In this document: in pieces, positions 1 to 64,000 of the stretch
Position numbering within the stretch: the stretch's first letter is position 1
How the letters are laid out: each line of letters begins with the position of its first letter
IMG/VR virus record: IMGVR_UViG_3300035660_000002
Location: 69,463-133,462 of that record
Strand: one strand, 5' to 3'
Length of the DNA: 64,000 nt
Source: a virus
Translations under genes and position numbers: made by a program
Notes under the pieces: generated by a model
What the model was told of the DNA's origin: nothing
What the model saw: the letters and a program-made list of their open reading frames with translations, nothing else
Database searches by the model: none

Positions 1-7174: not shown

Positions 7175-7575
7175 TATCCTGCCTTCCTTTCCTGCACCTT
7201 GTAGCTTCTCTTCTCTACGATCGTGCCAGGTGCGAACTTGCTCGCTGCCTCGAGCAGATACTTGACATCCTCTAATATATGATCCTCTGCGGCTTTTCTG
7301 CTCATCATCTTGTACCATCCTGCTTCCGTAAACGACTGCCGGACTACCTCTATATAGTCCTCTATCTTGATTTCCCTGTCCTCGACCTTCATGGTCGTGG
7401 TGCCTCTCTGTGTCTTGCACCCTGTCAGTGACCTCAGGCAACCGCACGGGCCGTCTATGTCACCACGATCACGATCGCATTCAAACGGAACCCTTACGAT
7501 CTCGCCTTCCTCTGTCCAGAAGAAGTCACTTTCGCGCTGCTTCTGTGTTTCCTTTGTTGCTACCAGTATTTTCAT
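7174..7575 (-). CDS. Conserved Cys-containing hypothetical protein (MKILVAT...QG/QR..D family)
   Basis: MKILVATKETQKQRESDFFWTEEGE...CDRDRGDIDGPCGCLRSLTG...RGTTT resembles a family I recall from Actinobacteria; RBS AAGGAGG. Confidence 0.6.
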   Translation of the reverse strand: MKILVATKETQKQRESDFFWTEEGEIVRVPFECDRDRGDIDGPCGCLRSLTGCKTQRGTTTMKVEDREIKIEDYIEVVRQSFTEAGWYKMMSRKAAEDHILEDVKYLLEAASKFAPGTIVEKRSYKVQERKAG

Positions 7576-7602
7576 ACGTCCTCCTTACCTTATTATACGA
7601 TG

Positions 7603-7701
7603 CTACCTGTCCTGCAGTTCCTGTGCTTCCTTCTTGCTGTCCATTCCCGGATCGGTTTCATACGACCCCGGGAACAACCATCCTAAATTCTCCTCTCCCA
7701 T
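7603..7701 (-). CDS. Possible 32-aa first gene of the early operon
   Basis: MGEENLGWLFPGSYETDPGMDSKKEAQELQDR; RBS-like AAGGGGGTG, downstream of the promoter. Confidence 0.35.
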   Translation of the reverse strand: MGEENLGWLFPGSYETDPGMDSKKEAQELQDR

Positions 7702-7749
7702 TCTTGTCACCCCCTTTCCGTTTGTTATCTTGCTTGTCATCTTGATACA

Positions 7750-7778
7750 AGTATGCCCGACAACTTTTTGAATGGCAA
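7750..7778 (-). promoter_or_regulatory. Sigma70-type promoter driving the leftward early operon
   Basis: Minus strand TTGCCA (7778-7773), 17-nt spacer, CATACT (7755-7750), in the only long gene-free gap of the region. Confidence 0.65.
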
Positions 7779-7911
7779 GGACAATCGCAACTTTCTTCAT
7801 TCTTGCAAGTGCTTGATAAGACTGCTACTTAGGGCTTTATTTCGATTTCAGGAATTTCACGGCAGGCGCTGTATGCTAAATGCAGCTCATTTGCGGTGTG
7901 TTTTTACGCAT

Positions 7912-7945
7912 AAAAAATGGGCGCAGTCTTGTCGACTACGCCCAT
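7912..7945 (-). terminator. Rho-independent terminator ending the late/structural transcript
   Basis: Minus strand ATGGGCGTAGTC-GACAA-GACTGCGCCCAT (one G-U pair) followed by TTTTT; preceded by a second long hairpin at about 7961-7999. Confidence 0.75.
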
Positions 7946-8022
7946 GTTATTTTCGGGCAGGCGCAAGTGCGGTCGTTCTGCAGAACTCCGCGCTTGTGCT
8001 TTTTTGGGAGGTGCCGCCTGCC

Positions 8023-8433
8023 CTATTTCTTTGTCTCTATGGTTGCTGTCACCTTACTTGGGAACCAGGACTTTGCCTTGAAGAATATTCCAAGCCCTGC
8101 GGCGATGATTCCCAGCACTGATCCTACAACAGCCACCGCCGTCTTTTTATCGGCATTGGCTTTCACCTTATCAAGCAGAGCGTTGTTCAACTTCTCCTCC
8201 TGCCTCACCAGTACAGTAGGAGATGTGAGCTTCATATCGTAGGGGAATGTCATCGTCATCTCTTCTTTGTCGAGCATGACTTTTATCTCTTGCCCGGCCG
8301 GTACTGTGAATATGCGCTCCTCCGGTAAAAGCACGACCTTTGTCGGCCGCACTACCCATGACGCGCAGCCGCACAGCATAAAGCATAATGCTAATGTAAA
8401 GTATAGTTTACATATTTTGCTAGAGGTCTGCAT
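8023..8433 (-). CDS. Lipoprotein with C-terminal TM helix; unimolecular spanin (u-spanin) candidate
   Basis: Signal with lipobox LCG-C(23), then A,S; C-terminal AVAVVGSVLGIIAAGLGIFF followed by basic residues. Confidence 0.6.
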   Translation of the reverse strand: MQTSSKICKLYFTLALCFMLCGCASWVVRPTKVVLLPEERIFTVPAGQEIKVMLDKEEMTMTFPYDMKLTSPTVLVRQEEKLNNALLDKVKANADKKTAVAVVGSVLGIIAAGLGIFFKAKSWFPSKVTATIETKK

Positions 8434-8638
8434 CGGTAAAATTCACCTTCTTTCTCAGTTCGTCCATTTTCTTTCGTATCTCTGCAGCCTTTGTATCCTC
8501 CCCTTTTGTAAGAGCATCCTGGTAGGCCACATTCAAAGCCCTCAATTTATCCACCAGCGCTGCCTTCTTAGAGGGCCACAGTGTATCTATGATACGAGCG
8601 ATCACTCCTATCGCTGTGCTTATGCCGGGTATTGCCAT
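8420..8638 (-). CDS. Small membrane-associated protein, holin-like
   Basis: N-terminal amphipathic/hydrophobic IPGISTAIGVIARIIDTLWP followed by a charged tail. Confidence 0.45.
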   Translation of the reverse strand: MAIPGISTAIGVIARIIDTLWPSKKAALVDKLRALNVAYQDALTKGEDTKAAEIRKKMDELRKKVNFTDADL

Positions 8639-8650
8639 AATTACCTCCCG

Positions 8651-8827
8651 CTATGTTGTGCTCTTCGTCCCTGTAAATCCCGTTAGAATTCCGCACAGCG
8701 CCGTCATGCCTGCCGAGAATGATGCGAACACAAGCGAGTATGCTGGCCACAGGCTGCCACAATAAGACAGTCCCCAGACTGCCGCACCGCTAATGCATAC
8801 CACCATTATCTTCTGCCCAGTCTTCAC
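8651..8827 (-). CDS. 58-aa two-TM membrane protein, holin candidate (not in ORF track)
   Basis: Manual translation MKTGQKIMVVCISGAAVWGLSYCGSLWPAYSLVFASFSAGMTALCGILTGFTGTKSTT; GTG start, RBS AAGGAGGTG. Confidence 0.55.
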   Translation of the reverse strand: MKTGQKIMVVCISGAAVWGLSYCGSLWPAYSLVFASFSAGMTALCGILTGFTGTKSTT

Positions 8828-8857
8828 ACTGCACCTCCTTTTAGTTAAATGCCTTTT

Positions 8858-9154
8858 TTACTTTGTGGGTGTTACGTTATCTGCTGATCGCTGTTTGACT
8901 AAGTAATAGAAGTTGAATACCAAGCTTATGATCAGCATCGAATCTTTAGGATCAAGCGTCGTTAACGCCAGTTTGACGAACAGCACAACTATCATTGCCG
9001 TTCCTATGGATCTGACGCTTCCGACCCATTCCGCTTTTGACTTGTATCCTATATGAAACATGTATACAAGAATGAACCAGAGGATATTTTGATTTATGAA
9101 CCCGAAAAAGCTACTCCAAAAATCTGCAGGTACTTGTGTCGGATTTATGATCAT
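8858..9154 (-). CDS. Three-TM membrane protein, holin candidate
   Basis: Three hydrophobic stretches in 98 aa; RBS AAGGAGG. Confidence 0.55.
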   Translation of the reverse strand: MIINPTQVPADFWSSFFGFINQNILWFILVYMFHIGYKSKAEWVGSVRSIGTAMIVVLFVKLALTTLDPKDSMLIISLVFNFYYLVKQRSADNVTPTK

Positions 9155-9163
9155 ACGTCCTCC

Positions 9164-9502
9164 TTATTTTCCACGGATAGTCAGGTACCACTTATAATTA
9201 TGCAGCACCAGCCCATATGCCAATTCAGAAGAACGAAGCAGCACTTCTGTATGAGGCTTGCTTGTGCCTATGACGTCCCATATTATTTTTGCACACAGCT
9301 CATGGCCCTCTTCTCCTGTATAGGACATCATCGCCACGGCCTCGCGCCATCCGTTCAGAAAGTAATCCGGCGCATGGTATATGTTGCCTGCCCGGGCCAT
9401 GGCCCACGAGTGCTGGTTGCAATAATAGGACACCAGCCCATTCCAAAATGGCGGGTGTTGTATGCCATGATGTCGCCTAAAATCCTCGATTACGCGTATC
9501 AT
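9164..9502 (-). CDS. Minimal CAP (SCP/PR-1) domain protein
   Basis: Pattern FRRHHGI...CNQHSWAMARAGNIYH...WREAVA...IW...SKPHTEVLL..ELAYGL...WYLT fits the CAP fold (R..HG, HS..MA, H, ENVA, S.GH..N.L). Confidence 0.6.
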   Translation of the reverse strand: MIRVIEDFRRHHGIQHPPFWNGLVSYYCNQHSWAMARAGNIYHAPDYFLNGWREAVAMMSYTGEEGHELCAKIIWDVIGTSKPHTEVLLRSSELAYGLVLHNYKWYLTIRGK

Positions 9503-9987
9503 CTAACGAATCCCCAGAACGGAACATAGATACACAAAACTTGACATATGATAAATTGCTCAAGAGGAGCGTTGCTGAATGGGTTTAGCACTCCAAGTGC
9601 CACGCTCGTAAGCCCTGTTATGACCGCCAGCGTCATCACAACCCATCCGGAGACGCTGAATCCTACAGCCCATAATCCTAGAGCACAGCATGACAGTACT
9701 CCCAACGCAAAAACTGTTCTTTTAACTACCTTCTCCATTACGCTGCTGCCGCCATACGGCAGGCTGAATCCTACAATGAGCGCTGGCCAGAAACACAGGT
9801 ACTGCACACACCAGCTATTCAGGTAAAAAGCAATCATATTAGCCGCAACAGCCAATATGAATGATGCAATAAACCTTCTCCAGAACTTGCCGAATCCTGC
9901 TGTGCCTCCCCACATATAAAGTACGGCCGCAATAAAGCTCGCTCCACCTCCTATAGCTACTATTCCCCAGTTCTCAGTTCCCCACAT
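9499..9987 (-). CDS. Multi-pass membrane protein, 162 aa
   Basis: About 5 hydrophobic segments; RBS GGGAGG. Confidence 0.7.
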   Translation of the reverse strand: MWGTENWGIVAIGGGASFIAAVLYMWGGTAGFGKFWRRFIASFILAVAANMIAFYLNSWCVQYLCFWPALIVGFSLPYGGSSVMEKVVKRTVFALGVLSCCALGLWAVGFSVSGWVVMTLAVITGLTSVALGVLNPFSNAPLEQFIICQVLCIYVPFWGFVR

Positions 9988-9996
9988 AAATCCTCC

Positions 9997-10407
9997 CTAT
10001 CTGGACGGTGCCATACGTGTCACAGAGGCCGTCCCGGCTTTAATTGTGTTGATTCTGCTCTTACTTGCTGTGATCTGCACGTTCAATGCCGCTATCTGAT
10101 TATCTGCAAAAGCTTTCTTGTCCTTAAGAATTCCGGCCTTACGATCCTGCAGAGCTTTGATCTGCTGCTCAAGCCACGCAGTCTGTTTGTCTATGGCATC
10201 TATTTGCGTGTTGGCAAAAGCGTCTTTATCTTTCTGTATCACAGTGACGCGACTCTCCTGGGCACTACTCGTGCTTTCGAGGTAGTGAAGCTTGTCCGCA
10301 TCCGTCTTTCCAGGGATCAGCCAGTTTCTCAAACTTGCCTCATCTGCATATGCCAACGATGCAACCAGAACAGCAATGCATACGCCAAAAAATATTATTT
10401 TTTTCAT
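9997..10407 (-). CDS. Secreted coiled-coil protein, 136 aa
   Basis: Signal peptide MKKIIFFGVCIAVLVASLAYA; two repeats of KDK.AFA.(T/N)QI.A; RBS AAGGAG. Confidence 0.7.
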   Translation of the reverse strand: MKKIIFFGVCIAVLVASLAYADEASLRNWLIPGKTDADKLHYLESTSSAQESRVTVIQKDKDAFANTQIDAIDKQTAWLEQQIKALQDRKAGILKDKKAFADNQIAALNVQITASKSRINTIKAGTASVTRMAPSR

Positions 10408-10423
10408 ACTGTTTCTCCTTTTG

Positions 10424-12598
10424 TTAGTCGTTTGCAAGGAACAGTGAAGCCCCAGGTCCAGAACTCAGAAACTGCCACCCACTATTATTTGATACGTTCG
10501 TACAGTTATCCTTCGCATCCCATACTGCTCCTCCCGTCGCGTTGCTGTCTCTAATATTACAATAATGGACTGTAACAGTTCCGCTTGTCTTAGAAAGTGT
10601 TGCCTGTGAGCCCGCTGTAGTTGAATTCATTGTTATTTTGTTAACTGCAGTCCCCGTAGCGGTGAATGCGGTGGTGATCGTCTGGGTTGCCCCCGAGGTA
10701 AAGTTAACTGTCTTAGGTGCATTGATAGTAAATGCCGCAAACGTATTAGCGCCTGTTGCCGCAGATGTAGATGTAAAAGAAACCGCCCCCGTTCCACCAC
10801 CAGTGATATTCAATGTGCCATAAGCCTTAGCACCACCCCTGAATGTCTTCGCAGTAGTGGTCGCATTAGTAATGTTAATTGTTGAACTCGCTCCAGAGAA
10901 TGTCGGAGTATTTCCAACGTAGTCCAAGTCCCAAACTATGCCGGTCCCGTTCAATGTCCATGTCCCCGCACCTAACGTAATCGAGCATGTTGATGCTGTA
11001 TTGTACCGAAAGTATGCAGTAGTGACATTCTTACCGTTAGCGTTAAGATTCCCCGCTGCAATACTTATCCCGGTGCTAGTCAAGTTATCCCCAAGAGTCA
11101 ATATTCCCACCGGATTCGTGATGATGATCGTTCCGACAGCCTTGCCGTTCGTAGTAAACGTGGCGTTGGCCATGGGGCAAAAATACAGACTAAACCCCGC
11201 CGGGGTGAATGTCATAGATCCGGATAATGTCAAACTCCCGTAGATAAATGGTGTTGTGGTGAATGTCCATGTGGGTGTATTAGTTACAGCCGCCCAGCTT
11301 ATGACCTTTCCTATATTCCTATAGTCTATCGTCACGACCTGCCCTACTGCTGTAAAAGAGTTTCCGTCAAATGTCACAGTATCCTGTGGTAATGGCATGC
11401 GTCCCGAAGCAGGCACCCCACCAGATCCGATCGCCCAATGATTCACGTCCGACCAACTGCCTGTTCCCTGATTGCCTCCGATTCCTGAGGGCACCCAGTA
11501 TTGTATGGCTGTTGGTGTAAAGGTGAACCCGGTATTGTTACCCATATCACCACTACCACCTGGTATCGCAGACAAATCTCTCGAGGCCGTGCCTGCTCCT
11601 GCGATACTTCGGAAATCTGCATAAGACACAACCCATGTTCCATTACACGTGATTGTTGTCTTTGAAGCCTCATTGGCAAATGAACACCAGACTTTAGCTC
11701 TTTGCGTTGTAGAAATGCCCGCAATGGTAAAATTGTTAGATACCGCCATCGCCGATGTCTGAAAGCCTAGTAGATCGTTGGCACTCGTTATATTAAATGT
11801 CAGGTTCGTAATTGTAATTCCCGTACCGCCGCCTAATGTAATTGCACCACTATTCCCAGCGAGAGTCAGGTTTCCATATGTGAGTACTGTGCTACCTAAA
11901 TACATTACTGTTGCAGTCGAACTTCCAGATGCTAATATCGTTGATGATGCCGCATTCAGCGTGAGTCCGGTCGTATTCGTACAATCCCAGACTGTCACTG
12001 CAGTTCCTCTGAGCGTGATCGTCGATGTCCCAAGATTAAAAATCCGCGTATTACCGTAATTAGAATTAAAGGTTAAAACTGAAACGTTATGATTGTTCGT
12101 AGTGAATATTCCCTGAGATATCAACAGCCTGCCAATGACATATAAATCATCCTGTAGAGCGACAGTTGCTCCTGCAGATGAAGTAATTTGCACCTGCTGT
12201 ATCTGCTTTCCTCCGGTTGTCAGATTAACGGTAGCCGTTCCTGCAGGACCAAGATATAGCAAACCCGTCCAATTATTAGTGCCAGCGAATTTAACCGCAA
12301 CCGTGGTGCCGGTTGGCGGCTGCACTAATATCCGACCAGTGCCCGATAACGTTCCTGTATACCCGGTTAAGTCGAATGACTTTAATGACGCTGTCGATGC
12401 AGGGTCTACAACGACGCTCCCCGATGTCGCTGTAGCCACCACATCGTCTCCTGCTATAGGGACCACACCACCAGCCCATGTTGTAGTAGCACTCCAGTTA
12501 CCCCCAGCATCAGAGATTGTGCGTGTTAAAGCATAGCCATTGGAGGTCATTAACAGAATAGCAAATCCGATAAGCAGTATCCTTAGTTTAGTACGCAA
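10424..12598 (-). CDS. Secreted beta-helix fibre/adhesin-like protein, about 724 aa
   Basis: TTG start behind GGAGGG gives signal MRTKLRILLIGFAILLMTSNGYA; Thr/Gly-rich beta-helix repeats; duplicated GNWS..W..G..P...D.V module; C-term YCNIRDSNATGG...NNSGWQF. Confidence 0.7.
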   Translation of the reverse strand: MRTKLRILLIGFAILLMTSNGYALTRTISDAGGNWSATTTWAGGVVPIAGDDVVATATSGSVVVDPASTASLKSFDLTGYTGTLSGTGRILVQPPTGTTVAVKFAGTNNWTGLLYLGPAGTATVNLTTGGKQIQQVQITSSAGATVALQDDLYVIGRLLISQGIFTTNNHNVSVLTFNSNYGNTRIFNLGTSTITLRGTAVTVWDCTNTTGLTLNAASSTILASGSSTATVMYLGSTVLTYGNLTLAGNSGAITLGGGTGITITNLTFNITSANDLLGFQTSAMAVSNNFTIAGISTTQRAKVWCSFANEASKTTITCNGTWVVSYADFRSIAGAGTASRDLSAIPGGSGDMGNNTGFTFTPTAIQYWVPSGIGGNQGTGSWSDVNHWAIGSGGVPASGRMPLPQDTVTFDGNSFTAVGQVVTIDYRNIGKVISWAAVTNTPTWTFTTTPFIYGSLTLSGSMTFTPAGFSLYFCPMANATFTTNGKAVGTIIITNPVGILTLGDNLTSTGISIAAGNLNANGKNVTTAYFRYNTASTCSITLGAGTWTLNGTGIVWDLDYVGNTPTFSGASSTINITNATTTAKTFRGGAKAYGTLNITGGGTGAVSFTSTSAATGANTFAAFTINAPKTVNFTSGATQTITTAFTATGTAVNKITMNSTTAGSQATLSKTSGTVTVHYCNIRDSNATGGAVWDAKDNCTNVSNNSGWQFLSSGPGASLFLAND

Positions 12599-15500
12599 GT
12601 GAGAACCCTCCATAGTACTTCGAGTTGGTACCGTCATATACAAACATGATGATATCAACTTTACCATTCGTGAGTGTTAAAGTCGGAGCTGTTCCACCAG
12701 ACCATAAGACAGTTGCAGGCCATGTGACCGTTCCAGCAGCACCAGCGGCAGGTTGCTTCAAGATCAACATATACCTACCACCATCCTTAGGATTATTGAA
12801 TGTAGGGGCAGAGTGTGCACCATTACCAAGTTGAACATAATGCACGTTACCTTCATTCCAATCAGTTGTCCATGTACTTACAGCTACAGTATCTGTCTTC
12901 TTAGGTGAAACATACTGACCTTGTACATCCAAGTTCCTTGTAAGATTCACGTCACCTGTAGATAGATCTCCTTTAACTGCTCCGCCAATGTTCAACTCGT
13001 TACTAGCAGTTGCCGAAGACGCTACTATCCCATATCCAATCAGAATGTTATTGGAACCTGTAGTAGTAGATATCCCTGCCTGTGTCCCAACCATGATATT
13101 CTGATCGCCAGTTGTAAGTACATAACCAGCTTGATAACCAATTGCTACGTTATCATCACCTACCGTATTCGAATACAGAGATACCTCACCGATAGCAATG
13201 TTCCTATTAGCTACTTTACTTGCTCTTAATGCGTATCTGCCAATTGCTACGTTGTCGGAACTCGAGACTGCAGATTCCATCGCTGAGTAACCGACTGCAA
13301 CGTTATACTGTCCGACTGTCAAATTAGTCAACGTTGCATTGCCTATGGCGATGTTCTGTGGTCCAGTCTGCAGACTGAACAGAGCTGTGTTGCCTAAGGC
13401 GAGATTGTTGCTCGCTAAGGAGTTACACGCTCCAGCATTCGTCCCTATAAGCAGGTTGTTTCTACCTGCATTATTCGCTCGGAACTCGTTAACTGTTATA
13501 CTCGTAGGATCTTTCAGTAGCATGAGAGCCGCTGATAATGTAATCTCCCTGCATGTTACATTATCTATTGAACCTACCCACGCCGCAGACGCAGAAAATT
13601 GAAGATCTACCGTGCTTATTGTTGGCCCCACAACTACTATTTGCCCGGTTATTGTTCCGTTTTCTTCTCCAAGAGTTACTGAGTCTGCCCCTCCCAATCT
13701 GGCTGTAAGCGTTCCGGGAGTGGTCGTAGTCACATCAAAAGAAATACGGTAATATGTAGACGTGGATATTGCCAGCGTTTGTGACAAACTGCTCGAGGAT
13801 CCAGCTGCGTGGTTTGCTCCGGCACCCCCAGGAATTGACCAGCCTGTTCCTTTTGTCCATCCACTGTCCGTGTCAAAAGTTCCGTTTGTGACTAAGTCAG
13901 ATCCATATGCCGCCTCGTTGCCAGATGTGGGCTGTATTGTAAGTTGGTTCGAGATCTGCTGATTGACTACATAACTGTTACTCCATCTAAAGGAGCCAGA
14001 TCCCAAAGAATATGTATTGTCTGTTTTGGGAAATGCGTCACCAGCAAAGTATGAGATTCCTGTTACGCTAATCCCACTGTGTGTGATTCTGAACCTTTCC
14101 GATGTGATATCATGATAGAGTGTGGAGAATACCATATTCGAATAATTATTCAATTGCGTATTGTCAACCATGATCGTATCGATGACTCCCATATCCACAT
14201 CGAGATGCCCTAAAAATCCTTGTGCTCTTGCGCCTATTATACGAATCCTGACACCACCGTCTGGAGCTGTTGCGCCGAGAAATGGAGTATTTACTAAAGT
14301 AAGCTCTTCATCCAAATCACTATTCCCTGAGCTAACTGCGAGATTGTTTTGAAATTCAGAAGAATCGGCTGAAAAACTCATAATTCTAGTACTTGGAACA
14401 TATGAAATTGATCCCATGTTTGTTCCGTCATCTGTAAATGCAAGCGTCGGTGGGAGTAAAGGATCTACATCTACTATAACAAAGTAATCCTTAAACACTC
14501 CTACATTGCCCCAAGTCGGGCTTGTGCTATACGGTGCTATCATCGGATATGTTTCACCGACAATAGTAGCTGTTTCCACCTTCCAATAATTATCGTCTGT
14601 TCCGAACCTAGAGTTGAGACCTGCATGGATCGATGGTGCCACATCTACTTCATTATTTACTACGTCATATGTAAACACGCCATCCGTTCCGGAAGTTCCT
14701 AGATGCAGAGACGCCCCCGACAGATAGAGATTGTTCCATCTTAACAGATCCGTACCAAGATCGTAGGTTGCGGTCGTAGTCGGATTGATACTGGCAGTTG
14801 CATCGATGATAGCGGAACTCGGAGCGAGAGTCAGGTTACATGAACCAACTGTCGTAATCTGAGGGACGTCAGCGACTGTTTTAAGACTGATATAATCACT
14901 CGTGTCGCCACTAGCATAGAATCGCACGTCTCCTGCGGTACCCGCACCTGCTCCTAATCCTGCAGTAAGAATTACATTACCGCCATTCCCTGCCACAGTA
15001 CCATTAGCTGCGGTTAAGAAGACATTCCCACCATTCCCTGATGTAGGTGATTGAGACTTCAGCCCGACCGCTTGCGAAGACACGTTGTTGTAGCTACCAA
15101 GGATTGTGAAATCTCCGATTGCTAATCCCGCACCCACGTATACACCAGTGATTGTCGTTTTAAGCCCTGCAACCGTACTCGTCCCAAGAAGACCAAACTG
15201 TGCAGTATCGGCACCAGATCCGTATATCGCTAACCCAGCGTAAACACCAGATGTATTACTCCCTGAATAGGTCGCTAACACATCTGAGTCACTATAATTC
15301 ATATATGCATATCTATTCGAGACATTCCAAAGCTGCAATTCTGGACTACCTGTTGCATCTTTGTCGAGAACTATATTACCGAAGAACCTATTCGTACCAC
15401 CTTCAGAATAGATTGAATAATTAGACGCTGCACCTGAGACACCCTTGATGTAGAGTCCATACTTATTCGTGACTACCATATTCGCTGATGCCAAATCCAC

Positions 15501-18248
15501 ATAATAACCGTAAAGGCTTCCTACTGTGGTAATCACTGATGATGCACCCACATCTGCTCTATATACATATGCATTAGTTACTGCCACAGGGTTCCCAGTA
15601 GCATTAATGGTGCAACTAATCCCTTGTAACGCATTATAAGTCATGTTGTTCGTGAGAGCATTTGCTGTCACGTTCAGCCCAGTCACGAATCCAAACGTGG
15701 ATAACACAGGAGCTGCTGCACCAGCAGATTGGGCGAAGATGTACGCACCAGTTAACGTATTCGTGGTATTTCCAGCATACCCTGCACCTGTCATCGATTC
15801 ACCAACATACAAACCACGAGCAGTTACACCAGGAACTGCATGTACGGTAAAAGTATCCTCAAGACGCACATAATCTATAAAGGTGGTTCCCATAACTCTT
15901 GCATTGTTAGAAGCTGAAAGCCGATAAGCTGATGCTGCGGTGGTGCCTATGGAGAGTTTCGTATCGTCCCATGTTAGATTAGCACTGGCTCCAAACACTC
16001 CAGAATCATTGAATATGACTTGACTATTCGCCCCAGGAGCTTCGATGGATGGGGAGTGAATCTCATCGACATAAATATTCGCCCACCTTAATGCAGGACT
16101 ACCAAGATCGTATAAGTCATCTTGATCGGGTCCGACAGACCCATCAACCTGAAGCTTGAATGAGGCTGGATCTGGTACACCGATACCGACATTAACCGCA
16201 TCTGCCCCTGTACCGCCAAGAACCATCGAGTTGTTCGCACTGACTACCGCATTAAGTCCTATAGCTGTGGCATAAGTTAACCCTGCGACACCAGTACCAG
16301 ATCCTGTACCAATGAAGATGCTGTTATTCCCAGTGTGTCCTGCCCCCGCACTAGATCCGAGTGCGACGTTATTTACACCTATGACAAGATTCGGTAAGGA
16401 CACAATTCCTATAGCAGTATTATTTGACCCAGTTGTGACGGAACTCATCGTTGTATTCCCTACACCAATGTTATTAGAACCTGTGCTATCAGCAGCTAGC
16501 GTTCCTTTACCTACTGCAATGTTACTGTCACCTGAAGTTAGCCCAGCCAATGTAGACTCACCATAACCATAGTTATCCACACCCGATGTAGAGAAGTTGC
16601 CCGCTGTCTTCCCCCAGAACAGGTTCCTTCCAGGAGTTGAGCTAAAGTTGTGATAGACGGTAACTCCAGCCTGAAGTATCTGTCCTCCAACCCCTCCAGC
16701 CGTATCAGGAAAATTCCACTGATTGGCATAGGCATTCTGAAAGTACGCACCTACATTACCAAGATTCGCAACATCTGTAACAGCTGGTATAATCGATCCA
16801 TTATTCGTCAATCCCACTGCTGGAAGCCAGTCCTCCAACTCAGTGTGTTCTGCATTGGTGAAGTGATAATACTCAGCTGGAGCCCCACCCTGTAAACCGC
16901 CAAGTGCATTATGGCTAAATAACGATGCGAAGATTACCCAGTCCGTTCCGTTGTGGACATAGGCAGAGCCTAGATTATCAACATATGCTGCGAATCCTGC
17001 AGAGACAACAGTCACGTCCCAAGTTGCACCATTATATTGATAGATATTGTCTTTCACCCAACCAGTTCCAGCAACAGAACAGATGTAACGATCATCCAGA
17101 ACGGGTCCTACAGGAAGTCCGGCTGATGCATCCCAGAAATCGATAACCGATTCCTGCCACGAGAGTCCCGCTACGAAGTTGTCTACATACACCTTGTTCG
17201 TCACATCGAAATCTGTCCCAGGAGTAGCAGTTAATACTATTCTGTTACCATTCATATCCAAAACACCACTGATACGGACTTTCTTATCGATACGGAGTTC
17301 GTTCGCACCCGTATCATAAAGAAGTGTAACTTCATCTCCAGAATCTCCAAGATGAATAGATGAACCCGTGACATAGATATTCGCCCATCTCACAGTGTCC
17401 GATCCAAGAGTATATGTATCACCTGCTCCAGGTATGATATCGTGCGTTGTCAACGTATCTGTCGTCTTATCCCATAATAGATTAGCTGCACCTGCCGTCA
17501 CACCACCATCATTGAAGAGCACATTCGTATCTGCTCCAGGTGCTACTGCTCCAGAAGGTGCCCATGACATCACTCCGCCTGTAGTACAGGAAAGTGTGTA
17601 CCCATCTACAGCTGGGTAATCTCCTGGAAGGAAATAAATGAGCGTGGTAGCGAGTCCTGGTGATAAGAATCCCTGATAGTTACCGAATCCTCCTCCTAAC
17701 TCTGCGACAATAAGTCCCCGACACCCTGCTATGCCTGAATTTGTTACGAGGAATTTCGGGTCTCCACCGACGGTGAGAGTGAGCAAAGTATTAAACACTC
17801 CAGGAGCAGAGGTCTCTGTCACATTGAGAACAATGCCACTGTAGTTCCCCGCTGCTTTATTAACATCGGCGTCTATCGTCAGGATATTCTCATCCCCTAA
17901 AGCTGCATTCATCGTTCTGTTGTAAAGGAAGTTGTCATTACCCTCGATGGTTTGTGCCCCAGTAAAATACGCCATCTGCGTATCTGCGCCTGTACCAGTG
18001 ATTGTTGTAGAGCCAGCACCGATAGGTTGCCAAAGTCCAGTAGCTTCATTGTACACGTACACAATATGTGTATCCAACACCACGCGAACTGAACCGTCTG
18101 ACGTCAATGGCTCTAAGTCTGCCGCTGTATCTCTAGGCGCTTTCCATCGAGGAGACGCACCTCCGCCATCCGGCTGCGCTATCACATTTGGAATGTTCCA
18201 TAGAAGCATTGATCCTATCAAAAAATAAGCGAGTATTTTTCTAGTCAT
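12588..18248 (-). CDS. Giant tail-fibre/adhesin-like protein with signal peptide, about 1886 aa
   Basis: Signal MTRKILAYFLIGSMLLWNIPNVIA; DUF2793-like block; two blocks of YadA-head-like N(V/I)A(I/V)G..(A/S)L repeats; four Y.LG....RW...Y motifs; C-term DWNEGNV...YMLILKQ...VTWP..VLWSGGTAPTLT...VDII.F.YDG, common in phage fibres. Confidence 0.75.
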   Translation of the reverse strand: MTRKILAYFLIGSMLLWNIPNVIAQPDGGGASPRWKAPRDTAADLEPLTSDGSVRVVLDTHIVYVYNEATGLWQPIGAGSTTITGTGADTQMAYFTGAQTIEGNDNFLYNRTMNAALGDENILTIDADVNKAAGNYSGIVLNVTETSAPGVFNTLLTLTVGGDPKFLVTNSGIAGCRGLIVAELGGGFGNYQGFLSPGLATTLIYFLPGDYPAVDGYTLSCTTGGVMSWAPSGAVAPGADTNVLFNDGGVTAGAANLLWDKTTDTLTTHDIIPGAGDTYTLGSDTVRWANIYVTGSSIHLGDSGDEVTLLYDTGANELRIDKKVRISGVLDMNGNRIVLTATPGTDFDVTNKVYVDNFVAGLSWQESVIDFWDASAGLPVGPVLDDRYICSVAGTGWVKDNIYQYNGATWDVTVVSAGFAAYVDNLGSAYVHNGTDWVIFASLFSHNALGGLQGGAPAEYYHFTNAEHTELEDWLPAVGLTNNGSIIPAVTDVANLGNVGAYFQNAYANQWNFPDTAGGVGGQILQAGVTVYHNFSSTPGRNLFWGKTAGNFSTSGVDNYGYGESTLAGLTSGDSNIAVGKGTLAADSTGSNNIGVGNTTMSSVTTGSNNTAIGIVSLPNLVIGVNNVALGSSAGAGHTGNNSIFIGTGSGTGVAGLTYATAIGLNAVVSANNSMVLGGTGADAVNVGIGVPDPASFKLQVDGSVGPDQDDLYDLGSPALRWANIYVDEIHSPSIEAPGANSQVIFNDSGVFGASANLTWDDTKLSIGTTAASAYRLSASNNARVMGTTFIDYVRLEDTFTVHAVPGVTARGLYVGESMTGAGYAGNTTNTLTGAYIFAQSAGAAAPVLSTFGFVTGLNVTANALTNNMTYNALQGISCTINATGNPVAVTNAYVYRADVGASSVITTVGSLYGYYVDLASANMVVTNKYGLYIKGVSGAASNYSIYSEGGTNRFFGNIVLDKDATGSPELQLWNVSNRYAYMNYSDSDVLATYSGSNTSGVYAGLAIYGSGADTAQFGLLGTSTVAGLKTTITGVYVGAGLAIGDFTILGSYNNVSSQAVGLKSQSPTSGNGGNVFLTAANGTVAGNGGNVILTAGLGAGAGTAGDVRFYASGDTSDYISLKTVADVPQITTVGSCNLTLAPSSAIIDATASINPTTTATYDLGTDLLRWNNLYLSGASLHLGTSGTDGVFTYDVVNNEVDVAPSIHAGLNSRFGTDDNYWKVETATIVGETYPMIAPYSTSPTWGNVGVFKDYFVIVDVDPLLPPTLAFTDDGTNMGSISYVPSTRIMSFSADSSEFQNNLAVSSGNSDLDEELTLVNTPFLGATAPDGGVRIRIIGARAQGFLGHLDVDMGVIDTIMVDNTQLNNYSNMVFSTLYHDITSERFRITHSGISVTGISYFAGDAFPKTDNTYSLGSGSFRWSNSYVVNQQISNQLTIQPTSGNEAAYGSDLVTNGTFDTDSGWTKGTGWSIPGGAGANHAAGSSSSLSQTLAISTSTYYRISFDVTTTTPGTLTARLGGADSVTLGEENGTITGQIVVVGPTISTVDLQFSASAAWVGSIDNVTCREITLSAALMLLKDPTSITVNEFRANNAGRNNLLIGTNAGACNSLASNNLALGNTALFSLQTGPQNIAIGNATLTNLTVGQYNVAVGYSAMESAVSSSDNVAIGRYALRASKVANRNIAIGEVSLYSNTVGDDNVAIGYQAGYVLTTGDQNIMVGTQAGISTTTGSNNILIGYGIVASSATASNELNIGGAVKGDLSTGDVNLTRNLDVQGQYVSPKKTDTVAVSTWTTDWNEGNVHYVQLGNGAHSAPTFNNPKDGGRYMLILKQPAAGAAGTVTWPATVLWSGGTAPTLTLTNGKVDIIMFVYDGTNSKYYGGFSLAY

Positions 18249-18268
18249 GGCTTGTTCCTCCATTAGAA

Positions 18269-18715
18269 TTAGAGTTTGTAAATATTTACATAGATCGTCC
18301 CAATAATCACGCAGTGTATATCTATGGATTCTACCACCCGCGATACGTATTTTCTACCCCAGTTCTGCCCTTCTGTGATAAGAATTGGAGGCGTCACAGC
18401 TACTGACGAAGGGTACACCATAACCATAGGGCCGTTCATCCTAATCTGAAATTCTCCAGATTCTACATAGAACGTGATGAAGTACCCCTTCGTATCGCTT
18501 GCGCCAACAGATATTGTAGAAAGATTGGCTCCTGCCTTAGCACTGTACTTTTGTGCCAGTATGACTGGGTTGAAGTTCGGCAGGTTGCTTATCCAAGATA
18601 GCCCTGCCGGTAACGTTCCCTCTATATAGCTGCTGACCTCGATAGTACTTCTTGCCGGGAATCTTATTGAGCCGACAGTGATATCGGCATTGGTTGAGTT
18701 TCTATAAGTTGGCAT
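18269..18715 (-). CDS. Putative virion structural protein, 148 aa
   Basis: Beta-rich; MPTYRN start; RBS AAGGAGG. Confidence 0.55.
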   Translation of the reverse strand: MPTYRNSTNADITVGSIRFPARSTIEVSSYIEGTLPAGLSWISNLPNFNPVILAQKYSAKAGANLSTISVGASDTKGYFITFYVESGEFQIRMNGPMVMVYPSSVAVTPPILITEGQNWGRKYVSRVVESIDIHCVIIGTIYVNIYKL

Positions 18716-18729
18716 ATTCTGTTCCTCCT

Positions 18730-19011
18730 TTAGGTCTTGTTTTTCAATTCACCAGTAACCATCATCAAATAAAGTATATCTTGTTGAGCCTTTGCGGCTC
18801 TATCGGTAAGCGTTCCTATCTTTCCCTGCAAATACGCAATTTTGTCTGTGCTCTCGTCTACTACCTTTTCTATCATATCAATTCCACTTTTGATCTTCGA
18901 TATGCCTTTTTCTATTTCAGCAATATGCTTCTCGATCCTGTCTATTCTTTGATTGATACGCCGTACCATTTCCAGCTCGACCAGCATCAATACGATGAGT
19001 ATGATCAACAT
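18730..19011 (-). CDS. Membrane-anchored coiled-coil protein, 93 aa
   Basis: Hydrophobic N-terminus followed by heptad repeats. Confidence 0.55.
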   Translation of the reverse strand: MLIILIVLMLVELEMVRRINQRIDRIEKHIAEIEKGISKIKSGIDMIEKVVDESTDKIAYLQGKIGTLTDRAAKAQQDILYLMMVTGELKNKT

Positions 19012-19166
19012 TTTTTACACGTTCCCGATGCATCGACCATGTCTCTCATCGGGCAGTCTGCTGTCGCTTTCAGAGTGAACTGGCCTCTTATAGCACATTT
19101 ACCTCTCTTCTTACAGAAGTTCTGCCAGTCGCACACTGTTGTGTCTACTTTCGCTTCGCACGCCAT
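19005..19166 (-). CDS. 53-aa Cys-rich protein (not in ORF track)
   Basis: Manual translation MACEAKVDTTVCDWQNFCKKRGKCAIRGQFTLKATADCPMRDMVDASGTCKKC (7 Cys); RBS GGAGGTG. Confidence 0.6.
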   Translation of the reverse strand: MACEAKVDTTVCDWQNFCKKRGKCAIRGQFTLKATADCPMRDMVDASGTCKKC

Positions 19167-19188
19167 ACGCACCTCCCTTGGTCATAGG

Positions 19189-20106
19189 CTATGCATTACT
19201 AATAGAATACTCTACTCTGTGTTCCTCGTTCATCACTATGTCAAGAACATCGTTCAATACTCGTTTATCATGTTCTTTGCCTTCCCAGAACATTCCCACA
19301 TGAAGCACATTCGGATCATGCCACATTCCAGACAGCTTCCTGCCCGGTGGCTTCGGAAACGGTGGATAGTACACAACAGTCGGGACATACAGCACGTTCG
19401 CTATTGCCATCAGGCCACTGCATGCGCCAAAGTAGCACTGTGACTGCTGAATCAGCGCCAGCACTTCCACAAGCTCTGGGGTCTTGCCCACAAGGTTAAT
19501 TGCCGGCAATCCTTGCTCTATCATTCCGTTGCATATATCCGTGGTGTAGTCATCGTATGATCCTCCTATAAATATCGGCATCCATCCAGTCTTCTTCTGC
19601 ACAAACTTCACGATGTCGATGGAATCTTCTATCTCATAGTACCCCCACTCTTTCTTTGTGCCGTAGGATGAGAAATTCACGATAAAGCAGTCGTTCTTAA
19701 TGCATTTGTCCAGCACACCATTTATTCGATAGTGGAAGTCTACGTTCGGGATCTCGCTATGCATCCATGTTTCCAAACGAATCCCTGCCTCCAACAAGGA
19801 GTTGCACTCTATAAACTTCATCTCTGTATCGTTCAGCTCACTGTATGATTTGACATTCACTACATCAGCAAACCCATTTCTAGGAAACGCCTCAAGTATG
19901 TTTTTGTCGTTCCATCTGGTCGCATACCTCGGATCGGCTCTGAATCCCACAACCTTATCCTTAGGTAGTAGCTTCAGAAACGCCTGCATACGATCAGGGT
20001 TTCCTCCTGCATAGTTGATGTCGAACTGATCTCCTGTCGTTATGACCTTTGACCACAGCCATGAGAAATCACCAATCCCGGACGCAACCAATATCTTTTT
20101 TATCAT
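19189..20106 (-). CDS. Glycosyltransferase family 9 (heptosyltransferase-like)
   Basis: SGIGD N-terminal motif; INLVGKT..LVEVLALIQQSQCYFGACSGLMAIANVLYVPTV. Confidence 0.8.
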   Translation of the reverse strand: MIKKILVASGIGDFSWLWSKVITTGDQFDINYAGGNPDRMQAFLKLLPKDKVVGFRADPRYATRWNDKNILEAFPRNGFADVVNVKSYSELNDTEMKFIECNSLLEAGIRLETWMHSEIPNVDFHYRINGVLDKCIKNDCFIVNFSSYGTKKEWGYYEIEDSIDIVKFVQKKTGWMPIFIGGSYDDYTTDICNGMIEQGLPAINLVGKTPELVEVLALIQQSQCYFGACSGLMAIANVLYVPTVVYYPPFPKPPGRKLSGMWHDPNVLHVGMFWEGKEHDKRVLNDVLDIVMNEEHRVEYSISNA

Positions 20107-20600
20107 ATGCTCACTTCCTTTTTTAGTATTGCCACGCAGTCCTGTCCCTTCCAAAATATATTAATCTCTTTAAGCTTCTTGGTTCTCTTCACAAACAGGA
20201 ACCTCATTCCGTCCGGGTAGAACCTCCAGCAGTCCACCGGGAACTTATGCTCACACCAAGCACATGGCGCTATGATGCACATGATGCCCCCCAGCTTGAG
20301 TATACGTGTGGCTTCGTCTGCCCATGCATAAATGTCCTCTACATGTTCTAAGACTTGCCCGGACACTACTACATCGTACACTTCGTCAGCTATAGGATAG
20401 TGATACATATCCTTGGTGACGATATCCACATTCTTGCCTACAGATGTATCCAACCCCTCATATATCCATAGAGGTTTGTCAAACAGCTTTCGGTACGATC
20501 CTCCCATATCCATCGCACCTATGTCTAGTATCCTTAGGTACTTTTCTGGATTTAGAGTGGCTACAAATTCAGTCATTCGTTCAATGGACGTCTGATGCAT
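20103..20600 (-). CDS. Class I SAM-dependent methyltransferase (Methyltransf_11-like)
   Basis: ILDIGA motif I; YDVVVSGQVLEHV; LKLGGIMCIIAP; FPVDCWRFYPDGM. Confidence 0.85.
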   Translation of the reverse strand: MHQTSIERMTEFVATLNPEKYLRILDIGAMDMGGSYRKLFDKPLWIYEGLDTSVGKNVDIVTKDMYHYPIADEVYDVVVSGQVLEHVEDIYAWADEATRILKLGGIMCIIAPCAWCEHKFPVDCWRFYPDGMRFLFVKRTKKLKEINIFWKGQDCVAILKKEVSI

Positions 20601-21153
20601 TCTTCCTCCTGAACACGGTGATACCCATCTTATAGGGCTTGCCGAATGAGGTGACCTCTGCTATCCTCTCCTCCAGTAATACAATCTCGGCTATGGCCTT
20701 CTTGACGTAAGCGTTACCGTATGTATCATGAAAAGCGATAATGCCGCCGGGTCGTACAAACGGTGCATAGTTGTTATAATCTGCCTTCACATACTCGTAG
20801 AGGTGGTTACCATCGATGAACAGAAAATCAACCTGCCGTCCAGCAAGAGCTGTTCTAACTTGCTCGATAGTGCCCTTAGCTGTAGAGTCAGCTATTACCT
20901 TAATGAATGTCTGTGTTGGTTTATATACCTTACGGTCACGTACCCTGTCCTCTATGTCTACACCTACTAGCAGAGCTGTCTCTTCAGCGAACTTAGACCA
21001 TATGTTCATTGTCCCACCGCCAAACATTCCTATCTCCAAAATAGTGCTTATGTTAAGCTTAGACAATATCTCACACAGACCCGCTACCTCATCAGGATCC
21101 TGCGTGGGATGGTTCTCTTTCATTGCCGTCACTACAATGTCTCGTATAATCAC
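20581..21153 (-). CDS. Class I SAM-dependent methyltransferase (Methyltransf_24-like)
   Basis: ILEIGMFGGGT; VDFLFIDGNHLYEYVKADY...VRPGGIIAFHD. Confidence 0.85.
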   Translation of the reverse strand: MIIRDIVVTAMKENHPTQDPDEVAGLCEILSKLNISTILEIGMFGGGTMNIWSKFAEETALLVGVDIEDRVRDRKVYKPTQTFIKVIADSTAKGTIEQVRTALAGRQVDFLFIDGNHLYEYVKADYNNYAPFVRPGGIIAFHDTYGNAYVKKAIAEIVLLEERIAEVTSFGKPYKMGITVFRRKNASDVH

Positions 21154-21154
21154 T

Positions 21155-22141
21155 TCACACTCCTAAAGTTTCTACATCATTATGAATGAACCAGTCACCC
21201 TTCATCTTCTCGTACAGCTCTGCCCCCACCTTCCAATCTTTGATCTTATCGGCCATAGGCTTGTTTCGCAACGCACATTTGTCTATGGTAATGCCATTCT
21301 TACGCGCCTCGCTCATTGCCATGTATAATAATGGAGAGGTGACGGCCTTGGCATATCCCCAGCTTTTTACCCACGCTTCACTGTTTCCAAATGTTCCGTG
21401 CATAATTTTGTCGCGTGGGTTCTTTGACACAGCCAAGGAGCGTTGTACTGCATTGGCCGCTTTTCCTCCGTAGTGCATTATCGAGGGGCCGGGAGCCGTA
21501 AATATGTTGTACCGTGAGAACATCCAACATCGAAACGATATGTCCTCATCCCACACCCACGTGTTCTGACTGAATCCACCCACCTCTTCCCACATCTTGC
21601 GGCGCATGATGAATCCCGATCCGTGAACATTGATGTAGAGATTTTCTGGTTTCTCCCACGATGGGTTGTCTTCAAAGTTGTCTACAAAACCTCCCTGCAA
21701 TATCTCTTTCTTATCCTTGATCCTTCCCTGTCTGACAAGTGTAAGTGCCTCCCACCACGACACTCCAATTAGGCCGGCACTTGACACATCATACCTATTA
21801 ATGATCCTATCTATCCAAGAAGCAGGAGCTCCCTTCTTAACTAATATATCATCACCGAGAAGTATTATCCAATCCTCTTTGCTGTTCATGACAGCATATT
21901 GAGCTGCGCCTTGACAACATCCCCAGATAGGAGTTCTGTAATATTCCACATCATACTTGACACATACGGCTTTGTACTGGGCACTAACCTCGTCGGCTTT
22001 CATTGGATCCAGGCACTTGTCTTCAAACAACCTGACAGGCACGTTCTCGGGTACCCCTGCTTTACGAAGTGAACCCAACATGTATTCCATAAACTCCGGA
22101 ATACCGTAGGTGATCACATTGATAGATATTGACGGCTTCAT
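21155..22141 (-). CDS. Glycosyltransferase family 2
   Basis: ISINVITY; WIILLGDD (DxD-like); HGSGFIMRRKMWEEVGGF...WDEDISFR. Confidence 0.8.
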   Translation of the reverse strand: MKPSISINVITYGIPEFMEYMLGSLRKAGVPENVPVRLFEDKCLDPMKADEVSAQYKAVCVKYDVEYYRTPIWGCCQGAAQYAVMNSKEDWIILLGDDILVKKGAPASWIDRIINRYDVSSAGLIGVSWWEALTLVRQGRIKDKKEILQGGFVDNFEDNPSWEKPENLYINVHGSGFIMRRKMWEEVGGFSQNTWVWDEDISFRCWMFSRYNIFTAPGPSIMHYGGKAANAVQRSLAVSKNPRDKIMHGTFGNSEAWVKSWGYAKAVTSPLLYMAMSEARKNGITIDKCALRNKPMADKIKDWKVGAELYEKMKGDWFIHNDVETLGV

Positions 22142-23184
22142 TTCAATACCTCAATTTGAGGTGCCAGCCACTGTCGCCAATGATTGTATGTAAGATTTCT
22201 CCATGTAAGTAGCGACTGTGATGTGCCGGACGGCTCAAGGCTGCGGTACCAATCCATCACAAACGTGGGCTCCCAATCACAGAAGGAAATGTCCAGCTTT
22301 GCTATAAATGGGATCTCGTCCGCAAGGTACTGTCGGCAGTCCGTTCCCAACAGCAAACTTGGCATGCCTGATCCTGCACACGGAAGTGCACCATGATTTC
22401 GCACTCCTATATAAACATCCTTGTCCTTATGGAAGTTGACATACGACTCCGGGGTCCTGAATCTATGCAATTCATCCTTAGGAAACAGCTCTTTGAACTT
22501 CTTATAAAATGGTGAATTGTCGTCCCTCCAACGATGGTAAGCTATAGATACTTCAGCGCCTGCTGTTCTCAACTCGTTGACTGTCCACACAGTCTTATTG
22601 TAGTACTCTTTGAAAGTTTCGTCGGAAGCGTGACTCACTTCTTCGACATCCGCTATAGCAAAAACCACTTTTTTCTTACTGGTCACTCTTTTTTGTGGAA
22701 ACATGTAGAATGCGGGACATGGCAGTACGATCGCTTTCCCTGGTGCGATCCCCGCTCTCTGATGCACCCAATAATAGCAAAGTCTGTCTCGGCATACAAC
22801 GGTGTCTACGAGACGAGCGTTCTTCAATCCGACCAAAGCTTCCCTGCCGTACCAGAAATCTCCTTCGTATGGGACAGCAAGCCCTATGCCAAGAAACGCT
22901 ACTTTCTTCTTATGTTTTATGCACATCTTCCATGCCACTCTGTGAACCTCATTGACCCACGAAGGAGTGCCAGGTGTGATTATATATCTGGCCGTTCTGA
23001 TGAGCTCCTCCAACTTCGCAGGGTCGTTCTTTGTTTGATCGTGATTGACTAAGTAATATGCAGAGTGGTGTATGTCGAACTTCGCCAGTTCCGGCAGAAG
23101 CATCCTCAGCCCCTGATGAATTACCGCATCACCGGCTTCCCATTCCCACGCGCACGATATAAAAACTACATGCTCTTTGGCCAT
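22138..23184 (-). CDS. Polysaccharide pyruvyltransferase-like protein
   Basis: AGDAVI, IGLAV, VCRDRL, PCPAF and IGVRNHGALPCAGSGMPS motifs. Confidence 0.7.
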   Translation of the reverse strand: MAKEHVVFISCAWEWEAGDAVIHQGLRMLLPELAKFDIHHSAYYLVNHDQTKNDPAKLEELIRTARYIITPGTPSWVNEVHRVAWKMCIKHKKKVAFLGIGLAVPYEGDFWYGREALVGLKNARLVDTVVCRDRLCYYWVHQRAGIAPGKAIVLPCPAFYMFPQKRVTSKKKVVFAIADVEEVSHASDETFKEYYNKTVWTVNELRTAGAEVSIAYHRWRDDNSPFYKKFKELFPKDELHRFRTPESYVNFHKDKDVYIGVRNHGALPCAGSGMPSLLLGTDCRQYLADEIPFIAKLDISFCDWEPTFVMDWYRSLEPSGTSQSLLTWRNLTYNHWRQWLAPQIEVLK

Positions 23185-23185
23185 A

Positions 23186-23914
23186 TTACCACATCACCTT
23201 TCCTATGGATCCGTACCCTTGAATGTTGAGATCGAGCACACCTTTCGCGTCCGGGCCCACACTCCACATAGCAGTAGATGTCCTAAGAATTTTTGCCAGC
23301 GTAGTCAGTCCCGACTTTTCGCATCCTACGAACAGTTTTGCCTGCTGCACTATGCTGATCAGACTGAGCAAACTGGATGTCTTGCCTATCATGTTTATGG
23401 CGTTCTTGTCTCGGGAAAATGCATCAAAACATCTCTTGGAAACCGCATCATCCTCATTTCCCACAAACACAGGCATCCATCCTGTCAATGCTGCGACTAT
23501 GGTAATCATCTTGACCCATGTGTTGCTATCCAAGCTATCTGTGGACGCTTCTGGAATGTGCACGATAAATATCGGCTGCCTTGTATAATGATTCAGCACA
23601 TCCGCCACAACGTATCTCTTATCATTCATGGAAGCCTGAGATCTCTTCTCCGGCACATCTCCTGTGCCGGGCTGTGTCTCTACAAAATACCTTCCGTTTC
23701 TGCTCTTGTCGTAACAGCACACAACCTTAAAAGATGACCGGACGAAAACCTCGAGACTGTCTGCCTCAAAATCGCACGGTGTGTCATATTCATTTACAAT
23801 CTGTGCCCCCGCCACGAGAGACAACAAATCCTGCACATTCAACGGACGTCCATCAGACCATAGCGATCCGAAGTCCTCCCCCACCTCCATTGGGATGCTA
23901 AGCTCTTTCAACAT
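23186..23914 (-). CDS. Divergent GT9-like glycosyltransferase C-terminal domain protein
   Basis: AINMIGKTSSLLSLISIVQQAKLFVGCEKSGLTTLAKIL parallels the 19189-20106 protein; N-terminal half not recognisable. Confidence 0.6.
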   Translation of the reverse strand: MLKELSIPMEVGEDFGSLWSDGRPLNVQDLLSLVAGAQIVNEYDTPCDFEADSLEVFVRSSFKVVCCYDKSRNGRYFVETQPGTGDVPEKRSQASMNDKRYVVADVLNHYTRQPIFIVHIPEASTDSLDSNTWVKMITIVAALTGWMPVFVGNEDDAVSKRCFDAFSRDKNAINMIGKTSSLLSLISIVQQAKLFVGCEKSGLTTLAKILRTSTAMWSVGPDAKGVLDLNIQGYGSIGKVMW

Positions 23915-23935
23915 GATTTTTGGTACCCTCCCGTT

Positions 23936-24655
23936 TTATACCAATGAATCCACCACATCAATCAATATATCTACTGTCTTATATATTCTGCTGGACGCGT
24001 TCGGTTGAAACTCTACTTCCACATACAGACTCTGCGCTATGGATAAATCTCCGTAGTGTCCACTTGCGGTCCTGGCCGCTGTCGCAAACAGATCTCCCAC
24101 AACCGTCTGCGTGGTGTTCGTACCATTTGCTATCGTAACATTCGAGCTGTCCCCTGTGGTCGGTGATGTTATCTTCAAAAACCCTGTAGTAGCTGCCTTT
24201 GACGCGACAACGCTGCCCACAGCTGTGTTGATGGCCGTGACCACAGTATCTATGGATACAGCCGCCGAGATGTTGATGTCATCGTATACGATGTCGTCTA
24301 TGGTCACCTTGATCTTGTCGCCTGCTATTCCTGTGAATGTCGCAACATCGCCTGTGATTATACCTGCCGTATCCGTTGAATTCAATACTGTCTTGATAAG
24401 ACCTGTGGCTGCGCTCGCAAGATCAATGTCAGTCGAAGCCTTATCCTTGCTGAATACATAAGTGGTAAGTTCCTTCAGCTTCTTCGCCCTGAGATTGAAC
24501 TGCACTGGACTGGCAAGATTCCAAGGATAAATGTGAAATATGTCCTTATAAAACTGCAGAGACAACTGGACATTGTCACCCTTCTTAATCTTCATGTACT
24601 GTAACTCTTGAGAGTCGAGCGACCCATCCTCAGGGACGATTAGTATTAGACTCAT
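23936..24655 (-). CDS. BppU-N-like baseplate/fibre adaptor with an inserted beta domain
   Basis: IKKGDNVQLSLQF...FNLRAK...ATGLIKTVLNSTDT...YVEVEF fits BppU_N; insert KIKVTID...VVTAINTAVG...LKITSPTTG. Confidence 0.5.
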   Translation of the reverse strand: MSLILIVPEDGSLDSQELQYMKIKKGDNVQLSLQFYKDIFHIYPWNLASPVQFNLRAKKLKELTTYVFSKDKASTDIDLASAATGLIKTVLNSTDTAGIITGDVATFTGIAGDKIKVTIDDIVYDDINISAAVSIDTVVTAINTAVGSVVASKAATTGFLKITSPTTGDSSNVTIANGTNTTQTVVGDLFATAARTASGHYGDLSIAQSLYVEVEFQPNASSRIYKTVDILIDVVDSLV

Positions 24656-24670
24656 GGTTCCTCCTTAACT

Positions 24671-27600
24671 CTATTTTGTCGTTATCGTTCTTGACCCAAG
24701 TGTGTCAACCTGGTAATGGACACCTGCGGTCTCTATCAAACAGTCTCCGGCGTAGTCATCGGAAGCAGCGGCCACACGGTAAAGATTGAACATCAATTGG
24801 TCACCTACTAGATAATTAGTTCCCGTTATAGCACCAAAATCTGTCCTATAACATCTGTATCTTGTGTCTATCGCGACATCAGGAGAGTCTATCGTGGCAG
24901 CTGCCGCTAATGTAACGCCGTCTCTGCACACAACGTAAGTCAGCCTCCATTGGACATTATCCGTCCCACCCGCAGGAGCAGCAATACCTTGCCAATGAAC
25001 ATGGAAAACTAAGTTGGTCCCCTCAGCATAATCATGTTGTAATTCAAACCCACCTGAGACGTATTCATCTATGGCAAATGCATAAGTTCCTATCGTGGTA
25101 TCTGTTCCTATGCTATCTCTGAATGTATCTATTCCAGGGTAGCTCGACGCTGGTTTCGCTAATACATACCCCGCTATATTTAGATCTTTATAAACAGGGA
25201 CGTCTAATACGAGCGTCTTCGCAGCTCCACAATCTATCTGTAAATCTGAAGGAGCGACGAGAGAGGCATCTATCCTGCCTGCCGAACCCGTGTACTGGAT
25301 TGACATATCACTCCCTGTGCCAAGAGTGACTAACCCGCCGTCATCGAGGAAGATGTCATTTGCGACGTACAAGTCGTTTGTACACAGTTTACCGTTATAG
25401 GTAATGGTGCCAGTTAGGGTCGTGACTGCTCCAGTCAGCACACAGGCGGTCACGTCTACAACAGATCCGGTGTCCTGTTCTAATAGACCATTCATATTAG
25501 TTCCGGCTTCGATAGTACAGCTGTCTAGGTATATCAATGCATCCCCACCATAACTGTCTACTGTGTATCTATCGCTACCTGCTCCTGACAGTCCAATCGC
25601 ATACAGGTCACAATTATACACGTATCCAATAACATCGTTCGTAGCGCTTGAATCATAGACCTCTACACAGGATACTCCACTTGTTTGACCTGACCCACCA
25701 GCTACATATACTCTTGAGTCATATATATTAAGATAGGTTGCAGTTTCAGCTGAAGCAGCATTACCACACCAAACAGCGTTAGCTCCAGATGTTCCAACAG
25801 CAGCTGACATATATATGTAGGAGTCTCTAATGGTGATGTTTGTATCATAGGAATATATACCATAGTAGGTAGTAGCATCACCAGCACACACCAATGACGC
25901 ATCGACATGGTTTAATGTAAATGTTCCGACAGTACCGCCTGTAGAGTTAATGTTGAATAATTTGTTACCACCAGAACCTGCTGTTGTAGTTACACTCATC
26001 TCAGAGAGACTGACTGTAGCTCCTGGTGCTGCAATATCAAACATGTTCTTGCCAGCTGTAGCGCAGGTTACCGTAGTAACTCCAACTCCTTGACCTACTA
26101 TGTTAATGCCCTTAGCTATATCTATATCATCAGTGATAGTATACGTCCCGGATGCTAAGATCAGCGTGTCTCCCGCAGTCGCCGCAGCGACATACGCCTC
26201 GATGTCGCCACCTATCGGCACGTACGTGATGTTATTAGCGACTACGAGTGCGTAGGTGCCCTCATCCCAAGCCCAATTACCTGAAGAATCGACTGTCAGG
26301 AACCCGAGAGCAGCGGGGAGAGCAGCGGGGAGCGTATAAGTAATAGATCCGGGTGTTTGCGTCGTAGTATTGAATTGCGTATAATAATCGTTGTCGCCAT
26401 CTGACCAAAGTTTGAGGCTACCAGGAACGTTCGTAGAGCCTGCACCGACGTCTTTACCAGTCTCTAACATCGTGTAACTATGTAAAGTCGTGGTGTTCAT
26501 CGCCACGTATGGAGTGTTAAGAGCTCTGAACTCGAGCTGTGCCGCCAAAGCATTGAAATACCACCCCGTATTATCTAACCCCAGACCACTCTTATATCTG
26601 AACGCCCAAACGGATTGGATTGTTCCGAACTCTAACCCAACTGAGGCTGTAGGTATGTTATACTGTTGTGCATTAACCACTCCATTGGCAGTTAAATCTC
26701 CTCCTGTAATCTCCTTTAACGTTAACGTATCTAAGGTGAATGACTGCCCTGTAGTTAATGTAGAGGTAATAACAAAATCCGTTGGAGCTACCGCTGATTT
26801 GAAATACGTTGTATGTGTTCCTGCAGTTAACGTCAGAGCTGTTGCTGTCTCTGCAAAATCTGTGGTAATGGTAGCAACCTCAGTTCCCAACCCTACATCC
26901 GCAACAGTGTAGGTGAATGCATACCATCTAGAAGCAATGCCTGCAATATCCATGTCTCCAACAGCTTGCGTTAAAGTGGAGGCATTCCCTGAACTATATG
27001 CCCACTGGGCTTCATCATCAGCTAACGTACAATCTTCTGCATCTCCCCAATCTGTCCCTCCAGTTAAATTTGGATTCGTCAAACTCTCTGCAGCGAGAGT
27101 GGATCTATCAATAATCTCATAATCACATGAATTCTGGAAGAGATTCTCATCCTCCATCCACTTGATCTCACCATCGTTCGTCTCTCCATCGAAGAGAATA
27201 CGGTAATCTATTCCTGCTACTCCCGCTCCTATCGTCAAGGCTGTGGTTGCATTCGTTGCTAACAGCCCACCTGAGAACGTGGACGACGTTGATGTCGTAG
27301 CTCCTCTGGCAGTAACTGCGGCAAGTGTGTCAGCTTCTGCAAGGGTAGCAAATTCATAACCAGTGCCACCGCCATTCACTCTAAATGTTTGTCCTGGTGT
27401 GCCTATGCCTACCTGAGCAAGAGAAATTGTCGTATCTGCATACACGATACCATACTGTGTAAAGCTTGCCTTACCAGTTCCTCCCTTATTTACTGCCAAG
27501 GGATCAATAAGTCCGATAGTTATTGATCCGGCGGCATGTGTAACATCTATCTCATTGGCAGTCCCAACTATATCTTTGTACTCTAATGCTGTCGCTGTTG

Positions 27601-28726
27601 CATTAGATCCTATAACATAATTTGCAGTTCCCAGACTAACCAGTCCCCCTATTGAAGCAGTATTGCTTGAAAATGCTAGAGGAGATGTCCATGTATTCAC
27701 TCTTTTGGTATATGCATCGTTCCAATTCGTCGATCCGTCCGCGACTGCCGTGTAAACGCCTGCTCCTGTACATTTTACAAGGCCCGCGAGTGCATCCTCT
27801 GTAGTCTTATGAGAGTAAGCTGCGTTCCAACTCACAGAGCCGTCTGTCACCGATGAATACACACCGGCTCCGTTTACTTTGACTAATCCACTTATTGCGT
27901 CCTCTGTGGTTATGTGACCGTTCCAAGCTGTAGAGTTATCTGTCACTGCGGAGTAGGCACCGGCACCATTGACCTTGACTATGCCACTTATGGCATCTTC
28001 GGTCGTCTTGTGAGTGTATGCCAACCCCCAGTTCGTCTCCTGCGTAGTGGTAGGAATTACATACAGTGCGGTCAATGATAGCACTCCGGTACCGGAGGTG
28101 TACGTCAATCCTGTGGCAGTACATGAAATTGCAGCTCGTGCCTTAGCATCCGTATAAAACTTGTTTACCGCTCCATCCGGCATATCATCCGCATCTACCT
28201 GCCCGGCCCCTGATCCCCAATCTATCATTGTGTCTTTTATCGCATCACTGCCAATAGATATAGTCACATTGCCTGCGGGCACTCCGCTATCGGTTACTGT
28301 GATCCCAGCTCCTTGTGCCAATAACCTATCATCAAGTAATGCAGCGTGGTGAGTCATTACTAAGTACTGTGCATCAGTCGGCGCGCCAGATCCCGCAGCT
28401 GCCGTCAGGTCATATTCCACACCTGCCTGCGTCTTAAAATACACCTTATGATCCGATGACTTGACATACAGTTTGCCGTAGCCTGTTGTAAGAGCCGGTG
28501 CCGTTGTTTCCCCAAGCGCTGTGACGCCCTCCACAGTAAATCTGTCATTGCCTGCGTCAGATGGTTTGACTCCCACACCGACGTTTCCGGCAGTCTCGTA
28601 CAAGTCATTGTTTTCTTTAGACCAGTGCTCGGTCGATGTCTTTCCTGTCCATGCCGATCCTGCATACCCCGCTACTGGCTGGAGTACCATTGCGACAATA
28701 GCAATTATGCATAATAGTTTTTTCAT
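24671..28726 (-). CDS. Large fibre/tailspike-like protein with signal peptide and pectin-lyase-like beta helix, 1351 aa
   Basis: Signal MKKLLCIIAIVAMVLQPVAGYA; three TTEDA.SG.VK..GAG.Y..V.D.S..WN repeats; GDIEAYVAAATAGDTLILASGTYTI beta-helix cap. Confidence 0.75.
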   Translation of the reverse strand: MKKLLCIIAIVAMVLQPVAGYAGSAWTGKTSTEHWSKENNDLYETAGNVGVGVKPSDAGNDRFTVEGVTALGETTAPALTTGYGKLYVKSSDHKVYFKTQAGVEYDLTAAAGSGAPTDAQYLVMTHHAALLDDRLLAQGAGITVTDSGVPAGNVTISIGSDAIKDTMIDWGSGAGQVDADDMPDGAVNKFYTDAKARAAISCTATGLTYTSGTGVLSLTALYVIPTTTQETNWGLAYTHKTTEDAISGIVKVNGAGAYSAVTDNSTAWNGHITTEDAISGLVKVNGAGVYSSVTDGSVSWNAAYSHKTTEDALAGLVKCTGAGVYTAVADGSTNWNDAYTKRVNTWTSPLAFSSNTASIGGLVSLGTANYVIGSNATATALEYKDIVGTANEIDVTHAAGSITIGLIDPLAVNKGGTGKASFTQYGIVYADTTISLAQVGIGTPGQTFRVNGGGTGYEFATLAEADTLAAVTARGATTSTSSTFSGGLLATNATTALTIGAGVAGIDYRILFDGETNDGEIKWMEDENLFQNSCDYEIIDRSTLAAESLTNPNLTGGTDWGDAEDCTLADDEAQWAYSSGNASTLTQAVGDMDIAGIASRWYAFTYTVADVGLGTEVATITTDFAETATALTLTAGTHTTYFKSAVAPTDFVITSTLTTGQSFTLDTLTLKEITGGDLTANGVVNAQQYNIPTASVGLEFGTIQSVWAFRYKSGLGLDNTGWYFNALAAQLEFRALNTPYVAMNTTTLHSYTMLETGKDVGAGSTNVPGSLKLWSDGDNDYYTQFNTTTQTPGSITYTLPAALPAALGFLTVDSSGNWAWDEGTYALVVANNITYVPIGGDIEAYVAAATAGDTLILASGTYTITDDIDIAKGINIVGQGVGVTTVTCATAGKNMFDIAAPGATVSLSEMSVTTTAGSGGNKLFNINSTGGTVGTFTLNHVDASLVCAGDATTYYGIYSYDTNITIRDSYIYMSAAVGTSGANAVWCGNAASAETATYLNIYDSRVYVAGGSGQTSGVSCVEVYDSSATNDVIGYVYNCDLYAIGLSGAGSDRYTVDSYGGDALIYLDSCTIEAGTNMNGLLEQDTGSVVDVTACVLTGAVTTLTGTITYNGKLCTNDLYVANDIFLDDGGLVTLGTGSDMSIQYTGSAGRIDASLVAPSDLQIDCGAAKTLVLDVPVYKDLNIAGYVLAKPASSYPGIDTFRDSIGTDTTIGTYAFAIDEYVSGGFELQHDYAEGTNLVFHVHWQGIAAPAGGTDNVQWRLTYVVCRDGVTLAAAATIDSPDVAIDTRYRCYRTDFGAITGTNYLVGDQLMFNLYRVAAASDDYAGDCLIETAGVHYQVDTLGSRTITTK
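27715..28035 (-). repeat. Three imperfect in-frame repeats (about 90-99 nt) inside the 1351-aa gene
   Basis: HKTTEDAISGIVKVNGAGAYSAVTDNSTAWN / HITTEDAISGLVKVNGAGVYSSVTDGSVSWN / HKTTEDALAGLVKCTGAGVYTAVADGSTNWN; bounds approximate. Confidence 0.75.
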
Positions 28727-28738
28727 CGTAATCCTCCG

Positions 28739-29062
28739 TTAAGACGAATATTGCGCGTTCTTTAGATTGAACCATCCTTTGGCATTGGCCCCCGGTTGAC
28801 CTATGCCTATAAATATATAATACTTTGTGGTGTCGATAGCATACCAGTGCTGACCCGCTATAGGATTTGCAGGAAACTGATCTGGAGTCTCGGTTCCAGA
28901 GTTAGATCGTAGCCTGCTTACCTCAACACCTGCATCTGTAGTTTTCTCCTGTATCGTATCTGTGTATGTTGTTCTTGGATGATTAACTTTGATGCTTCCT
29001 ACTGTGATGATCTCGTCTTCGCATGCCCAGTTTATGATCTTGGCTATAAATTTCTTTATCAT
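28739..29062 (-). CDS. Small virion-type protein, 107 aa; paralog of 38711-38914
   Basis: ATGA overlap at 29059-29062; C-term YYIFIGIGQPGANAKGWFNLKNAQYSS. Confidence 0.65.
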   Translation of the reverse strand: MIKKFIAKIINWACEDEIITVGSIKVNHPRTTYTDTIQEKTTDAGVEVSRLRSNSGTETPDQFPANPIAGQHWYAIDTTKYYIFIGIGQPGANAKGWFNLKNAQYSS

Positions 29063-31146
29063 TTTATCTCCTCCACCGCAAATTTGAATTTCTTTCCATC
29101 GGGGGATATAAGGATAATCCCGTTCGGACCATCCCAGTCTTCCTTTATTACCCAGTCGTTCATCATCTTGATATCGCCTGTATGTATATTCACACAGTAA
29201 ATATCCGCCCATCTTATGGCGGTGTCACCAAGCTTGCCCGAGTTGTCCCCTCCATTCGGATTGATGTTGACTGCTGTCAATGTGTCTGTCCCGGGTATGT
29301 AAGTGAATGTATTCTCGCCTCCGAATGCGGTGCCGCCGCTATTGTATTGAACATAAGTGTCGGCTCCGCCCGGAGGAGTTACTACGGTAGCCCAAGCTAA
29401 CACTGCGGATCCATTCGTAGTCAGAGCCTGCCCTGTTGTGCCGTCAGCGACCGGCAAAGTATAAGCTGTGTCAGCTGTCTGCGATGCCGAGGGGGTCAAG
29501 GATACAAAACGGTCTGTACCTCCATTCTCGGAATACAACTTGAGAGACCCCGACAGCGTATTTTTACCAAGGAGCAACTGCTGCGTTCCAGTCGTAAATG
29601 TAAAGCCCGCATCTGCTCCAAAAGCGCCTGAATTATTAAACTGCACTTGCGTGTCCGACCCGGCTACACCAACAGATCCTCCTGCTACCCATGACATAAC
29701 ACCGCCTGTGGTAGACTGTAGAAAGCCGCTACTGCCTACCGGCATAGCTGTCGGCAGTGTGTAGGTAGCAGTCGCGCTCTGTGTACCTGCCGTTAACTCT
29801 GTATAATATGCGTTATTCCCCGCACTCCATAGTTTCATCTCCCCTGCAATGTTGGGTGTGGCGGGAGTCTCGTCTTTACCTAGCTCTATAGCATTTACAC
29901 ACTGGAAATACACAGTCGTAGGCGTAGTTGCGCCTCTACCTGTTACAGACTGTAATGTAGACGTGTCTGCTATTGTAGTTATCCCAACCCCTGGAGTTAC
30001 CGATATGTCCGTTCCGGCAGTCAATACTTTCTCGTTAGGCAACGATCCCGACACACTCGATACCACAAATTCGGGAGACGCCGGAGCCACATCTACACCG
30101 ATCCCCATACCACGCCAATTATGAAAGTACCCCACTGTCGTTGTTCCTGCTATCAGTAGAGGTTTATTGATGTATCCTACAGTTACCGGAGCTGTCGCTG
30201 TCAAAGCTCCGGCAGTTGCTCCACTCAAGAAGTGAACAGCTCCTGGAGTAAGTCCTACAAGTCCTGAAACGTTTCCTTCTACTGCTAACCAGAAGTTATC
30301 CGGGTCCACAATAATGGCTACAATGCCCACAACTTCTGCGTTTGTTTCGGTATCTGCTTTCGCTTTAACGAAAAGACTTGTACCGGCATCCCATCGTAAA
30401 ACGTCCCCAATAGCAAAACCATGTAACGTTTGTGCGACAAGTTTGTAAACTGTTGAGAATGGAACAGTAGTTGCAGGATTCGCCCACTCCATTGCAGTGC
30501 CATTCCACCTGATGTAGTAGTTCGTTAGGGCGCTGTTGTTCATAGCCAACTTAGGTTCTGTGACACTATCATCTGCCAACTGGGCTGTATCCACCCCCAG
30601 AGCCTTGATTCGTAAAGTATCCGTATTAGTCTCTAAAGTTGTTCCATCAACATTAACCGTAAGAGCATTGGTGCCCCCCGCAAGAGAAAGACCGTCCCCA
30701 GCAGTATCTGCATTGAGCTTCAGTGCTGTTATCCCGCTATCCTTGACTCGTAGTGTGTCAGTATTGATCTCTATAGTAGAATCATCGACGTTGACGTAAA
30801 GATTAAGTCTCTCATCTCCTCCCGGAACCAGAGTCGCTTTCGACAACCCATCTCCTGCCAGTAGTTTGGTGTTTAGGTACCCCGAGGTCGTGTCTGCTAC
30901 GGTAACTCTCACATATTTATCACCTCCGCTGGCTATAAGAGCCCATGCGGCGCCTGTCCATTGATATAAGGAATCTGTGTCTCTGACGAGATGCATATCC
31001 CCCACTTGATTTCCGATAGCAGGAAGAGAGGCATAGGTTGCCACAGGAGATCTCCAGTGTTTATCCGCCATGCCTGCCTGTTCCGCAAGACACAGGCTTG
31101 TCATAAAACTCGTCAACATTACGAAAATTAGAGCAATTCTTCTCAT
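29059..31146 (-). CDS. Fibre-like protein with signal peptide, 695 aa
   Basis: Signal MRRIALIFVMLTSFMTSLCLA; HWRSPVATYASLP..GN.VGD module; DTQVQFNNSGAFG repeats; C-term LG....RWADIY motif. Confidence 0.7.
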   Translation of the reverse strand: MRRIALIFVMLTSFMTSLCLAEQAGMADKHWRSPVATYASLPAIGNQVGDMHLVRDTDSLYQWTGAAWALIASGGDKYVRVTVADTTSGYLNTKLLAGDGLSKATLVPGGDERLNLYVNVDDSTIEINTDTLRVKDSGITALKLNADTAGDGLSLAGGTNALTVNVDGTTLETNTDTLRIKALGVDTAQLADDSVTEPKLAMNNSALTNYYIRWNGTAMEWANPATTVPFSTVYKLVAQTLHGFAIGDVLRWDAGTSLFVKAKADTETNAEVVGIVAIIVDPDNFWLAVEGNVSGLVGLTPGAVHFLSGATAGALTATAPVTVGYINKPLLIAGTTTVGYFHNWRGMGIGVDVAPASPEFVVSSVSGSLPNEKVLTAGTDISVTPGVGITTIADTSTLQSVTGRGATTPTTVYFQCVNAIELGKDETPATPNIAGEMKLWSAGNNAYYTELTAGTQSATATYTLPTAMPVGSSGFLQSTTGGVMSWVAGGSVGVAGSDTQVQFNNSGAFGADAGFTFTTGTQQLLLGKNTLSGSLKLYSENGGTDRFVSLTPSASQTADTAYTLPVADGTTGQALTTNGSAVLAWATVVTPPGGADTYVQYNSGGTAFGGENTFTYIPGTDTLTAVNINPNGGDNSGKLGDTAIRWADIYCVNIHTGDIKMMNDWVIKEDWDGPNGIILISPDGKKFKFAVEEIK

Positions 31147-32102
31147 TTTAATACCTCCGATGTATGAACATCTCTCTTGCCCTGTACCATCTTTCTTATC
31201 GGACAAATACAGTTAATTCTATTGTCCTCAAATTCTTCTGACCCTATGATTTCCTCCAGAGAGTAACAGTGCAGATCGCCCATGATCTTGCTATAAGGTA
31301 AGCAACAAGAGAGCACAGTCCCGTTCTCCTGTATTTTCAGTATACCCACAGTATTATGACAATATTTGCTTGGAGCAATCTTCCTCCATAACTTATATAT
31401 AGCATGAAAGGTGCCAGGTATCTGTAGTAATGGCCTGTGGTAGAACCCTAAGAAAGCACTCACATCTGCGTTATGCTTCACCAAGAATATCCTATCCAGA
31501 TACTCAGTATCCTTTGGTGGCTTATCAAGTTTATATGGCTTCTCAAGATTCTTGAGGAACTGGAACTCCTGGAACTTCACGGCATCTACGCCCAGCTCAT
31601 CAGCTAAGTTCATAATTGCTTCCATATTGTAGAAGTTATAGTTGCTGACAGTAGTTTGGATAGTCACCCTCTTGCCACAGCTCTTGAAATACTTGATGTT
31701 GTCTATAATACAGTCAAAGAAACAGTTGGGTCTCAGGAACTCCTGGAGATCCTTGTTGGCTGCGTCCAGGGATATCACAAACTCAACATTCATATCTTTG
31801 AGTATCTCACGGTGCCTATCAGATATATCTGAGAAGTTACTGGTAATCAGAGTCTTGAAATGATACTTCTTTATGTCCTCGAAGACCGTCTCAATACGGG
31901 AATACATAAGTACTTCACCACCACCAGCCAAGTCCAAGATGTCAATGGTTGGGAATACCTTATCACGAATACCGATATAGGTCACTTCGTCCAGCTCGAA
32001 CCTGCTGTGTTGCTCTTGATTAGAGTGCCAGCACATAAGACATTTGCCGGGACAACGATTGGTCAGACCCAACATCAGCGTTTTAATTTCCTTTAACTGC
32101 AT
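31143..32102 (-). CDS. Radical SAM protein with SPASM/Twitch-like C-terminus
   Basis: CPGKCLMC; LAGGGEVL; ISLDAA; YCHN...IQENGTVLSCC...MGDL...CIC. Confidence 0.9.
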   Translation of the reverse strand: MQLKEIKTLMLGLTNRCPGKCLMCWHSNQEQHSRFELDEVTYIGIRDKVFPTIDILDLAGGGEVLMYSRIETVFEDIKKYHFKTLITSNFSDISDRHREILKDMNVEFVISLDAANKDLQEFLRPNCFFDCIIDNIKYFKSCGKRVTIQTTVSNYNFYNMEAIMNLADELGVDAVKFQEFQFLKNLEKPYKLDKPPKDTEYLDRIFLVKHNADVSAFLGFYHRPLLQIPGTFHAIYKLWRKIAPSKYCHNTVGILKIQENGTVLSCCLPYSKIMGDLHCYSLEEIIGSEEFEDNRINCICPIRKMVQGKRDVHTSEVLK

Positions 32103-33081
32103 GAGTTTCCCTCTTTGATATCTTGCACGAACATACACGACGTATTCTGTCGTACCGGTCGTTATCCATTATCTGCTCCAGAGTATTCTCACTCAGGTTG
32201 CCTATCGCCTTACACTCGTGACAGGAACAGAAATAAATCTGCCCATCAACATCCACCTTTATAAAGCTACGGGATATGGGACAGTATTCTTTACGCCTCA
32301 TCATAGCCCAGAGGTTTGCTATCTTTACCTTAGTTCCTGCTCCTAAGGCGGTAAGAGGATCCATGACACAGTAGACTGCTCTCATTGGGCTGATAAGAGC
32401 AGAGGTTCTTCGGTGGTAGTCCAACCATAGATCATAGTTAATCTTGTAGTGACCATGAACTAAATTATGGATATATTCCCTATCCACCGGGGGAGCCTCA
32501 AACTTAAGGGGCCTGTCGAGGCACTCCAAGTACTGGGCTCCATGAAATATGATACCCTCTACCCCCAGCTTCTCGCCTAGCTTCATCATCCGTTGCATAT
32601 CATAGAAGTTATAGTTGCTTATGGTCATACGTATCGTGACCCTCTTCTTGTTCTTCACAAAGAAGGAGATATTCTCGAGTACCTTTTCATAGTTACATTG
32701 TGGCCTCATAAACTCTTGTAGTGCCTTGGTAGAACCATCAAGAGAGACTATGAAACGTACGTCTGCGCTCACCATAAACTCACGCTGTCTATTGGTGATA
32801 ACAGAGAAGTTGCTCTCAATTGTAGTCTTAAAGTCATACTTCTTCATATCGTAAAGAACCTCATCTATATACTTACAGGCAAAGGCCTCTCCCCCAGACA
32901 GTAGGTCTAAAATATTAAGTTTGGGAAACACCTTGTTCCTCAGCTCTTCATATATCCTATGATCCAAATCGATTATGCTTGGTAAAGTCTCAGGTTCATT
33001 GGAATGCCAACAGGTGCGACAGTGACTATTGCACCTATTGGTTAGACCTAGCTTGAGATATCTGACTGAATCCACCTTCAT
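32083..33081 (-). CDS. Radical SAM protein with SPASM/Twitch-like C-terminus (paralog of the adjacent gene)
   Basis: CNSHCRTC; LSGGEAF; VSLDGS; YCP...VDVDGQIYFCSC...IGNL...CSC. Confidence 0.9.
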   Translation of the reverse strand: MKVDSVRYLKLGLTNRCNSHCRTCWHSNEPETLPSIIDLDHRIYEELRNKVFPKLNILDLLSGGEAFACKYIDEVLYDMKKYDFKTTIESNFSVITNRQREFMVSADVRFIVSLDGSTKALQEFMRPQCNYEKVLENISFFVKNKKRVTIRMTISNYNFYDMQRMMKLGEKLGVEGIIFHGAQYLECLDRPLKFEAPPVDREYIHNLVHGHYKINYDLWLDYHRRTSALISPMRAVYCVMDPLTALGAGTKVKIANLWAMMRRKEYCPISRSFIKVDVDGQIYFCSCHECKAIGNLSENTLEQIMDNDRYDRIRRVCSCKISKRETHAVKGN

Positions 33082-34463
33082 ACCATCACCGCTTGTATTA
33101 AATCTCTATATTTTATAACACCATGACGATCAACCAAATGGCTACAGTATTTCTGTACTATTTCATGCAACTCCTCTACTCTAAACTCCTCGGAAGCCAA
33201 GGGATATAGAACGGGATGTAGCTCCTCAAGTGTCCAGTCTTTGCCTAAGAACTCACGCGCATACTCAAACTCCTGAGTCTTTGGCACGGGAGTAAACATT
33301 AGAACCACAGGTAACGCCCCCGCGTCCTCGACTATCTGTATAGTCTCACAGGCTTCCTCATATGTTTGTCCTAAACAACCTATCATAACGAAGGAGTTCA
33401 GGACCAAGCTCTTTTTAAGAGACCCTATTTTTGTCTTCCAAAACTCTGCGTCTAAGCGCCTATGCCACCTTGTTAACAGCTTCTCAGATGAACTCTCAAT
33501 CGGCACTCCAATACTACGAAATCCTGCTTCATGCATCAGCTCTAATATCTCGGTGGTCAGAGGCTGCGGATCTAGCCCCCCATATGCTTTCAGGTAGAAC
33601 TTTAGATTCCTCTTCACGATACCCTCAAGGATTACCTTGAAGTGCTTCTCATAGTTTACAAGGAAATTGGAATCCAGGAACTCTATCTCTTTAATTCCAT
33701 TAGCATAATAATACTCGAGCTCATCCAATACATCCATAGGATCGCGCCGTATATGCTCATGTCCCTCTACCACAGGAACCGCACAATACCCACAACTATT
33801 GGGACATCCTAGTGCTGTAAGTATCCCCACCAAACAGGGGTGCTCTTCATATAATGAAAGGTCTATGCGAGTAAAATCATCCTCGCACCCTTTTGACTTG
33901 GTTACTACTTTATCCGCACCCAACTTCTGGGCGTGCTCTGTGCATAGTGTAGGATATAGACCACCTATCCATATTTCTGCCGAGGAGAAGTTCTCCCTTG
34001 TGGCATCTATGGTTTCTTTAACCCCCTCCCATAGGTATGTGAATGCTTGGGATATGACCACCACATCTGGCTGAAATTCCAACAATTTCTTCACATATGA
34101 GGATAACGGTCGGCCTATACGCACAAGTTGACGGGTAAAGTGCTCCTTCTCCCAATTTCCACACTTTCTCTCCCCCATGGGAGTGAGTATCTTTTCACCC
34201 TTATAGTATAACTCCCCGTCCACCAACTCCCATATATTCTTACAGTTCCAGATTGACTCTCTTCCTTTATTGCACTCCTCAAAGGTCTTGTAGTTATCAC
34301 CCCGGCAGCGATACCCAGGAAGATCAGGTCTTATGTTAAACACAGCAACCTCGTGCCCCTGCTTCTTGTACATAGAAGCTATACGGTAGGTGGGAATCAT
34401 AGTTGCTCTACTTACCATCTCGGTATAGCCAAACTCTGCGGGGTAAACAACTAATATTTTCAT
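33078..34463 (-). CDS. B12-binding radical SAM protein (class B methyltransferase-like)
   Basis: N-terminal cobalamin-binding domain (PDVVVIS...IWIGGLYPT); GCPNSCGYC; FLDSNF; IGVPIESSS; FVMIGCLGQT. Confidence 0.88.
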   Translation of the reverse strand: MKILVVYPAEFGYTEMVSRATMIPTYRIASMYKKQGHEVAVFNIRPDLPGYRCRGDNYKTFEECNKGRESIWNCKNIWELVDGELYYKGEKILTPMGERKCGNWEKEHFTRQLVRIGRPLSSYVKKLLEFQPDVVVISQAFTYLWEGVKETIDATRENFSSAEIWIGGLYPTLCTEHAQKLGADKVVTKSKGCEDDFTRIDLSLYEEHPCLVGILTALGCPNSCGYCAVPVVEGHEHIRRDPMDVLDELEYYYANGIKEIEFLDSNFLVNYEKHFKVILEGIVKRNLKFYLKAYGGLDPQPLTTEILELMHEAGFRSIGVPIESSSEKLLTRWHRRLDAEFWKTKIGSLKKSLVLNSFVMIGCLGQTYEEACETIQIVEDAGALPVVLMFTPVPKTQEFEYAREFLGKDWTLEELHPVLYPLASEEFRVEELHEIVQKYCSHLVDRHGVIKYRDLIQAVMV

Positions 34464-35167
34464 TTCACTCTTCTCTCTATGGCCCCACTTACATCAGTAA
34501 TATACTTAAACAATATCTCCCTATCAATCTCACAGTAGTCAACCTTGATATAGAAATACAGCTTCATTCTGTTAAACATATAATCGGTATAACTCACATT
34601 GTAGGCTACCTTGAAGGGCCCTACTGGAAAATTATACTTTGGGTATACTTCAGTGAACGCTTCGTCCAATAGTTTAAGTATCTTAGGTTCAATTCCTCTC
34701 TTGTATACCCTGAAGCTCACATACAGACATCTCTGACCGTGACCATCGCATGAAGCGAATGTTCTAACGTGCTTAATCCTATTAACAGCATCGACGAGAG
34801 GCTTTACGCCTCGGTCGATACTGAACGTGTGCCTAAAGGGACCAGCGTGGCACTCTCCTGATACAGAGTTTCTCTTTGGAACCTTGATATCAGGATACTT
34901 GGCCATCAGGTCTTCGTCACTCTGTTCCAAGAAATACTTTGGTTTTATCATTGCTATCATCTTGGGAACATCAAGAGAGCTTATGGCATCAGCGAACACT
35001 ACATCTCCCTTACGATCTATCCTCTTCAATAGTTTAGATTCAACGAAAGAGATATCACCGACTTTGAACAGAAATTCATTGAACTCTCTGCTCATAGTCT
35101 TGACATCTATCATATGTTCCTTATCCTCAATGAAAAGGATTAGGTTGAACCAAACTTGGTACTTCAT
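34460..35167 (-). CDS. Protein with TYW3-like ID..(V/I)..LV...N......T..SC.GH domain
   Basis: SIDRGVKPLVDAVNRIKHVRTFASCDGH motif; N-terminal 100 aa unassigned. Confidence 0.5.
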   Translation of the reverse strand: MKYQVWFNLILFIEDKEHMIDVKTMSREFNEFLFKVGDISFVESKLLKRIDRKGDVVFADAISSLDVPKMIAMIKPKYFLEQSDEDLMAKYPDIKVPKRNSVSGECHAGPFRHTFSIDRGVKPLVDAVNRIKHVRTFASCDGHGQRCLYVSFRVYKRGIEPKILKLLDEAFTEVYPKYNFPVGPFKVAYNVSYTDYMFNRMKLYFYIKVDYCEIDREILFKYITDVSGAIERRVK

Positions 35168-36510
35168 TTAGACGTACTTTCCTTCTCCTCTTTTGAAACC
35201 GTTATTTCCGCAATTTTCTTCAGTAACGGAATGATTATCTCATTCTGGTGCCTGATCTCCGTTAACGTCTTGAGTAGCACATTCATACCCTGAATCATTA
35301 GATCTTCTGCATCTACCCCTAGCACCTTCGCACCCTTGCTCATGACTATCCCCCTTCTTTTGCTTGTTGGCGATTTGTAAACTGAAAATGCACTCAATGT
35401 GTTATTACACTCCTCAAAGAGCCTGTCAGAATATTTATTCACGAACTCTTGATTCATCCTGCAAAACTCGCAATACCCTGTTGTGGGTTTTGCCGCAGCT
35501 TTTCCCTCTAAGTACTTGTTTGTGGCAAAGCACCTAACACAGGTATACGAGGTGCATTTCATGCAATCCTTGTTAGAGAAGTGCACTGCCTTTATCTCCT
35601 TTAGTTTATCGTTATTAGGATCTACCCAACTCTGTACGTCTCCTAATTTATAGTCAAAGTGTTTACGGTACGCTATAAAACGATGACAGGGATATATCTC
35701 ACCATCTACAGTTACCCCTACCATCTGATCTCCCGCATGACACCCTTTGTAGTCACCCGGACTATAACAACCTACTCTCCTCTCATTCGCTTCAATAAGC
35801 GGAGAATTGAGGAGACTCAAGAACTTAACCGGTGTTGTCTTTAACTGCTCGAAGAACAATTTGTATATTTTCTCAAGTTGCTCCTTGGCTTTGTCCAAAA
35901 CTGGATTCCAATCCTCCTCTATAATTGGCGTCATTTGAACTACATCAGCCATATCAGAAAGAGCGACATAATCATCATAGAATTTGTCCACCCGAGAGGG
36001 TAACAGGGTTTCTCTCACCTGTATGTCGGGAATTATACTGCGAAACTTTTTTATATTACCGGCAATAAGCTTAAAAGAATCCTGACCTCCGATCATAGGT
36101 CTACTTTGATTGTGTGATTCTTCACAACCATCCACACTTATCTGAAGCTTTAACCTATGCCCCATCGAGGCTTTATACCTACCAAGGAATTCGTGAATAT
36201 CCTCATTCCACACAGTACCATTCGATAGAATATATATTGAGAATACTATCCCTTTCTTGCGCAGACCCTCTACGTATTCAAAGGTGTTCTTCATTACCTC
36301 CCAATTTAGGAAGGGTTCACCACCAAAGAAATTGATATTGAAGTGCGAACCAAGATTGGCCTGATGTCCTGGCTCATAATGCGCCACCATCTGGTCTATA
36401 AGCTTCTCCATAGTTCCCCATTCCATATCACCTGTTCGGTCTTGTTCGTAACAATAAGAGCAATTCAGGTTGCACCTATTTGTTATCAGAACGTACACAC
36501 TACTGATCAT
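35164..36510 (-). CDS. Radical SAM/SPASM peptide-maturase-like enzyme (anSME/ranthipeptide maturase clade)
   Basis: CNLNCSYC; FFGGEPFLN; QISVDG; full SPASM CHAG...VDGEIYPCHRF...CMKC...CVRC...YCEFC. Confidence 0.9.
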   Translation of the reverse strand: MISSVYVLITNRCNLNCSYCYEQDRTGDMEWGTMEKLIDQMVAHYEPGHQANLGSHFNINFFGGEPFLNWEVMKNTFEYVEGLRKKGIVFSIYILSNGTVWNEDIHEFLGRYKASMGHRLKLQISVDGCEESHNQSRPMIGGQDSFKLIAGNIKKFRSIIPDIQVRETLLPSRVDKFYDDYVALSDMADVVQMTPIIEEDWNPVLDKAKEQLEKIYKLFFEQLKTTPVKFLSLLNSPLIEANERRVGCYSPGDYKGCHAGDQMVGVTVDGEIYPCHRFIAYRKHFDYKLGDVQSWVDPNNDKLKEIKAVHFSNKDCMKCTSYTCVRCFATNKYLEGKAAAKPTTGYCEFCRMNQEFVNKYSDRLFEECNNTLSAFSVYKSPTSKRRGIVMSKGAKVLGVDAEDLMIQGMNVLLKTLTEIRHQNEIIIPLLKKIAEITVSKEEKESTSK

Positions 36511-36532
36511 GACTGTTACCTCCCCTTTTTAA

Positions 36533-37054
36533 TCATAGCTTTAACATGCTTAGATCTGGATATAGGTTTTGCACATCCGGCATCTCCCGCATAGTTGCAA
36601 GTATCTTAAGCCCTCTAGCAGCCTTGTCTGGATAAAACTCAACCCTTTTCTCTACCCTAGCTTTTTTAAACCATTGAACATCCTCGACATCGTCACAAAG
36701 AATCATTCCTCCCCTACCTATATAGATTGACCCTCTTGGCTGTGCAAATGATATACAGAAGTATGTGCCTGGAATATACATATCCTTCTTGAATCGCAAA
36801 GCACAATCATAAATAGGGTACGGTTTCAATTGATAGCAGCCTGACCACTCTCTATCTTCAAATGCTACCGAACCTCCTGCATCCATAATAGCGTAGCAAA
36901 TTTTCACTGTGGTCTTTTTTGGTATAACTACCTTCCCAACACTTAAATGTGAGCAGCACAAACCAATAGCACTTGCTCCTGTGTTGGTAGCTACACCATA
37001 CTTGGCACCAGCATACTTAGCTGTTATATTCTCAAATTCTTCTACTAAATTCAT
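36533..37054 (-). CDS. Short DegT/DnrJ/EryC1/StrS aminotransferase-like protein
   Basis: FENITAKYAGAKYGVATNTGASAIGL...IYDCALRF...CISF...IGRGGMIL; only 173 aa; the usual PLP lysine after SF is not evident. Confidence 0.7.
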   Translation of the reverse strand: MNLVEEFENITAKYAGAKYGVATNTGASAIGLCCSHLSVGKVVIPKKTTVKICYAIMDAGGSVAFEDREWSGCYQLKPYPIYDCALRFKKDMYIPGTYFCISFAQPRGSIYIGRGGMILCDDVEDVQWFKKARVEKRVEFYPDKAARGLKILATMREMPDVQNLYPDLSMLKL

Positions 37055-38034
37055 TACTTACCCTTTAATACGTTTATGTTCAATGGATTCTTGAAGTAAT
37101 TTAACTGAGTAGCAAATGGTCTCGTCTTGCCTTCGAGCACTTTTTTATCGGCTTCTGCTAATGGTATAATGTTATTAAATGCCACCCAATCCTCCTCCAA
37201 CTGAGGTAAACCATTACACCCCAATAATACCACATCTGGGTTATATGACGCGACATAGTTCAGACAATCCTGATATATCTGAAAAACCTCTAAGGCACCT
37301 TCCTCCTTCTTATAACCACACTTCGGACACACCCATTTAGCAGTAACCGGCTTAGTCAAGTACGCTACCCTGTCAAGTGGTGTTCTTACACAAGTTGGGC
37401 ACTCTGGATGTCCTGAATCTAGAGACTTGCCAAACTTTTTGGCGAGTCCATCCGTAATATTCCTGAAATATGGTAAAACCTGATCCTGACTTTTCCCTCT
37501 CATGAAAACCTGCATGGCAATCAGCTTCGTTTTTGTCCTATCAATATTAGGTAACACCTCCATTATAAATGATGATTGATGCTTGTCCGCAATATTCATC
37601 GTCATCATTGCATAATCGAATGTATACACCTTCAGAACGTCCCTAAGTAAAAATGGGTCTCTGTTACAGGTAATCCCCACATACTTTACCTTTCCACTCT
37701 TCTTGGCGGCATCCAACGCTGGTAGAATTTTTATATCGTACGGCGTTGCTAAATCGTGTAAATTCCAGATGTCTACGTAATCTGTCCGCAGCTCTCTAAG
37801 ACTACGCTCCAGCAAAGCCAATGCCTGAGCTGGATCCCTGTAGTGGGATTTAGTCGAAATAACAACCTCGTTTCTGGGTATACCAGACAATTTTAATGCT
37901 TCACCAAATAAACCCTCATTCCTTCCATTGCTATACAGAGGTGCTGTGTCAAAAAACCGGACACCCAATTCAAATGCCCTCTTCATAACAGGTGGATTAT
38001 TTCCAGCTTTTTCAAGTCCAAGTCCAAATATCAT
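37054..38034 (-). CDS. Aldo/keto reductase with an inserted CxxC...CxxC zinc-ribbon
   Basis: GVRFFDTAPLYSNGRNE; VISTK; LRTDYVDIWNLH; GKVKYVGIT; insert CPTC...CPKCG. Confidence 0.85.
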   Translation of the reverse strand: MIFGLGLEKAGNNPPVMKRAFELGVRFFDTAPLYSNGRNEGLFGEALKLSGIPRNEVVISTKSHYRDPAQALALLERSLRELRTDYVDIWNLHDLATPYDIKILPALDAAKKSGKVKYVGITCNRDPFLLRDVLKVYTFDYAMMTMNIADKHQSSFIMEVLPNIDRTKTKLIAMQVFMRGKSQDQVLPYFRNITDGLAKKFGKSLDSGHPECPTCVRTPLDRVAYLTKPVTAKWVCPKCGYKKEEGALEVFQIYQDCLNYVASYNPDVVLLGCNGLPQLEEDWVAFNNIIPLAEADKKVLEGKTRPFATQLNYFKNPLNINVLKGK

Positions 38035-38046
38035 TTTATCCTCCTC

Positions 38047-38670
38047 TTATCCGCAAGTCGCACAGTCGCATGTGCATGTGCACTCACAAGTGCAACCACA
38101 CGTTCCCGTACAAGTGCATGTGCATGTGCACTCACAATTGCATGTCACGCTGTGAGTATGCAACGTTAGATGCTGTAAGAAAGTCCTTAACTGCTGCCAC
38201 GCACTTGCCGATTCCAGAGTTGAGTCCACCACTACGGGATCGACTACGAACGGCAACGCCTGCGTATAGTAAGTTGACCACTCTGCCGTTACCCCCTCGT
38301 TACTAAAAGCGGGAAAATTGTGCCTATGACCACCAGTTCCTACACCTTCAAAATCTTTGATAAACCCTATCAACTCATTAAGATGTGCTACACGAATTTT
38401 TGTTGCCTCTGCTATTATGACGGGATCAGTAAATGCTATCACTATGTTAGGATTTTCCTGACCTGAATTTACCGACGATGCGGGATATACCCTTGGCCCA
38501 GCGGTGTGCTTATGTAAGTGTGCATCAATTAGAACAGTTCTTAACTGATCGGCATGCTCTTTTTTAAGAGGCATATCGTCAGCACCCAAGGGGTCGTTAG
38601 TCCACGAATACGTCAGAGGACTCCCATCTGCTTTCTTTGGTGTTGTCGTAGTATAAGTTGCTGTTGGCAT
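38047..38670 (-). CDS. Virion-type protein with a C-terminal (Cys-X)n tail; putative radical-SAM substrate
   Basis: Three helix+HxH units (HKH, HRH, HTH); last 31 aa CNCECTCTCTCTGTCGCTCECTCTCDCATCG contain 14 Cys. Confidence 0.7.
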   Translation of the reverse strand: MPTATYTTTTPKKADGSPLTYSWTNDPLGADDMPLKKEHADQLRTVLIDAHLHKHTAGPRVYPASSVNSGQENPNIVIAFTDPVIIAEATKIRVAHLNELIGFIKDFEGVGTGGHRHNFPAFSNEGVTAEWSTYYTQALPFVVDPVVVDSTLESASAWQQLRTFLQHLTLHTHSVTCNCECTCTCTCTGTCGCTCECTCTCDCATCG

Positions 38671-38710
38671 ACTAACCTCCTAATTTTACAATTCGTCCAC
38701 AGAATTGATC

Positions 38711-38914
38711 TTACGTTGCGTACTGTGCATTCTTTAGATTAAACCACCCATTCGCGTCGCATCCCGGCTCACCTATTCCTATGAAGATGTACATCTTTTT
38801 ATCCGTCGTGTTGTAAAATATCTCGTTCGAAAGAGGCTTCACTGGAAATGATGCGTCGCAGTATGGACGTGTTCTGAATCCATACGCCTTCTTCTGTCCG
38901 TATAATCCGTGCAT
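38711..38914 (-). CDS. Small virion-type protein, 67 aa; paralog of 28739-29062
   Basis: MYIFIGIGEPGCDANGWFNLKNAQYAT; RBS AAGGAGG. Confidence 0.65.
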   Translation of the reverse strand: MHGLYGQKKAYGFRTRPYCDASFPVKPLSNEIFYNTTDKKMYIFIGIGEPGCDANGWFNLKNAQYAT

Positions 38915-38940
38915 AATTCCTCCTTAGTCTATTATGTTTT

Positions 38941-39291
38941 TTAGCTCTCGGAGCCGAACACTGTACATGTCAGCTTTGAGCCGACATCAATCACCTGTAT
39001 GCTTTCCCCCACTGCAAGAGACAGGCCAGCAATCAGCACGTAGGACTCCCCCGGAGGTATCGTACCCTTCGCTATCACATTGTTCGCTCCTGCCGATTCG
39101 GCTGCTTTGCACGCATACAGCACAAACGTGTCACTAAGTGCGGCATCGTTATTACAAATAACTACACTTGAGATTACCGCTGATGTCGCCAGTCCCCCCA
39201 CACCGACCTCGTATGCGTTCAACAAAGCTCCAAGAGGCCGTCTTACCGGTATCGCCACTCCGCCTGTGTTATTCAATATTTTTAAACCCAT
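38941..39291 (-). CDS. Putative virion structural protein, 116 aa
   Basis: AVISSVVICN...TIPPGESYVLIAGLSLAVGESIQV...TVFGSE pattern, common in phage tail-associated proteins. Confidence 0.65.
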   Translation of the reverse strand: MGLKILNNTGGVAIPVRRPLGALLNAYEVGVGGLATSAVISSVVICNNDAALSDTFVLYACKAAESAGANNVIAKGTIPPGESYVLIAGLSLAVGESIQVIDVGSKLTCTVFGSES

Positions 39292-39317
39292 GCTATCCTC
39301 CTTTTATTTTATTGTTG

Positions 39318-40151
39318 TTAAGCTCCCATCATGAGAAATGCTGCTTCTATGCCTTGAATTCCTGCTCCTGCGCCCCCAAGGTTGATCCAAGGCCTCGCGT
39401 CTGTGATCAAGGCCTCTGTGATTACTGTCGTGGTCGTGCCGATCAGAACTTCAGCCAGCACTATCTTTCCTGTATGCACTGCAGGCACTGGTGATGGATC
39501 CGGCAGTCCTGCTGTTATTTGCAGGTTTCCAAGGCTATCGACCCACAGTATGTCGATACGAGGCTGTGCGCCTGCCGCTCCAAATGCAGGACTTTCCTGC
39601 GCCGGAACGTACAGTCTCGAGTCCCCATAGCTCACCCATCCGTTGCTTACGAACACTTTCATGGATGGAGTAGCTGTGGGCGCCACCTTCAAAAAGTCCC
39701 CCATGTTCGAAGGCACTGTTCTGGGCACAACGCTGCCTGATCCATAATCGATACTTATAAGGTTGCTCCACGAGTACACGCCAAAGCCAACTACGATGTC
39801 ATTAGGCAGAATGCAATTTGGAGGAGTGCCAGCAAGAGCAACAGACATTATATCCATGAACCAGTTTGTCAGCGGCTGCCATGTCCACCGAAGAATCACA
39901 TAGGGAGTGGCCGATGTGATCGCGATGTCTGCATCAACAGTTGTCGCTATCCGCGCCTGCTGCGTTCCGTCAGATATCATGCACACCAGAGGCTTCACTC
40001 GTATCGTAGTATTGTTTACGATCTCAAGCTCTCCCCCCTTGTAGATACCTACCGGGATGATATCCTCATTATGTTTGTCAAACTCATCTGAGTTCAGAGG
40101 GTCGTAATATGCCCACTGAATATCCTGTGTACCCCAATTTTGCTGGCCCAT
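39318..40151 (-). CDS. Tail fibre/baseplate-associated protein, 277 aa
   Basis: APTATPSMKVFVSNG...PRIDILWVD..G...I.AG...P.P..IVLAEV...I....ITDARP module typical of fibre N-termini. Confidence 0.6.
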   Translation of the reverse strand: MGQQNWGTQDIQWAYYDPLNSDEFDKHNEDIIPVGIYKGGELEIVNNTTIRVKPLVCMISDGTQQARIATTVDADIAITSATPYVILRWTWQPLTNWFMDIMSVALAGTPPNCILPNDIVVGFGVYSWSNLISIDYGSGSVVPRTVPSNMGDFLKVAPTATPSMKVFVSNGWVSYGDSRLYVPAQESPAFGAAGAQPRIDILWVDSLGNLQITAGLPDPSPVPAVHTGKIVLAEVLIGTTTTVITEALITDARPWINLGGAGAGIQGIEAAFLMMGA

Positions 40152-40162
40152 TTAAGTCCTCC

Positions 40163-42250
40163 TTATTGTTTCCTGAGTACATCCACGGTTATCTCATTTA
40201 TAGGCCCTGCTGGTTTGTCATACGAAGGAAAGAATGACAGCACCATCAAGCGTCCTGTGCCTGAATGGTATAGGCCTAGTTCACTCACATTTGTAAGCAC
40301 CTGACTTGTCGGCACTTTGATGTGGAATGTGATCTTCTCGTTTGTGATCTCATAAGATTCCACAGTGCCCACATACGGCACAGGATCCTCCAAATCCGTC
40401 ATGGCCGGGTCCGGTGTTCCTCCCTTGTTGCCTGTGCCTATCTTTACTATCGTGATGTCTTGTATCTTGGTGTTATCGCTCTGATCCATGAACAGTGCCA
40501 GCACGTCCGATTTGAACAGCACTTGCTGCCCTGCTCCCGGAGGAGCCGCGAACACTACAATTACTCTGCCTGTGACATAATCTATCGATCCTCCTACTAC
40601 TTCCCCTCCCGGACTTATCCATCCTCCCGTTCCGTTGTCGTGCGCGACTTCAAGATTGTCCAGCCATATGTGCACCTTATCGGCCCGTACCCTGGCCAGA
40701 GTTCCCTGATGCCACATGCCTGTCTCAGTGACCACCCAAGTAGCGGTAATGTAGAACGTATCTAATTTTACATAGGTGACCCAAGCTGTCCCGTTCCATC
40801 TGACTGTATTGTAACTTGCGTCTATGTACACAATGTCATTAGTCGAGGGAGCATACTCTGTAAATGCGGATCCTGTTCCTGTGTATATTCTATTTATCGT
40901 CCAGCCATTAGCTGTCGCCGTCGATAGGTATCTCACGCCAAGTGTCGGCGCGGGCAACACGGGCGTTGGATTGTAGACACTATCGACCTTAGCAAGCTGG
41001 TTAACCGTATCTGCGATTTTTGTAATTACATAATTCCCGTTATAGTTAGTGGTTCCTGTTATCCTGATCGTGCTGCCGTTTGCAAGCCCATTGTTAGGAC
41101 TTGTAACCCGAACCTTGCCAGGCACCACCGAACCGTAATCCGAAAACGCAGTAATATCCCCAGCCAATTGCATCAATTGAGGATTTGATGGTATTATGTC
41201 TGCTGAGTCAAACGTGTCCTCTACTATATCACCCGTTCCTATCAGCACATCCACTCCCGGCTGATCGAGGTACTTATCATCCAGCGCAGGCATGTCAAAG
41301 TACAGTGTCTCAAGTTCCCAGAAATTTGTTATGCATGTCTTAACTTGACTATCCGGTATTATGAATGGCAGGTAGTCCTCTTTGCACATGCAGTATAGAT
41401 TCAAGTAGAAATGGGGCACGGTGTTGACCGGAGTAAACTGCTCCATTATCTCTACTATTGATGGCCACAGTTCTGCGGCGAACAGCTTGTTGTATGTTCC
41501 CTGAAACATTATGAGCTTTGTCAGGTTTATTACAATGTCAAAGTGAGGAGATTTAAACCCTCCGCCGCCGTCAAATCTAAGATTTTCGTCAAAGTGCCAT
41601 CCGTCGTCGCTTCGCAGACTTGCCTCGGGGCTGAACCCCGGCACTACACCGCTATGCCAGTGAGGAATAAATCTTGTAAATGTTTGGTAGTCTCTTGTCC
41701 ATAGATCATACACCTGCACATTCAGACCTATTGTAAAGAATGCATAGTTGAGGACTTCATAGGTACCTTTGATCTTATAAATATCGACTGCCATTTTTAT
41801 CTGGCGCCGCAGTTCATCTGCAGTTGCGTATGTCTTGTTCTTAAGTCTGCATCCGATCAATGCTGCCAAATGACCTAGATACTTTCTAGGGCATGTGTCT
41901 ACATCTATCAAAAGTCCAAGGGTATCTATCCTGCAGGAAATTTCGTTTACTACACGCGATACTGAATCGAGATAATCTTTCATAGCCGGAGCGTTATGGA
42001 ACTTCTTCGGCATCATCTTAAGCAGATCCCAGTTGCTTGGGCACACTATTGTCTCAGCTTCAACAGTAGGCATAAAGTCGATGTGAACAGGCAACTCCAT
42101 CGTCTCAAGGTACATGGCATTGAATAACCCCATGAGCCATCGGCCCTCTTCCGTTATGGGCCTCAACCCCTGTCTGCGGCCTGTTTCCAGCACTCGGACA
42201 TTAGCATCGGGTCCGAATACTGCGCGGCCTGTCTCAGTGAATATCTGCAT
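40163..42250 (-). CDS. Baseplate wedge/tail protein I-like (P2 gpI-type) with accessory domains, 695 aa
   Basis: DVDTCPRKYLGHLAALIG...RRQIKMAVDIYKIKGTYEVL; DUF2793-like insert; C-term IVKIGTG...VSELGLY. Confidence 0.75.
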   Translation of the reverse strand: MQIFTETGRAVFGPDANVRVLETGRRQGLRPITEEGRWLMGLFNAMYLETMELPVHIDFMPTVEAETIVCPSNWDLLKMMPKKFHNAPAMKDYLDSVSRVVNEISCRIDTLGLLIDVDTCPRKYLGHLAALIGCRLKNKTYATADELRRQIKMAVDIYKIKGTYEVLNYAFFTIGLNVQVYDLWTRDYQTFTRFIPHWHSGVVPGFSPEASLRSDDGWHFDENLRFDGGGGFKSPHFDIVINLTKLIMFQGTYNKLFAAELWPSIVEIMEQFTPVNTVPHFYLNLYCMCKEDYLPFIIPDSQVKTCITNFWELETLYFDMPALDDKYLDQPGVDVLIGTGDIVEDTFDSADIIPSNPQLMQLAGDITAFSDYGSVVPGKVRVTSPNNGLANGSTIRITGTTNYNGNYVITKIADTVNQLAKVDSVYNPTPVLPAPTLGVRYLSTATANGWTINRIYTGTGSAFTEYAPSTNDIVYIDASYNTVRWNGTAWVTYVKLDTFYITATWVVTETGMWHQGTLARVRADKVHIWLDNLEVAHDNGTGGWISPGGEVVGGSIDYVTGRVIVVFAAPPGAGQQVLFKSDVLALFMDQSDNTKIQDITIVKIGTGNKGGTPDPAMTDLEDPVPYVGTVESYEITNEKITFHIKVPTSQVLTNVSELGLYHSGTGRLMVLSFFPSYDKPAGPINEITVDVLRKQ

Positions 42251-42253
42251 CGA

Positions 42254-42547
42254 CTATGTGTCCTTTGTTATAATACCATCCGCACCTATTCTTTGAGAAC
42301 TCACTGCCCTGTTGTATATCCGCAGGTACTGTGTTGATGCAAGATGTATATACATATTTGTCAGGAAATTCTTGCCCGCCTCTTCAAAAAAGGCCAGCTC
42401 ATTTCCTCCTCCGTCCACTAATTTCAGCTCTATATCGTTTTCATGAAATATGTTATGTATCACATATTCCCTACCTGCGATTGGAGCTACTTCCAGGTAG
42501 TTGGCTGCGTTCACATTCGCCATTGCGGTATAGACGTCTCCGACCAT
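42254..42547 (-). CDS. Putative virion protein, 97 aa
   Basis: ORF within the baseplate operon; RBS AAGGAGG. Confidence 0.55.
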   Translation of the reverse strand: MVGDVYTAMANVNAANYLEVAPIAGREYVIHNIFHENDIELKLVDGGGNELAFFEEAGKNFLTNMYIHLASTQYLRIYNRAVSSQRIGADGIITKDT

Positions 42548-42561
42548 GTAATCCTCCTTAC

Positions 42562-42984
42562 TTACGTTATAGTTATTCTGGGAGTTATCCTAACCTTGTC
42601 GCCGTAATACAGCAAATCTATCGGCGCCGAGAACAGATTCATTGCTATCAGCTTTCCCGCCGCGTCTCCCGCCGGGTTAGGGGATGTCGTTATAAAACAT
42701 CCGTATATAGTTCCAAGTGACTCTAGTATCACTTCAAACTCTTCATCCGGGTACACTGACACTTCTCCATACACATTCCAATTGGCCGGAGACAAAGGCA
42801 GTCTTATGTAGTCAGATGCTACTGGTTCCACGATCGATGCAAGTGTCGCATTGTTCAAATTTCCAGAAGGTAAGTTGTTTGTAAAGAGCCCTAAGTATAA
42901 AACAGGATGCTGCGACTTATTCTGGAGAAATATCTCTGCCACGTCTTGTGACCCTTGTACAACCCATTCGCCTATAGCTGGCAT
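42562..42984 (-). CDS. Phage tail-fibre attachment-type protein, 140 aa
   Basis: LYLGLFTN...YIRLPL...W...F...GTIYGCFI...GKLIA...I pattern. Confidence 0.6.
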   Translation of the reverse strand: MPAIGEWVVQGSQDVAEIFLQNKSQHPVLYLGLFTNNLPSGNLNNATLASIVEPVASDYIRLPLSPANWNVYGEVSVYPDEEFEVILESLGTIYGCFITTSPNPAGDAAGKLIAMNLFSAPIDLLYYGDKVRITPRITIT

Positions 42985-42996
42985 ATTTCAAGTCTC

Positions 42997-44700
42997 CTAT
43001 AATATCGTAAAGTTTTTCTCTATAAGTCTGGCTATCTGTTTTGTTGTAACCACAATGTCCCCCAGTTGATTCTGTTGATAGTAAGCCCTTATAACCTCCC
43101 CTGTGGCCGGAGGCGTTGCGATGGTGACAGATATGGCCCCTGTGCTATATACAATCGATCCTGTGACACCTGTGCCCGAGATAGTGCCTAATCCGTTATC
43201 TACCGCTATAAGCGCTGCGTCTTTATAGATCTTAACTGTATTTGGTGTTACCGGCAGAAGAAATAGCGGAACACCCAATTTATTGAACACTGTATCCCCG
43301 CCATCCCCCACTCCAAGTATCTCTCTGTGTCGTAATATTATATGTGTGTAGTCTACACCAACCACGTTCTCTATGGCATGAACCACATCCGATCCTCTAA
43401 TCGAAACTCCAAGCTTTGCTCCGGTACCGAGAGCAAACACGGCATCCAGTGCGGCACCTGCATTTGTCACAATCTGGCTGTCTTGGTAGGTATCCAACAC
43501 TTTTAGCTCCACATCTATCATCGTCTCGACAATATCCGCATTTTTGAAGTCAAGCCATACTGTAAGTTGCTCCTTGTTTATAAGTGCAGCCTCTATTGCT
43601 ATCTTGAATGCGTTGTCAGGATTAGTCCAGTTCTGCAAGAGGCACACGATCCACACCTTGTTAAACATAGTTATATTTGGAGGATATTCATCGCGTTCGC
43701 CCCACACGTATGCCGTCTGAACGCCGGGCATGTTCTCTATTATCGTGATATAGTCCTCTCTTGTTATGGCCCTATCCCCTGTCGAGAATACCAGTGGTGC
43801 CTCTCTTCGTATCTCTTCTGTATCCTCTGCGTCGTCACCTCCAAGGAATAGTGACGAGTTTTCCACGCTGATAAGACTTGTCACATCGTTCGGTGTCGGC
43901 GTGGCCGCATCAAATATGGTTCCCTCTATCGTATTTATCTGATACAGTGCATATACATTTCCGTCAGCACCGTCCGTCTCTATGAATTCTATATCAATTG
44001 TGGAGCTGTTAGGTGGAATTTTTCCAAATATGCCGTTTCCGAATATCAGATTGACCGTGTCATCCAACGCCGTCTCTTGCATGAAGTGCAAACTTTCCGA
44101 GTTGGATCCCACAAAGTTGTCCACCATTGTCCATTCTGCGTTGTCGATAACTACTCTGATCGTCTTGGCCAGTAGTCCCGAATCCTCGACATTGACATTA
44201 GAAATAGGTATAACCATGTCGGCAGTGCCGTCGGATGTCGAAGATTGAGTCCTAAGTTGTCCTTGTATGCCTTCTACTATAACGTTCAGTTGCCCTGCTC
44301 GCAATACTGCAAACTTCTTTACTATGAATTTCATGTTGGCTGCAGTCTTGACCACCAGTCCTTTCGGGAGATAAATATCATATGCGTATATGCTTCCGGA
44401 TAGTATCCTGAATTTAAGGTTTCCCTCAGAGGATGTCTTCCTCTTGGGACGGTAGTTAAGCAGACTCACCAGCCTCACCACCGATGATCTGTTCTGCGCT
44501 GTGTCTATGTACGACTCCTGTGCCCGTCTCTCCAGATAGTACATCATCATTTCTGTTACAAAGCTGAACAGCTCTATCAGCAAGTTGCCTGTGCCTGATT
44601 CGACATCGAGATCCTTCCACGAATCCTTCGTCTTCAGGATGCTGCGAAGCTGCTTTACCAGCGCGTCGTAGTTATACTGAGAAAAATCAAGTCTTGCCAT
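42997..44700 (-). CDS. Baseplate wedge subunit (T4 gp6 / baseplate J-like)
   Basis: LDFSQYNYDALVKQL...SGTGNLLIELFS...RAQESYIDTAQNRSSV; LIFGNGIFGKIP; GGDDAEDTEEIR..APL...DRAITREDY. Confidence 0.9.
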   Translation of the reverse strand: MARLDFSQYNYDALVKQLRSILKTKDSWKDLDVESGTGNLLIELFSFVTEMMMYYLERRAQESYIDTAQNRSSVVRLVSLLNYRPKRKTSSEGNLKFRILSGSIYAYDIYLPKGLVVKTAANMKFIVKKFAVLRAGQLNVIVEGIQGQLRTQSSTSDGTADMVIPISNVNVEDSGLLAKTIRVVIDNAEWTMVDNFVGSNSESLHFMQETALDDTVNLIFGNGIFGKIPPNSSTIDIEFIETDGADGNVYALYQINTIEGTIFDAATPTPNDVTSLISVENSSLFLGGDDAEDTEEIRREAPLVFSTGDRAITREDYITIIENMPGVQTAYVWGERDEYPPNITMFNKVWIVCLLQNWTNPDNAFKIAIEAALINKEQLTVWLDFKNADIVETMIDVELKVLDTYQDSQIVTNAGAALDAVFALGTGAKLGVSIRGSDVVHAIENVVGVDYTHIILRHREILGVGDGGDTVFNKLGVPLFLLPVTPNTVKIYKDAALIAVDNGLGTISGTGVTGSIVYSTGAISVTIATPPATGEVIRAYYQQNQLGDIVVTTKQIARLIEKNFTIL

Positions 44701-44709
44701 TGGTATCTC

Positions 44710-45102
44710 CTATATCTTAAACACTTTGTCGTATCTGAAAACTTGCGAATACCCTCTGATGTACATCTCCATCCGGATGAACACGGTCTGGTTATCCCTG
44801 TCTGTCGTAAAATCAAGCGTTTCGATCTTCACTCTGGGTTCCCACGTCTCTATCGCATCTCGAAGTGTATCTATGAACTGCGCCTTCAAAAAATCTTCTT
44901 GTATAGGCTCAAACAACATGCTCAAAAAGTTTACGGCGAATGTCCTCATCATGCATCTTTCGCCTTTTATGACAAGCATTATGTTCTCGAGCGACGCGTA
45001 TACGGCCTCCACGTTCTTCACGATCGTGGGCTGCCCATCGGCTCCCATCTTCAGGTCCGGGTGCAGGTCACTCCATATTATCTGTTCTGTCAATACTGCC
45101 AT
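44710..45102 (-). CDS. Baseplate wedge protein gp25/GPW-like
   Basis: WSDL...NVEAVYASLENIM...GER.M..F...LFEP...AIETWEPRV. Confidence 0.88.
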   Translation of the reverse strand: MAVLTEQIIWSDLHPDLKMGADGQPTIVKNVEAVYASLENIMLVIKGERCMMRTFAVNFLSMLFEPIQEDFLKAQFIDTLRDAIETWEPRVKIETLDFTTDRDNQTVFIRMEMYIRGYSQVFRYDKVFKI

Positions 45103-45105
45103 AAG

Positions 45106-45372
45106 TTACTCCACGTATACTTGTCTGTCTATTGGAAGCATCATTGCCCCACATCCGGCAATCGCCCCTTCGGTGACGATCAACTTGCCATTGATCGTTT
45201 CTCTTGTCGTTATAGCAGCCACAGGTGTCACACCATGCCCAGGAATCGGACAATCATGCATGCAACCATGTACTGCAATCGGAAACATACGCACCTCGGC
45301 TCTGTTGTCCTGGTTCGACGTGACTATCGTTCCTCCATGATCACTAACGTCGCTTAGGCAAGCTATTCTCAT
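45106..45372 (-). CDS. PAAR-motif spike tip protein
   Basis: ACLSDVSDHGGTIV...GCMHDCPIPGHG...INGK..VTEGAIAGCGA. Confidence 0.88.
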   Translation of the reverse strand: MRIACLSDVSDHGGTIVTSNQDNRAEVRMFPIAVHGCMHDCPIPGHGVTPVAAITTRETINGKLIVTEGAIAGCGAMMLPIDRQVYVE

Positions 45373-46562
45373 ATGCCACTCAAAACTTTAATGAAACCTA
45401 TATTAGATTGAACATTTGCCACAGTCTGCCCAAGCTGTTTGAAATCCATCAGTCCCCCAACGTACGATCCTACTTTACTGCAGTTAACTCCACTTGCCAT
45501 GGTCACTCCATCTTTAATGATGTCCATCGCAGACGACCCGGGAACTAAGTTATTCACGACAAATTTCCAATCTGAAAAGGCCCCTATGCTTCCTATGCTA
45601 GGCAATATGTTCTGAAATCCGATCCCATCATGCACAAATAGTCCATCCCTCGCAAAAGTAATAGCATTTTGAACTAACGGTTGATTGATTGCCATCTGGA
45701 ATATATTATTCGTTGCGAAGTTCCCCAACAGTGAGCTGGGGTTGAATTTCATCATCATCGTGAACTTGTCCGTCAGTGTCCCGAGAACCTTGCTGATGCC
45801 CCCGAACGCTCCCACGCCTGCTGCCCCCGATAGAAATTTGAACGTACTCAAGCCATTCAATGAGGATACTGCGACAGATCCTACTCCTGCGGGCGACCAC
45901 CCCGTAAGGCTTGTACACAAATCTGCCATCAACCCTTCATTCACTTTCAAAAGACCATCTATCGTGATAATAGGAGCACCTATGGAAAGTTCTGTGGAGG
46001 AGTATAAATTCACAGCGGTCGCTCCGATAACAGAGACGTTTTTCATTGCCATTACGTTGACATTCCCCTTGGCGCTGATACCGACGTCTTTCTCTGAACT
46101 TACCACCACAGACCCTTCCGCATCAATATTTATAGTCGTTCCGGATTTATGCGTAATATTTATTCTGGTTCTATCCACATAGAATATATGACCATCCTCA
46201 GTCTGCCACACCACGCTGTATGGATAATCTGTGTCCTTGCCTGCCGGTAACCCCTTTACTCCATTGGATGCCTCCGCAAAGTACACGGGCTGCATCGGAT
46301 CACCCATCTCAAAGAACACCCATACCTCTGCGCCTACTCGCGGCACGGCAAAGAATCCAAATCCGCTTCCTGCCCCACCATGTATCGGAAACGCAGGCAC
46401 GGCCCAAGGCAACGCGTCGTTGACGATAGTGCTGTTATGCATCATGGGACGTATCCGTATCCGGACTCTTCCGAGCGTTAACGGGTCGGCCGTGTCCTCG
46501 ACCACTCCTCTATACTTGCCCATGTACTTCTTTGATGTTCTTTTTATTGTGTTGGATATCAT
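45369..46562 (-). CDS. Central spike protein (gp5/gpV-like OB fold + beta helix) with a long C-terminal extension
   Basis: YRGVVEDTADPLTLGRVRIR...LPWA...FAVPRVGAEVWVFFEMGDPMQPVY; HKSGTTINIDAEG beta-helix; no lysozyme domain. Confidence 0.88.
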   Translation of the reverse strand: MISNTIKRTSKKYMGKYRGVVEDTADPLTLGRVRIRIRPMMHNSTIVNDALPWAVPAFPIHGGAGSGFGFFAVPRVGAEVWVFFEMGDPMQPVYFAEASNGVKGLPAGKDTDYPYSVVWQTEDGHIFYVDRTRINITHKSGTTINIDAEGSVVVSSEKDVGISAKGNVNVMAMKNVSVIGATAVNLYSSTELSIGAPIITIDGLLKVNEGLMADLCTSLTGWSPAGVGSVAVSSLNGLSTFKFLSGAAGVGAFGGISKVLGTLTDKFTMMMKFNPSSLLGNFATNNIFQMAINQPLVQNAITFARDGLFVHDGIGFQNILPSIGSIGAFSDWKFVVNNLVPGSSAMDIIKDGVTMASGVNCSKVGSYVGGLMDFKQLGQTVANVQSNIGFIKVLSGI

Positions 46563-47779
46563 AGTATCTTCGCCATCGGCGCTCTCTGTAATGTGGTATC
46601 CACCTCCGAGTCAACGCCTGGTCTTGTGACCAGCAGCTTTGTGAGGTATGTGTTTGATATGTGATGCACGATTCGTTCTATCATCCAAAATCCTGTATAT
46701 TGATAGTTCATCATCTCCGCAGGATCCTCTGTAAATACTACCTTAATAAGATCACCACACGATAATTCGGTAGTACCCATGGTTGTAATCCACTGCTTCA
46801 CGAGAGAGTTGATCTTTTTGTAGTACCTGCCCTTCAATACCGGCTTCCAGTCGGGCACCATCTCGTTTGTCCTGCCCAGCTCTTGCTGTGTTATGCCTAC
46901 AGTATTTATTGTCGGATCGTGCGCAAAGTATTTCGACAGAGATGTAAAGATTGCTTCCTCTATTGGTATCTCGTCATCGACCTGTACTCCTGTCATCCAG
47001 TTGAAGTAGCTATACGACTGCTTACCTATTCCTAAAATATTCAAAGGCTCGAAGTTGTCTATGCCCTCAAAGTTATATAAAGGCATCATGATACCATCCG
47101 GCATCTTCGTCATCTTTATGACCTTCTTCGCCTGTTGTTTCAAAAGGGATGTCAATGATCTAAAGTTGAGTCTGGGATCGCCTTTTGTATCAACATCCAC
47201 GAACGCGAAGTACCCTGTCTCGCCAAAGCTCTGCGCCACCCTGTCAGCGAGGTACTGCAGGAACATGGCATTGTTCCATTGAGGCTGCACTATCGATACC
47301 ACCTGGGTTAGTCCCGGATCGAATCGGTATGACGCTATGCCCATGCTCGCGCCTATGTCCTCAAGGATACTCTGTATTGATGTCTTAACCCACCCCTTTT
47401 GATACTGCGGGGAGAACACATTAGGAACATCCAACAGCCCTGTAAACTTAACCATGTTTGCAATTTCAGTGTACATCTCAGGTTTTCTTCTGTATATCCT
47501 GAACCGCATATCCTTGCCTTCATATGGAGTTTCGTTATCCATCGCAAAGGAGAATGTCATCGTATTGTGCATGGAATCAGTCAAAGTTTTATGTGTCAGT
47601 ATGCCTCTCGCATCCTTGAACGTAACCGTAAAGGCCGGCAGTATTCTATCAATGTATTCTATTATATCAATGGCCGTGAACGACTCGGGGGACACCGTTA
47701 CGTCCTGCTTCCCGATCCGTACTCGCAGTCGGTAGTTTCCTGCTATGCCTAATTGTGGTTGCCCTACAAAAGTGCCCAT
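46559..47779 (-). CDS. Baseplate hub protein (gp27/gpD-like)
   Basis: Position before gp5; SIVQPQWNNAMFLQYLA; G..ELSCGDLI...YTGFWMIERIVH.I...Y.T.L.VTR. Confidence 0.7.
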   Translation of the reverse strand: MGTFVGQPQLGIAGNYRLRVRIGKQDVTVSPESFTAIDIIEYIDRILPAFTVTFKDARGILTHKTLTDSMHNTMTFSFAMDNETPYEGKDMRFRIYRRKPEMYTEIANMVKFTGLLDVPNVFSPQYQKGWVKTSIQSILEDIGASMGIASYRFDPGLTQVVSIVQPQWNNAMFLQYLADRVAQSFGETGYFAFVDVDTKGDPRLNFRSLTSLLKQQAKKVIKMTKMPDGIMMPLYNFEGIDNFEPLNILGIGKQSYSYFNWMTGVQVDDEIPIEEAIFTSLSKYFAHDPTINTVGITQQELGRTNEMVPDWKPVLKGRYYKKINSLVKQWITTMGTTELSCGDLIKVVFTEDPAEMMNYQYTGFWMIERIVHHISNTYLTKLLVTRPGVDSEVDTTLQRAPMAKIL

Positions 47780-47781
47780 AA

Positions 47782-48102
47782 TTACCTCTTACGAAAACGT
47801 TTATAGAAATCGTAAATATCCAGCATATTCGGAACTGTTATCAATGTACCCACTGCCATGTCAGCGGCTATGTTGTTGATCTGGTTGACAAGACATAGCA
47901 CCCACCACAATCTCTCTTCGCCATAAACCTTGAACGATATGTTATCCGGCACCGGTATGTCGGTGTTCATTATTCTGTAATATAATGCGTCGTTGTTCAG
48001 CACAAACTTGGTAATGCTGTTATCCAGGAAGTCTAATTCCTTCCTAAGCACACCATCCCCCACATCTGCGGTGACTTCTGCGTATAGTTTCGTTCTATCG
48101 AT
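47782..48102 (-). CDS. Baseplate wedge protein gp53/LysM-like; frame extends to an ATC codon at 48102
   Basis: YYRI...PDNISFKVYG..RLWWVLCLVNQI.N...D..VGTLITVP; upstream in-frame (I)DRTKLYAEV behind RBS GAGGTG. Confidence 0.75.
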   Translation of the reverse strand: MDRTKLYAEVTADVGDGVLRKELDFLDNSITKFVLNNDALYYRIMNTDIPVPDNISFKVYGEERLWWVLCLVNQINNIAADMAVGTLITVPNMLDIYDFYKRFRKR

Positions 48103-48111
48103 GGTACACCT

Positions 48112-48864
48112 CTATTTTCCGCTCGGCATTTGTGCGCTGCCTACAGCCTCTGCAAGACTGCCTATGTCAACTTGTACTCCAGCTATCTGCTTTATGTCGC
48201 TGTATGCGTGATCCAACACCTGCTTCGTGACTATCTCGTATGTCTCAAAATACACGATCGCTGATCCTGCTATAGGTTTCCCCGGCTGTTCTGCCGACAG
48301 TCTTGTGGAGAACGAAGTCTCGATTCGGTGAATTACCACCTTCTTAAAGCTTAATATATTTCCAATCTGAATTTTTATATTGTCTCCCACCATATCCCAA
48401 AATGCTGACGGCCCTGGGGACACTAACAAACCTCTGGTAGGATCATCCGGAGCGGCCATTTTTTGTAATGTCCTGATTGGTGTTATCACATCCACGTTTG
48501 CGTCATAGTCTGCCATGAAAATCATTTTAACTTTCAACTGAAGAGGTGTCGTTCCTCTCCATATTCTTCTTGATGTGACTGCCAGTTGAAGAGACCTGCC
48601 AGCAACTTGCGCCAAATTCTCAGCCCATTTTCCTAAGTCCCCCGCACGCGTACCATCGTATATGGGCTCCCATCTCGACTCTATCGCCATATCTATGGAT
48701 TCCTGCATCTTCGCCACAACCGTTCCAGCCCTATCTGAACTAATCGTGATCCTGTACTCAGGTGGGATGTCCTGCATCTGGCGAGCCATCTTTTCCATGA
48801 TCACCTGCTTCGCCGTCACTATCACAAATCCTTGAACTGCGCTGCTCCAATCACCTAAAGCCAT
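48112..48864 (-). CDS. Baseplate/tail-tube initiator-like protein (gp48/gp54-like)
   Basis: Position after the tape measure; RRIWRGTTPLQLKVKMIF; IQIGNILSFKKVVIHRIETSF. Confidence 0.55.
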   Translation of the reverse strand: MALGDWSSAVQGFVIVTAKQVIMEKMARQMQDIPPEYRITISSDRAGTVVAKMQESIDMAIESRWEPIYDGTRAGDLGKWAENLAQVAGRSLQLAVTSRRIWRGTTPLQLKVKMIFMADYDANVDVITPIRTLQKMAAPDDPTRGLLVSPGPSAFWDMVGDNIKIQIGNILSFKKVVIHRIETSFSTRLSAEQPGKPIAGSAIVYFETYEIVTKQVLDHAYSDIKQIAGVQVDIGSLAEAVGSAQMPSGK

Positions 48865-50685
48865 TTATTGCCTCTCATCGTCTAGTCCGCCCTTGTTCAA
48901 CTCATCTACAAAGCTGTCTCCTGAATCATATGGTATGGGCACAGGAGCCGAATGTGCTGTCATAGGCGCTCCTATTCCTTTGATCATCTCCCCCATTTTC
49001 TCGCCAAGACCCTTTACCGCATCCGTAAGCTTTTTGCTCTCCTCTACGGCAAGTTGTTGTACAGTATGAAATGCGCTCTCTGCAGCTTTAGGTATTCCAA
49101 AGACTTCTGCCTTCTTTCTGCCTTCGGCTGCGGCCGCTTCTCCCAATGCTCCTATCGGGCCCGCCGTTGCCATCTTCATAATACCTGCCGGAGTAGCTAA
49201 AAATTCTATTCCTCTTTTTATCCTGTCTCCGCCAATCGCTCCAAAGGCTAATCCCGCTACTGCGCCAGGCAGAATCCCCGCCACATTCCCAATCGCAAAT
49301 CCTGCCAGAGCCCCTTTGACTGTATTTGATAATATGTTTTCAATACCACCCTTTTGCCCTAACCCCGGGCCGCCTCCTAAGCCATGTCCTATAACCGCAG
49401 CCACTTTTTTTCCTAAAGGTGCGTTTTCTCCTTCTTCCTTCAATCCTTTATAAGCATCCATACCAATCATATACGCTGCCGCAGTACCGGCACCTATACG
49501 AGCTATCCATGTCAACAACCCCCAAGGAATTTTGCCGAACCAGTTTATGTTTGTGTCTCCTTTTCCTTCCGGTCCTGAAATACCTCTTATCCCTGCCGTT
49601 TTCTCGAGCAGTTCAATTACTCTCTTTGTCCACTTAGATTCGTATGCCTGCTTCATAAAGAATGCGGCCATGCCTAAAGTTACCGCGCCTGCCATCCCCT
49701 GTGCCGCCAAGCCGCCAACCGATGCCTCCGGTACTCCGGGCCTTCTTTTTACAAACTTTCCTGTCTCGGGATCCCTACCGGGCCACTGAATTCCTCCCAT
49801 CGCCTCCGCAGTTTTAGGAGCTATGCCCGCCTCTCCTGCATGAATCTGCTCCAACGTCTGCGGACCTCCCCCTGTAGGTAGTCCCATGCGTTGTCTTTCA
49901 AAGACACTCTTGAACCCATCCAGACCTGCATCAAGAGTTCCCATCTCTTTAAATGTCTGTCCTACTGTCAGTTTCGCCATATTAATATATTCTTTTTTCT
50001 TTCTGCGCTCTTCAAAGTAGCTACGTAGTGCCGTTGCGACTTTAAATGTTCCTGTGATAGCTCCTGTCGCTATCGGGGCAAATGGGCCCAAGAGAGCCGC
50101 CATGCCCACATCACCAATGCCGCCCCATTCCCCAGGCATTCCCATGGATAGCTTCCCGAATGCTCCAGTCGCTACACGAAAGGGTTCGGTTTTGCGGTAC
50201 GCCTTTCGTACATGACCCGCCAACCCACCTTCTCCTTCTTGTATCCGTTTTATCCTTTCCGTGATCAAATAAGAAGCAGACTGCGCTGCCGAAATCTGCT
50301 GATCTACCACCTGTGCTATTCCACGCATCTTCTCCTTCAGCTCCGCATCCGCCGCTATTCCCGCAAGCACTTTCATCACTTGACCGTGCATCTCAGGGAA
50401 TAGTCCAGCCGCTTCTTCTACTTCTTTATCTCCTGCTATGGATCTTTCCCCCACCATCATCGGAAGCAACGCCACAACTCTCTTCATCATAGGAAGAGCC
50501 GTATTGATATCCGTCTGAAGCTCCGCGTTGGTCGTATTCTTCATGGCCAATCCGAACAATCTTGGCAAATCCTCTCCATATTTAACGGATGCCGCAATCA
50601 GCATCTTCCTGCTCAACGGATCAAGCTCAAGATAGCTGGCCATTTCGTCCAAATTGGCTTTCCAGTCTTTTCTTTCGGTCACCAT
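48865..50685 (-). CDS. Probable tape measure protein, 606 aa
   Basis: Ala/Gly-rich helical protein with hydrophobic segments, directly after the tail chaperones. Confidence 0.6.
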   Translation of the reverse strand: MVTERKDWKANLDEMASYLELDPLSRKMLIAASVKYGEDLPRLFGLAMKNTTNAELQTDINTALPMMKRVVALLPMMVGERSIAGDKEVEEAAGLFPEMHGQVMKVLAGIAADAELKEKMRGIAQVVDQQISAAQSASYLITERIKRIQEGEGGLAGHVRKAYRKTEPFRVATGAFGKLSMGMPGEWGGIGDVGMAALLGPFAPIATGAITGTFKVATALRSYFEERRKKKEYINMAKLTVGQTFKEMGTLDAGLDGFKSVFERQRMGLPTGGGPQTLEQIHAGEAGIAPKTAEAMGGIQWPGRDPETGKFVKRRPGVPEASVGGLAAQGMAGAVTLGMAAFFMKQAYESKWTKRVIELLEKTAGIRGISGPEGKGDTNINWFGKIPWGLLTWIARIGAGTAAAYMIGMDAYKGLKEEGENAPLGKKVAAVIGHGLGGGPGLGQKGGIENILSNTVKGALAGFAIGNVAGILPGAVAGLAFGAIGGDRIKRGIEFLATPAGIMKMATAGPIGALGEAAAAEGRKKAEVFGIPKAAESAFHTVQQLAVEESKKLTDAVKGLGEKMGEMIKGIGAPMTAHSAPVPIPYDSGDSFVDELNKGGLDDERQ

Positions 50686-50904
50686 TTATTGTTGCCTGCC
50701 TTTAAGTTCCTTCTTCTTCGTTTCGAGCAATTTACCTTGCATCCACTCTATGTCAAATGTGTACATGTCCATAACATCATTCCACTGTTGCCCCGCGTAG
50801 TAACACAGTTCAAATATGATATCCAAGAGATTCTGCAACGAGGGCACCTGCTGGAAATAGTAGGTCAATCCGAAACGGTACCGGCGTCTTGCCGGTCCCT
50901 CCAC
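50686..50904 (-). CDS. Second tail-chaperone segment (gp51/gpT-like), overlapping the chaperone in the +1 frame
   Basis: LQNLLDIIFELCYYAGQQWNDVMDMYTFDIEWMQGKLLETKKKE; no clear RBS or start; overlaps 50810-50904. Confidence 0.55.
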   Translation of the reverse strand: MEGPARRRYRFGLTYYFQQVPSLQNLLDIIFELCYYAGQQWNDVMDMYTFDIEWMQGKLLETKKKELKGRQQ

Positions 50905-51538
50905 AATGTTTGCAGGTGTATGAAGCGTTCATGTCAACCCCATGATAATACTTTTCCAAGAACGCTCTAATGAGATCAATATCCTGTAGTGACATCCCGT
51001 TCAAGCGCTCCACCTTCTTATCAATCGTTTCATCCCCCACAACCACCTGGGCTAACTTGAAGATGATATCATCCTCTTTCTTGGCCTCAATATAGTCCAT
51101 GTACTGAATCTGATCATCAACCCTGTATAGTCGAAGCAGCACAGACTCCCCGTTTGGGAGCTTGAGGGAATATGGTTCTTGAAAATCGTCAGGTAGGAGA
51201 ACCTTCTCGAGCTTACCAAGGTCTACTTTGTAATCTTTGTCCGTTCGGAAGCAATGCTCGCACATCAGTTCTATCGGAAACAGATTACTGTGGCAGTTTA
51301 GCGTAAGCCATATTACTATGTAGATCCTGTCCCCAATCGTGAGACGCCCCGGCTCGATTCCACGGAGGATGTTCTTTAGCAACAGCTTAAACTTCTTCTC
51401 AAAGTTTGCGGTGGTTGCCTCACCGATGATCTTGAGATCCTTGCCTTTCAGCATCCTGATTTCCACCTTGCTGACGCCCTCGCTCTTATACGGTATCAGC
51501 TTCGATGGAAGATTTAGCTCAAAATAATTCTCTTCCAT
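50810..51538 (-). CDS. Tail/baseplate-hub assembly chaperone (T4 gp26-like)
   Basis: FELNLPSK...EIRMLKGKD...LTIGDRIYIVIWL...CEHC...VDL; C-term CKHCGG. Confidence 0.8.
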   Translation of the reverse strand: MEENYFELNLPSKLIPYKSEGVSKVEIRMLKGKDLKIIGEATTANFEKKFKLLLKNILRGIEPGRLTIGDRIYIVIWLTLNCHSNLFPIELMCEHCFRTDKDYKVDLGKLEKVLLPDDFQEPYSLKLPNGESVLLRLYRVDDQIQYMDYIEAKKEDDIIFKLAQVVVGDETIDKKVERLNGMSLQDIDLIRAFLEKYYHGVDMNASYTCKHCGGTGKTPVPFRIDLLFPAGALVAESLGYHI

Positions 51539-51560
51539 TGTGCACCTCCCCTTTTATTTA

Positions 51561-52499
51561 TCATATGAAAGCCGCCGGCAAATCTTTTGGCGCCGCCAAC
51601 GGATTCAGATTATTCCTTTCCAAAATAGCCGCAGTCACCTCCGCATCTGTCAATGTGCTCGCCGCAAGTGGGGGAGTCCATTGCACAGGCACATTTACTT
51701 TCACGGTCTCTACTGCGGCCGCCAAAGGCCTGCTGTTATAATTATCGATCATCTCCTGTGTTATTTGGTAATCCTCCAAATCTTTCGGAATCACTGTCGG
51801 AGCTTTCTGCCTCTCTTCTATTGCCGCTTCCGATATTATTGAAGTTGATCCCCACGATGATGTGCCTTGATTCACACCCCCTGGCTTTTCTTTTACTACC
51901 TCGCTGAGTATATTACTCGCAAGACTCTGACCGAACGATAGCAATTCCGCTCCCACGTTCTCCGCTAGCTCTGATCCCAGTATCCCCTCTTCTACCATGT
52001 CACATGCAAAGGGCACTTCGATCTGTTGTATCGTGTTTTCCTTGTAGCTTAGTGCTGCATCATAGAACTTTAATGGGAATGCGTTCCTGAAGTTAACCAC
52101 TCTTAAAGGAATGCCCTCTGCCGTCAAATAAGTAAGCGTTATGTTCTTTGCGTATCCGTTGAGCTTCTTGCGCCATAGTCCTTTATTCGTCAGCATGAGG
52201 CTACGCCATGCGTTCAGGTACAGCCTCACTGCACCTTCCTCTGTCTCGAGAAAGATTATTTTAAGAACAGGATCCTGCAGATCATTCACGTAGAACAACT
52301 TGTACGCCCCACTTCTCATAGATGTGGGCTCTTTCATAACATAGTCGCTATACGTGATATCCTGTATCGTAGGAGCCACAAGTTCCCCCGGCACCCATCC
52401 CACTTGAGGTAGCAGTACTTCAAAGCCGTACGATCTTTGAAACCTTCGTACGCTTAATACTGCTATGTCCCTGTTTATCGCAGATAACGATAAAGGCAT
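51561..52499 (-). CDS. Tail-tube-fold protein (second gp19-like / tube initiator)
   Basis: FQRSYGFEV...LKIIFLET...Y..AWR.L...YAKNITL...FRNAFPL...LSY...IEVPF.CD. Confidence 0.6.
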   Translation of the reverse strand: MPLSLSAINRDIAVLSVRRFQRSYGFEVLLPQVGWVPGELVAPTIQDITYSDYVMKEPTSMRSGAYKLFYVNDLQDPVLKIIFLETEEGAVRLYLNAWRSLMLTNKGLWRKKLNGYAKNITLTYLTAEGIPLRVVNFRNAFPLKFYDAALSYKENTIQQIEVPFACDMVEEGILGSELAENVGAELLSFGQSLASNILSEVVKEKPGGVNQGTSSWGSTSIISEAAIEERQKAPTVIPKDLEDYQITQEMIDNYNSRPLAAAVETVKVNVPVQWTPPLAASTLTDAEVTAAILERNNLNPLAAPKDLPAAFI

Positions 52500-52551
52500 G
52501 CTATGCTACCACCTTCTCTTTTTCAGCTTTATATGCTACCTCATCAAACAT

Positions 52552-53073
52552 CTATGCGCTCATTTCTTCCCATCTATCATAAGCAAAAGTTACATCATAC
52601 TTCGCTGATTCGTTGATCTCGTACCCTAACGGCAGCGCCACCTTCTCCTGCGGGTACATCCCCACAAGCTTTATCCTCTTCGCAACTGTGCCTTTGGTGC
52701 TAAGCAGTGTCAACACCGCATCCGTCTTCAGATCCGGATCCCCGAGGCCTGTGCCCGCAACATTGTCGCGAACGAGTCTCATCCAGGACTGGATCGCCTC
52801 GTATGTCTTGGCATCCTCACCTTCCTGTATCTTCACCGTCAGCATATGTGAGTATACTTCCTTGCCCGGCACCACCATGCCTCCTGTTCCTTTGAAGGGG
52901 ATTAGGATTGGGTCGAATCGTCTGCCCGGCTCTTCGAGCGATGTTGCTCTTATGATCCATATGTCCGATGATCCCAATCCTTTAGGAGCCGGTATTTCAA
53001 ACTCCCACAAAAACGTTCTCTGCGGATTCGTAAGGTTATTCCTTAACGCATCCATTCCCATTAAGTTCGACAT
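52552..53073 (-). CDS. Tail tube protein (T4 gp19-like)
   Basis: NPQRTFLWEFEI...ATSLEEPG...PGKEVY...W...KLVGMYPQ...LGY...YDVTFAYDRWE. Confidence 0.85.
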   Translation of the reverse strand: MSNLMGMDALRNNLTNPQRTFLWEFEIPAPKGLGSSDIWIIRATSLEEPGRRFDPILIPFKGTGGMVVPGKEVYSHMLTVKIQEGEDAKTYEAIQSWMRLVRDNVAGTGLGDPDLKTDAVLTLLSTKGTVAKRIKLVGMYPQEKVALPLGYEINESAKYDVTFAYDRWEEMSA

Positions 53074-53127
53074 GCGTTGCCTCCTTTTTAGCTTTCGTCT
53101 TTTTGTTTATACATTGATTTTCCTATG

Positions 53128-53532
53128 TTATGGTGTTGCATCTCTTGCTATTATAATAGTAACGTTCTTCGTTGTCGCACCTGCGTTAGACAAGAATACT
53201 TTGTCAGGCTGCGCCCCCAGCACCGATACCGCCCCAATACCTGCCAGAAGTATCGCACTCTCGATCTGTATCGCAGGATTTGCCGCACTGTGCACCTTGA
53301 AGCTGACATCATACGTTCCCGGAACTGCCTGCGTGTATGCATTCATTTTTATACCAAACAGATACACCATAGCGGCCAGTCCGGGCTGCAGAAGAATCTC
53401 TACGTCCGCGGCGGCCGGTGCGAGTGATACCTCGATCACATCGTACGCTTCTGCGTAGTAAGTGATATTCTCACTAAAATTCGGACCTCCTTCAACGTTT
53501 ATCTCTATCGGCGAATTTACCCTCGTAGTCAT
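53128..53532 (-). CDS. Putative virion protein, 134 aa (paralog 2)
   Basis: Shares (Y/F)KVH, LF.I and N.G.T...VTI motifs with 53564-53968. Confidence 0.6.
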   Translation of the reverse strand: MTTRVNSPIEINVEGGPNFSENITYYAEAYDVIEVSLAPAAADVEILLQPGLAAMVYLFGIKMNAYTQAVPGTYDVSFKVHSAANPAIQIESAILLAGIGAVSVLGAQPDKVFLSNAGATTKNVTIIIARDATP

Positions 53533-53563
53533 ATTCCGTCCTCCGTTTATAACGGTTTCCTGG

Positions 53564-53968
53564 TTATAGCGCCTCTTTGTTTCTGCCTGTGACGATTGTC
53601 ACTTCATGATCTGTCACACCCGTGTTGTATACCAGAACAGCATCCAAGTTTCCAAGTTTGGCGCACATTGCTACACCGTTAAATACCTGCATGCAATCCA
53701 GTGTAATTACGGATCCCCCAGAGTTGTGCACCTTATACGTCAACACATCAACTGCACCGTACATAGGCCCCAGCGGCTCTTGATACGCCTCTGCCATTAT
53801 TGCAAACAGGTGAGTCGCGCAGGGCAGTATCGCAACCGTCACACTGCCTCCATGAGGAACAGTAACTTTGTATATCTCGAGCACATCCACATCAACCGAC
53901 ACGTCTTCCTGAAATATTGGCACACCATCTGCAAATGATCTCAGCACTGTCTGAATTGTGTTGCCCAT
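53564..53968 (-). CDS. Putative virion protein, 134 aa (paralog 1)
   Basis: Same length and shared motifs with 53128-53532; lies between sheath and tube. Confidence 0.6.
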   Translation of the reverse strand: MGNTIQTVLRSFADGVPIFQEDVSVDVDVLEIYKVTVPHGGSVTVAILPCATHLFAIMAEAYQEPLGPMYGAVDVLTYKVHNSGGSVITLDCMQVFNGVAMCAKLGNLDAVLVYNTGVTDHEVTIVTGRNKEAL

Positions 53969-54085
53969 ACTTGCCTCCTTTTATCCATGTATTTATTCAT
54001 ATTAACCCTTCGGGCCTACTTGTTAGGAGTCGGCCCGTAATAATGCACCTAGCCGCTCAACAACAGGACGTTATAGGCCTGCTGT

Positions 54086-55738
54086 TTACAGTACCGTTCC
54101 AGCTGCTATGATTGCCTCGAAGCTCGCGGTTGACCTTGTGATGATCGCCTTGATCTCGATGTACTTCGCGACCTTCACCGGCTTGATGAACAGCCACACA
54201 TTCAACTGATTGTTGTCCCTGTCTGTTGCCGAGTTGTTCGTGGCATCGCAGACTACCTTCCATCCCCGGTCGGTCACGTTATCGAACGCTCCCAATCCTT
54301 CCAGAGACGCCATGTACTGCTCCAGCGCTGTCCGCACACGGAAGTATGTCCTATCGATCAGCGGCTCGAAGAGGTAGTTCTTTGACGCCCTTGTAGTCTC
54401 GACTGCTATCTGATTGATCAGCCTTCTGATGTGCACGTTGCTGAGCGCCGACTTCAAGGCCTGCTCTGTTTCCTCTCCGAACACCACGATTCCAAACCCC
54501 GGATCGTTGATGATGGGGTTGATCTGCGCTGCGTCGAGAACATCCATCTCTCCGCCCACCCCTGTCGTGTACGCCTTCTTTGTCAGATCTATTCCAAAAC
54601 AGAGTTGCAGTGCCCTGCCCAGTATCCCCCTGTTATACCCCGCAGGGGCCCCGTGCGCCGCGCCGTATATGTAATCCGTAAGCGCGTATACACCTGCTAT
54701 GTCTCCTGACGCAGGTATTGCCACCACCTGACCATTGTACTCATCAAACACCTTTATCCATGGAGAGTACAACGCGGTGAAGCTGGTATTGAGATTCTGT
54801 GTGCCGGTTCTCCACGTCACCTGATTTGCCACACTGTTGAGGTCTGCGTATGGCACGTCGAGAACGCAGGTACAGTCGACACGAGCCTCTGCTATGTTCT
54901 TCATCTTGGTGTGCACAGTATTCGCGGCAGTGCACAGCCCCCCATTTATGAGTATGTTGATCGAGTATGCCAAGATGTTCGTGAACACATCCCATGCTAC
55001 CACTACTGCCGCATCGTCCATCGTGGTATCATTGGATCCCTGCGCCATGCTAAGTGCAGTCGATATGTCTCTCGGCATTACTGTGTTGGCCACGAGAGCG
55101 TTATCTTCCACACGGATATAGGCACTTCTGCCGTTGATCACATCTTTGATGTATGTCTGATTCCCGTACCCATCCAGTTGCCTCTTACGAGAGACATTAA
55201 ACGTCTCGACCAACGATGTCACACCTGCGTCATCTACATAGTAAACGTCGACTCTGAACTTCCATGTCGGCGCATCGACCGTCGTCAGCACGATCTTGAT
55301 GTTGTTGTTCCATGTTCCAGGATCAGCTCCGAAGAATACCAAACATTGGTCTGTGCCATATACATATGCTCCTGGAACACTCTGTCCTGCTACTATAGCT
55401 GCGTTTATTTCAGATGATCCGCTCGTCACTACGTACAACCCGCCGTACAGAGAGTCCTTGCGCGCTCTCATGGCATACAGCACTCTTCCGTTTTGCAGGA
55501 ATCCTATCGCAGCATGCTTCGCAAGCTTCGCAAGCTGTAATGCGCTCGTATAATCGGTAGGAATTTCAGGCTTTCCGTACTCCTGTATAAACTGCGCCTT
55601 GTTCGTGATAAGCACCGGCGCATCGACATCGCCTTTATTTGAGTGCACTACGATCGCCCCTACAGATGTTGCTACTGCCGGGACCAACTCCGAAATGTCC
55701 AACGTCTTAAAAACAATCTTCGCACTTCCGCTATACAT
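54086..55738 (-). CDS. Contractile tail sheath protein
   Basis: KGDVDAPVLIT...F..EYG; ADPGTWNNNI; ALYSPWIKVFD...IPASG; APAGYNRG; INPI...GIVVFGE.T...SALSNVHIRRL; WLFIKPVKVAKYI. Confidence 0.95.
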   Translation of the reverse strand: MYSGSAKIVFKTLDISELVPAVATSVGAIVVHSNKGDVDAPVLITNKAQFIQEYGKPEIPTDYTSALQLAKLAKHAAIGFLQNGRVLYAMRARKDSLYGGLYVVTSGSSEINAAIVAGQSVPGAYVYGTDQCLVFFGADPGTWNNNIKIVLTTVDAPTWKFRVDVYYVDDAGVTSLVETFNVSRKRQLDGYGNQTYIKDVINGRSAYIRVEDNALVANTVMPRDISTALSMAQGSNDTTMDDAAVVVAWDVFTNILAYSINILINGGLCTAANTVHTKMKNIAEARVDCTCVLDVPYADLNSVANQVTWRTGTQNLNTSFTALYSPWIKVFDEYNGQVVAIPASGDIAGVYALTDYIYGAAHGAPAGYNRGILGRALQLCFGIDLTKKAYTTGVGGEMDVLDAAQINPIINDPGFGIVVFGEETEQALKSALSNVHIRRLINQIAVETTRASKNYLFEPLIDRTYFRVRTALEQYMASLEGLGAFDNVTDRGWKVVCDATNNSATDRDNNQLNVWLFIKPVKVAKYIEIKAIITRSTASFEAIIAAGTVL

Positions 55739-55751
55739 GGTATCCTCCTTT

Positions 55752-56150
55752 TTAAATTTTTATTTTCATCGCTTTCTTGATTTCCGGATCTATCTCGATA
55801 TCTACGATCACCCTTTCATTATATTTCCTCCCATCCTGTCCTATAAAGTCTCTGTACAGCTCTACTGATTTGAATGTCAGCTTTCTTACACTCCAACGTC
55901 CGAACGTATTCAAAAGTGTGGGGTCGGAGAGCATATGCAAGAGCTCCCCCTTCGTTATCTTGTTCCTTCTCTTTGTTGTCGGATCTGTGTGAACGATATT
56001 CAGTTTTCCCCAGAAGGATATGCGCTCGAGCCAGAACTCCATACCACCATCAAAGGCACATGGTAGCACTTCTGGCACCCGAAGCATTGCCCTGATGTCC
56101 TGGTATGTTATTTCATTCACCGCTTCTTTGCACTCTTCGTATATACTCAT
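55752..56150 (-). CDS. Hypothetical protein, 132 aa
   Basis: ORF between the gp15-like and sheath genes. Confidence 0.6.
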   Translation of the reverse strand: MSIYEECKEAVNEITYQDIRAMLRVPEVLPCAFDGGMEFWLERISFWGKLNIVHTDPTTKRRNKITKGELLHMLSDPTLLNTFGRWSVRKLTFKSVELYRDFIGQDGRKYNERVIVDIEIDPEIKKAMKIKI

Positions 56151-56888
56151 CTATACCTCTGGTGGTACTGGAGTATTCTCGGTTATGACTTTATGCAAGA
56201 ATAGCGTCTCTGCGTTCGCCACGTAGTTCACATCAAAGTATCCATCAAGCACGATCGTCTTTGCTGTCTTTACCATGACACCTCGTAATAGCCATGATTC
56301 TACTGTGATGGTCACAGTATGCTTCCAATACTTTCCCTCTGTAAACATCTTGGCTATCTTCGAGTCATCCATCGCTGCGCTAGGATCGAATATTATGTCA
56401 AGCTCAAGAGGCTTGTTCTCATCGTAGAAGAGATTAATGTTTGGATCCTCGAATTGCCAAAACATAAACTCCTGCAGGAACTCATCCATCTTCTCTTTAT
56501 AAGAAGTCCAAAACGATATTGCATATTCTATGTCAACCGGCACGGCCTTAAACATTTCAATATTCTCTTTGCCGTTCACCGCAACGTTCTTATATTGTGT
56601 CGACAGCCCCACGAGCGCCAGTGCACTACGCTGCCGCTTCCACGCGAACCTCATGTCCTTGGCCCACACATTAATAAAGTCCAACGAGTACTTGTTGGAT
56701 ACCTCTTCCTTGCCACTGCTTCCAACGACTCTGCTCTTTGGAGTGATCATGCTCCGCATCTTCAGAGCTATTTCATCAGGCTGGTACATGATATCCTTAT
56801 TTATTTCCCGAGAGGGCAGTATGAGTCCGAACTTGTCTGCTACTGCCAGCACCACACCTTCAGTTGTCTTTCGTATCATATTTTCCAT
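56151..56888 (-). CDS. Tail terminator / sheath stabiliser (T4 gp15-like)
   Basis: AVPVDIEYAISFWT...MDEFLQE...W.HTVTITVESW; position upstream of the sheath. Confidence 0.65.
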   Translation of the reverse strand: MENMIRKTTEGVVLAVADKFGLILPSREINKDIMYQPDEIALKMRSMITPKSRVVGSSGKEEVSNKYSLDFINVWAKDMRFAWKRQRSALALVGLSTQYKNVAVNGKENIEMFKAVPVDIEYAISFWTSYKEKMDEFLQEFMFWQFEDPNINLFYDENKPLELDIIFDPSAAMDDSKIAKMFTEGKYWKHTVTITVESWLLRGVMVKTAKTIVLDGYFDVNYVANAETLFLHKVITENTPVPPEV

Positions 56889-56899
56889 CTACATGCCTC

Positions 56900-57274
56900 T
56901 TACTTTTTCTTTACCCATTCACCAACAATTGCAGCTATCACGAGTAGTAGAACACCCCACATTATCTTAACCTGATTGTATAATCCCGCCCGTTTTTCGC
57001 AGGGTAGTTTAGTTATCCTCTCATTTACGCTTGCTGTCGCAAGGATGGTGGCCTTATCTAACGAAACAAAGTTATTCTGAAGCGTACTTATATTTGCTTT
57101 TATATCGTCCAATTTGTGACAAGTTATTTTCTGTCTCTCATTTGCCTGTTCATCATGAAATTTCCGACCGTCTTCAAATTTCGTCTCAAGCGTAACGAGC
57201 CGTATATCTATTTCTTTTACTATCTGTTCTCCATTCATAGCGTTCTTACGCCTTTCTATGCCATCCCATTCCAT
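56900..57274 (-). CDS. Coiled-coil protein with C-terminal TM (XhlA/holin-like)
   Basis: MEWDGIERRK start; C-term IMWGVLLLVIAAIVGEW. Confidence 0.6.
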   Translation of the reverse strand: MEWDGIERRKNAMNGEQIVKEIDIRLVTLETKFEDGRKFHDEQANERQKITCHKLDDIKANISTLQNNFVSLDKATILATASVNERITKLPCEKRAGLYNQVKIMWGVLLLVIAAIVGEWVKKK

Positions 57275-57291
57275 TCTATCCTGCTCTCATT

Positions 57292-57534
57292 TCACTGGCC
57301 TTTGTGCTTGCCTCTCGTCGTTCTCAAGGTAGTCATCAGCTTGTGCCACACGATATCCTGCAGGTAACATTCGGCTACTGCGTTCCGGGACCACCCTTCA
57401 TAGAAATGTTCGAGCTCCTCCCCCGGACTGTTCTTTCTTGTCCTCGCATAGTCCTCTATACACTTATGCACCAGAAGGTCGATCGCCCTCTTCTGGAACT
57501 CTGTCATCGTGCTTTCGTCAAACTTGCTACCCAT
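57292..57534 (-). CDS. Hypothetical protein, 80 aa
   Basis: Coupled ORF in the operon. Confidence 0.5.
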   Translation of the reverse strand: MGSKFDESTMTEFQKRAIDLLVHKCIEDYARTRKNSPGEELEHFYEGWSRNAVAECYLQDIVWHKLMTTLRTTRGKHKGQ

Positions 57535-57733
57535 TCAGTATCCTGGTGTTGGCTCCCGGGTTCACTTCAGTAAGATCTTCCGTGACTTTGAAGTACTTAC
57601 GCACCTGTGGTAGATTGTGCACTTCAACATTCTCGAGCTTACCCTTCGGAGGCACCTGCACCACAAGGTTCTCCTCTACCTGCACCGGCACGATCACTGA
57701 GCTTGTATTAACCATCTTTATTACCTTAGACAT
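57527..57733 (-). CDS. Hypothetical virion-type protein, 68 aa
   Basis: Coupled ORF; RBS AAGGAG. Confidence 0.55.
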   Translation of the reverse strand: MSKVIKMVNTSSVIVPVQVEENLVVQVPPKGKLENVEVHNLPQVRKYFKVTEDLTEVNPGANTRILNG

Positions 57734-58727
57734 CGTCCGCTCCTTTCGTGTTCATGACACCAAGCATATCCTTTAGCTTCTTCACATCCTCATCTTCTAT
57801 GCCCTCTCCGTCCTCTATCATATCTTTCAAATCATTGATCAGCCTCAGGTACTGGTAACGATTAAGAAACTTGAAGAGTACATTTTCGTCATGCCACGTC
57901 TTTGCATATTCAACATCCTTTAAGGCCTGCTCCGGCGTGGCCGGGCTGGATGCCTGTTTACGCTGTTCTACCCACTCTTTCTTGTCCTTTATGAGTTCCT
58001 CTATGCTTGCCTCTATTTCCTGCAATTTTGCCTCAAGGGCCGCTTTCAGCTTGTCCTTCGTCTCTTTAGGCATCTTGCCGATAGCCTGCTTTATAACCTC
58101 ATAATCTATGACGTCCCTTTTCAGTTCTCCCAGCGTCTGATCCGTGTCACCTACCACACTACTTACGGTATCTAGGATATCTTTGTACTCATCATACGGA
58201 TTGAAGTCCTGGCCCACTTCCTTCGGCCCACGCACCCACGCATCCTTGTTGAGGTCATATGCTGCGTCCGCTATTAGCTCCTGCGATGAGTTGAGTTGCA
58301 AAAACACTTCGATCTCATGTTTCCCCACCATCTTATCTATATCGGCCTCGTCATACCAGTCCTTGATCTCCTTTTGAATTCCCTGCATATTATCTTCGTC
58401 GGCGTAGTATCCTTTATCGTCTGCCTTCTTTATGACCTCTTTCAGCTTCGCCTCGTCTGGTATAACATGAATGTCAATGTCGGAATTATCCTGCCACTGG
58501 TTCGTCCCGGACGATCCTACCAGATATATCTCTTTGGCGACCTCTCTCAGGTTTACTTTAGGGTATGCCTCGATCACTTTAAAGATCTTACTCTTGACCG
58601 CGTCCTTCAGCGTATGCTTTCCATCCTTGTTCCACAGCTCTTCCGGCAAATCCTCTTGAGGGAAGTCGATGGCGCTGTCCCCTAGGTAAACCTTTCTAGT
58701 CATCTCAAGCAAAGCTATCTCGATCAC
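57726..58727 (-). CDS. Pol-beta-superfamily nucleotidyltransferase
   Basis: IYLVGSSGTNQWQDNSDIDIHV (GS...DxD) plus third acidic site HEIEVF; C-terminal coiled coil. Confidence 0.75.
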   Translation of the reverse strand: MIEIALLEMTRKVYLGDSAIDFPQEDLPEELWNKDGKHTLKDAVKSKIFKVIEAYPKVNLREVAKEIYLVGSSGTNQWQDNSDIDIHVIPDEAKLKEVIKKADDKGYYADEDNMQGIQKEIKDWYDEADIDKMVGKHEIEVFLQLNSSQELIADAAYDLNKDAWVRGPKEVGQDFNPYDEYKDILDTVSSVVGDTDQTLGELKRDVIDYEVIKQAIGKMPKETKDKLKAALEAKLQEIEASIEELIKDKKEWVEQRKQASSPATPEQALKDVEYAKTWHDENVLFKFLNRYQYLRLINDLKDMIEDGEGIEDEDVKKLKDMLGVMNTKGADDV

Positions 58728-58730
58728 TTA

Positions 58731-59150
58731 TCATTCTCCTGTCGGATCGTAGAATGCAAACGCTATATACGATTTTCCATAGTCGACCTCGCCGTTTGCG
58801 TGTATGAACAAGTTCAAATCTATGGGGGCTATTGATCGTCCGGATTCCCACTCTACTCGCACCTTCGACATGTCGACCTTGAGATCCATCTCTTTCTTAT
58901 TATCATTCTCGTCTGTCGTTTCAATCCGCACATCCGCAACGCCCTGCGGGTATGCAGTAAACCCGCCTATGCCCCAATCTCTACGGTCGAGTTGCAACTC
59001 ATATTTGATATCTATCTTCTTGAGTTCGACTGCCACGTCCAAGTTAGGATTGTCCAGGACATCCACGTTTACGGCGACATCCGCTTCATACATGTTCTCT
59101 GTCTCTTGCTCATTCAGCTTCCTAATCTTGGTGTATAGTTCTATTGCCAT
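58731..59150 (-). CDS. Hypothetical acidic protein, 139 aa
   Basis: Start MAIELYTK behind AAGGA. Confidence 0.6.
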   Translation of the reverse strand: MAIELYTKIRKLNEQETENMYEADVAVNVDVLDNPNLDVAVELKKIDIKYELQLDRRDWGIGGFTAYPQGVADVRIETTDENDNKKEMDLKVDMSKVRVEWESGRSIAPIDLNLFIHANGEVDYGKSYIAFAFYDPTGE

Positions 59151-59170
59151 GTTCAATCCTTTCGGCACTC

Positions 59171-59620
59171 TCAGTCGTGACGGCGTCTCGGGACGAGCAA
59201 CCATCCTTCCACGACTGTGGCGTTGTACATGTTCTTCACTACACGATCCACAAGCTCGAATTCATCCGTGCTCCATTCCCCCTCGATATAGTTTATGGCT
59301 ACCTTTATATATGAGTTCCTTGTGATCTCTTTCATCGGCAAGAACCATCCTACTATAGGAATATTCTCTTCTACGAATATACCGAGACTCCTTAATCTCT
59401 TCGTGTCTGGCTTCCACTCCACGAACACCTTGGTCTTTATCGGGGCCTGGTAGTGTTCTTTGTTCAGGTCCGGCTTTTCCTGATAGATATCCAGCCCCTC
59501 ACGCTGTTGGATCGTTTCCGGTTTCGGTATGTAAAGATCACACTCGAACCCGTAGGCGCCTATCACCACACCTACGTTCTGCCTGATCGTTTTGACTGTT
59601 TGTAAAGGTAGCAGGCTCAT
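59171..59620 (-). CDS. Head completion/neck protein-like
   Basis: YGFECDLYIP...VEWKPD.KRLRSLGIF.E...PI..W; position in the head-tail joining region. Confidence 0.55.
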   Translation of the reverse strand: MSLLPLQTVKTIRQNVGVVIGAYGFECDLYIPKPETIQQREGLDIYQEKPDLNKEHYQAPIKTKVFVEWKPDTKRLRSLGIFVEENIPIVGWFLPMKEITRNSYIKVAINYIEGEWSTDEFELVDRVVKNMYNATVVEGWLLVPRRRHD

Positions 59621-59988
59621 TTCAAATCCTTTAATGTTTCCTTTGTCTTTTGCAGACTTTGTATGTATTCGTATATCTCGTCCGCACTCATAATATCAGG
59701 GTTCACGGATCTATTCTCAACGAACACGTCGTAATACGGCTTCCCGGATGGAGTATCGAACCTATCAAACTCTTTTATCTTCTTGTCGTTGATCTCATGA
59801 ACCTCAATGCCATGTTCCTTTATCTTGGCTTCGATCTCTCCTGTCGTCCGTCCGGATAGTATTGTTATGATGTGCCCTTCTTCGTACAATCGTTTCAGCA
59901 GGTCGATCATCGGCTGAATAGGCTTTCCTATCTTATGTTCTGGCTCCTGCTCGAAAAGTGTCCCGTCGAAATCAAAGGTGACTATCAC
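59617..59988 (-). CDS. HAD-superfamily phosphatase (small, capsule-phosphatase/PNK-like)
   Basis: VTFDFDGTL; ILSGR; KPYYDVFVENRS. Confidence 0.8.
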   Translation of the reverse strand: MIVTFDFDGTLFEQEPEHKIGKPIQPMIDLLKRLYEEGHIITILSGRTTGEIEAKIKEHGIEVHEINDKKIKEFDRFDTPSGKPYYDVFVENRSVNPDIMSADEIYEYIQSLQKTKETLKDLK

Positions 59989-60272
59989 AGTTTCTCCACT
60001 GTATATGTTTCAGGGTTGTCCAGCAAGTATCGTATGATCAGGTTCACCCACTGTGTCGATATGACTGCCTTGAACCCTCCCTTACCGACATATTCCCATC
60101 CCTTATTCGGCCCGCGATCCTCAACTGCCCTGGCTATTTTATGCATCACGTTCCTGAGCGCCGCGCCCTCGTTCGATGCATGCGTGAAGCTGAACGGATC
60201 GTCCATCTTGTCCGTCACGCCACGCACAGTTACCCTATATTTATTTACCGCCTGCTCTATCAACTTTTTCAC
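59985..60272 (-). CDS. Hypothetical protein, 95 aa
   Basis: Coupled ORF. Confidence 0.55.
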   Translation of the reverse strand: MKKLIEQAVNKYRVTVRGVTDKMDDPFSFTHASNEGAALRNVMHKIARAVEDRGPNKGWEYVGKGGFKAVISTQWVNLIIRYLLDNPETYTVEKL

Positions 60273-60609
60273 CTGCCAGCACTTCCTTTATTCTGTTTCT
60301 GACGAGATTACCTACTGTTGACATGATGGCGTTTACCATCTGCTTCCTGTCCTTCATGTCAAAGTGCTTTTCATACGCAGCGACGTTGCCCACCAGATAT
60401 TGCAGCCATCCTATCTTCAATATATCCGCTATGCCTGTGTCTGAGGTCACACTTACATCCTTCGGGTCGCTGACGAGCACGGTGACGATATCTATTCTCT
60501 TTGACTTGCATTGCTGGTAGAAGGACTGGAACGCTTCCAGATCCATGCCCTTGGTTATCTTTACCAGGTACGTCTTTCCCGGCTCGAGCTTTAATATATC
60601 CATGTCCAT
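60241..60609 (-). CDS. Hypothetical protein, 122 aa
   Basis: Coupled ORF. Confidence 0.55.
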   Translation of the reverse strand: MDMDILKLEPGKTYLVKITKGMDLEAFQSFYQQCKSKRIDIVTVLVSDPKDVSVTSDTGIADILKIGWLQYLVGNVAAYEKHFDMKDRKQMVNAIMSTVGNLVRNRIKEVLAGEKVDRAGGK

Positions 60610-60610
60610 G

Positions 60611-61393
60611 CTATGCCTTCTTGGTAGTTGCTTTCTTCACCAACTCATCGAACGCCTGCTTCACAACTTCGCGTTCCTTTTCGGTGAGCGTAAGCTTTTC
60701 TGTCTCTGTAATAAAGCTTTTCTCTTTGTCCGTGAATGGCGCACCGCGTTCTTTCAAGTACTTGATGATGAATAACTTCTCCGCCAGCAACGCATACTTT
60801 GCCTGAGCTTTCTTTGCCTCAGCTGGCAATCCTTCTTCCTCTTCCGGCGCCGCTCCTGCTGGCGGTTCCCCGGGCTTTTCTTCTGCCCCTGGCACGGGCT
60901 TCTCTTCCGGCTTCGGTTCTTTCTCCGGCTTTGGTGCTCCTTTGAGCGCCGCCTCTGGCGGTTCTGCCCCCAGATCCTTTGCCTCGCCCTTCTTGCCTGA
61001 TGTTATTATGCTCTGCCCTATGTCCACGTAGCTCAGTAGCCCTTCTCCGCTCATATCGATGATTTTGGGCTGCTTTATGGCCCAATCTATGAGGGTTACA
61101 GCAGACGCCGCTTCTATGCCCTCAAGCGTGGAGGACTTTCCGTCCTGTGATGCCGGTCCTAATATCATCAGCACACGGTTCCCCATATCTACCCAGTCCA
61201 CCACTGCGCCCGGCTTGCCTGATTCCCCTTGCACCGGCTGCTGTGCCAGGGCCCATGTGATCAGCGCGTTCGCTATGGCCGTCTGCAGTGCGTCCATCTT
61301 CAGTGATGTGATGGCCTCATTGAGCTTTGATTCAAATAGAGTGCCAGGTTTGTCGTTCGCCAACTCTTGAAGCTCTTTTAGGATTCTTTCCAT
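60611..61393 (-). CDS. Putative internal head protein with Pro/Glu/Ala-rich linker, 260 aa
   Basis: Internal repeat A.I.WA...P.......VD.G...I..G; PKPEKEPKPEEKP linker. Confidence 0.55.
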   Translation of the reverse strand: MERILKELQELANDKPGTLFESKLNEAITSLKMDALQTAIANALITWALAQQPVQGESGKPGAVVDWVDMGNRVLMILGPASQDGKSSTLEGIEAASAVTLIDWAIKQPKIIDMSGEGLLSYVDIGQSIITSGKKGEAKDLGAEPPEAALKGAPKPEKEPKPEEKPVPGAEEKPGEPPAGAAPEEEEGLPAEAKKAQAKYALLAEKLFIIKYLKERGAPFTDKEKSFITETEKLTLTEKEREVVKQAFDELVKKATTKKA

Positions 61394-61394
61394 G

Positions 61395-63050
61395 TTACCT
61401 GGCTCCTTTCTCTTCGGTCGCCTTCTTTGCCTCTTCTACAGGAGTGATGCTCTTGTCCTTCCCTACTACCTTGGCAAGTTCGCTGTCCTGCCCTGCAAGC
61501 GCTACTGCATAGAACACCCCTGCGTCCGTTGTATAATGGTCACTATCTGTTTCTTTGAAGTACACATTCTGTACCACCACATCCTTAGCCTGAGCTTTCT
61601 TAATCTCTTGTTCAATCCATTTCTTTACAATCGCAATTCCTTTCGGAGTTTCAAGCTCGTTGGCCACTTCTTCCGGCTCATGCTGCAATTCCCACTTGTC
61701 CCCGAACAGTTCAATGCCAAACTCGTACACCGGGAACGCAAACTCGCCTGTCTTTACGTTCTTTCCCTCGTCTGCGATTTCCCTGCCGGCGTATTCAGTA
61801 ACGCGCTCTTTTGAAAATTCATCCGGTGCCAAAAACCATGTGTCCTTTCCAAATATAATACCTACTTTTCCTTGAGCATCTTTTTCTTGCGTCAGTGTTC
61901 CTGCACGTCCTTTACGAACATAAGACCCGTCCGGCTCTTTGATATCCTTAGTCGCATACACAACTGGTTCATCGGCTTCTTTAATCCCCGACACGTACTT
62001 CATCACACGCTCTTCTGTGCCTACGTCATCCTTGTACTCAGGGTATGCTGTCTCTACCCATTCATGATAGTTTTGCCTGTCTGCAGTCTCCAGATCGTAC
62101 TTCTTACATTCGGCCTTGTACTCAACGGCCATCTTAGTTTCGATACCCTCTTTGATCTCAACACGATACTTCTTGGTCTGGGGATCCTGCGTGATCGTTG
62201 CCCCGGGCTTGCCGGCCTGTATCTTCTTGGCCTCCGCCTCGTCGCTTATGTCGGCAGCTATCACAGTCATCTTGGTCGGCTCCTGCTCGTTGACCTTAGA
62301 TTCTACTGTCAATGACTTGTTCTTGCAAAGCTTCTGTATCTCGTAGTATTCCGCGTCGGTTATCTTCTTAGAATCCTTAGCTGTCAGAGCGTCATCCATC
62401 ACTTTATCAAGTTCGGCAAATGTCTTAGCCGCACTCGCTCTGCTTTTCAACTGGCTTGTATCCTCATTGACTTTCGATTCATTATTCCGCCAAGCCAGCT
62501 TACATTGAGGACATCTATGCTGTCCGTCACTGACATCCCCATGCCCCACATATCCACACTTGGTGCATGTCATCGTATCATGCGGTATCATCTCCTGCTC
62601 TTTTATCTTCTTGGATTCAATCGGGGCTTCCTTACCCCCTGCGGCCGCATCTGCGGCGGCTGCAGGCGAAGCTTCCTTCTCCGGCTTGGCCTCTGGTGTC
62701 TTCTTCGCATCCGCAACCATCTGTGCCAGCCTTGTGTAGTAATCCGGCAACTCTTTCAGGTGCACCAACGCGATCTTGGCCGTAGTGGCAGGGTCCCCCC
62801 CTGTCACATCTGTGTGCTCCTGCTCCTCTGCAAGACCTTTCATAAACTCATCTACATTTACCTCAGGGCCCGCGCCTATCTCTTTCAGGAGACTGTCCGC
62901 CAGTTCCTGCGTCACTTCAAACTTCTTCGGAGCTTCCGGAGCATGATCGCCCTCCGGCTTGTCCTCCTTTGGAGTAAAGCTGACACCGCTCAGGTCAACC
63001 TTACCCAGGCTTTCAAATAAAGATATAAGCGTATTGTCTTTGTTGTACAT
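61395..63050 (-). CDS. Multi-domain acidic head-region protein with DUF5661-like domain and zinc ribbon, 551 aa
   Basis: EFMKGLAEEQEHTDVTGGD...TAKIALVHLKELPDYYTRL; CTKCG...CPQC; repeated ESK(V/K)xE junctions. Confidence 0.7.
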   Translation of the reverse strand: MYNKDNTLISLFESLGKVDLSGVSFTPKEDKPEGDHAPEAPKKFEVTQELADSLLKEIGAGPEVNVDEFMKGLAEEQEHTDVTGGDPATTAKIALVHLKELPDYYTRLAQMVADAKKTPEAKPEKEASPAAAADAAAGGKEAPIESKKIKEQEMIPHDTMTCTKCGYVGHGDVSDGQHRCPQCKLAWRNNESKVNEDTSQLKSRASAAKTFAELDKVMDDALTAKDSKKITDAEYYEIQKLCKNKSLTVESKVNEQEPTKMTVIAADISDEAEAKKIQAGKPGATITQDPQTKKYRVEIKEGIETKMAVEYKAECKKYDLETADRQNYHEWVETAYPEYKDDVGTEERVMKYVSGIKEADEPVVYATKDIKEPDGSYVRKGRAGTLTQEKDAQGKVGIIFGKDTWFLAPDEFSKERVTEYAGREIADEGKNVKTGEFAFPVYEFGIELFGDKWELQHEPEEVANELETPKGIAIVKKWIEQEIKKAQAKDVVVQNVYFKETDSDHYTTDAGVFYAVALAGQDSELAKVVGKDKSITPVEEAKKATEEKGAR

Positions 63051-63478
63051 TATTCCTCCGTCCCGAGATCTAGCAGTTTCACAGATTCCCCTTTTTCGTC
63101 TACCCAGTCCCCTGCCGATCCCGCATCGGTCAAATCGAGAAGGTCATACACCTTACTCATTATCTTATCGTCTTTCTTCCAGAAGGCGGTCATCTTGCTG
63201 TTGCCGTCCTTGTATATGGGCCGTGTAGGAAGAGGCAATTCCGCAAGTTGCATGTTGATCAGATTCTGTATCGCTTTGGGGGAGTTGTCTTGAAGCACAT
63301 ATGCCAGTATCTCCTGTGCCTTCTTATCCTTCGGGACGCACTTCAGTCCTGCCTCAAGCATTGTCCGGTATATCTTTCCCATGCCGGTCCCGGGATACGA
63401 ATCAACAAAGTCGCTGAACAGCGTCAGCATTTTCTTATACACATTCAGATCCTGCGCTTCAATTATTTGCTTTAGCAT
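63050..63478 (-). CDS. Hypothetical protein, 142 aa
   Basis: RBS GGGAGAGG; coupled ORF. Confidence 0.6.
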   Translation of the reverse strand: MLKQIIEAQDLNVYKKMLTLFSDFVDSYPGTGMGKIYRTMLEAGLKCVPKDKKAQEILAYVLQDNSPKAIQNLINMQLAELPLPTRPIYKDGNSKMTAFWKKDDKIMSKVYDLLDLTDAGSAGDWVDEKGESVKLLDLGTEE

Positions 63479-63998
63479 ATCCCTCTCCCTTTATTATGAT
63501 TTCTTTCAGTTGGTTAAAAAAGTCCGGGGTGAACCTGCCCCCTGCCGGATAGACAATCTTATTCTTTACCCTTGTGCCCCTCATCACGTCCGCTACCTTC
63601 TCGGCCGTGTCGTAGTCGCCTATGTATATGTATTCCTGCACCGCAAAGTTCATGTCAATATATCCTTCATAAATCATCGGCACATGCATCTCTTTTACTG
63701 CGAACCTCGCGCCGTAAAGATATTTGAACGCATCGAAGGGCTCGTACCCCGCTATCGTCTTCTTCATCGTTACCGCCTCGAGCGTCAGTTCCAATTCCCC
63801 TACATCATCCGGCAACCTCTTGATGACTTCCCCAGTCTCTTTCCCCTCATTCTTATATTTCATCATCACTACAGGAGGCGTGATGTCTCTGCTATTTGGG
63901 AATGCCTTGGCAAATGTTCCTGCGCTTATCGGCTTCTCCTTTATGATCTTGGATAGGCCGTTTGTGATCTCTCTTTTAAGTTGTGGTACTCTCGCGTC
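63459..63998 (-). CDS. Hypothetical protein, 5'-truncated by the window end
   Basis: The frame of the 63459-63869 ORF stays open to the window edge (DARVPQLKREIT...). Confidence 0.55.
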   Translation of the reverse strand, partial: DARVPQLKREITNGLSKIIKEKPISAGTFAKAFPNSRDITPPVVMMKYKNEGKETGEVIKRLPDDVGELELTLEAVTMKKTIAGYEPFDAFKYLYGARFAVKEMHVPMIYEGYIDMNFAVQEYIYIGDYDTAEKVADVMRGTRVKNKIVYPAGGRFTPDFFNQLKEIIIKGEGYAKANN

Positions 63999-64000
63999 CA

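Follow-up and report, generated by a model that had tools for sequence, protein, structure and literature searches.

The formation of thioether bonds and the methylation of carbons by radical-SAM (rSAM) enzymes are known from secreted peptides, and QhpD cross-links a subunit of quinohemoprotein amine dehydrogenase. Class B rSAM enzymes such as PoyC, Mmp10 and the MCR glutamine C-methyltransferase are composed of an N-terminal Rossmann-like domain and a CX3CX2C core and are precedents for the methylation of ribosomal peptides and proteins. To our knowledge, no protein of a phage particle has been reported to mature by such thioether or methylation chemistry. In the PapB-PapA (freyrasin, NF047865) and CteB-CteA (PDB 5WGG) systems, a maturase with a full SPASM domain is paired with a Cys-rich core having Asp, Glu or Thr as acceptors; the ranthipeptide/SCIFF maturases act on short, leader-bearing peptides that are secreted. 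The CXXX-repeat system (TIGR04115 and partners) combines a SPASM maturase with a target whose cysteines recur with a period of 4. CrpC of Methanococcus voltae, a SPASM rSAM enzyme of the TIGR04463 family, cross-links CrpA, a large Cys-rich protein with a C-X-X-Q/D motif (Dieter et al., 2026; PMC13692751). This cellular, archaeal enzyme has an N-terminal RRE and no B12 partner, and it forms thioether links of the ranthionine type in the C-terminal 17-residue repeats of CrpA, behind an N-terminal recognition part.

The window analysed here is a stretch of 64,000 nucleotides from a 133-kb sediment phage (IMG/VR record IMGVR_UViG_3300035660_000002, positions 69,463 to 133,462), which carries a cassette for a Cys-tailed protein and rSAM enzymes among its tail genes. 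The preliminary description had read eight ORFs within 31143-38670 in one coupled run; this was borne out at every coordinate, and all eight lie on the (-) strand. Neighbouring genes overlap by 4 nt or are separated by no more than 22 nt; the one exception is the last rSAM gene (31143..32138), whose listed GTG start makes it overlap the preceding gene by 56 nt. The baseplate context is given by a baseplate J/gp6-like protein (42997..44700, (-)) and a P2 gpI-like tail protein (40163..42250, (-)), with Pfam PF09684, PF04865 and PF21379 matching over 40163..44700. They are followed by a virion-structural-like protein of 277 aa (39318..40151, (-); phrog_3398, E 2.3e-5), residues 184-254 of which recur, by tblastn, in the gene that immediately precedes the Cys-tail gene in one group of relatives. 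In the window, the gene immediately upstream of the Cys-tail gene (38711..38914, (-)) encodes a 67-aa protein, whose 45-aa C-terminal module is shared with a 157-aa protein (28739-29212).

The first gene of the cassette (38047..38670, (-)) encodes a protein of 207 aa (P0001) that is composed of three tandem repeats and a C-terminal (Cys-X)n tail, its translation ending in CNCECTCTCTCTGTCGCTCECTCTCDCATCG. The tail (residues 177-207; 38050..38142, (-)), the proposed site of modification, has 14 Cys in its 31 residues, one at every second position. T, E, D, N and G make up most of its X residues, each of which has cysteines at i+1, i-1, i+3 and i-3; across homologues, Thr, Glu, Gln, Asp and Asn are favoured at X. 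Each repeat follows the pattern [WTDDP..K..H..ELR helix..HxH + about 27 aa]. The helix-plus-HxH units reported earlier, three in number, and the 14 terminal cysteines are thus present. The HxH motifs (H53/H55, H115/H117 and H171/H173) each stand behind a predicted helix; five of the six histidines are invariant in 23 aligned homologues, and H173 is at least 90% conserved. The tail takes the place of the segment of about 27 aa, modelled as partly beta-strand, that comes after the HxH in repeats 1 and 2.

Viral contigs, metagenomes and Omnitrophota genomes yielded 42 distinct homologous genes (31-64% identity), and the tail is conserved in them. A profile built without the tail retrieved 21 full-length relatives, all of which end in a Cys-rich tail and keep the three HxH motifs; likewise, both features are retained in all of the homologues P0002-P0021 and the loci L002-L095. 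The TGT/TGC and ACN codons of the tail change freely without loss of the peptide pattern; with this conservation in 42 homologues, the tail is not a product of chance or of DNA slippage. The same profile search placed the three-repeat domain at the C-terminus of many larger non-phage proteins as well.

AlphaFold2 modelled the 207-aa monomer as a compact domain of three alpha/beta repeats (overall pLDDT 82, pTM 0.77), with the tail disordered (pLDDT 46-55, against 77-95 for 10-residue blocks elsewhere). The model, a monomer, is not a fibre shaft, which qualifies the term "fibre-like" used earlier; no fibre match was obtained in three fold searches, nor any structural-protein match in PHROGs or fold searches. 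Only gene position suggests that the protein belongs to the virion. Like the tip of T4 gp37, gp12 and the apex of P2 gpV, it has invariant HxH motifs, and its gene lies among those of the tail tip. In those proteins the HxH lies within intertwined trimeric beta-structures, whereas the protein of the window has three HxH per chain, each after a helix, in an alpha/beta domain modelled as a monomer.

Core enzyme 1 (35164..36510, (-)) is a radical-SAM/SPASM maturase of 448 aa, assigned by NCBIfam and PDB matches, cysteine motifs and synteny. The full SPASM rSAM enzyme named in the preliminary description is confirmed by its CX3CX2C motif (C13, C17 and C20) and its seven SPASM cysteines (C257, C275, C316, C319, C324, C327 and C347), all invariant in eight homologues; the Pfam SPASM domain is matched at E 1.6e-5. 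PapB (NF047865) is its best match among 66 NCBIfam families (E 5.1e-52, 177.1 bits against a cut-off of 340 bits), followed by a nif11-type maturase, and SCIFF and CXXX-repeat maturases are also matched. No named maturase family is reached at its curated cut-off; the enzyme obtains, for instance, 50.4 bits for TIGR04463 (cut-off 525) and 103.8 bits for TIGR04115 (cut-off 350). The best PDB match is CteB (5wgg, E 3e-18), with the alignment covering residues 99-422 of CteB. Judged by sequence, the enzyme is thus nearest to the thioether-forming maturases PapB and CteB. It has no recognisable N-terminal RRE, with the rSAM motif beginning at residue 13 and the alignment to CteB only at CteB residue 99, and a PqqD-like partner was not found in Pfam, PHROGs and PDB searches.

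Core enzyme 2 (33078..34463, (-)) is a B12-type (class B-like) rSAM enzyme of 461 aa, placed by Pfam, NCBIfam and synteny. Its rSAM core is clear (Pfam, 57 bits) and contains a GCPNSCxYC motif (C220, C224 and C227) that is invariant in its homologues. The best NCBIfam matches are lipid B12/rSAM and PhpK families, with TIGR04014 among the weak ones; the highest score, 85.5 bits, falls far short of its cut-off of 360, and no curated family is reached. The earlier reading as a B12-rSAM enzyme agrees with the core and with these matches, but the B12-binding domain (PF02310) stays below its cut-off, with 28.6 bits against 32.1, in the window and in the lambda-like locus L014 alike. Its putative N-terminal Rossmann-like domain and its CX3CX2C core are like those of the class B methyltransferases.

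The two core enzymes recur with the tail. Among the 35 of the 42 Cys-tail genes with at least 600 nt of downstream sequence, the next gene encodes the SPASM enzyme in 32, the B12-type enzyme in two and, as in the window, an aldo/keto reductase (AKR) in one; both enzymes are present in all 26 loci with at least 2.6 kb downstream. The SPASM gene mostly follows the Cys-tail gene within about 150 nt; in L080 an intervening GT61 gene widens the distance to 848 nt. Conversely, a Cys-tail gene is present in each of the 11 viral loci that have a SPASM homologue of at least 34% identity, among them L015, with the order SPASM, tail gene, B12; the co-occurrence check proposed earlier thus turned up no locus of this kind lacking the tail. 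SPASM homologues of 26-27% identity adjoin other cysteine-repeat proteins, such as the CXXX-repeat proteins in phage contigs L027-L044 and L049. The trio always stands between tail-tip or fibre genes, in myovirus-like (window), lambda-like (L014) and tail-tip-fibre (L080) contexts, and strictly co-occurs in tail modules of two tail types; no protease or exporter is found within it. A prophage copy of the system is present in Ca. Velamenicoccus archaeovorus. The core is a three-gene module of Cys-tailed protein, SPASM enzyme and B12-type enzyme. The preliminary description had tied the whole enzyme set to the tail; only these two enzymes are universally linked to the tail protein, and the other five genes are lineage-specific.

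These five, encoding the AKR, DegT-like, TYW3-like and two twitch rSAM proteins, occur in no relative outside the sub-lineage of the window; their substrates may be the tail or sugars. Pfam (PF00248, 98 bits, cut-off 24) agrees with the earlier call of the AKR (326 aa; 37054..38034, (-)), whose gene also follows the Cys-tail gene in the nearest relatives, L060 and L090 (60-64% identity). The DegT-like assignment of the next protein (173 aa; 36533..37054, (-)) stands only as a degenerate DegT/DnrJ-like remnant: the PF01041 match covers profile positions 26-92 of 360, and the protein is too short for the rest of a full-length PLP fold (about 360 aa). Read by eye, its SFAQPRG..GRGG segment has Arg where the family has the PLP lysine, and it is therefore unlikely to be an aminotransferase. 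The 235-aa protein (34460..35167, (-)) was likewise called TYW3-like; Pfam PF02676 did not reach its cut-off (12.1 bits, E 0.12; cut-off 27 bits), but TYW3-family structures (PH1069, AF_2059, 2dvk and SSO0622) top two independent fold searches with its model. They make up four of the best six in VIA (Z 6.5-7.3 over about 100 residues, 14-16% identity) and lead in Foldseek (E 6e-3, probability 0.98-0.99). The model pLDDT is only 71, and the TYW3-like identity is only moderately supported. Residues C106, H113, C140, H143 and C147 of the protein are conserved. The two twitch/SPASM rSAM enzymes (enzyme 1, 332 aa, 32083..33081, (-); enzyme 2, 331 aa, 31143..32138, (-)) are confirmed as such by Pfam and NCBIfam and are paralogues with 36% identity; homologues of enzyme 1 share 55-64% identity. 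For the homologues P0166 (twitch enzyme 1) and P0160 (TYW3-like), the longest contig listed is of 17,090 bp in both cases.

When compared with the known systems, the trio resembles CrpC/CrpA in that a SPASM enzyme gene adjoins the gene of a Cys-rich protein rather than of a short peptide, and in the arrangement of an N-terminal part followed by C-terminal cysteines. It differs in lying in a phage tail module, in the strict period of 2 in its tail, in an enzyme that opens directly with the rSAM motif and in its B12 partner. A Cys-rich target and a full SPASM domain are shared with PapB-PapA and CteB-CteA, unlike which the phage enzyme is obligately paired with a B12-type enzyme and has no short secreted peptide with a leader as its apparent target; relative to CteB, it is devoid of the RRE and has an additional C-terminal extension of about 100 aa. 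The CXXX-repeat system shares the cysteine-repeat target and SPASM maturase, whereas its cysteine spacing is twice as wide, its enzyme is only 26-27% identical, and it has neither an HxH domain nor a B12 enzyme.

Synteny and family assignment strongly support the Cys-X-tailed protein as the presumed substrate of the adjacent RiPP-type rSAM enzymes. As all related phages examined have the trio, chemical modification by the phage of a protein of its own tail module is very probable. We consider it probable that two dedicated enzymes modify the (Cys-X)n tail of this small protein; the earlier proposal of a modified tail thus gains from the conserved synteny and the SPASM and B12 family assignments, but not for the eight-gene set as a whole. 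In this scheme, the invariant HxH at the end of each of the three alpha/beta repeats would probably contribute to a metal site in the folded N-terminal domain, which would present the flexible tail for post-translational modification. The SPASM enzyme would most likely abstract hydrogen from a side-chain carbon of X (Thr, Glu, Gln, Asp or Asn), and that carbon would then be bonded to the sulfur of a neighbouring Cys, giving a ladder of ranthionine-type thioether rings. Residues of these kinds are known thioether acceptors of PapB, NxxcB, CteB and QhpD. The B12-type enzyme would then most likely methylate unactivated carbons of the same tail, so that we infer both cross-linking and methylation. 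The five interleaved accessory genes would further tailor the tail or an attached sugar, with the TYW3-like protein as a putative methyltransferase and the DegT remnant dead.

The tail might instead be a metal- or iron-sulfur-binding element, metallothionein-like or extending the HxH sites, that is not covalently cross-linked, with the rSAM enzymes linked to it otherwise, for example, through methylation only or through Fe-S or metal supply or storage on their behalf. In the phage fibre and spike proteins T4 gp37 and P2 gpV, HxH motifs are known iron ligands, three invariant ones precede the tail here, alternating cysteines, which could equally bind metals, would turn all thiols to one face on a beta-strand, and the tail occupies the position of a segment predicted to be partly beta-strand. 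This reading is nevertheless unlikely, as the adjoining enzyme comes from the branch of Cys-thioether maturases, the X positions are biased to the residues named above, and strict trio synteny across phage types is hard to explain unless the genes stand in an enzyme-substrate relation. It is very unlikely that the protein is a released RiPP precursor, in which the 176-aa domain would be a very long leader and the cleaved Cys-rich peptide a toxin, signal or metallophore. The nif11-type maturases that rank second in NCBIfam do serve long-leader precursors, and the tail-plus-maturase layout fits the leader/core logic noted for CrpA. However, the conserved trio comes without protease or exporter and always between tail-tip or fibre genes, and a folded three-repeat domain that also ends larger non-phage proteins is unlike a leader.

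Another reading is limited to the accessory set and does not conflict with tail modification by the core trio: the five accessory enzymes would leave the peptide untouched and serve the synthesis or tailoring of a sugar or another small molecule, perhaps then attached to virion proteins. A twitch rSAM enzyme together with a DegT-type enzyme recalls aminocyclitol pathways (BtrN/BtrS), and the five genes are missing outside the sub-lineage. The GT61 glycosyltransferase gene of L080 lies between tail gene and SPASM gene, and in L054, a 128-kb phage, the homologue of the 277-aa protein is followed by a glycan cluster of several glycosyltransferases, rSAM, O-methyltransferase, LicD and SDR; because related large phages place rSAM-containing glycan clusters here, the accessory genes may serve sugar chemistry. 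On the other hand, the genes of the two core enzymes stand between them in a single coupled run, the DegT-like gene is only a remnant, and no nucleotidyl-sugar activating enzyme or glycosyltransferase is encoded within 31143-38670. We regard this role as plausible but on balance doubtful.

No paper describing the Cys-tail/SPASM/B12 trio in phages was found, CrpC/CrpA of the methanogen being the nearest case in print. The earlier statement that no pathway of this composition is characterized holds for searchable papers, but thioether cross-linking of a Cys-rich protein by a SPASM rSAM enzyme was published in 2026 (PMC13692751). A bolder reading, which we hold tentatively and with slightly more doubt than belief, is that phages of anaerobes staple, and probably methylate, a Cys ladder on a tail-tip protein, giving a poly-thioether appendage proof against proteases and redox change, that is, RiPP chemistry in a virus particle. 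The eight-gene version in the window would make a hyper-modified form by further oxidation or reduction, methylation or glycosylation, and the three-HxH domain with its ladder may be a metal-bearing tip for host recognition. The occurrence of the prophage copy in Ca. Velamenicoccus archaeovorus places the system in an organism kept in enrichment culture. If true, tail modification would be a new kind of covalent modification in virion assembly and would provide a compact, portable SPASM and B12 pair acting on a (Cys-X)n tag tethered to a folded protein, of interest for peptide stapling. It would also explain the presence of oxygen-sensitive Fe-S enzymes in the structural operons of phages of strict anaerobes.

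The virus record is complete, with terminal repeats and a length of 133,462 bp; the window makes up its second half, and all of the genes in the window lie on the minus strand. The eight ORFs of the candidate system put forward in the preliminary description are real and tightly packed in the ORF listing of the window: the gene of the Cys-tailed protein (38047-38670(-)) is followed by an aldo/keto reductase (AKR; 37054-38034(-)), a 173-aa DegT-like fragment (36533-37054(-)), a 448-aa enzyme of the radical-SAM (rSAM) type that carries a full SPASM domain (35164-36510(-)), a 235-aa protein (34460-35167(-)), a 461-aa B12-type rSAM enzyme (33078-34463(-)), and two rSAM enzymes of approximately 331 aa (32083-33081(-) and 31143-32138(-)). 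Genes upstream of this cassette encode a baseplate J/gp6-like protein, a tail protein similar to P2 gpI, and a 277-aa product that weakly matches the PHROG annotation "virion structural protein"; on the downstream side come two large proteins, 715 and 1351 aa in length, that have no family assignment and no match in sequence searches of solved structures. These flanking genes place the cassette within a tail/baseplate block, in agreement with the earlier reading of the sequence. A scan for promoters and terminators gave only chance-level signal, and the phage GenBank collection contained no DNA match to the region (distant mode) and no protein match to the region or the tail protein. The TTG start listed for the 715-aa ORF (31206) creates a 64-nt overlap with the end of the last rSAM gene (31143-31206), and the GTG start of the latter creates a 56-nt overlap with its paralogous rSAM gene; the true starts of both probably lie further downstream.

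Two small proteins near the cassette, one of 67 aa just upstream of the Cys-tail gene (38711-38914(-)) and one of 157 aa downstream (28739-29212(-)), share a C-terminal module of 45 aa with 55% identity and the pattern FP..P..G..Y..DT.K.YIFIGIG.PG...GWFNLKNAQY. In two unrelated contigs from phages (L042/L043, approximately 9760-9915), a stretch related to this module comes directly after CXXX-repeat genes.

The Cys-tail gene translates to 207 aa (P0001), and the last 31 residues contain 14 cysteines in a near-perfect Cys-X register, as had been described. A single-sequence viral scan with this protein found no relatives; a word-index search found eight homologues of 31-59% identity, all of which have three HxH motifs together with the Cys-X tail. 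Pattern scans for Cys-tail genes gave 13 viral, 4 genome, and 36 metagenome loci, which constitute 42 distinct genes after the removal of identical copies. Their tails, with 13-16 cysteines, always start just past the third HxH motif as C-x-C-E-C or C-C-E-C-E-C, continue with (T/Q/E/D/N-C) units, and have endings that are conserved within each sub-group. An origin of the tail by DNA repeats or slippage is ruled out by the codons, as those for Cys (TGT/TGC) and Thr (ACN) vary freely among homologues while the tail peptide is unchanged; what is under selection, therefore, is the amino-acid pattern rather than a repeat in the DNA.

The protein is composed of three tandem repeats, each with W-T-D-D-P, a spacer, K-x-x-H-x-x-E-L-R in a helix, HxH, and a segment of approximately 27 residues, which in the third repeat is replaced by the Cys tail. 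An AlphaFold2 model from 23 sequences gave a confident compact domain with three helices (mean pLDDT 82, pTM 0.77), with the Cys tail at low confidence (pLDDT 46-55). Foldseek comparison of this model with PDB and BFVD gave no convincing fold match (E approximately 1 or worse), and the VIA search gave a top Z of 7.2 for a designed filament, followed by a BARA domain (5.1) and TssK (4.2-4.6), values that are not evidence for a new fold. HxH motifs form iron sites in phage fibres and spikes, from which the three invariant HxH motifs of this family are predicted to form probably a metal site as well.

A profile of the N-terminal domain only, searched against 1.84 billion representatives, matched 2193 clusters. 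All 21 full-length relatives with three HxH motifs terminate in Cys-rich tails, while most of the other matches carry three "HxxELR" repeats, without HxH and without cysteines, at the C-terminal end of larger proteins that are often non-phage and have beta-propeller-like, FN3, TSP3, or RHS parts; in a further small group, the repeats are followed by a different CxCxC tail. Since the profile finds the same repeats ending many larger proteins, the N-terminal domain is, at the level of sequence, a stand-alone and HxH-bearing form of a widespread unnamed terminal module, and the family is defined by the combination of HxH motifs and a Cys tail. The three-fold "WTDP...K..H..ELR" module itself, for which there is no Pfam model, ends approximately 2,000 protein clusters (seen in proteins P0023-P0155), many of them large and secreted-looking.

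Comparison of the proteins of the window with all fetched loci by tblastn revealed a conserved trio, in which the Cys-tail gene comes first, then a homologue of the SPASM enzyme (29-45% identity to the 448-aa protein), and then one of the B12-type enzyme (31-41% identity to the 461-aa protein). All 26 distinct loci that extend at least 2.6 kb downstream contain both enzymes. Of the 35 loci that extend at least 600 nt downstream, 32 have the SPASM gene as the next gene after the Cys-tail gene; in the other three, the next gene is the AKR once, which is the arrangement of the window, and the B12-type gene twice. The preliminary description held that rSAM genes found in relatives without Cys-tail genes would speak against the system. 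The reverse search from the SPASM enzyme gave 11 viral loci of at least 34% identity, every one of which holds a Cys-tail gene, so the core pair gives no such case; in one of these loci, a 114-kb contig new from this search (L015), the SPASM gene comes first, followed by the tail gene and the B12 gene. The trio spans different tail architectures: a baseplate-J/P2-I context in the window, lambda-like modules with a tape measure, tail protein L, and a 1222-aa central fibre J, and, in another locus, a position after a tail-tip-fibre protein and before a collagen-repeat fibre. The Pfam models for the HK97 capsid and the TerL ATPase gave no hit over cut-off on the records of the relatives, which is uninformative given the many other families of capsids and terminases. 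Approximately 3 kb downstream of the cassette, L014, a viral record with a completeness rating of 98%, encodes a type I restriction-modification system with an HsdR-like helicase and an HsdM/S fusion (16242-20548). In L080 (2445-7438), the SPASM enzyme is the relative closest to that of the window (45% identity), the tail protein is 35% identical, and a pentapeptide-repeat protein and a spermidine-synthase-like methyltransferase precede the tail-tip-fibre gene.

The SPASM enzyme possesses CX3CX2C at residues 13-20, seven conserved SPASM cysteines, and a conserved C-terminal extension of approximately 100 residues. Its best NCBIfam match is PapB (177 bits, E 5e-52), followed by the nif11-type, SCIFF, CXXX-repeat, and CcpM families; all of these are peptide maturases acting on cysteine-rich substrates, and its scores fall under every curated NCBIfam cut-off. 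The nearest solved structure is CteB (E 3e-18), with an alignment that begins at CteB residue 99, and thus the N-terminal recognition element (RRE) of CteB is missing. The B12-type enzyme combines an invariant radical-SAM motif, GCPNSCxYC, with a Rossmann-like part at the N-terminus whose score is slightly below the Pfam B12-binding cut-off, and the nearest curated families of the enzyme are the B12/radical-SAM enzymes of lipid and phosphinate methylation.

Every non-Cys residue of the tail belongs to a type known to serve as a thioether acceptor and has cysteines at positions i+/-1 and i+/-3. The SPASM enzyme CrpC was demonstrated to cross-link the large cysteine-rich protein CrpA (PMC13692751). 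With this precedent, the strict linkage of the genes, the affinity of the SPASM enzyme to maturases, and a disordered tail of acceptor residues, the best explanation is that the SPASM enzyme would cross-link the Cys tail into a ladder of thioether rings, which the B12-type enzyme would then methylate further. With its chemistry predicted in this way, the phage trio resembles ranthipeptide/SCIFF maturation and CrpC/CrpA in mode of action; unlike them, it has a strict period-2 Cys tail on a folded three-HxH domain, a SPASM enzyme without an RRE, an obligate B12-type partner, and a tail-module context. The system is not a member of any curated family tested, and no description of such a radical-SAM/Cys-rich tail-protein system in phages was found in the literature. 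Other viral contigs, many from IMG sample 3300045988 (L027-L044, L040, L049), have two SPASM radical-SAM genes each and long CXXX (or CXX) cysteine-repeat proteins approximately 3 kb downstream of them, and L025/L026, which lack a B12 enzyme, have two SPASM genes next to a protein gene in which an ELR-type helix precedes a "CICNCEFCNYC" tail.

The co-occurrence with CxC-tail genes, proposed earlier as a check on the rSAM set, holds for the core pair; the five extra genes are absent from the Omnitrophota-type relatives, L015, and L080; an AKR after the tail gene was seen only in the two closest, short relatives (L060 and L090). The two approximately 331-aa rSAM enzymes, with a short SPASM/twitch domain, are paralogues with 36% identity. 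No relatives came from single-sequence viral scans with the 235-aa protein, the AKR, or the first twitch enzyme, the last of which was also used in the form of an alignment; close homologues of the 235-aa protein and the twitch enzyme (55-71% identity) do exist. The longest listed Logan/JGI contig is 17,090 bp for both P0160, a homologue of the 235-aa protein, and P0166, a homologue of the twitch enzyme, so the two may share one contig; for P0167, it is 41,971 bp. The 235-aa protein has no significant Pfam match and carries a conserved Cys/His set; TYW3-family structures rank top for its model in two aligners, which makes "TYW3-like, possibly a methyltransferase" a reasonable but unproven assignment. 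The DegT-like protein does match the DegT profile, but only over the N-terminal third, and it has Arg, read by eye, at the site of the PLP lysine of the family, so by sequence it is a remnant.

This accessory set may instead have a sugar role, in which the enzymes would act on glycans rather than on the tail, because a GT61 glycosyltransferase separates the Cys-tail and SPASM genes in L080, and a glycan cluster including a radical SAM gene occupies the matching place in a 128-kb phage (L054 1623-11443, IMGVR_UViG_3300010429_001387, 127.9 kb). In the latter, which has no Cys-tail gene, a homologue of the 277-aa protein of the window is followed by a cluster of ten genes that include CST-I/MptE-like, GT2, DXD-type GT, GT7C-like, radical SAM, GT10 fucosyltransferase-like, TylF-type O-methyltransferase, LicD, and SDR members. 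Cross-linking and methylation of the Cys tail by the core enzymes remains the best explanation for the trio.

The genome matches come from Omnitrophota. Among them is the complete genome of Ca. Velamenicoccus archaeovorus LiM, a predatory ultramicrobacterium, where the trio lies in a lambda-like tail gene block (L058, NZ_CP019384.1 1902730-1919215). Four metatranscriptome runs from two studies gave only a small number of contigs, all short (151-264 nt, with a depth of 2.7-6.5) and 100% identical, on the SPASM and B12 genes and downstream in this prophage copy, and none on its tail gene; these contigs could be DNA carry-over and were, therefore, not taken as expression. This organism is dominant in an enrichment culture that has been maintained for a long time and for which metaproteomes are public, which makes its copy of the trio a possible laboratory handle on the system.
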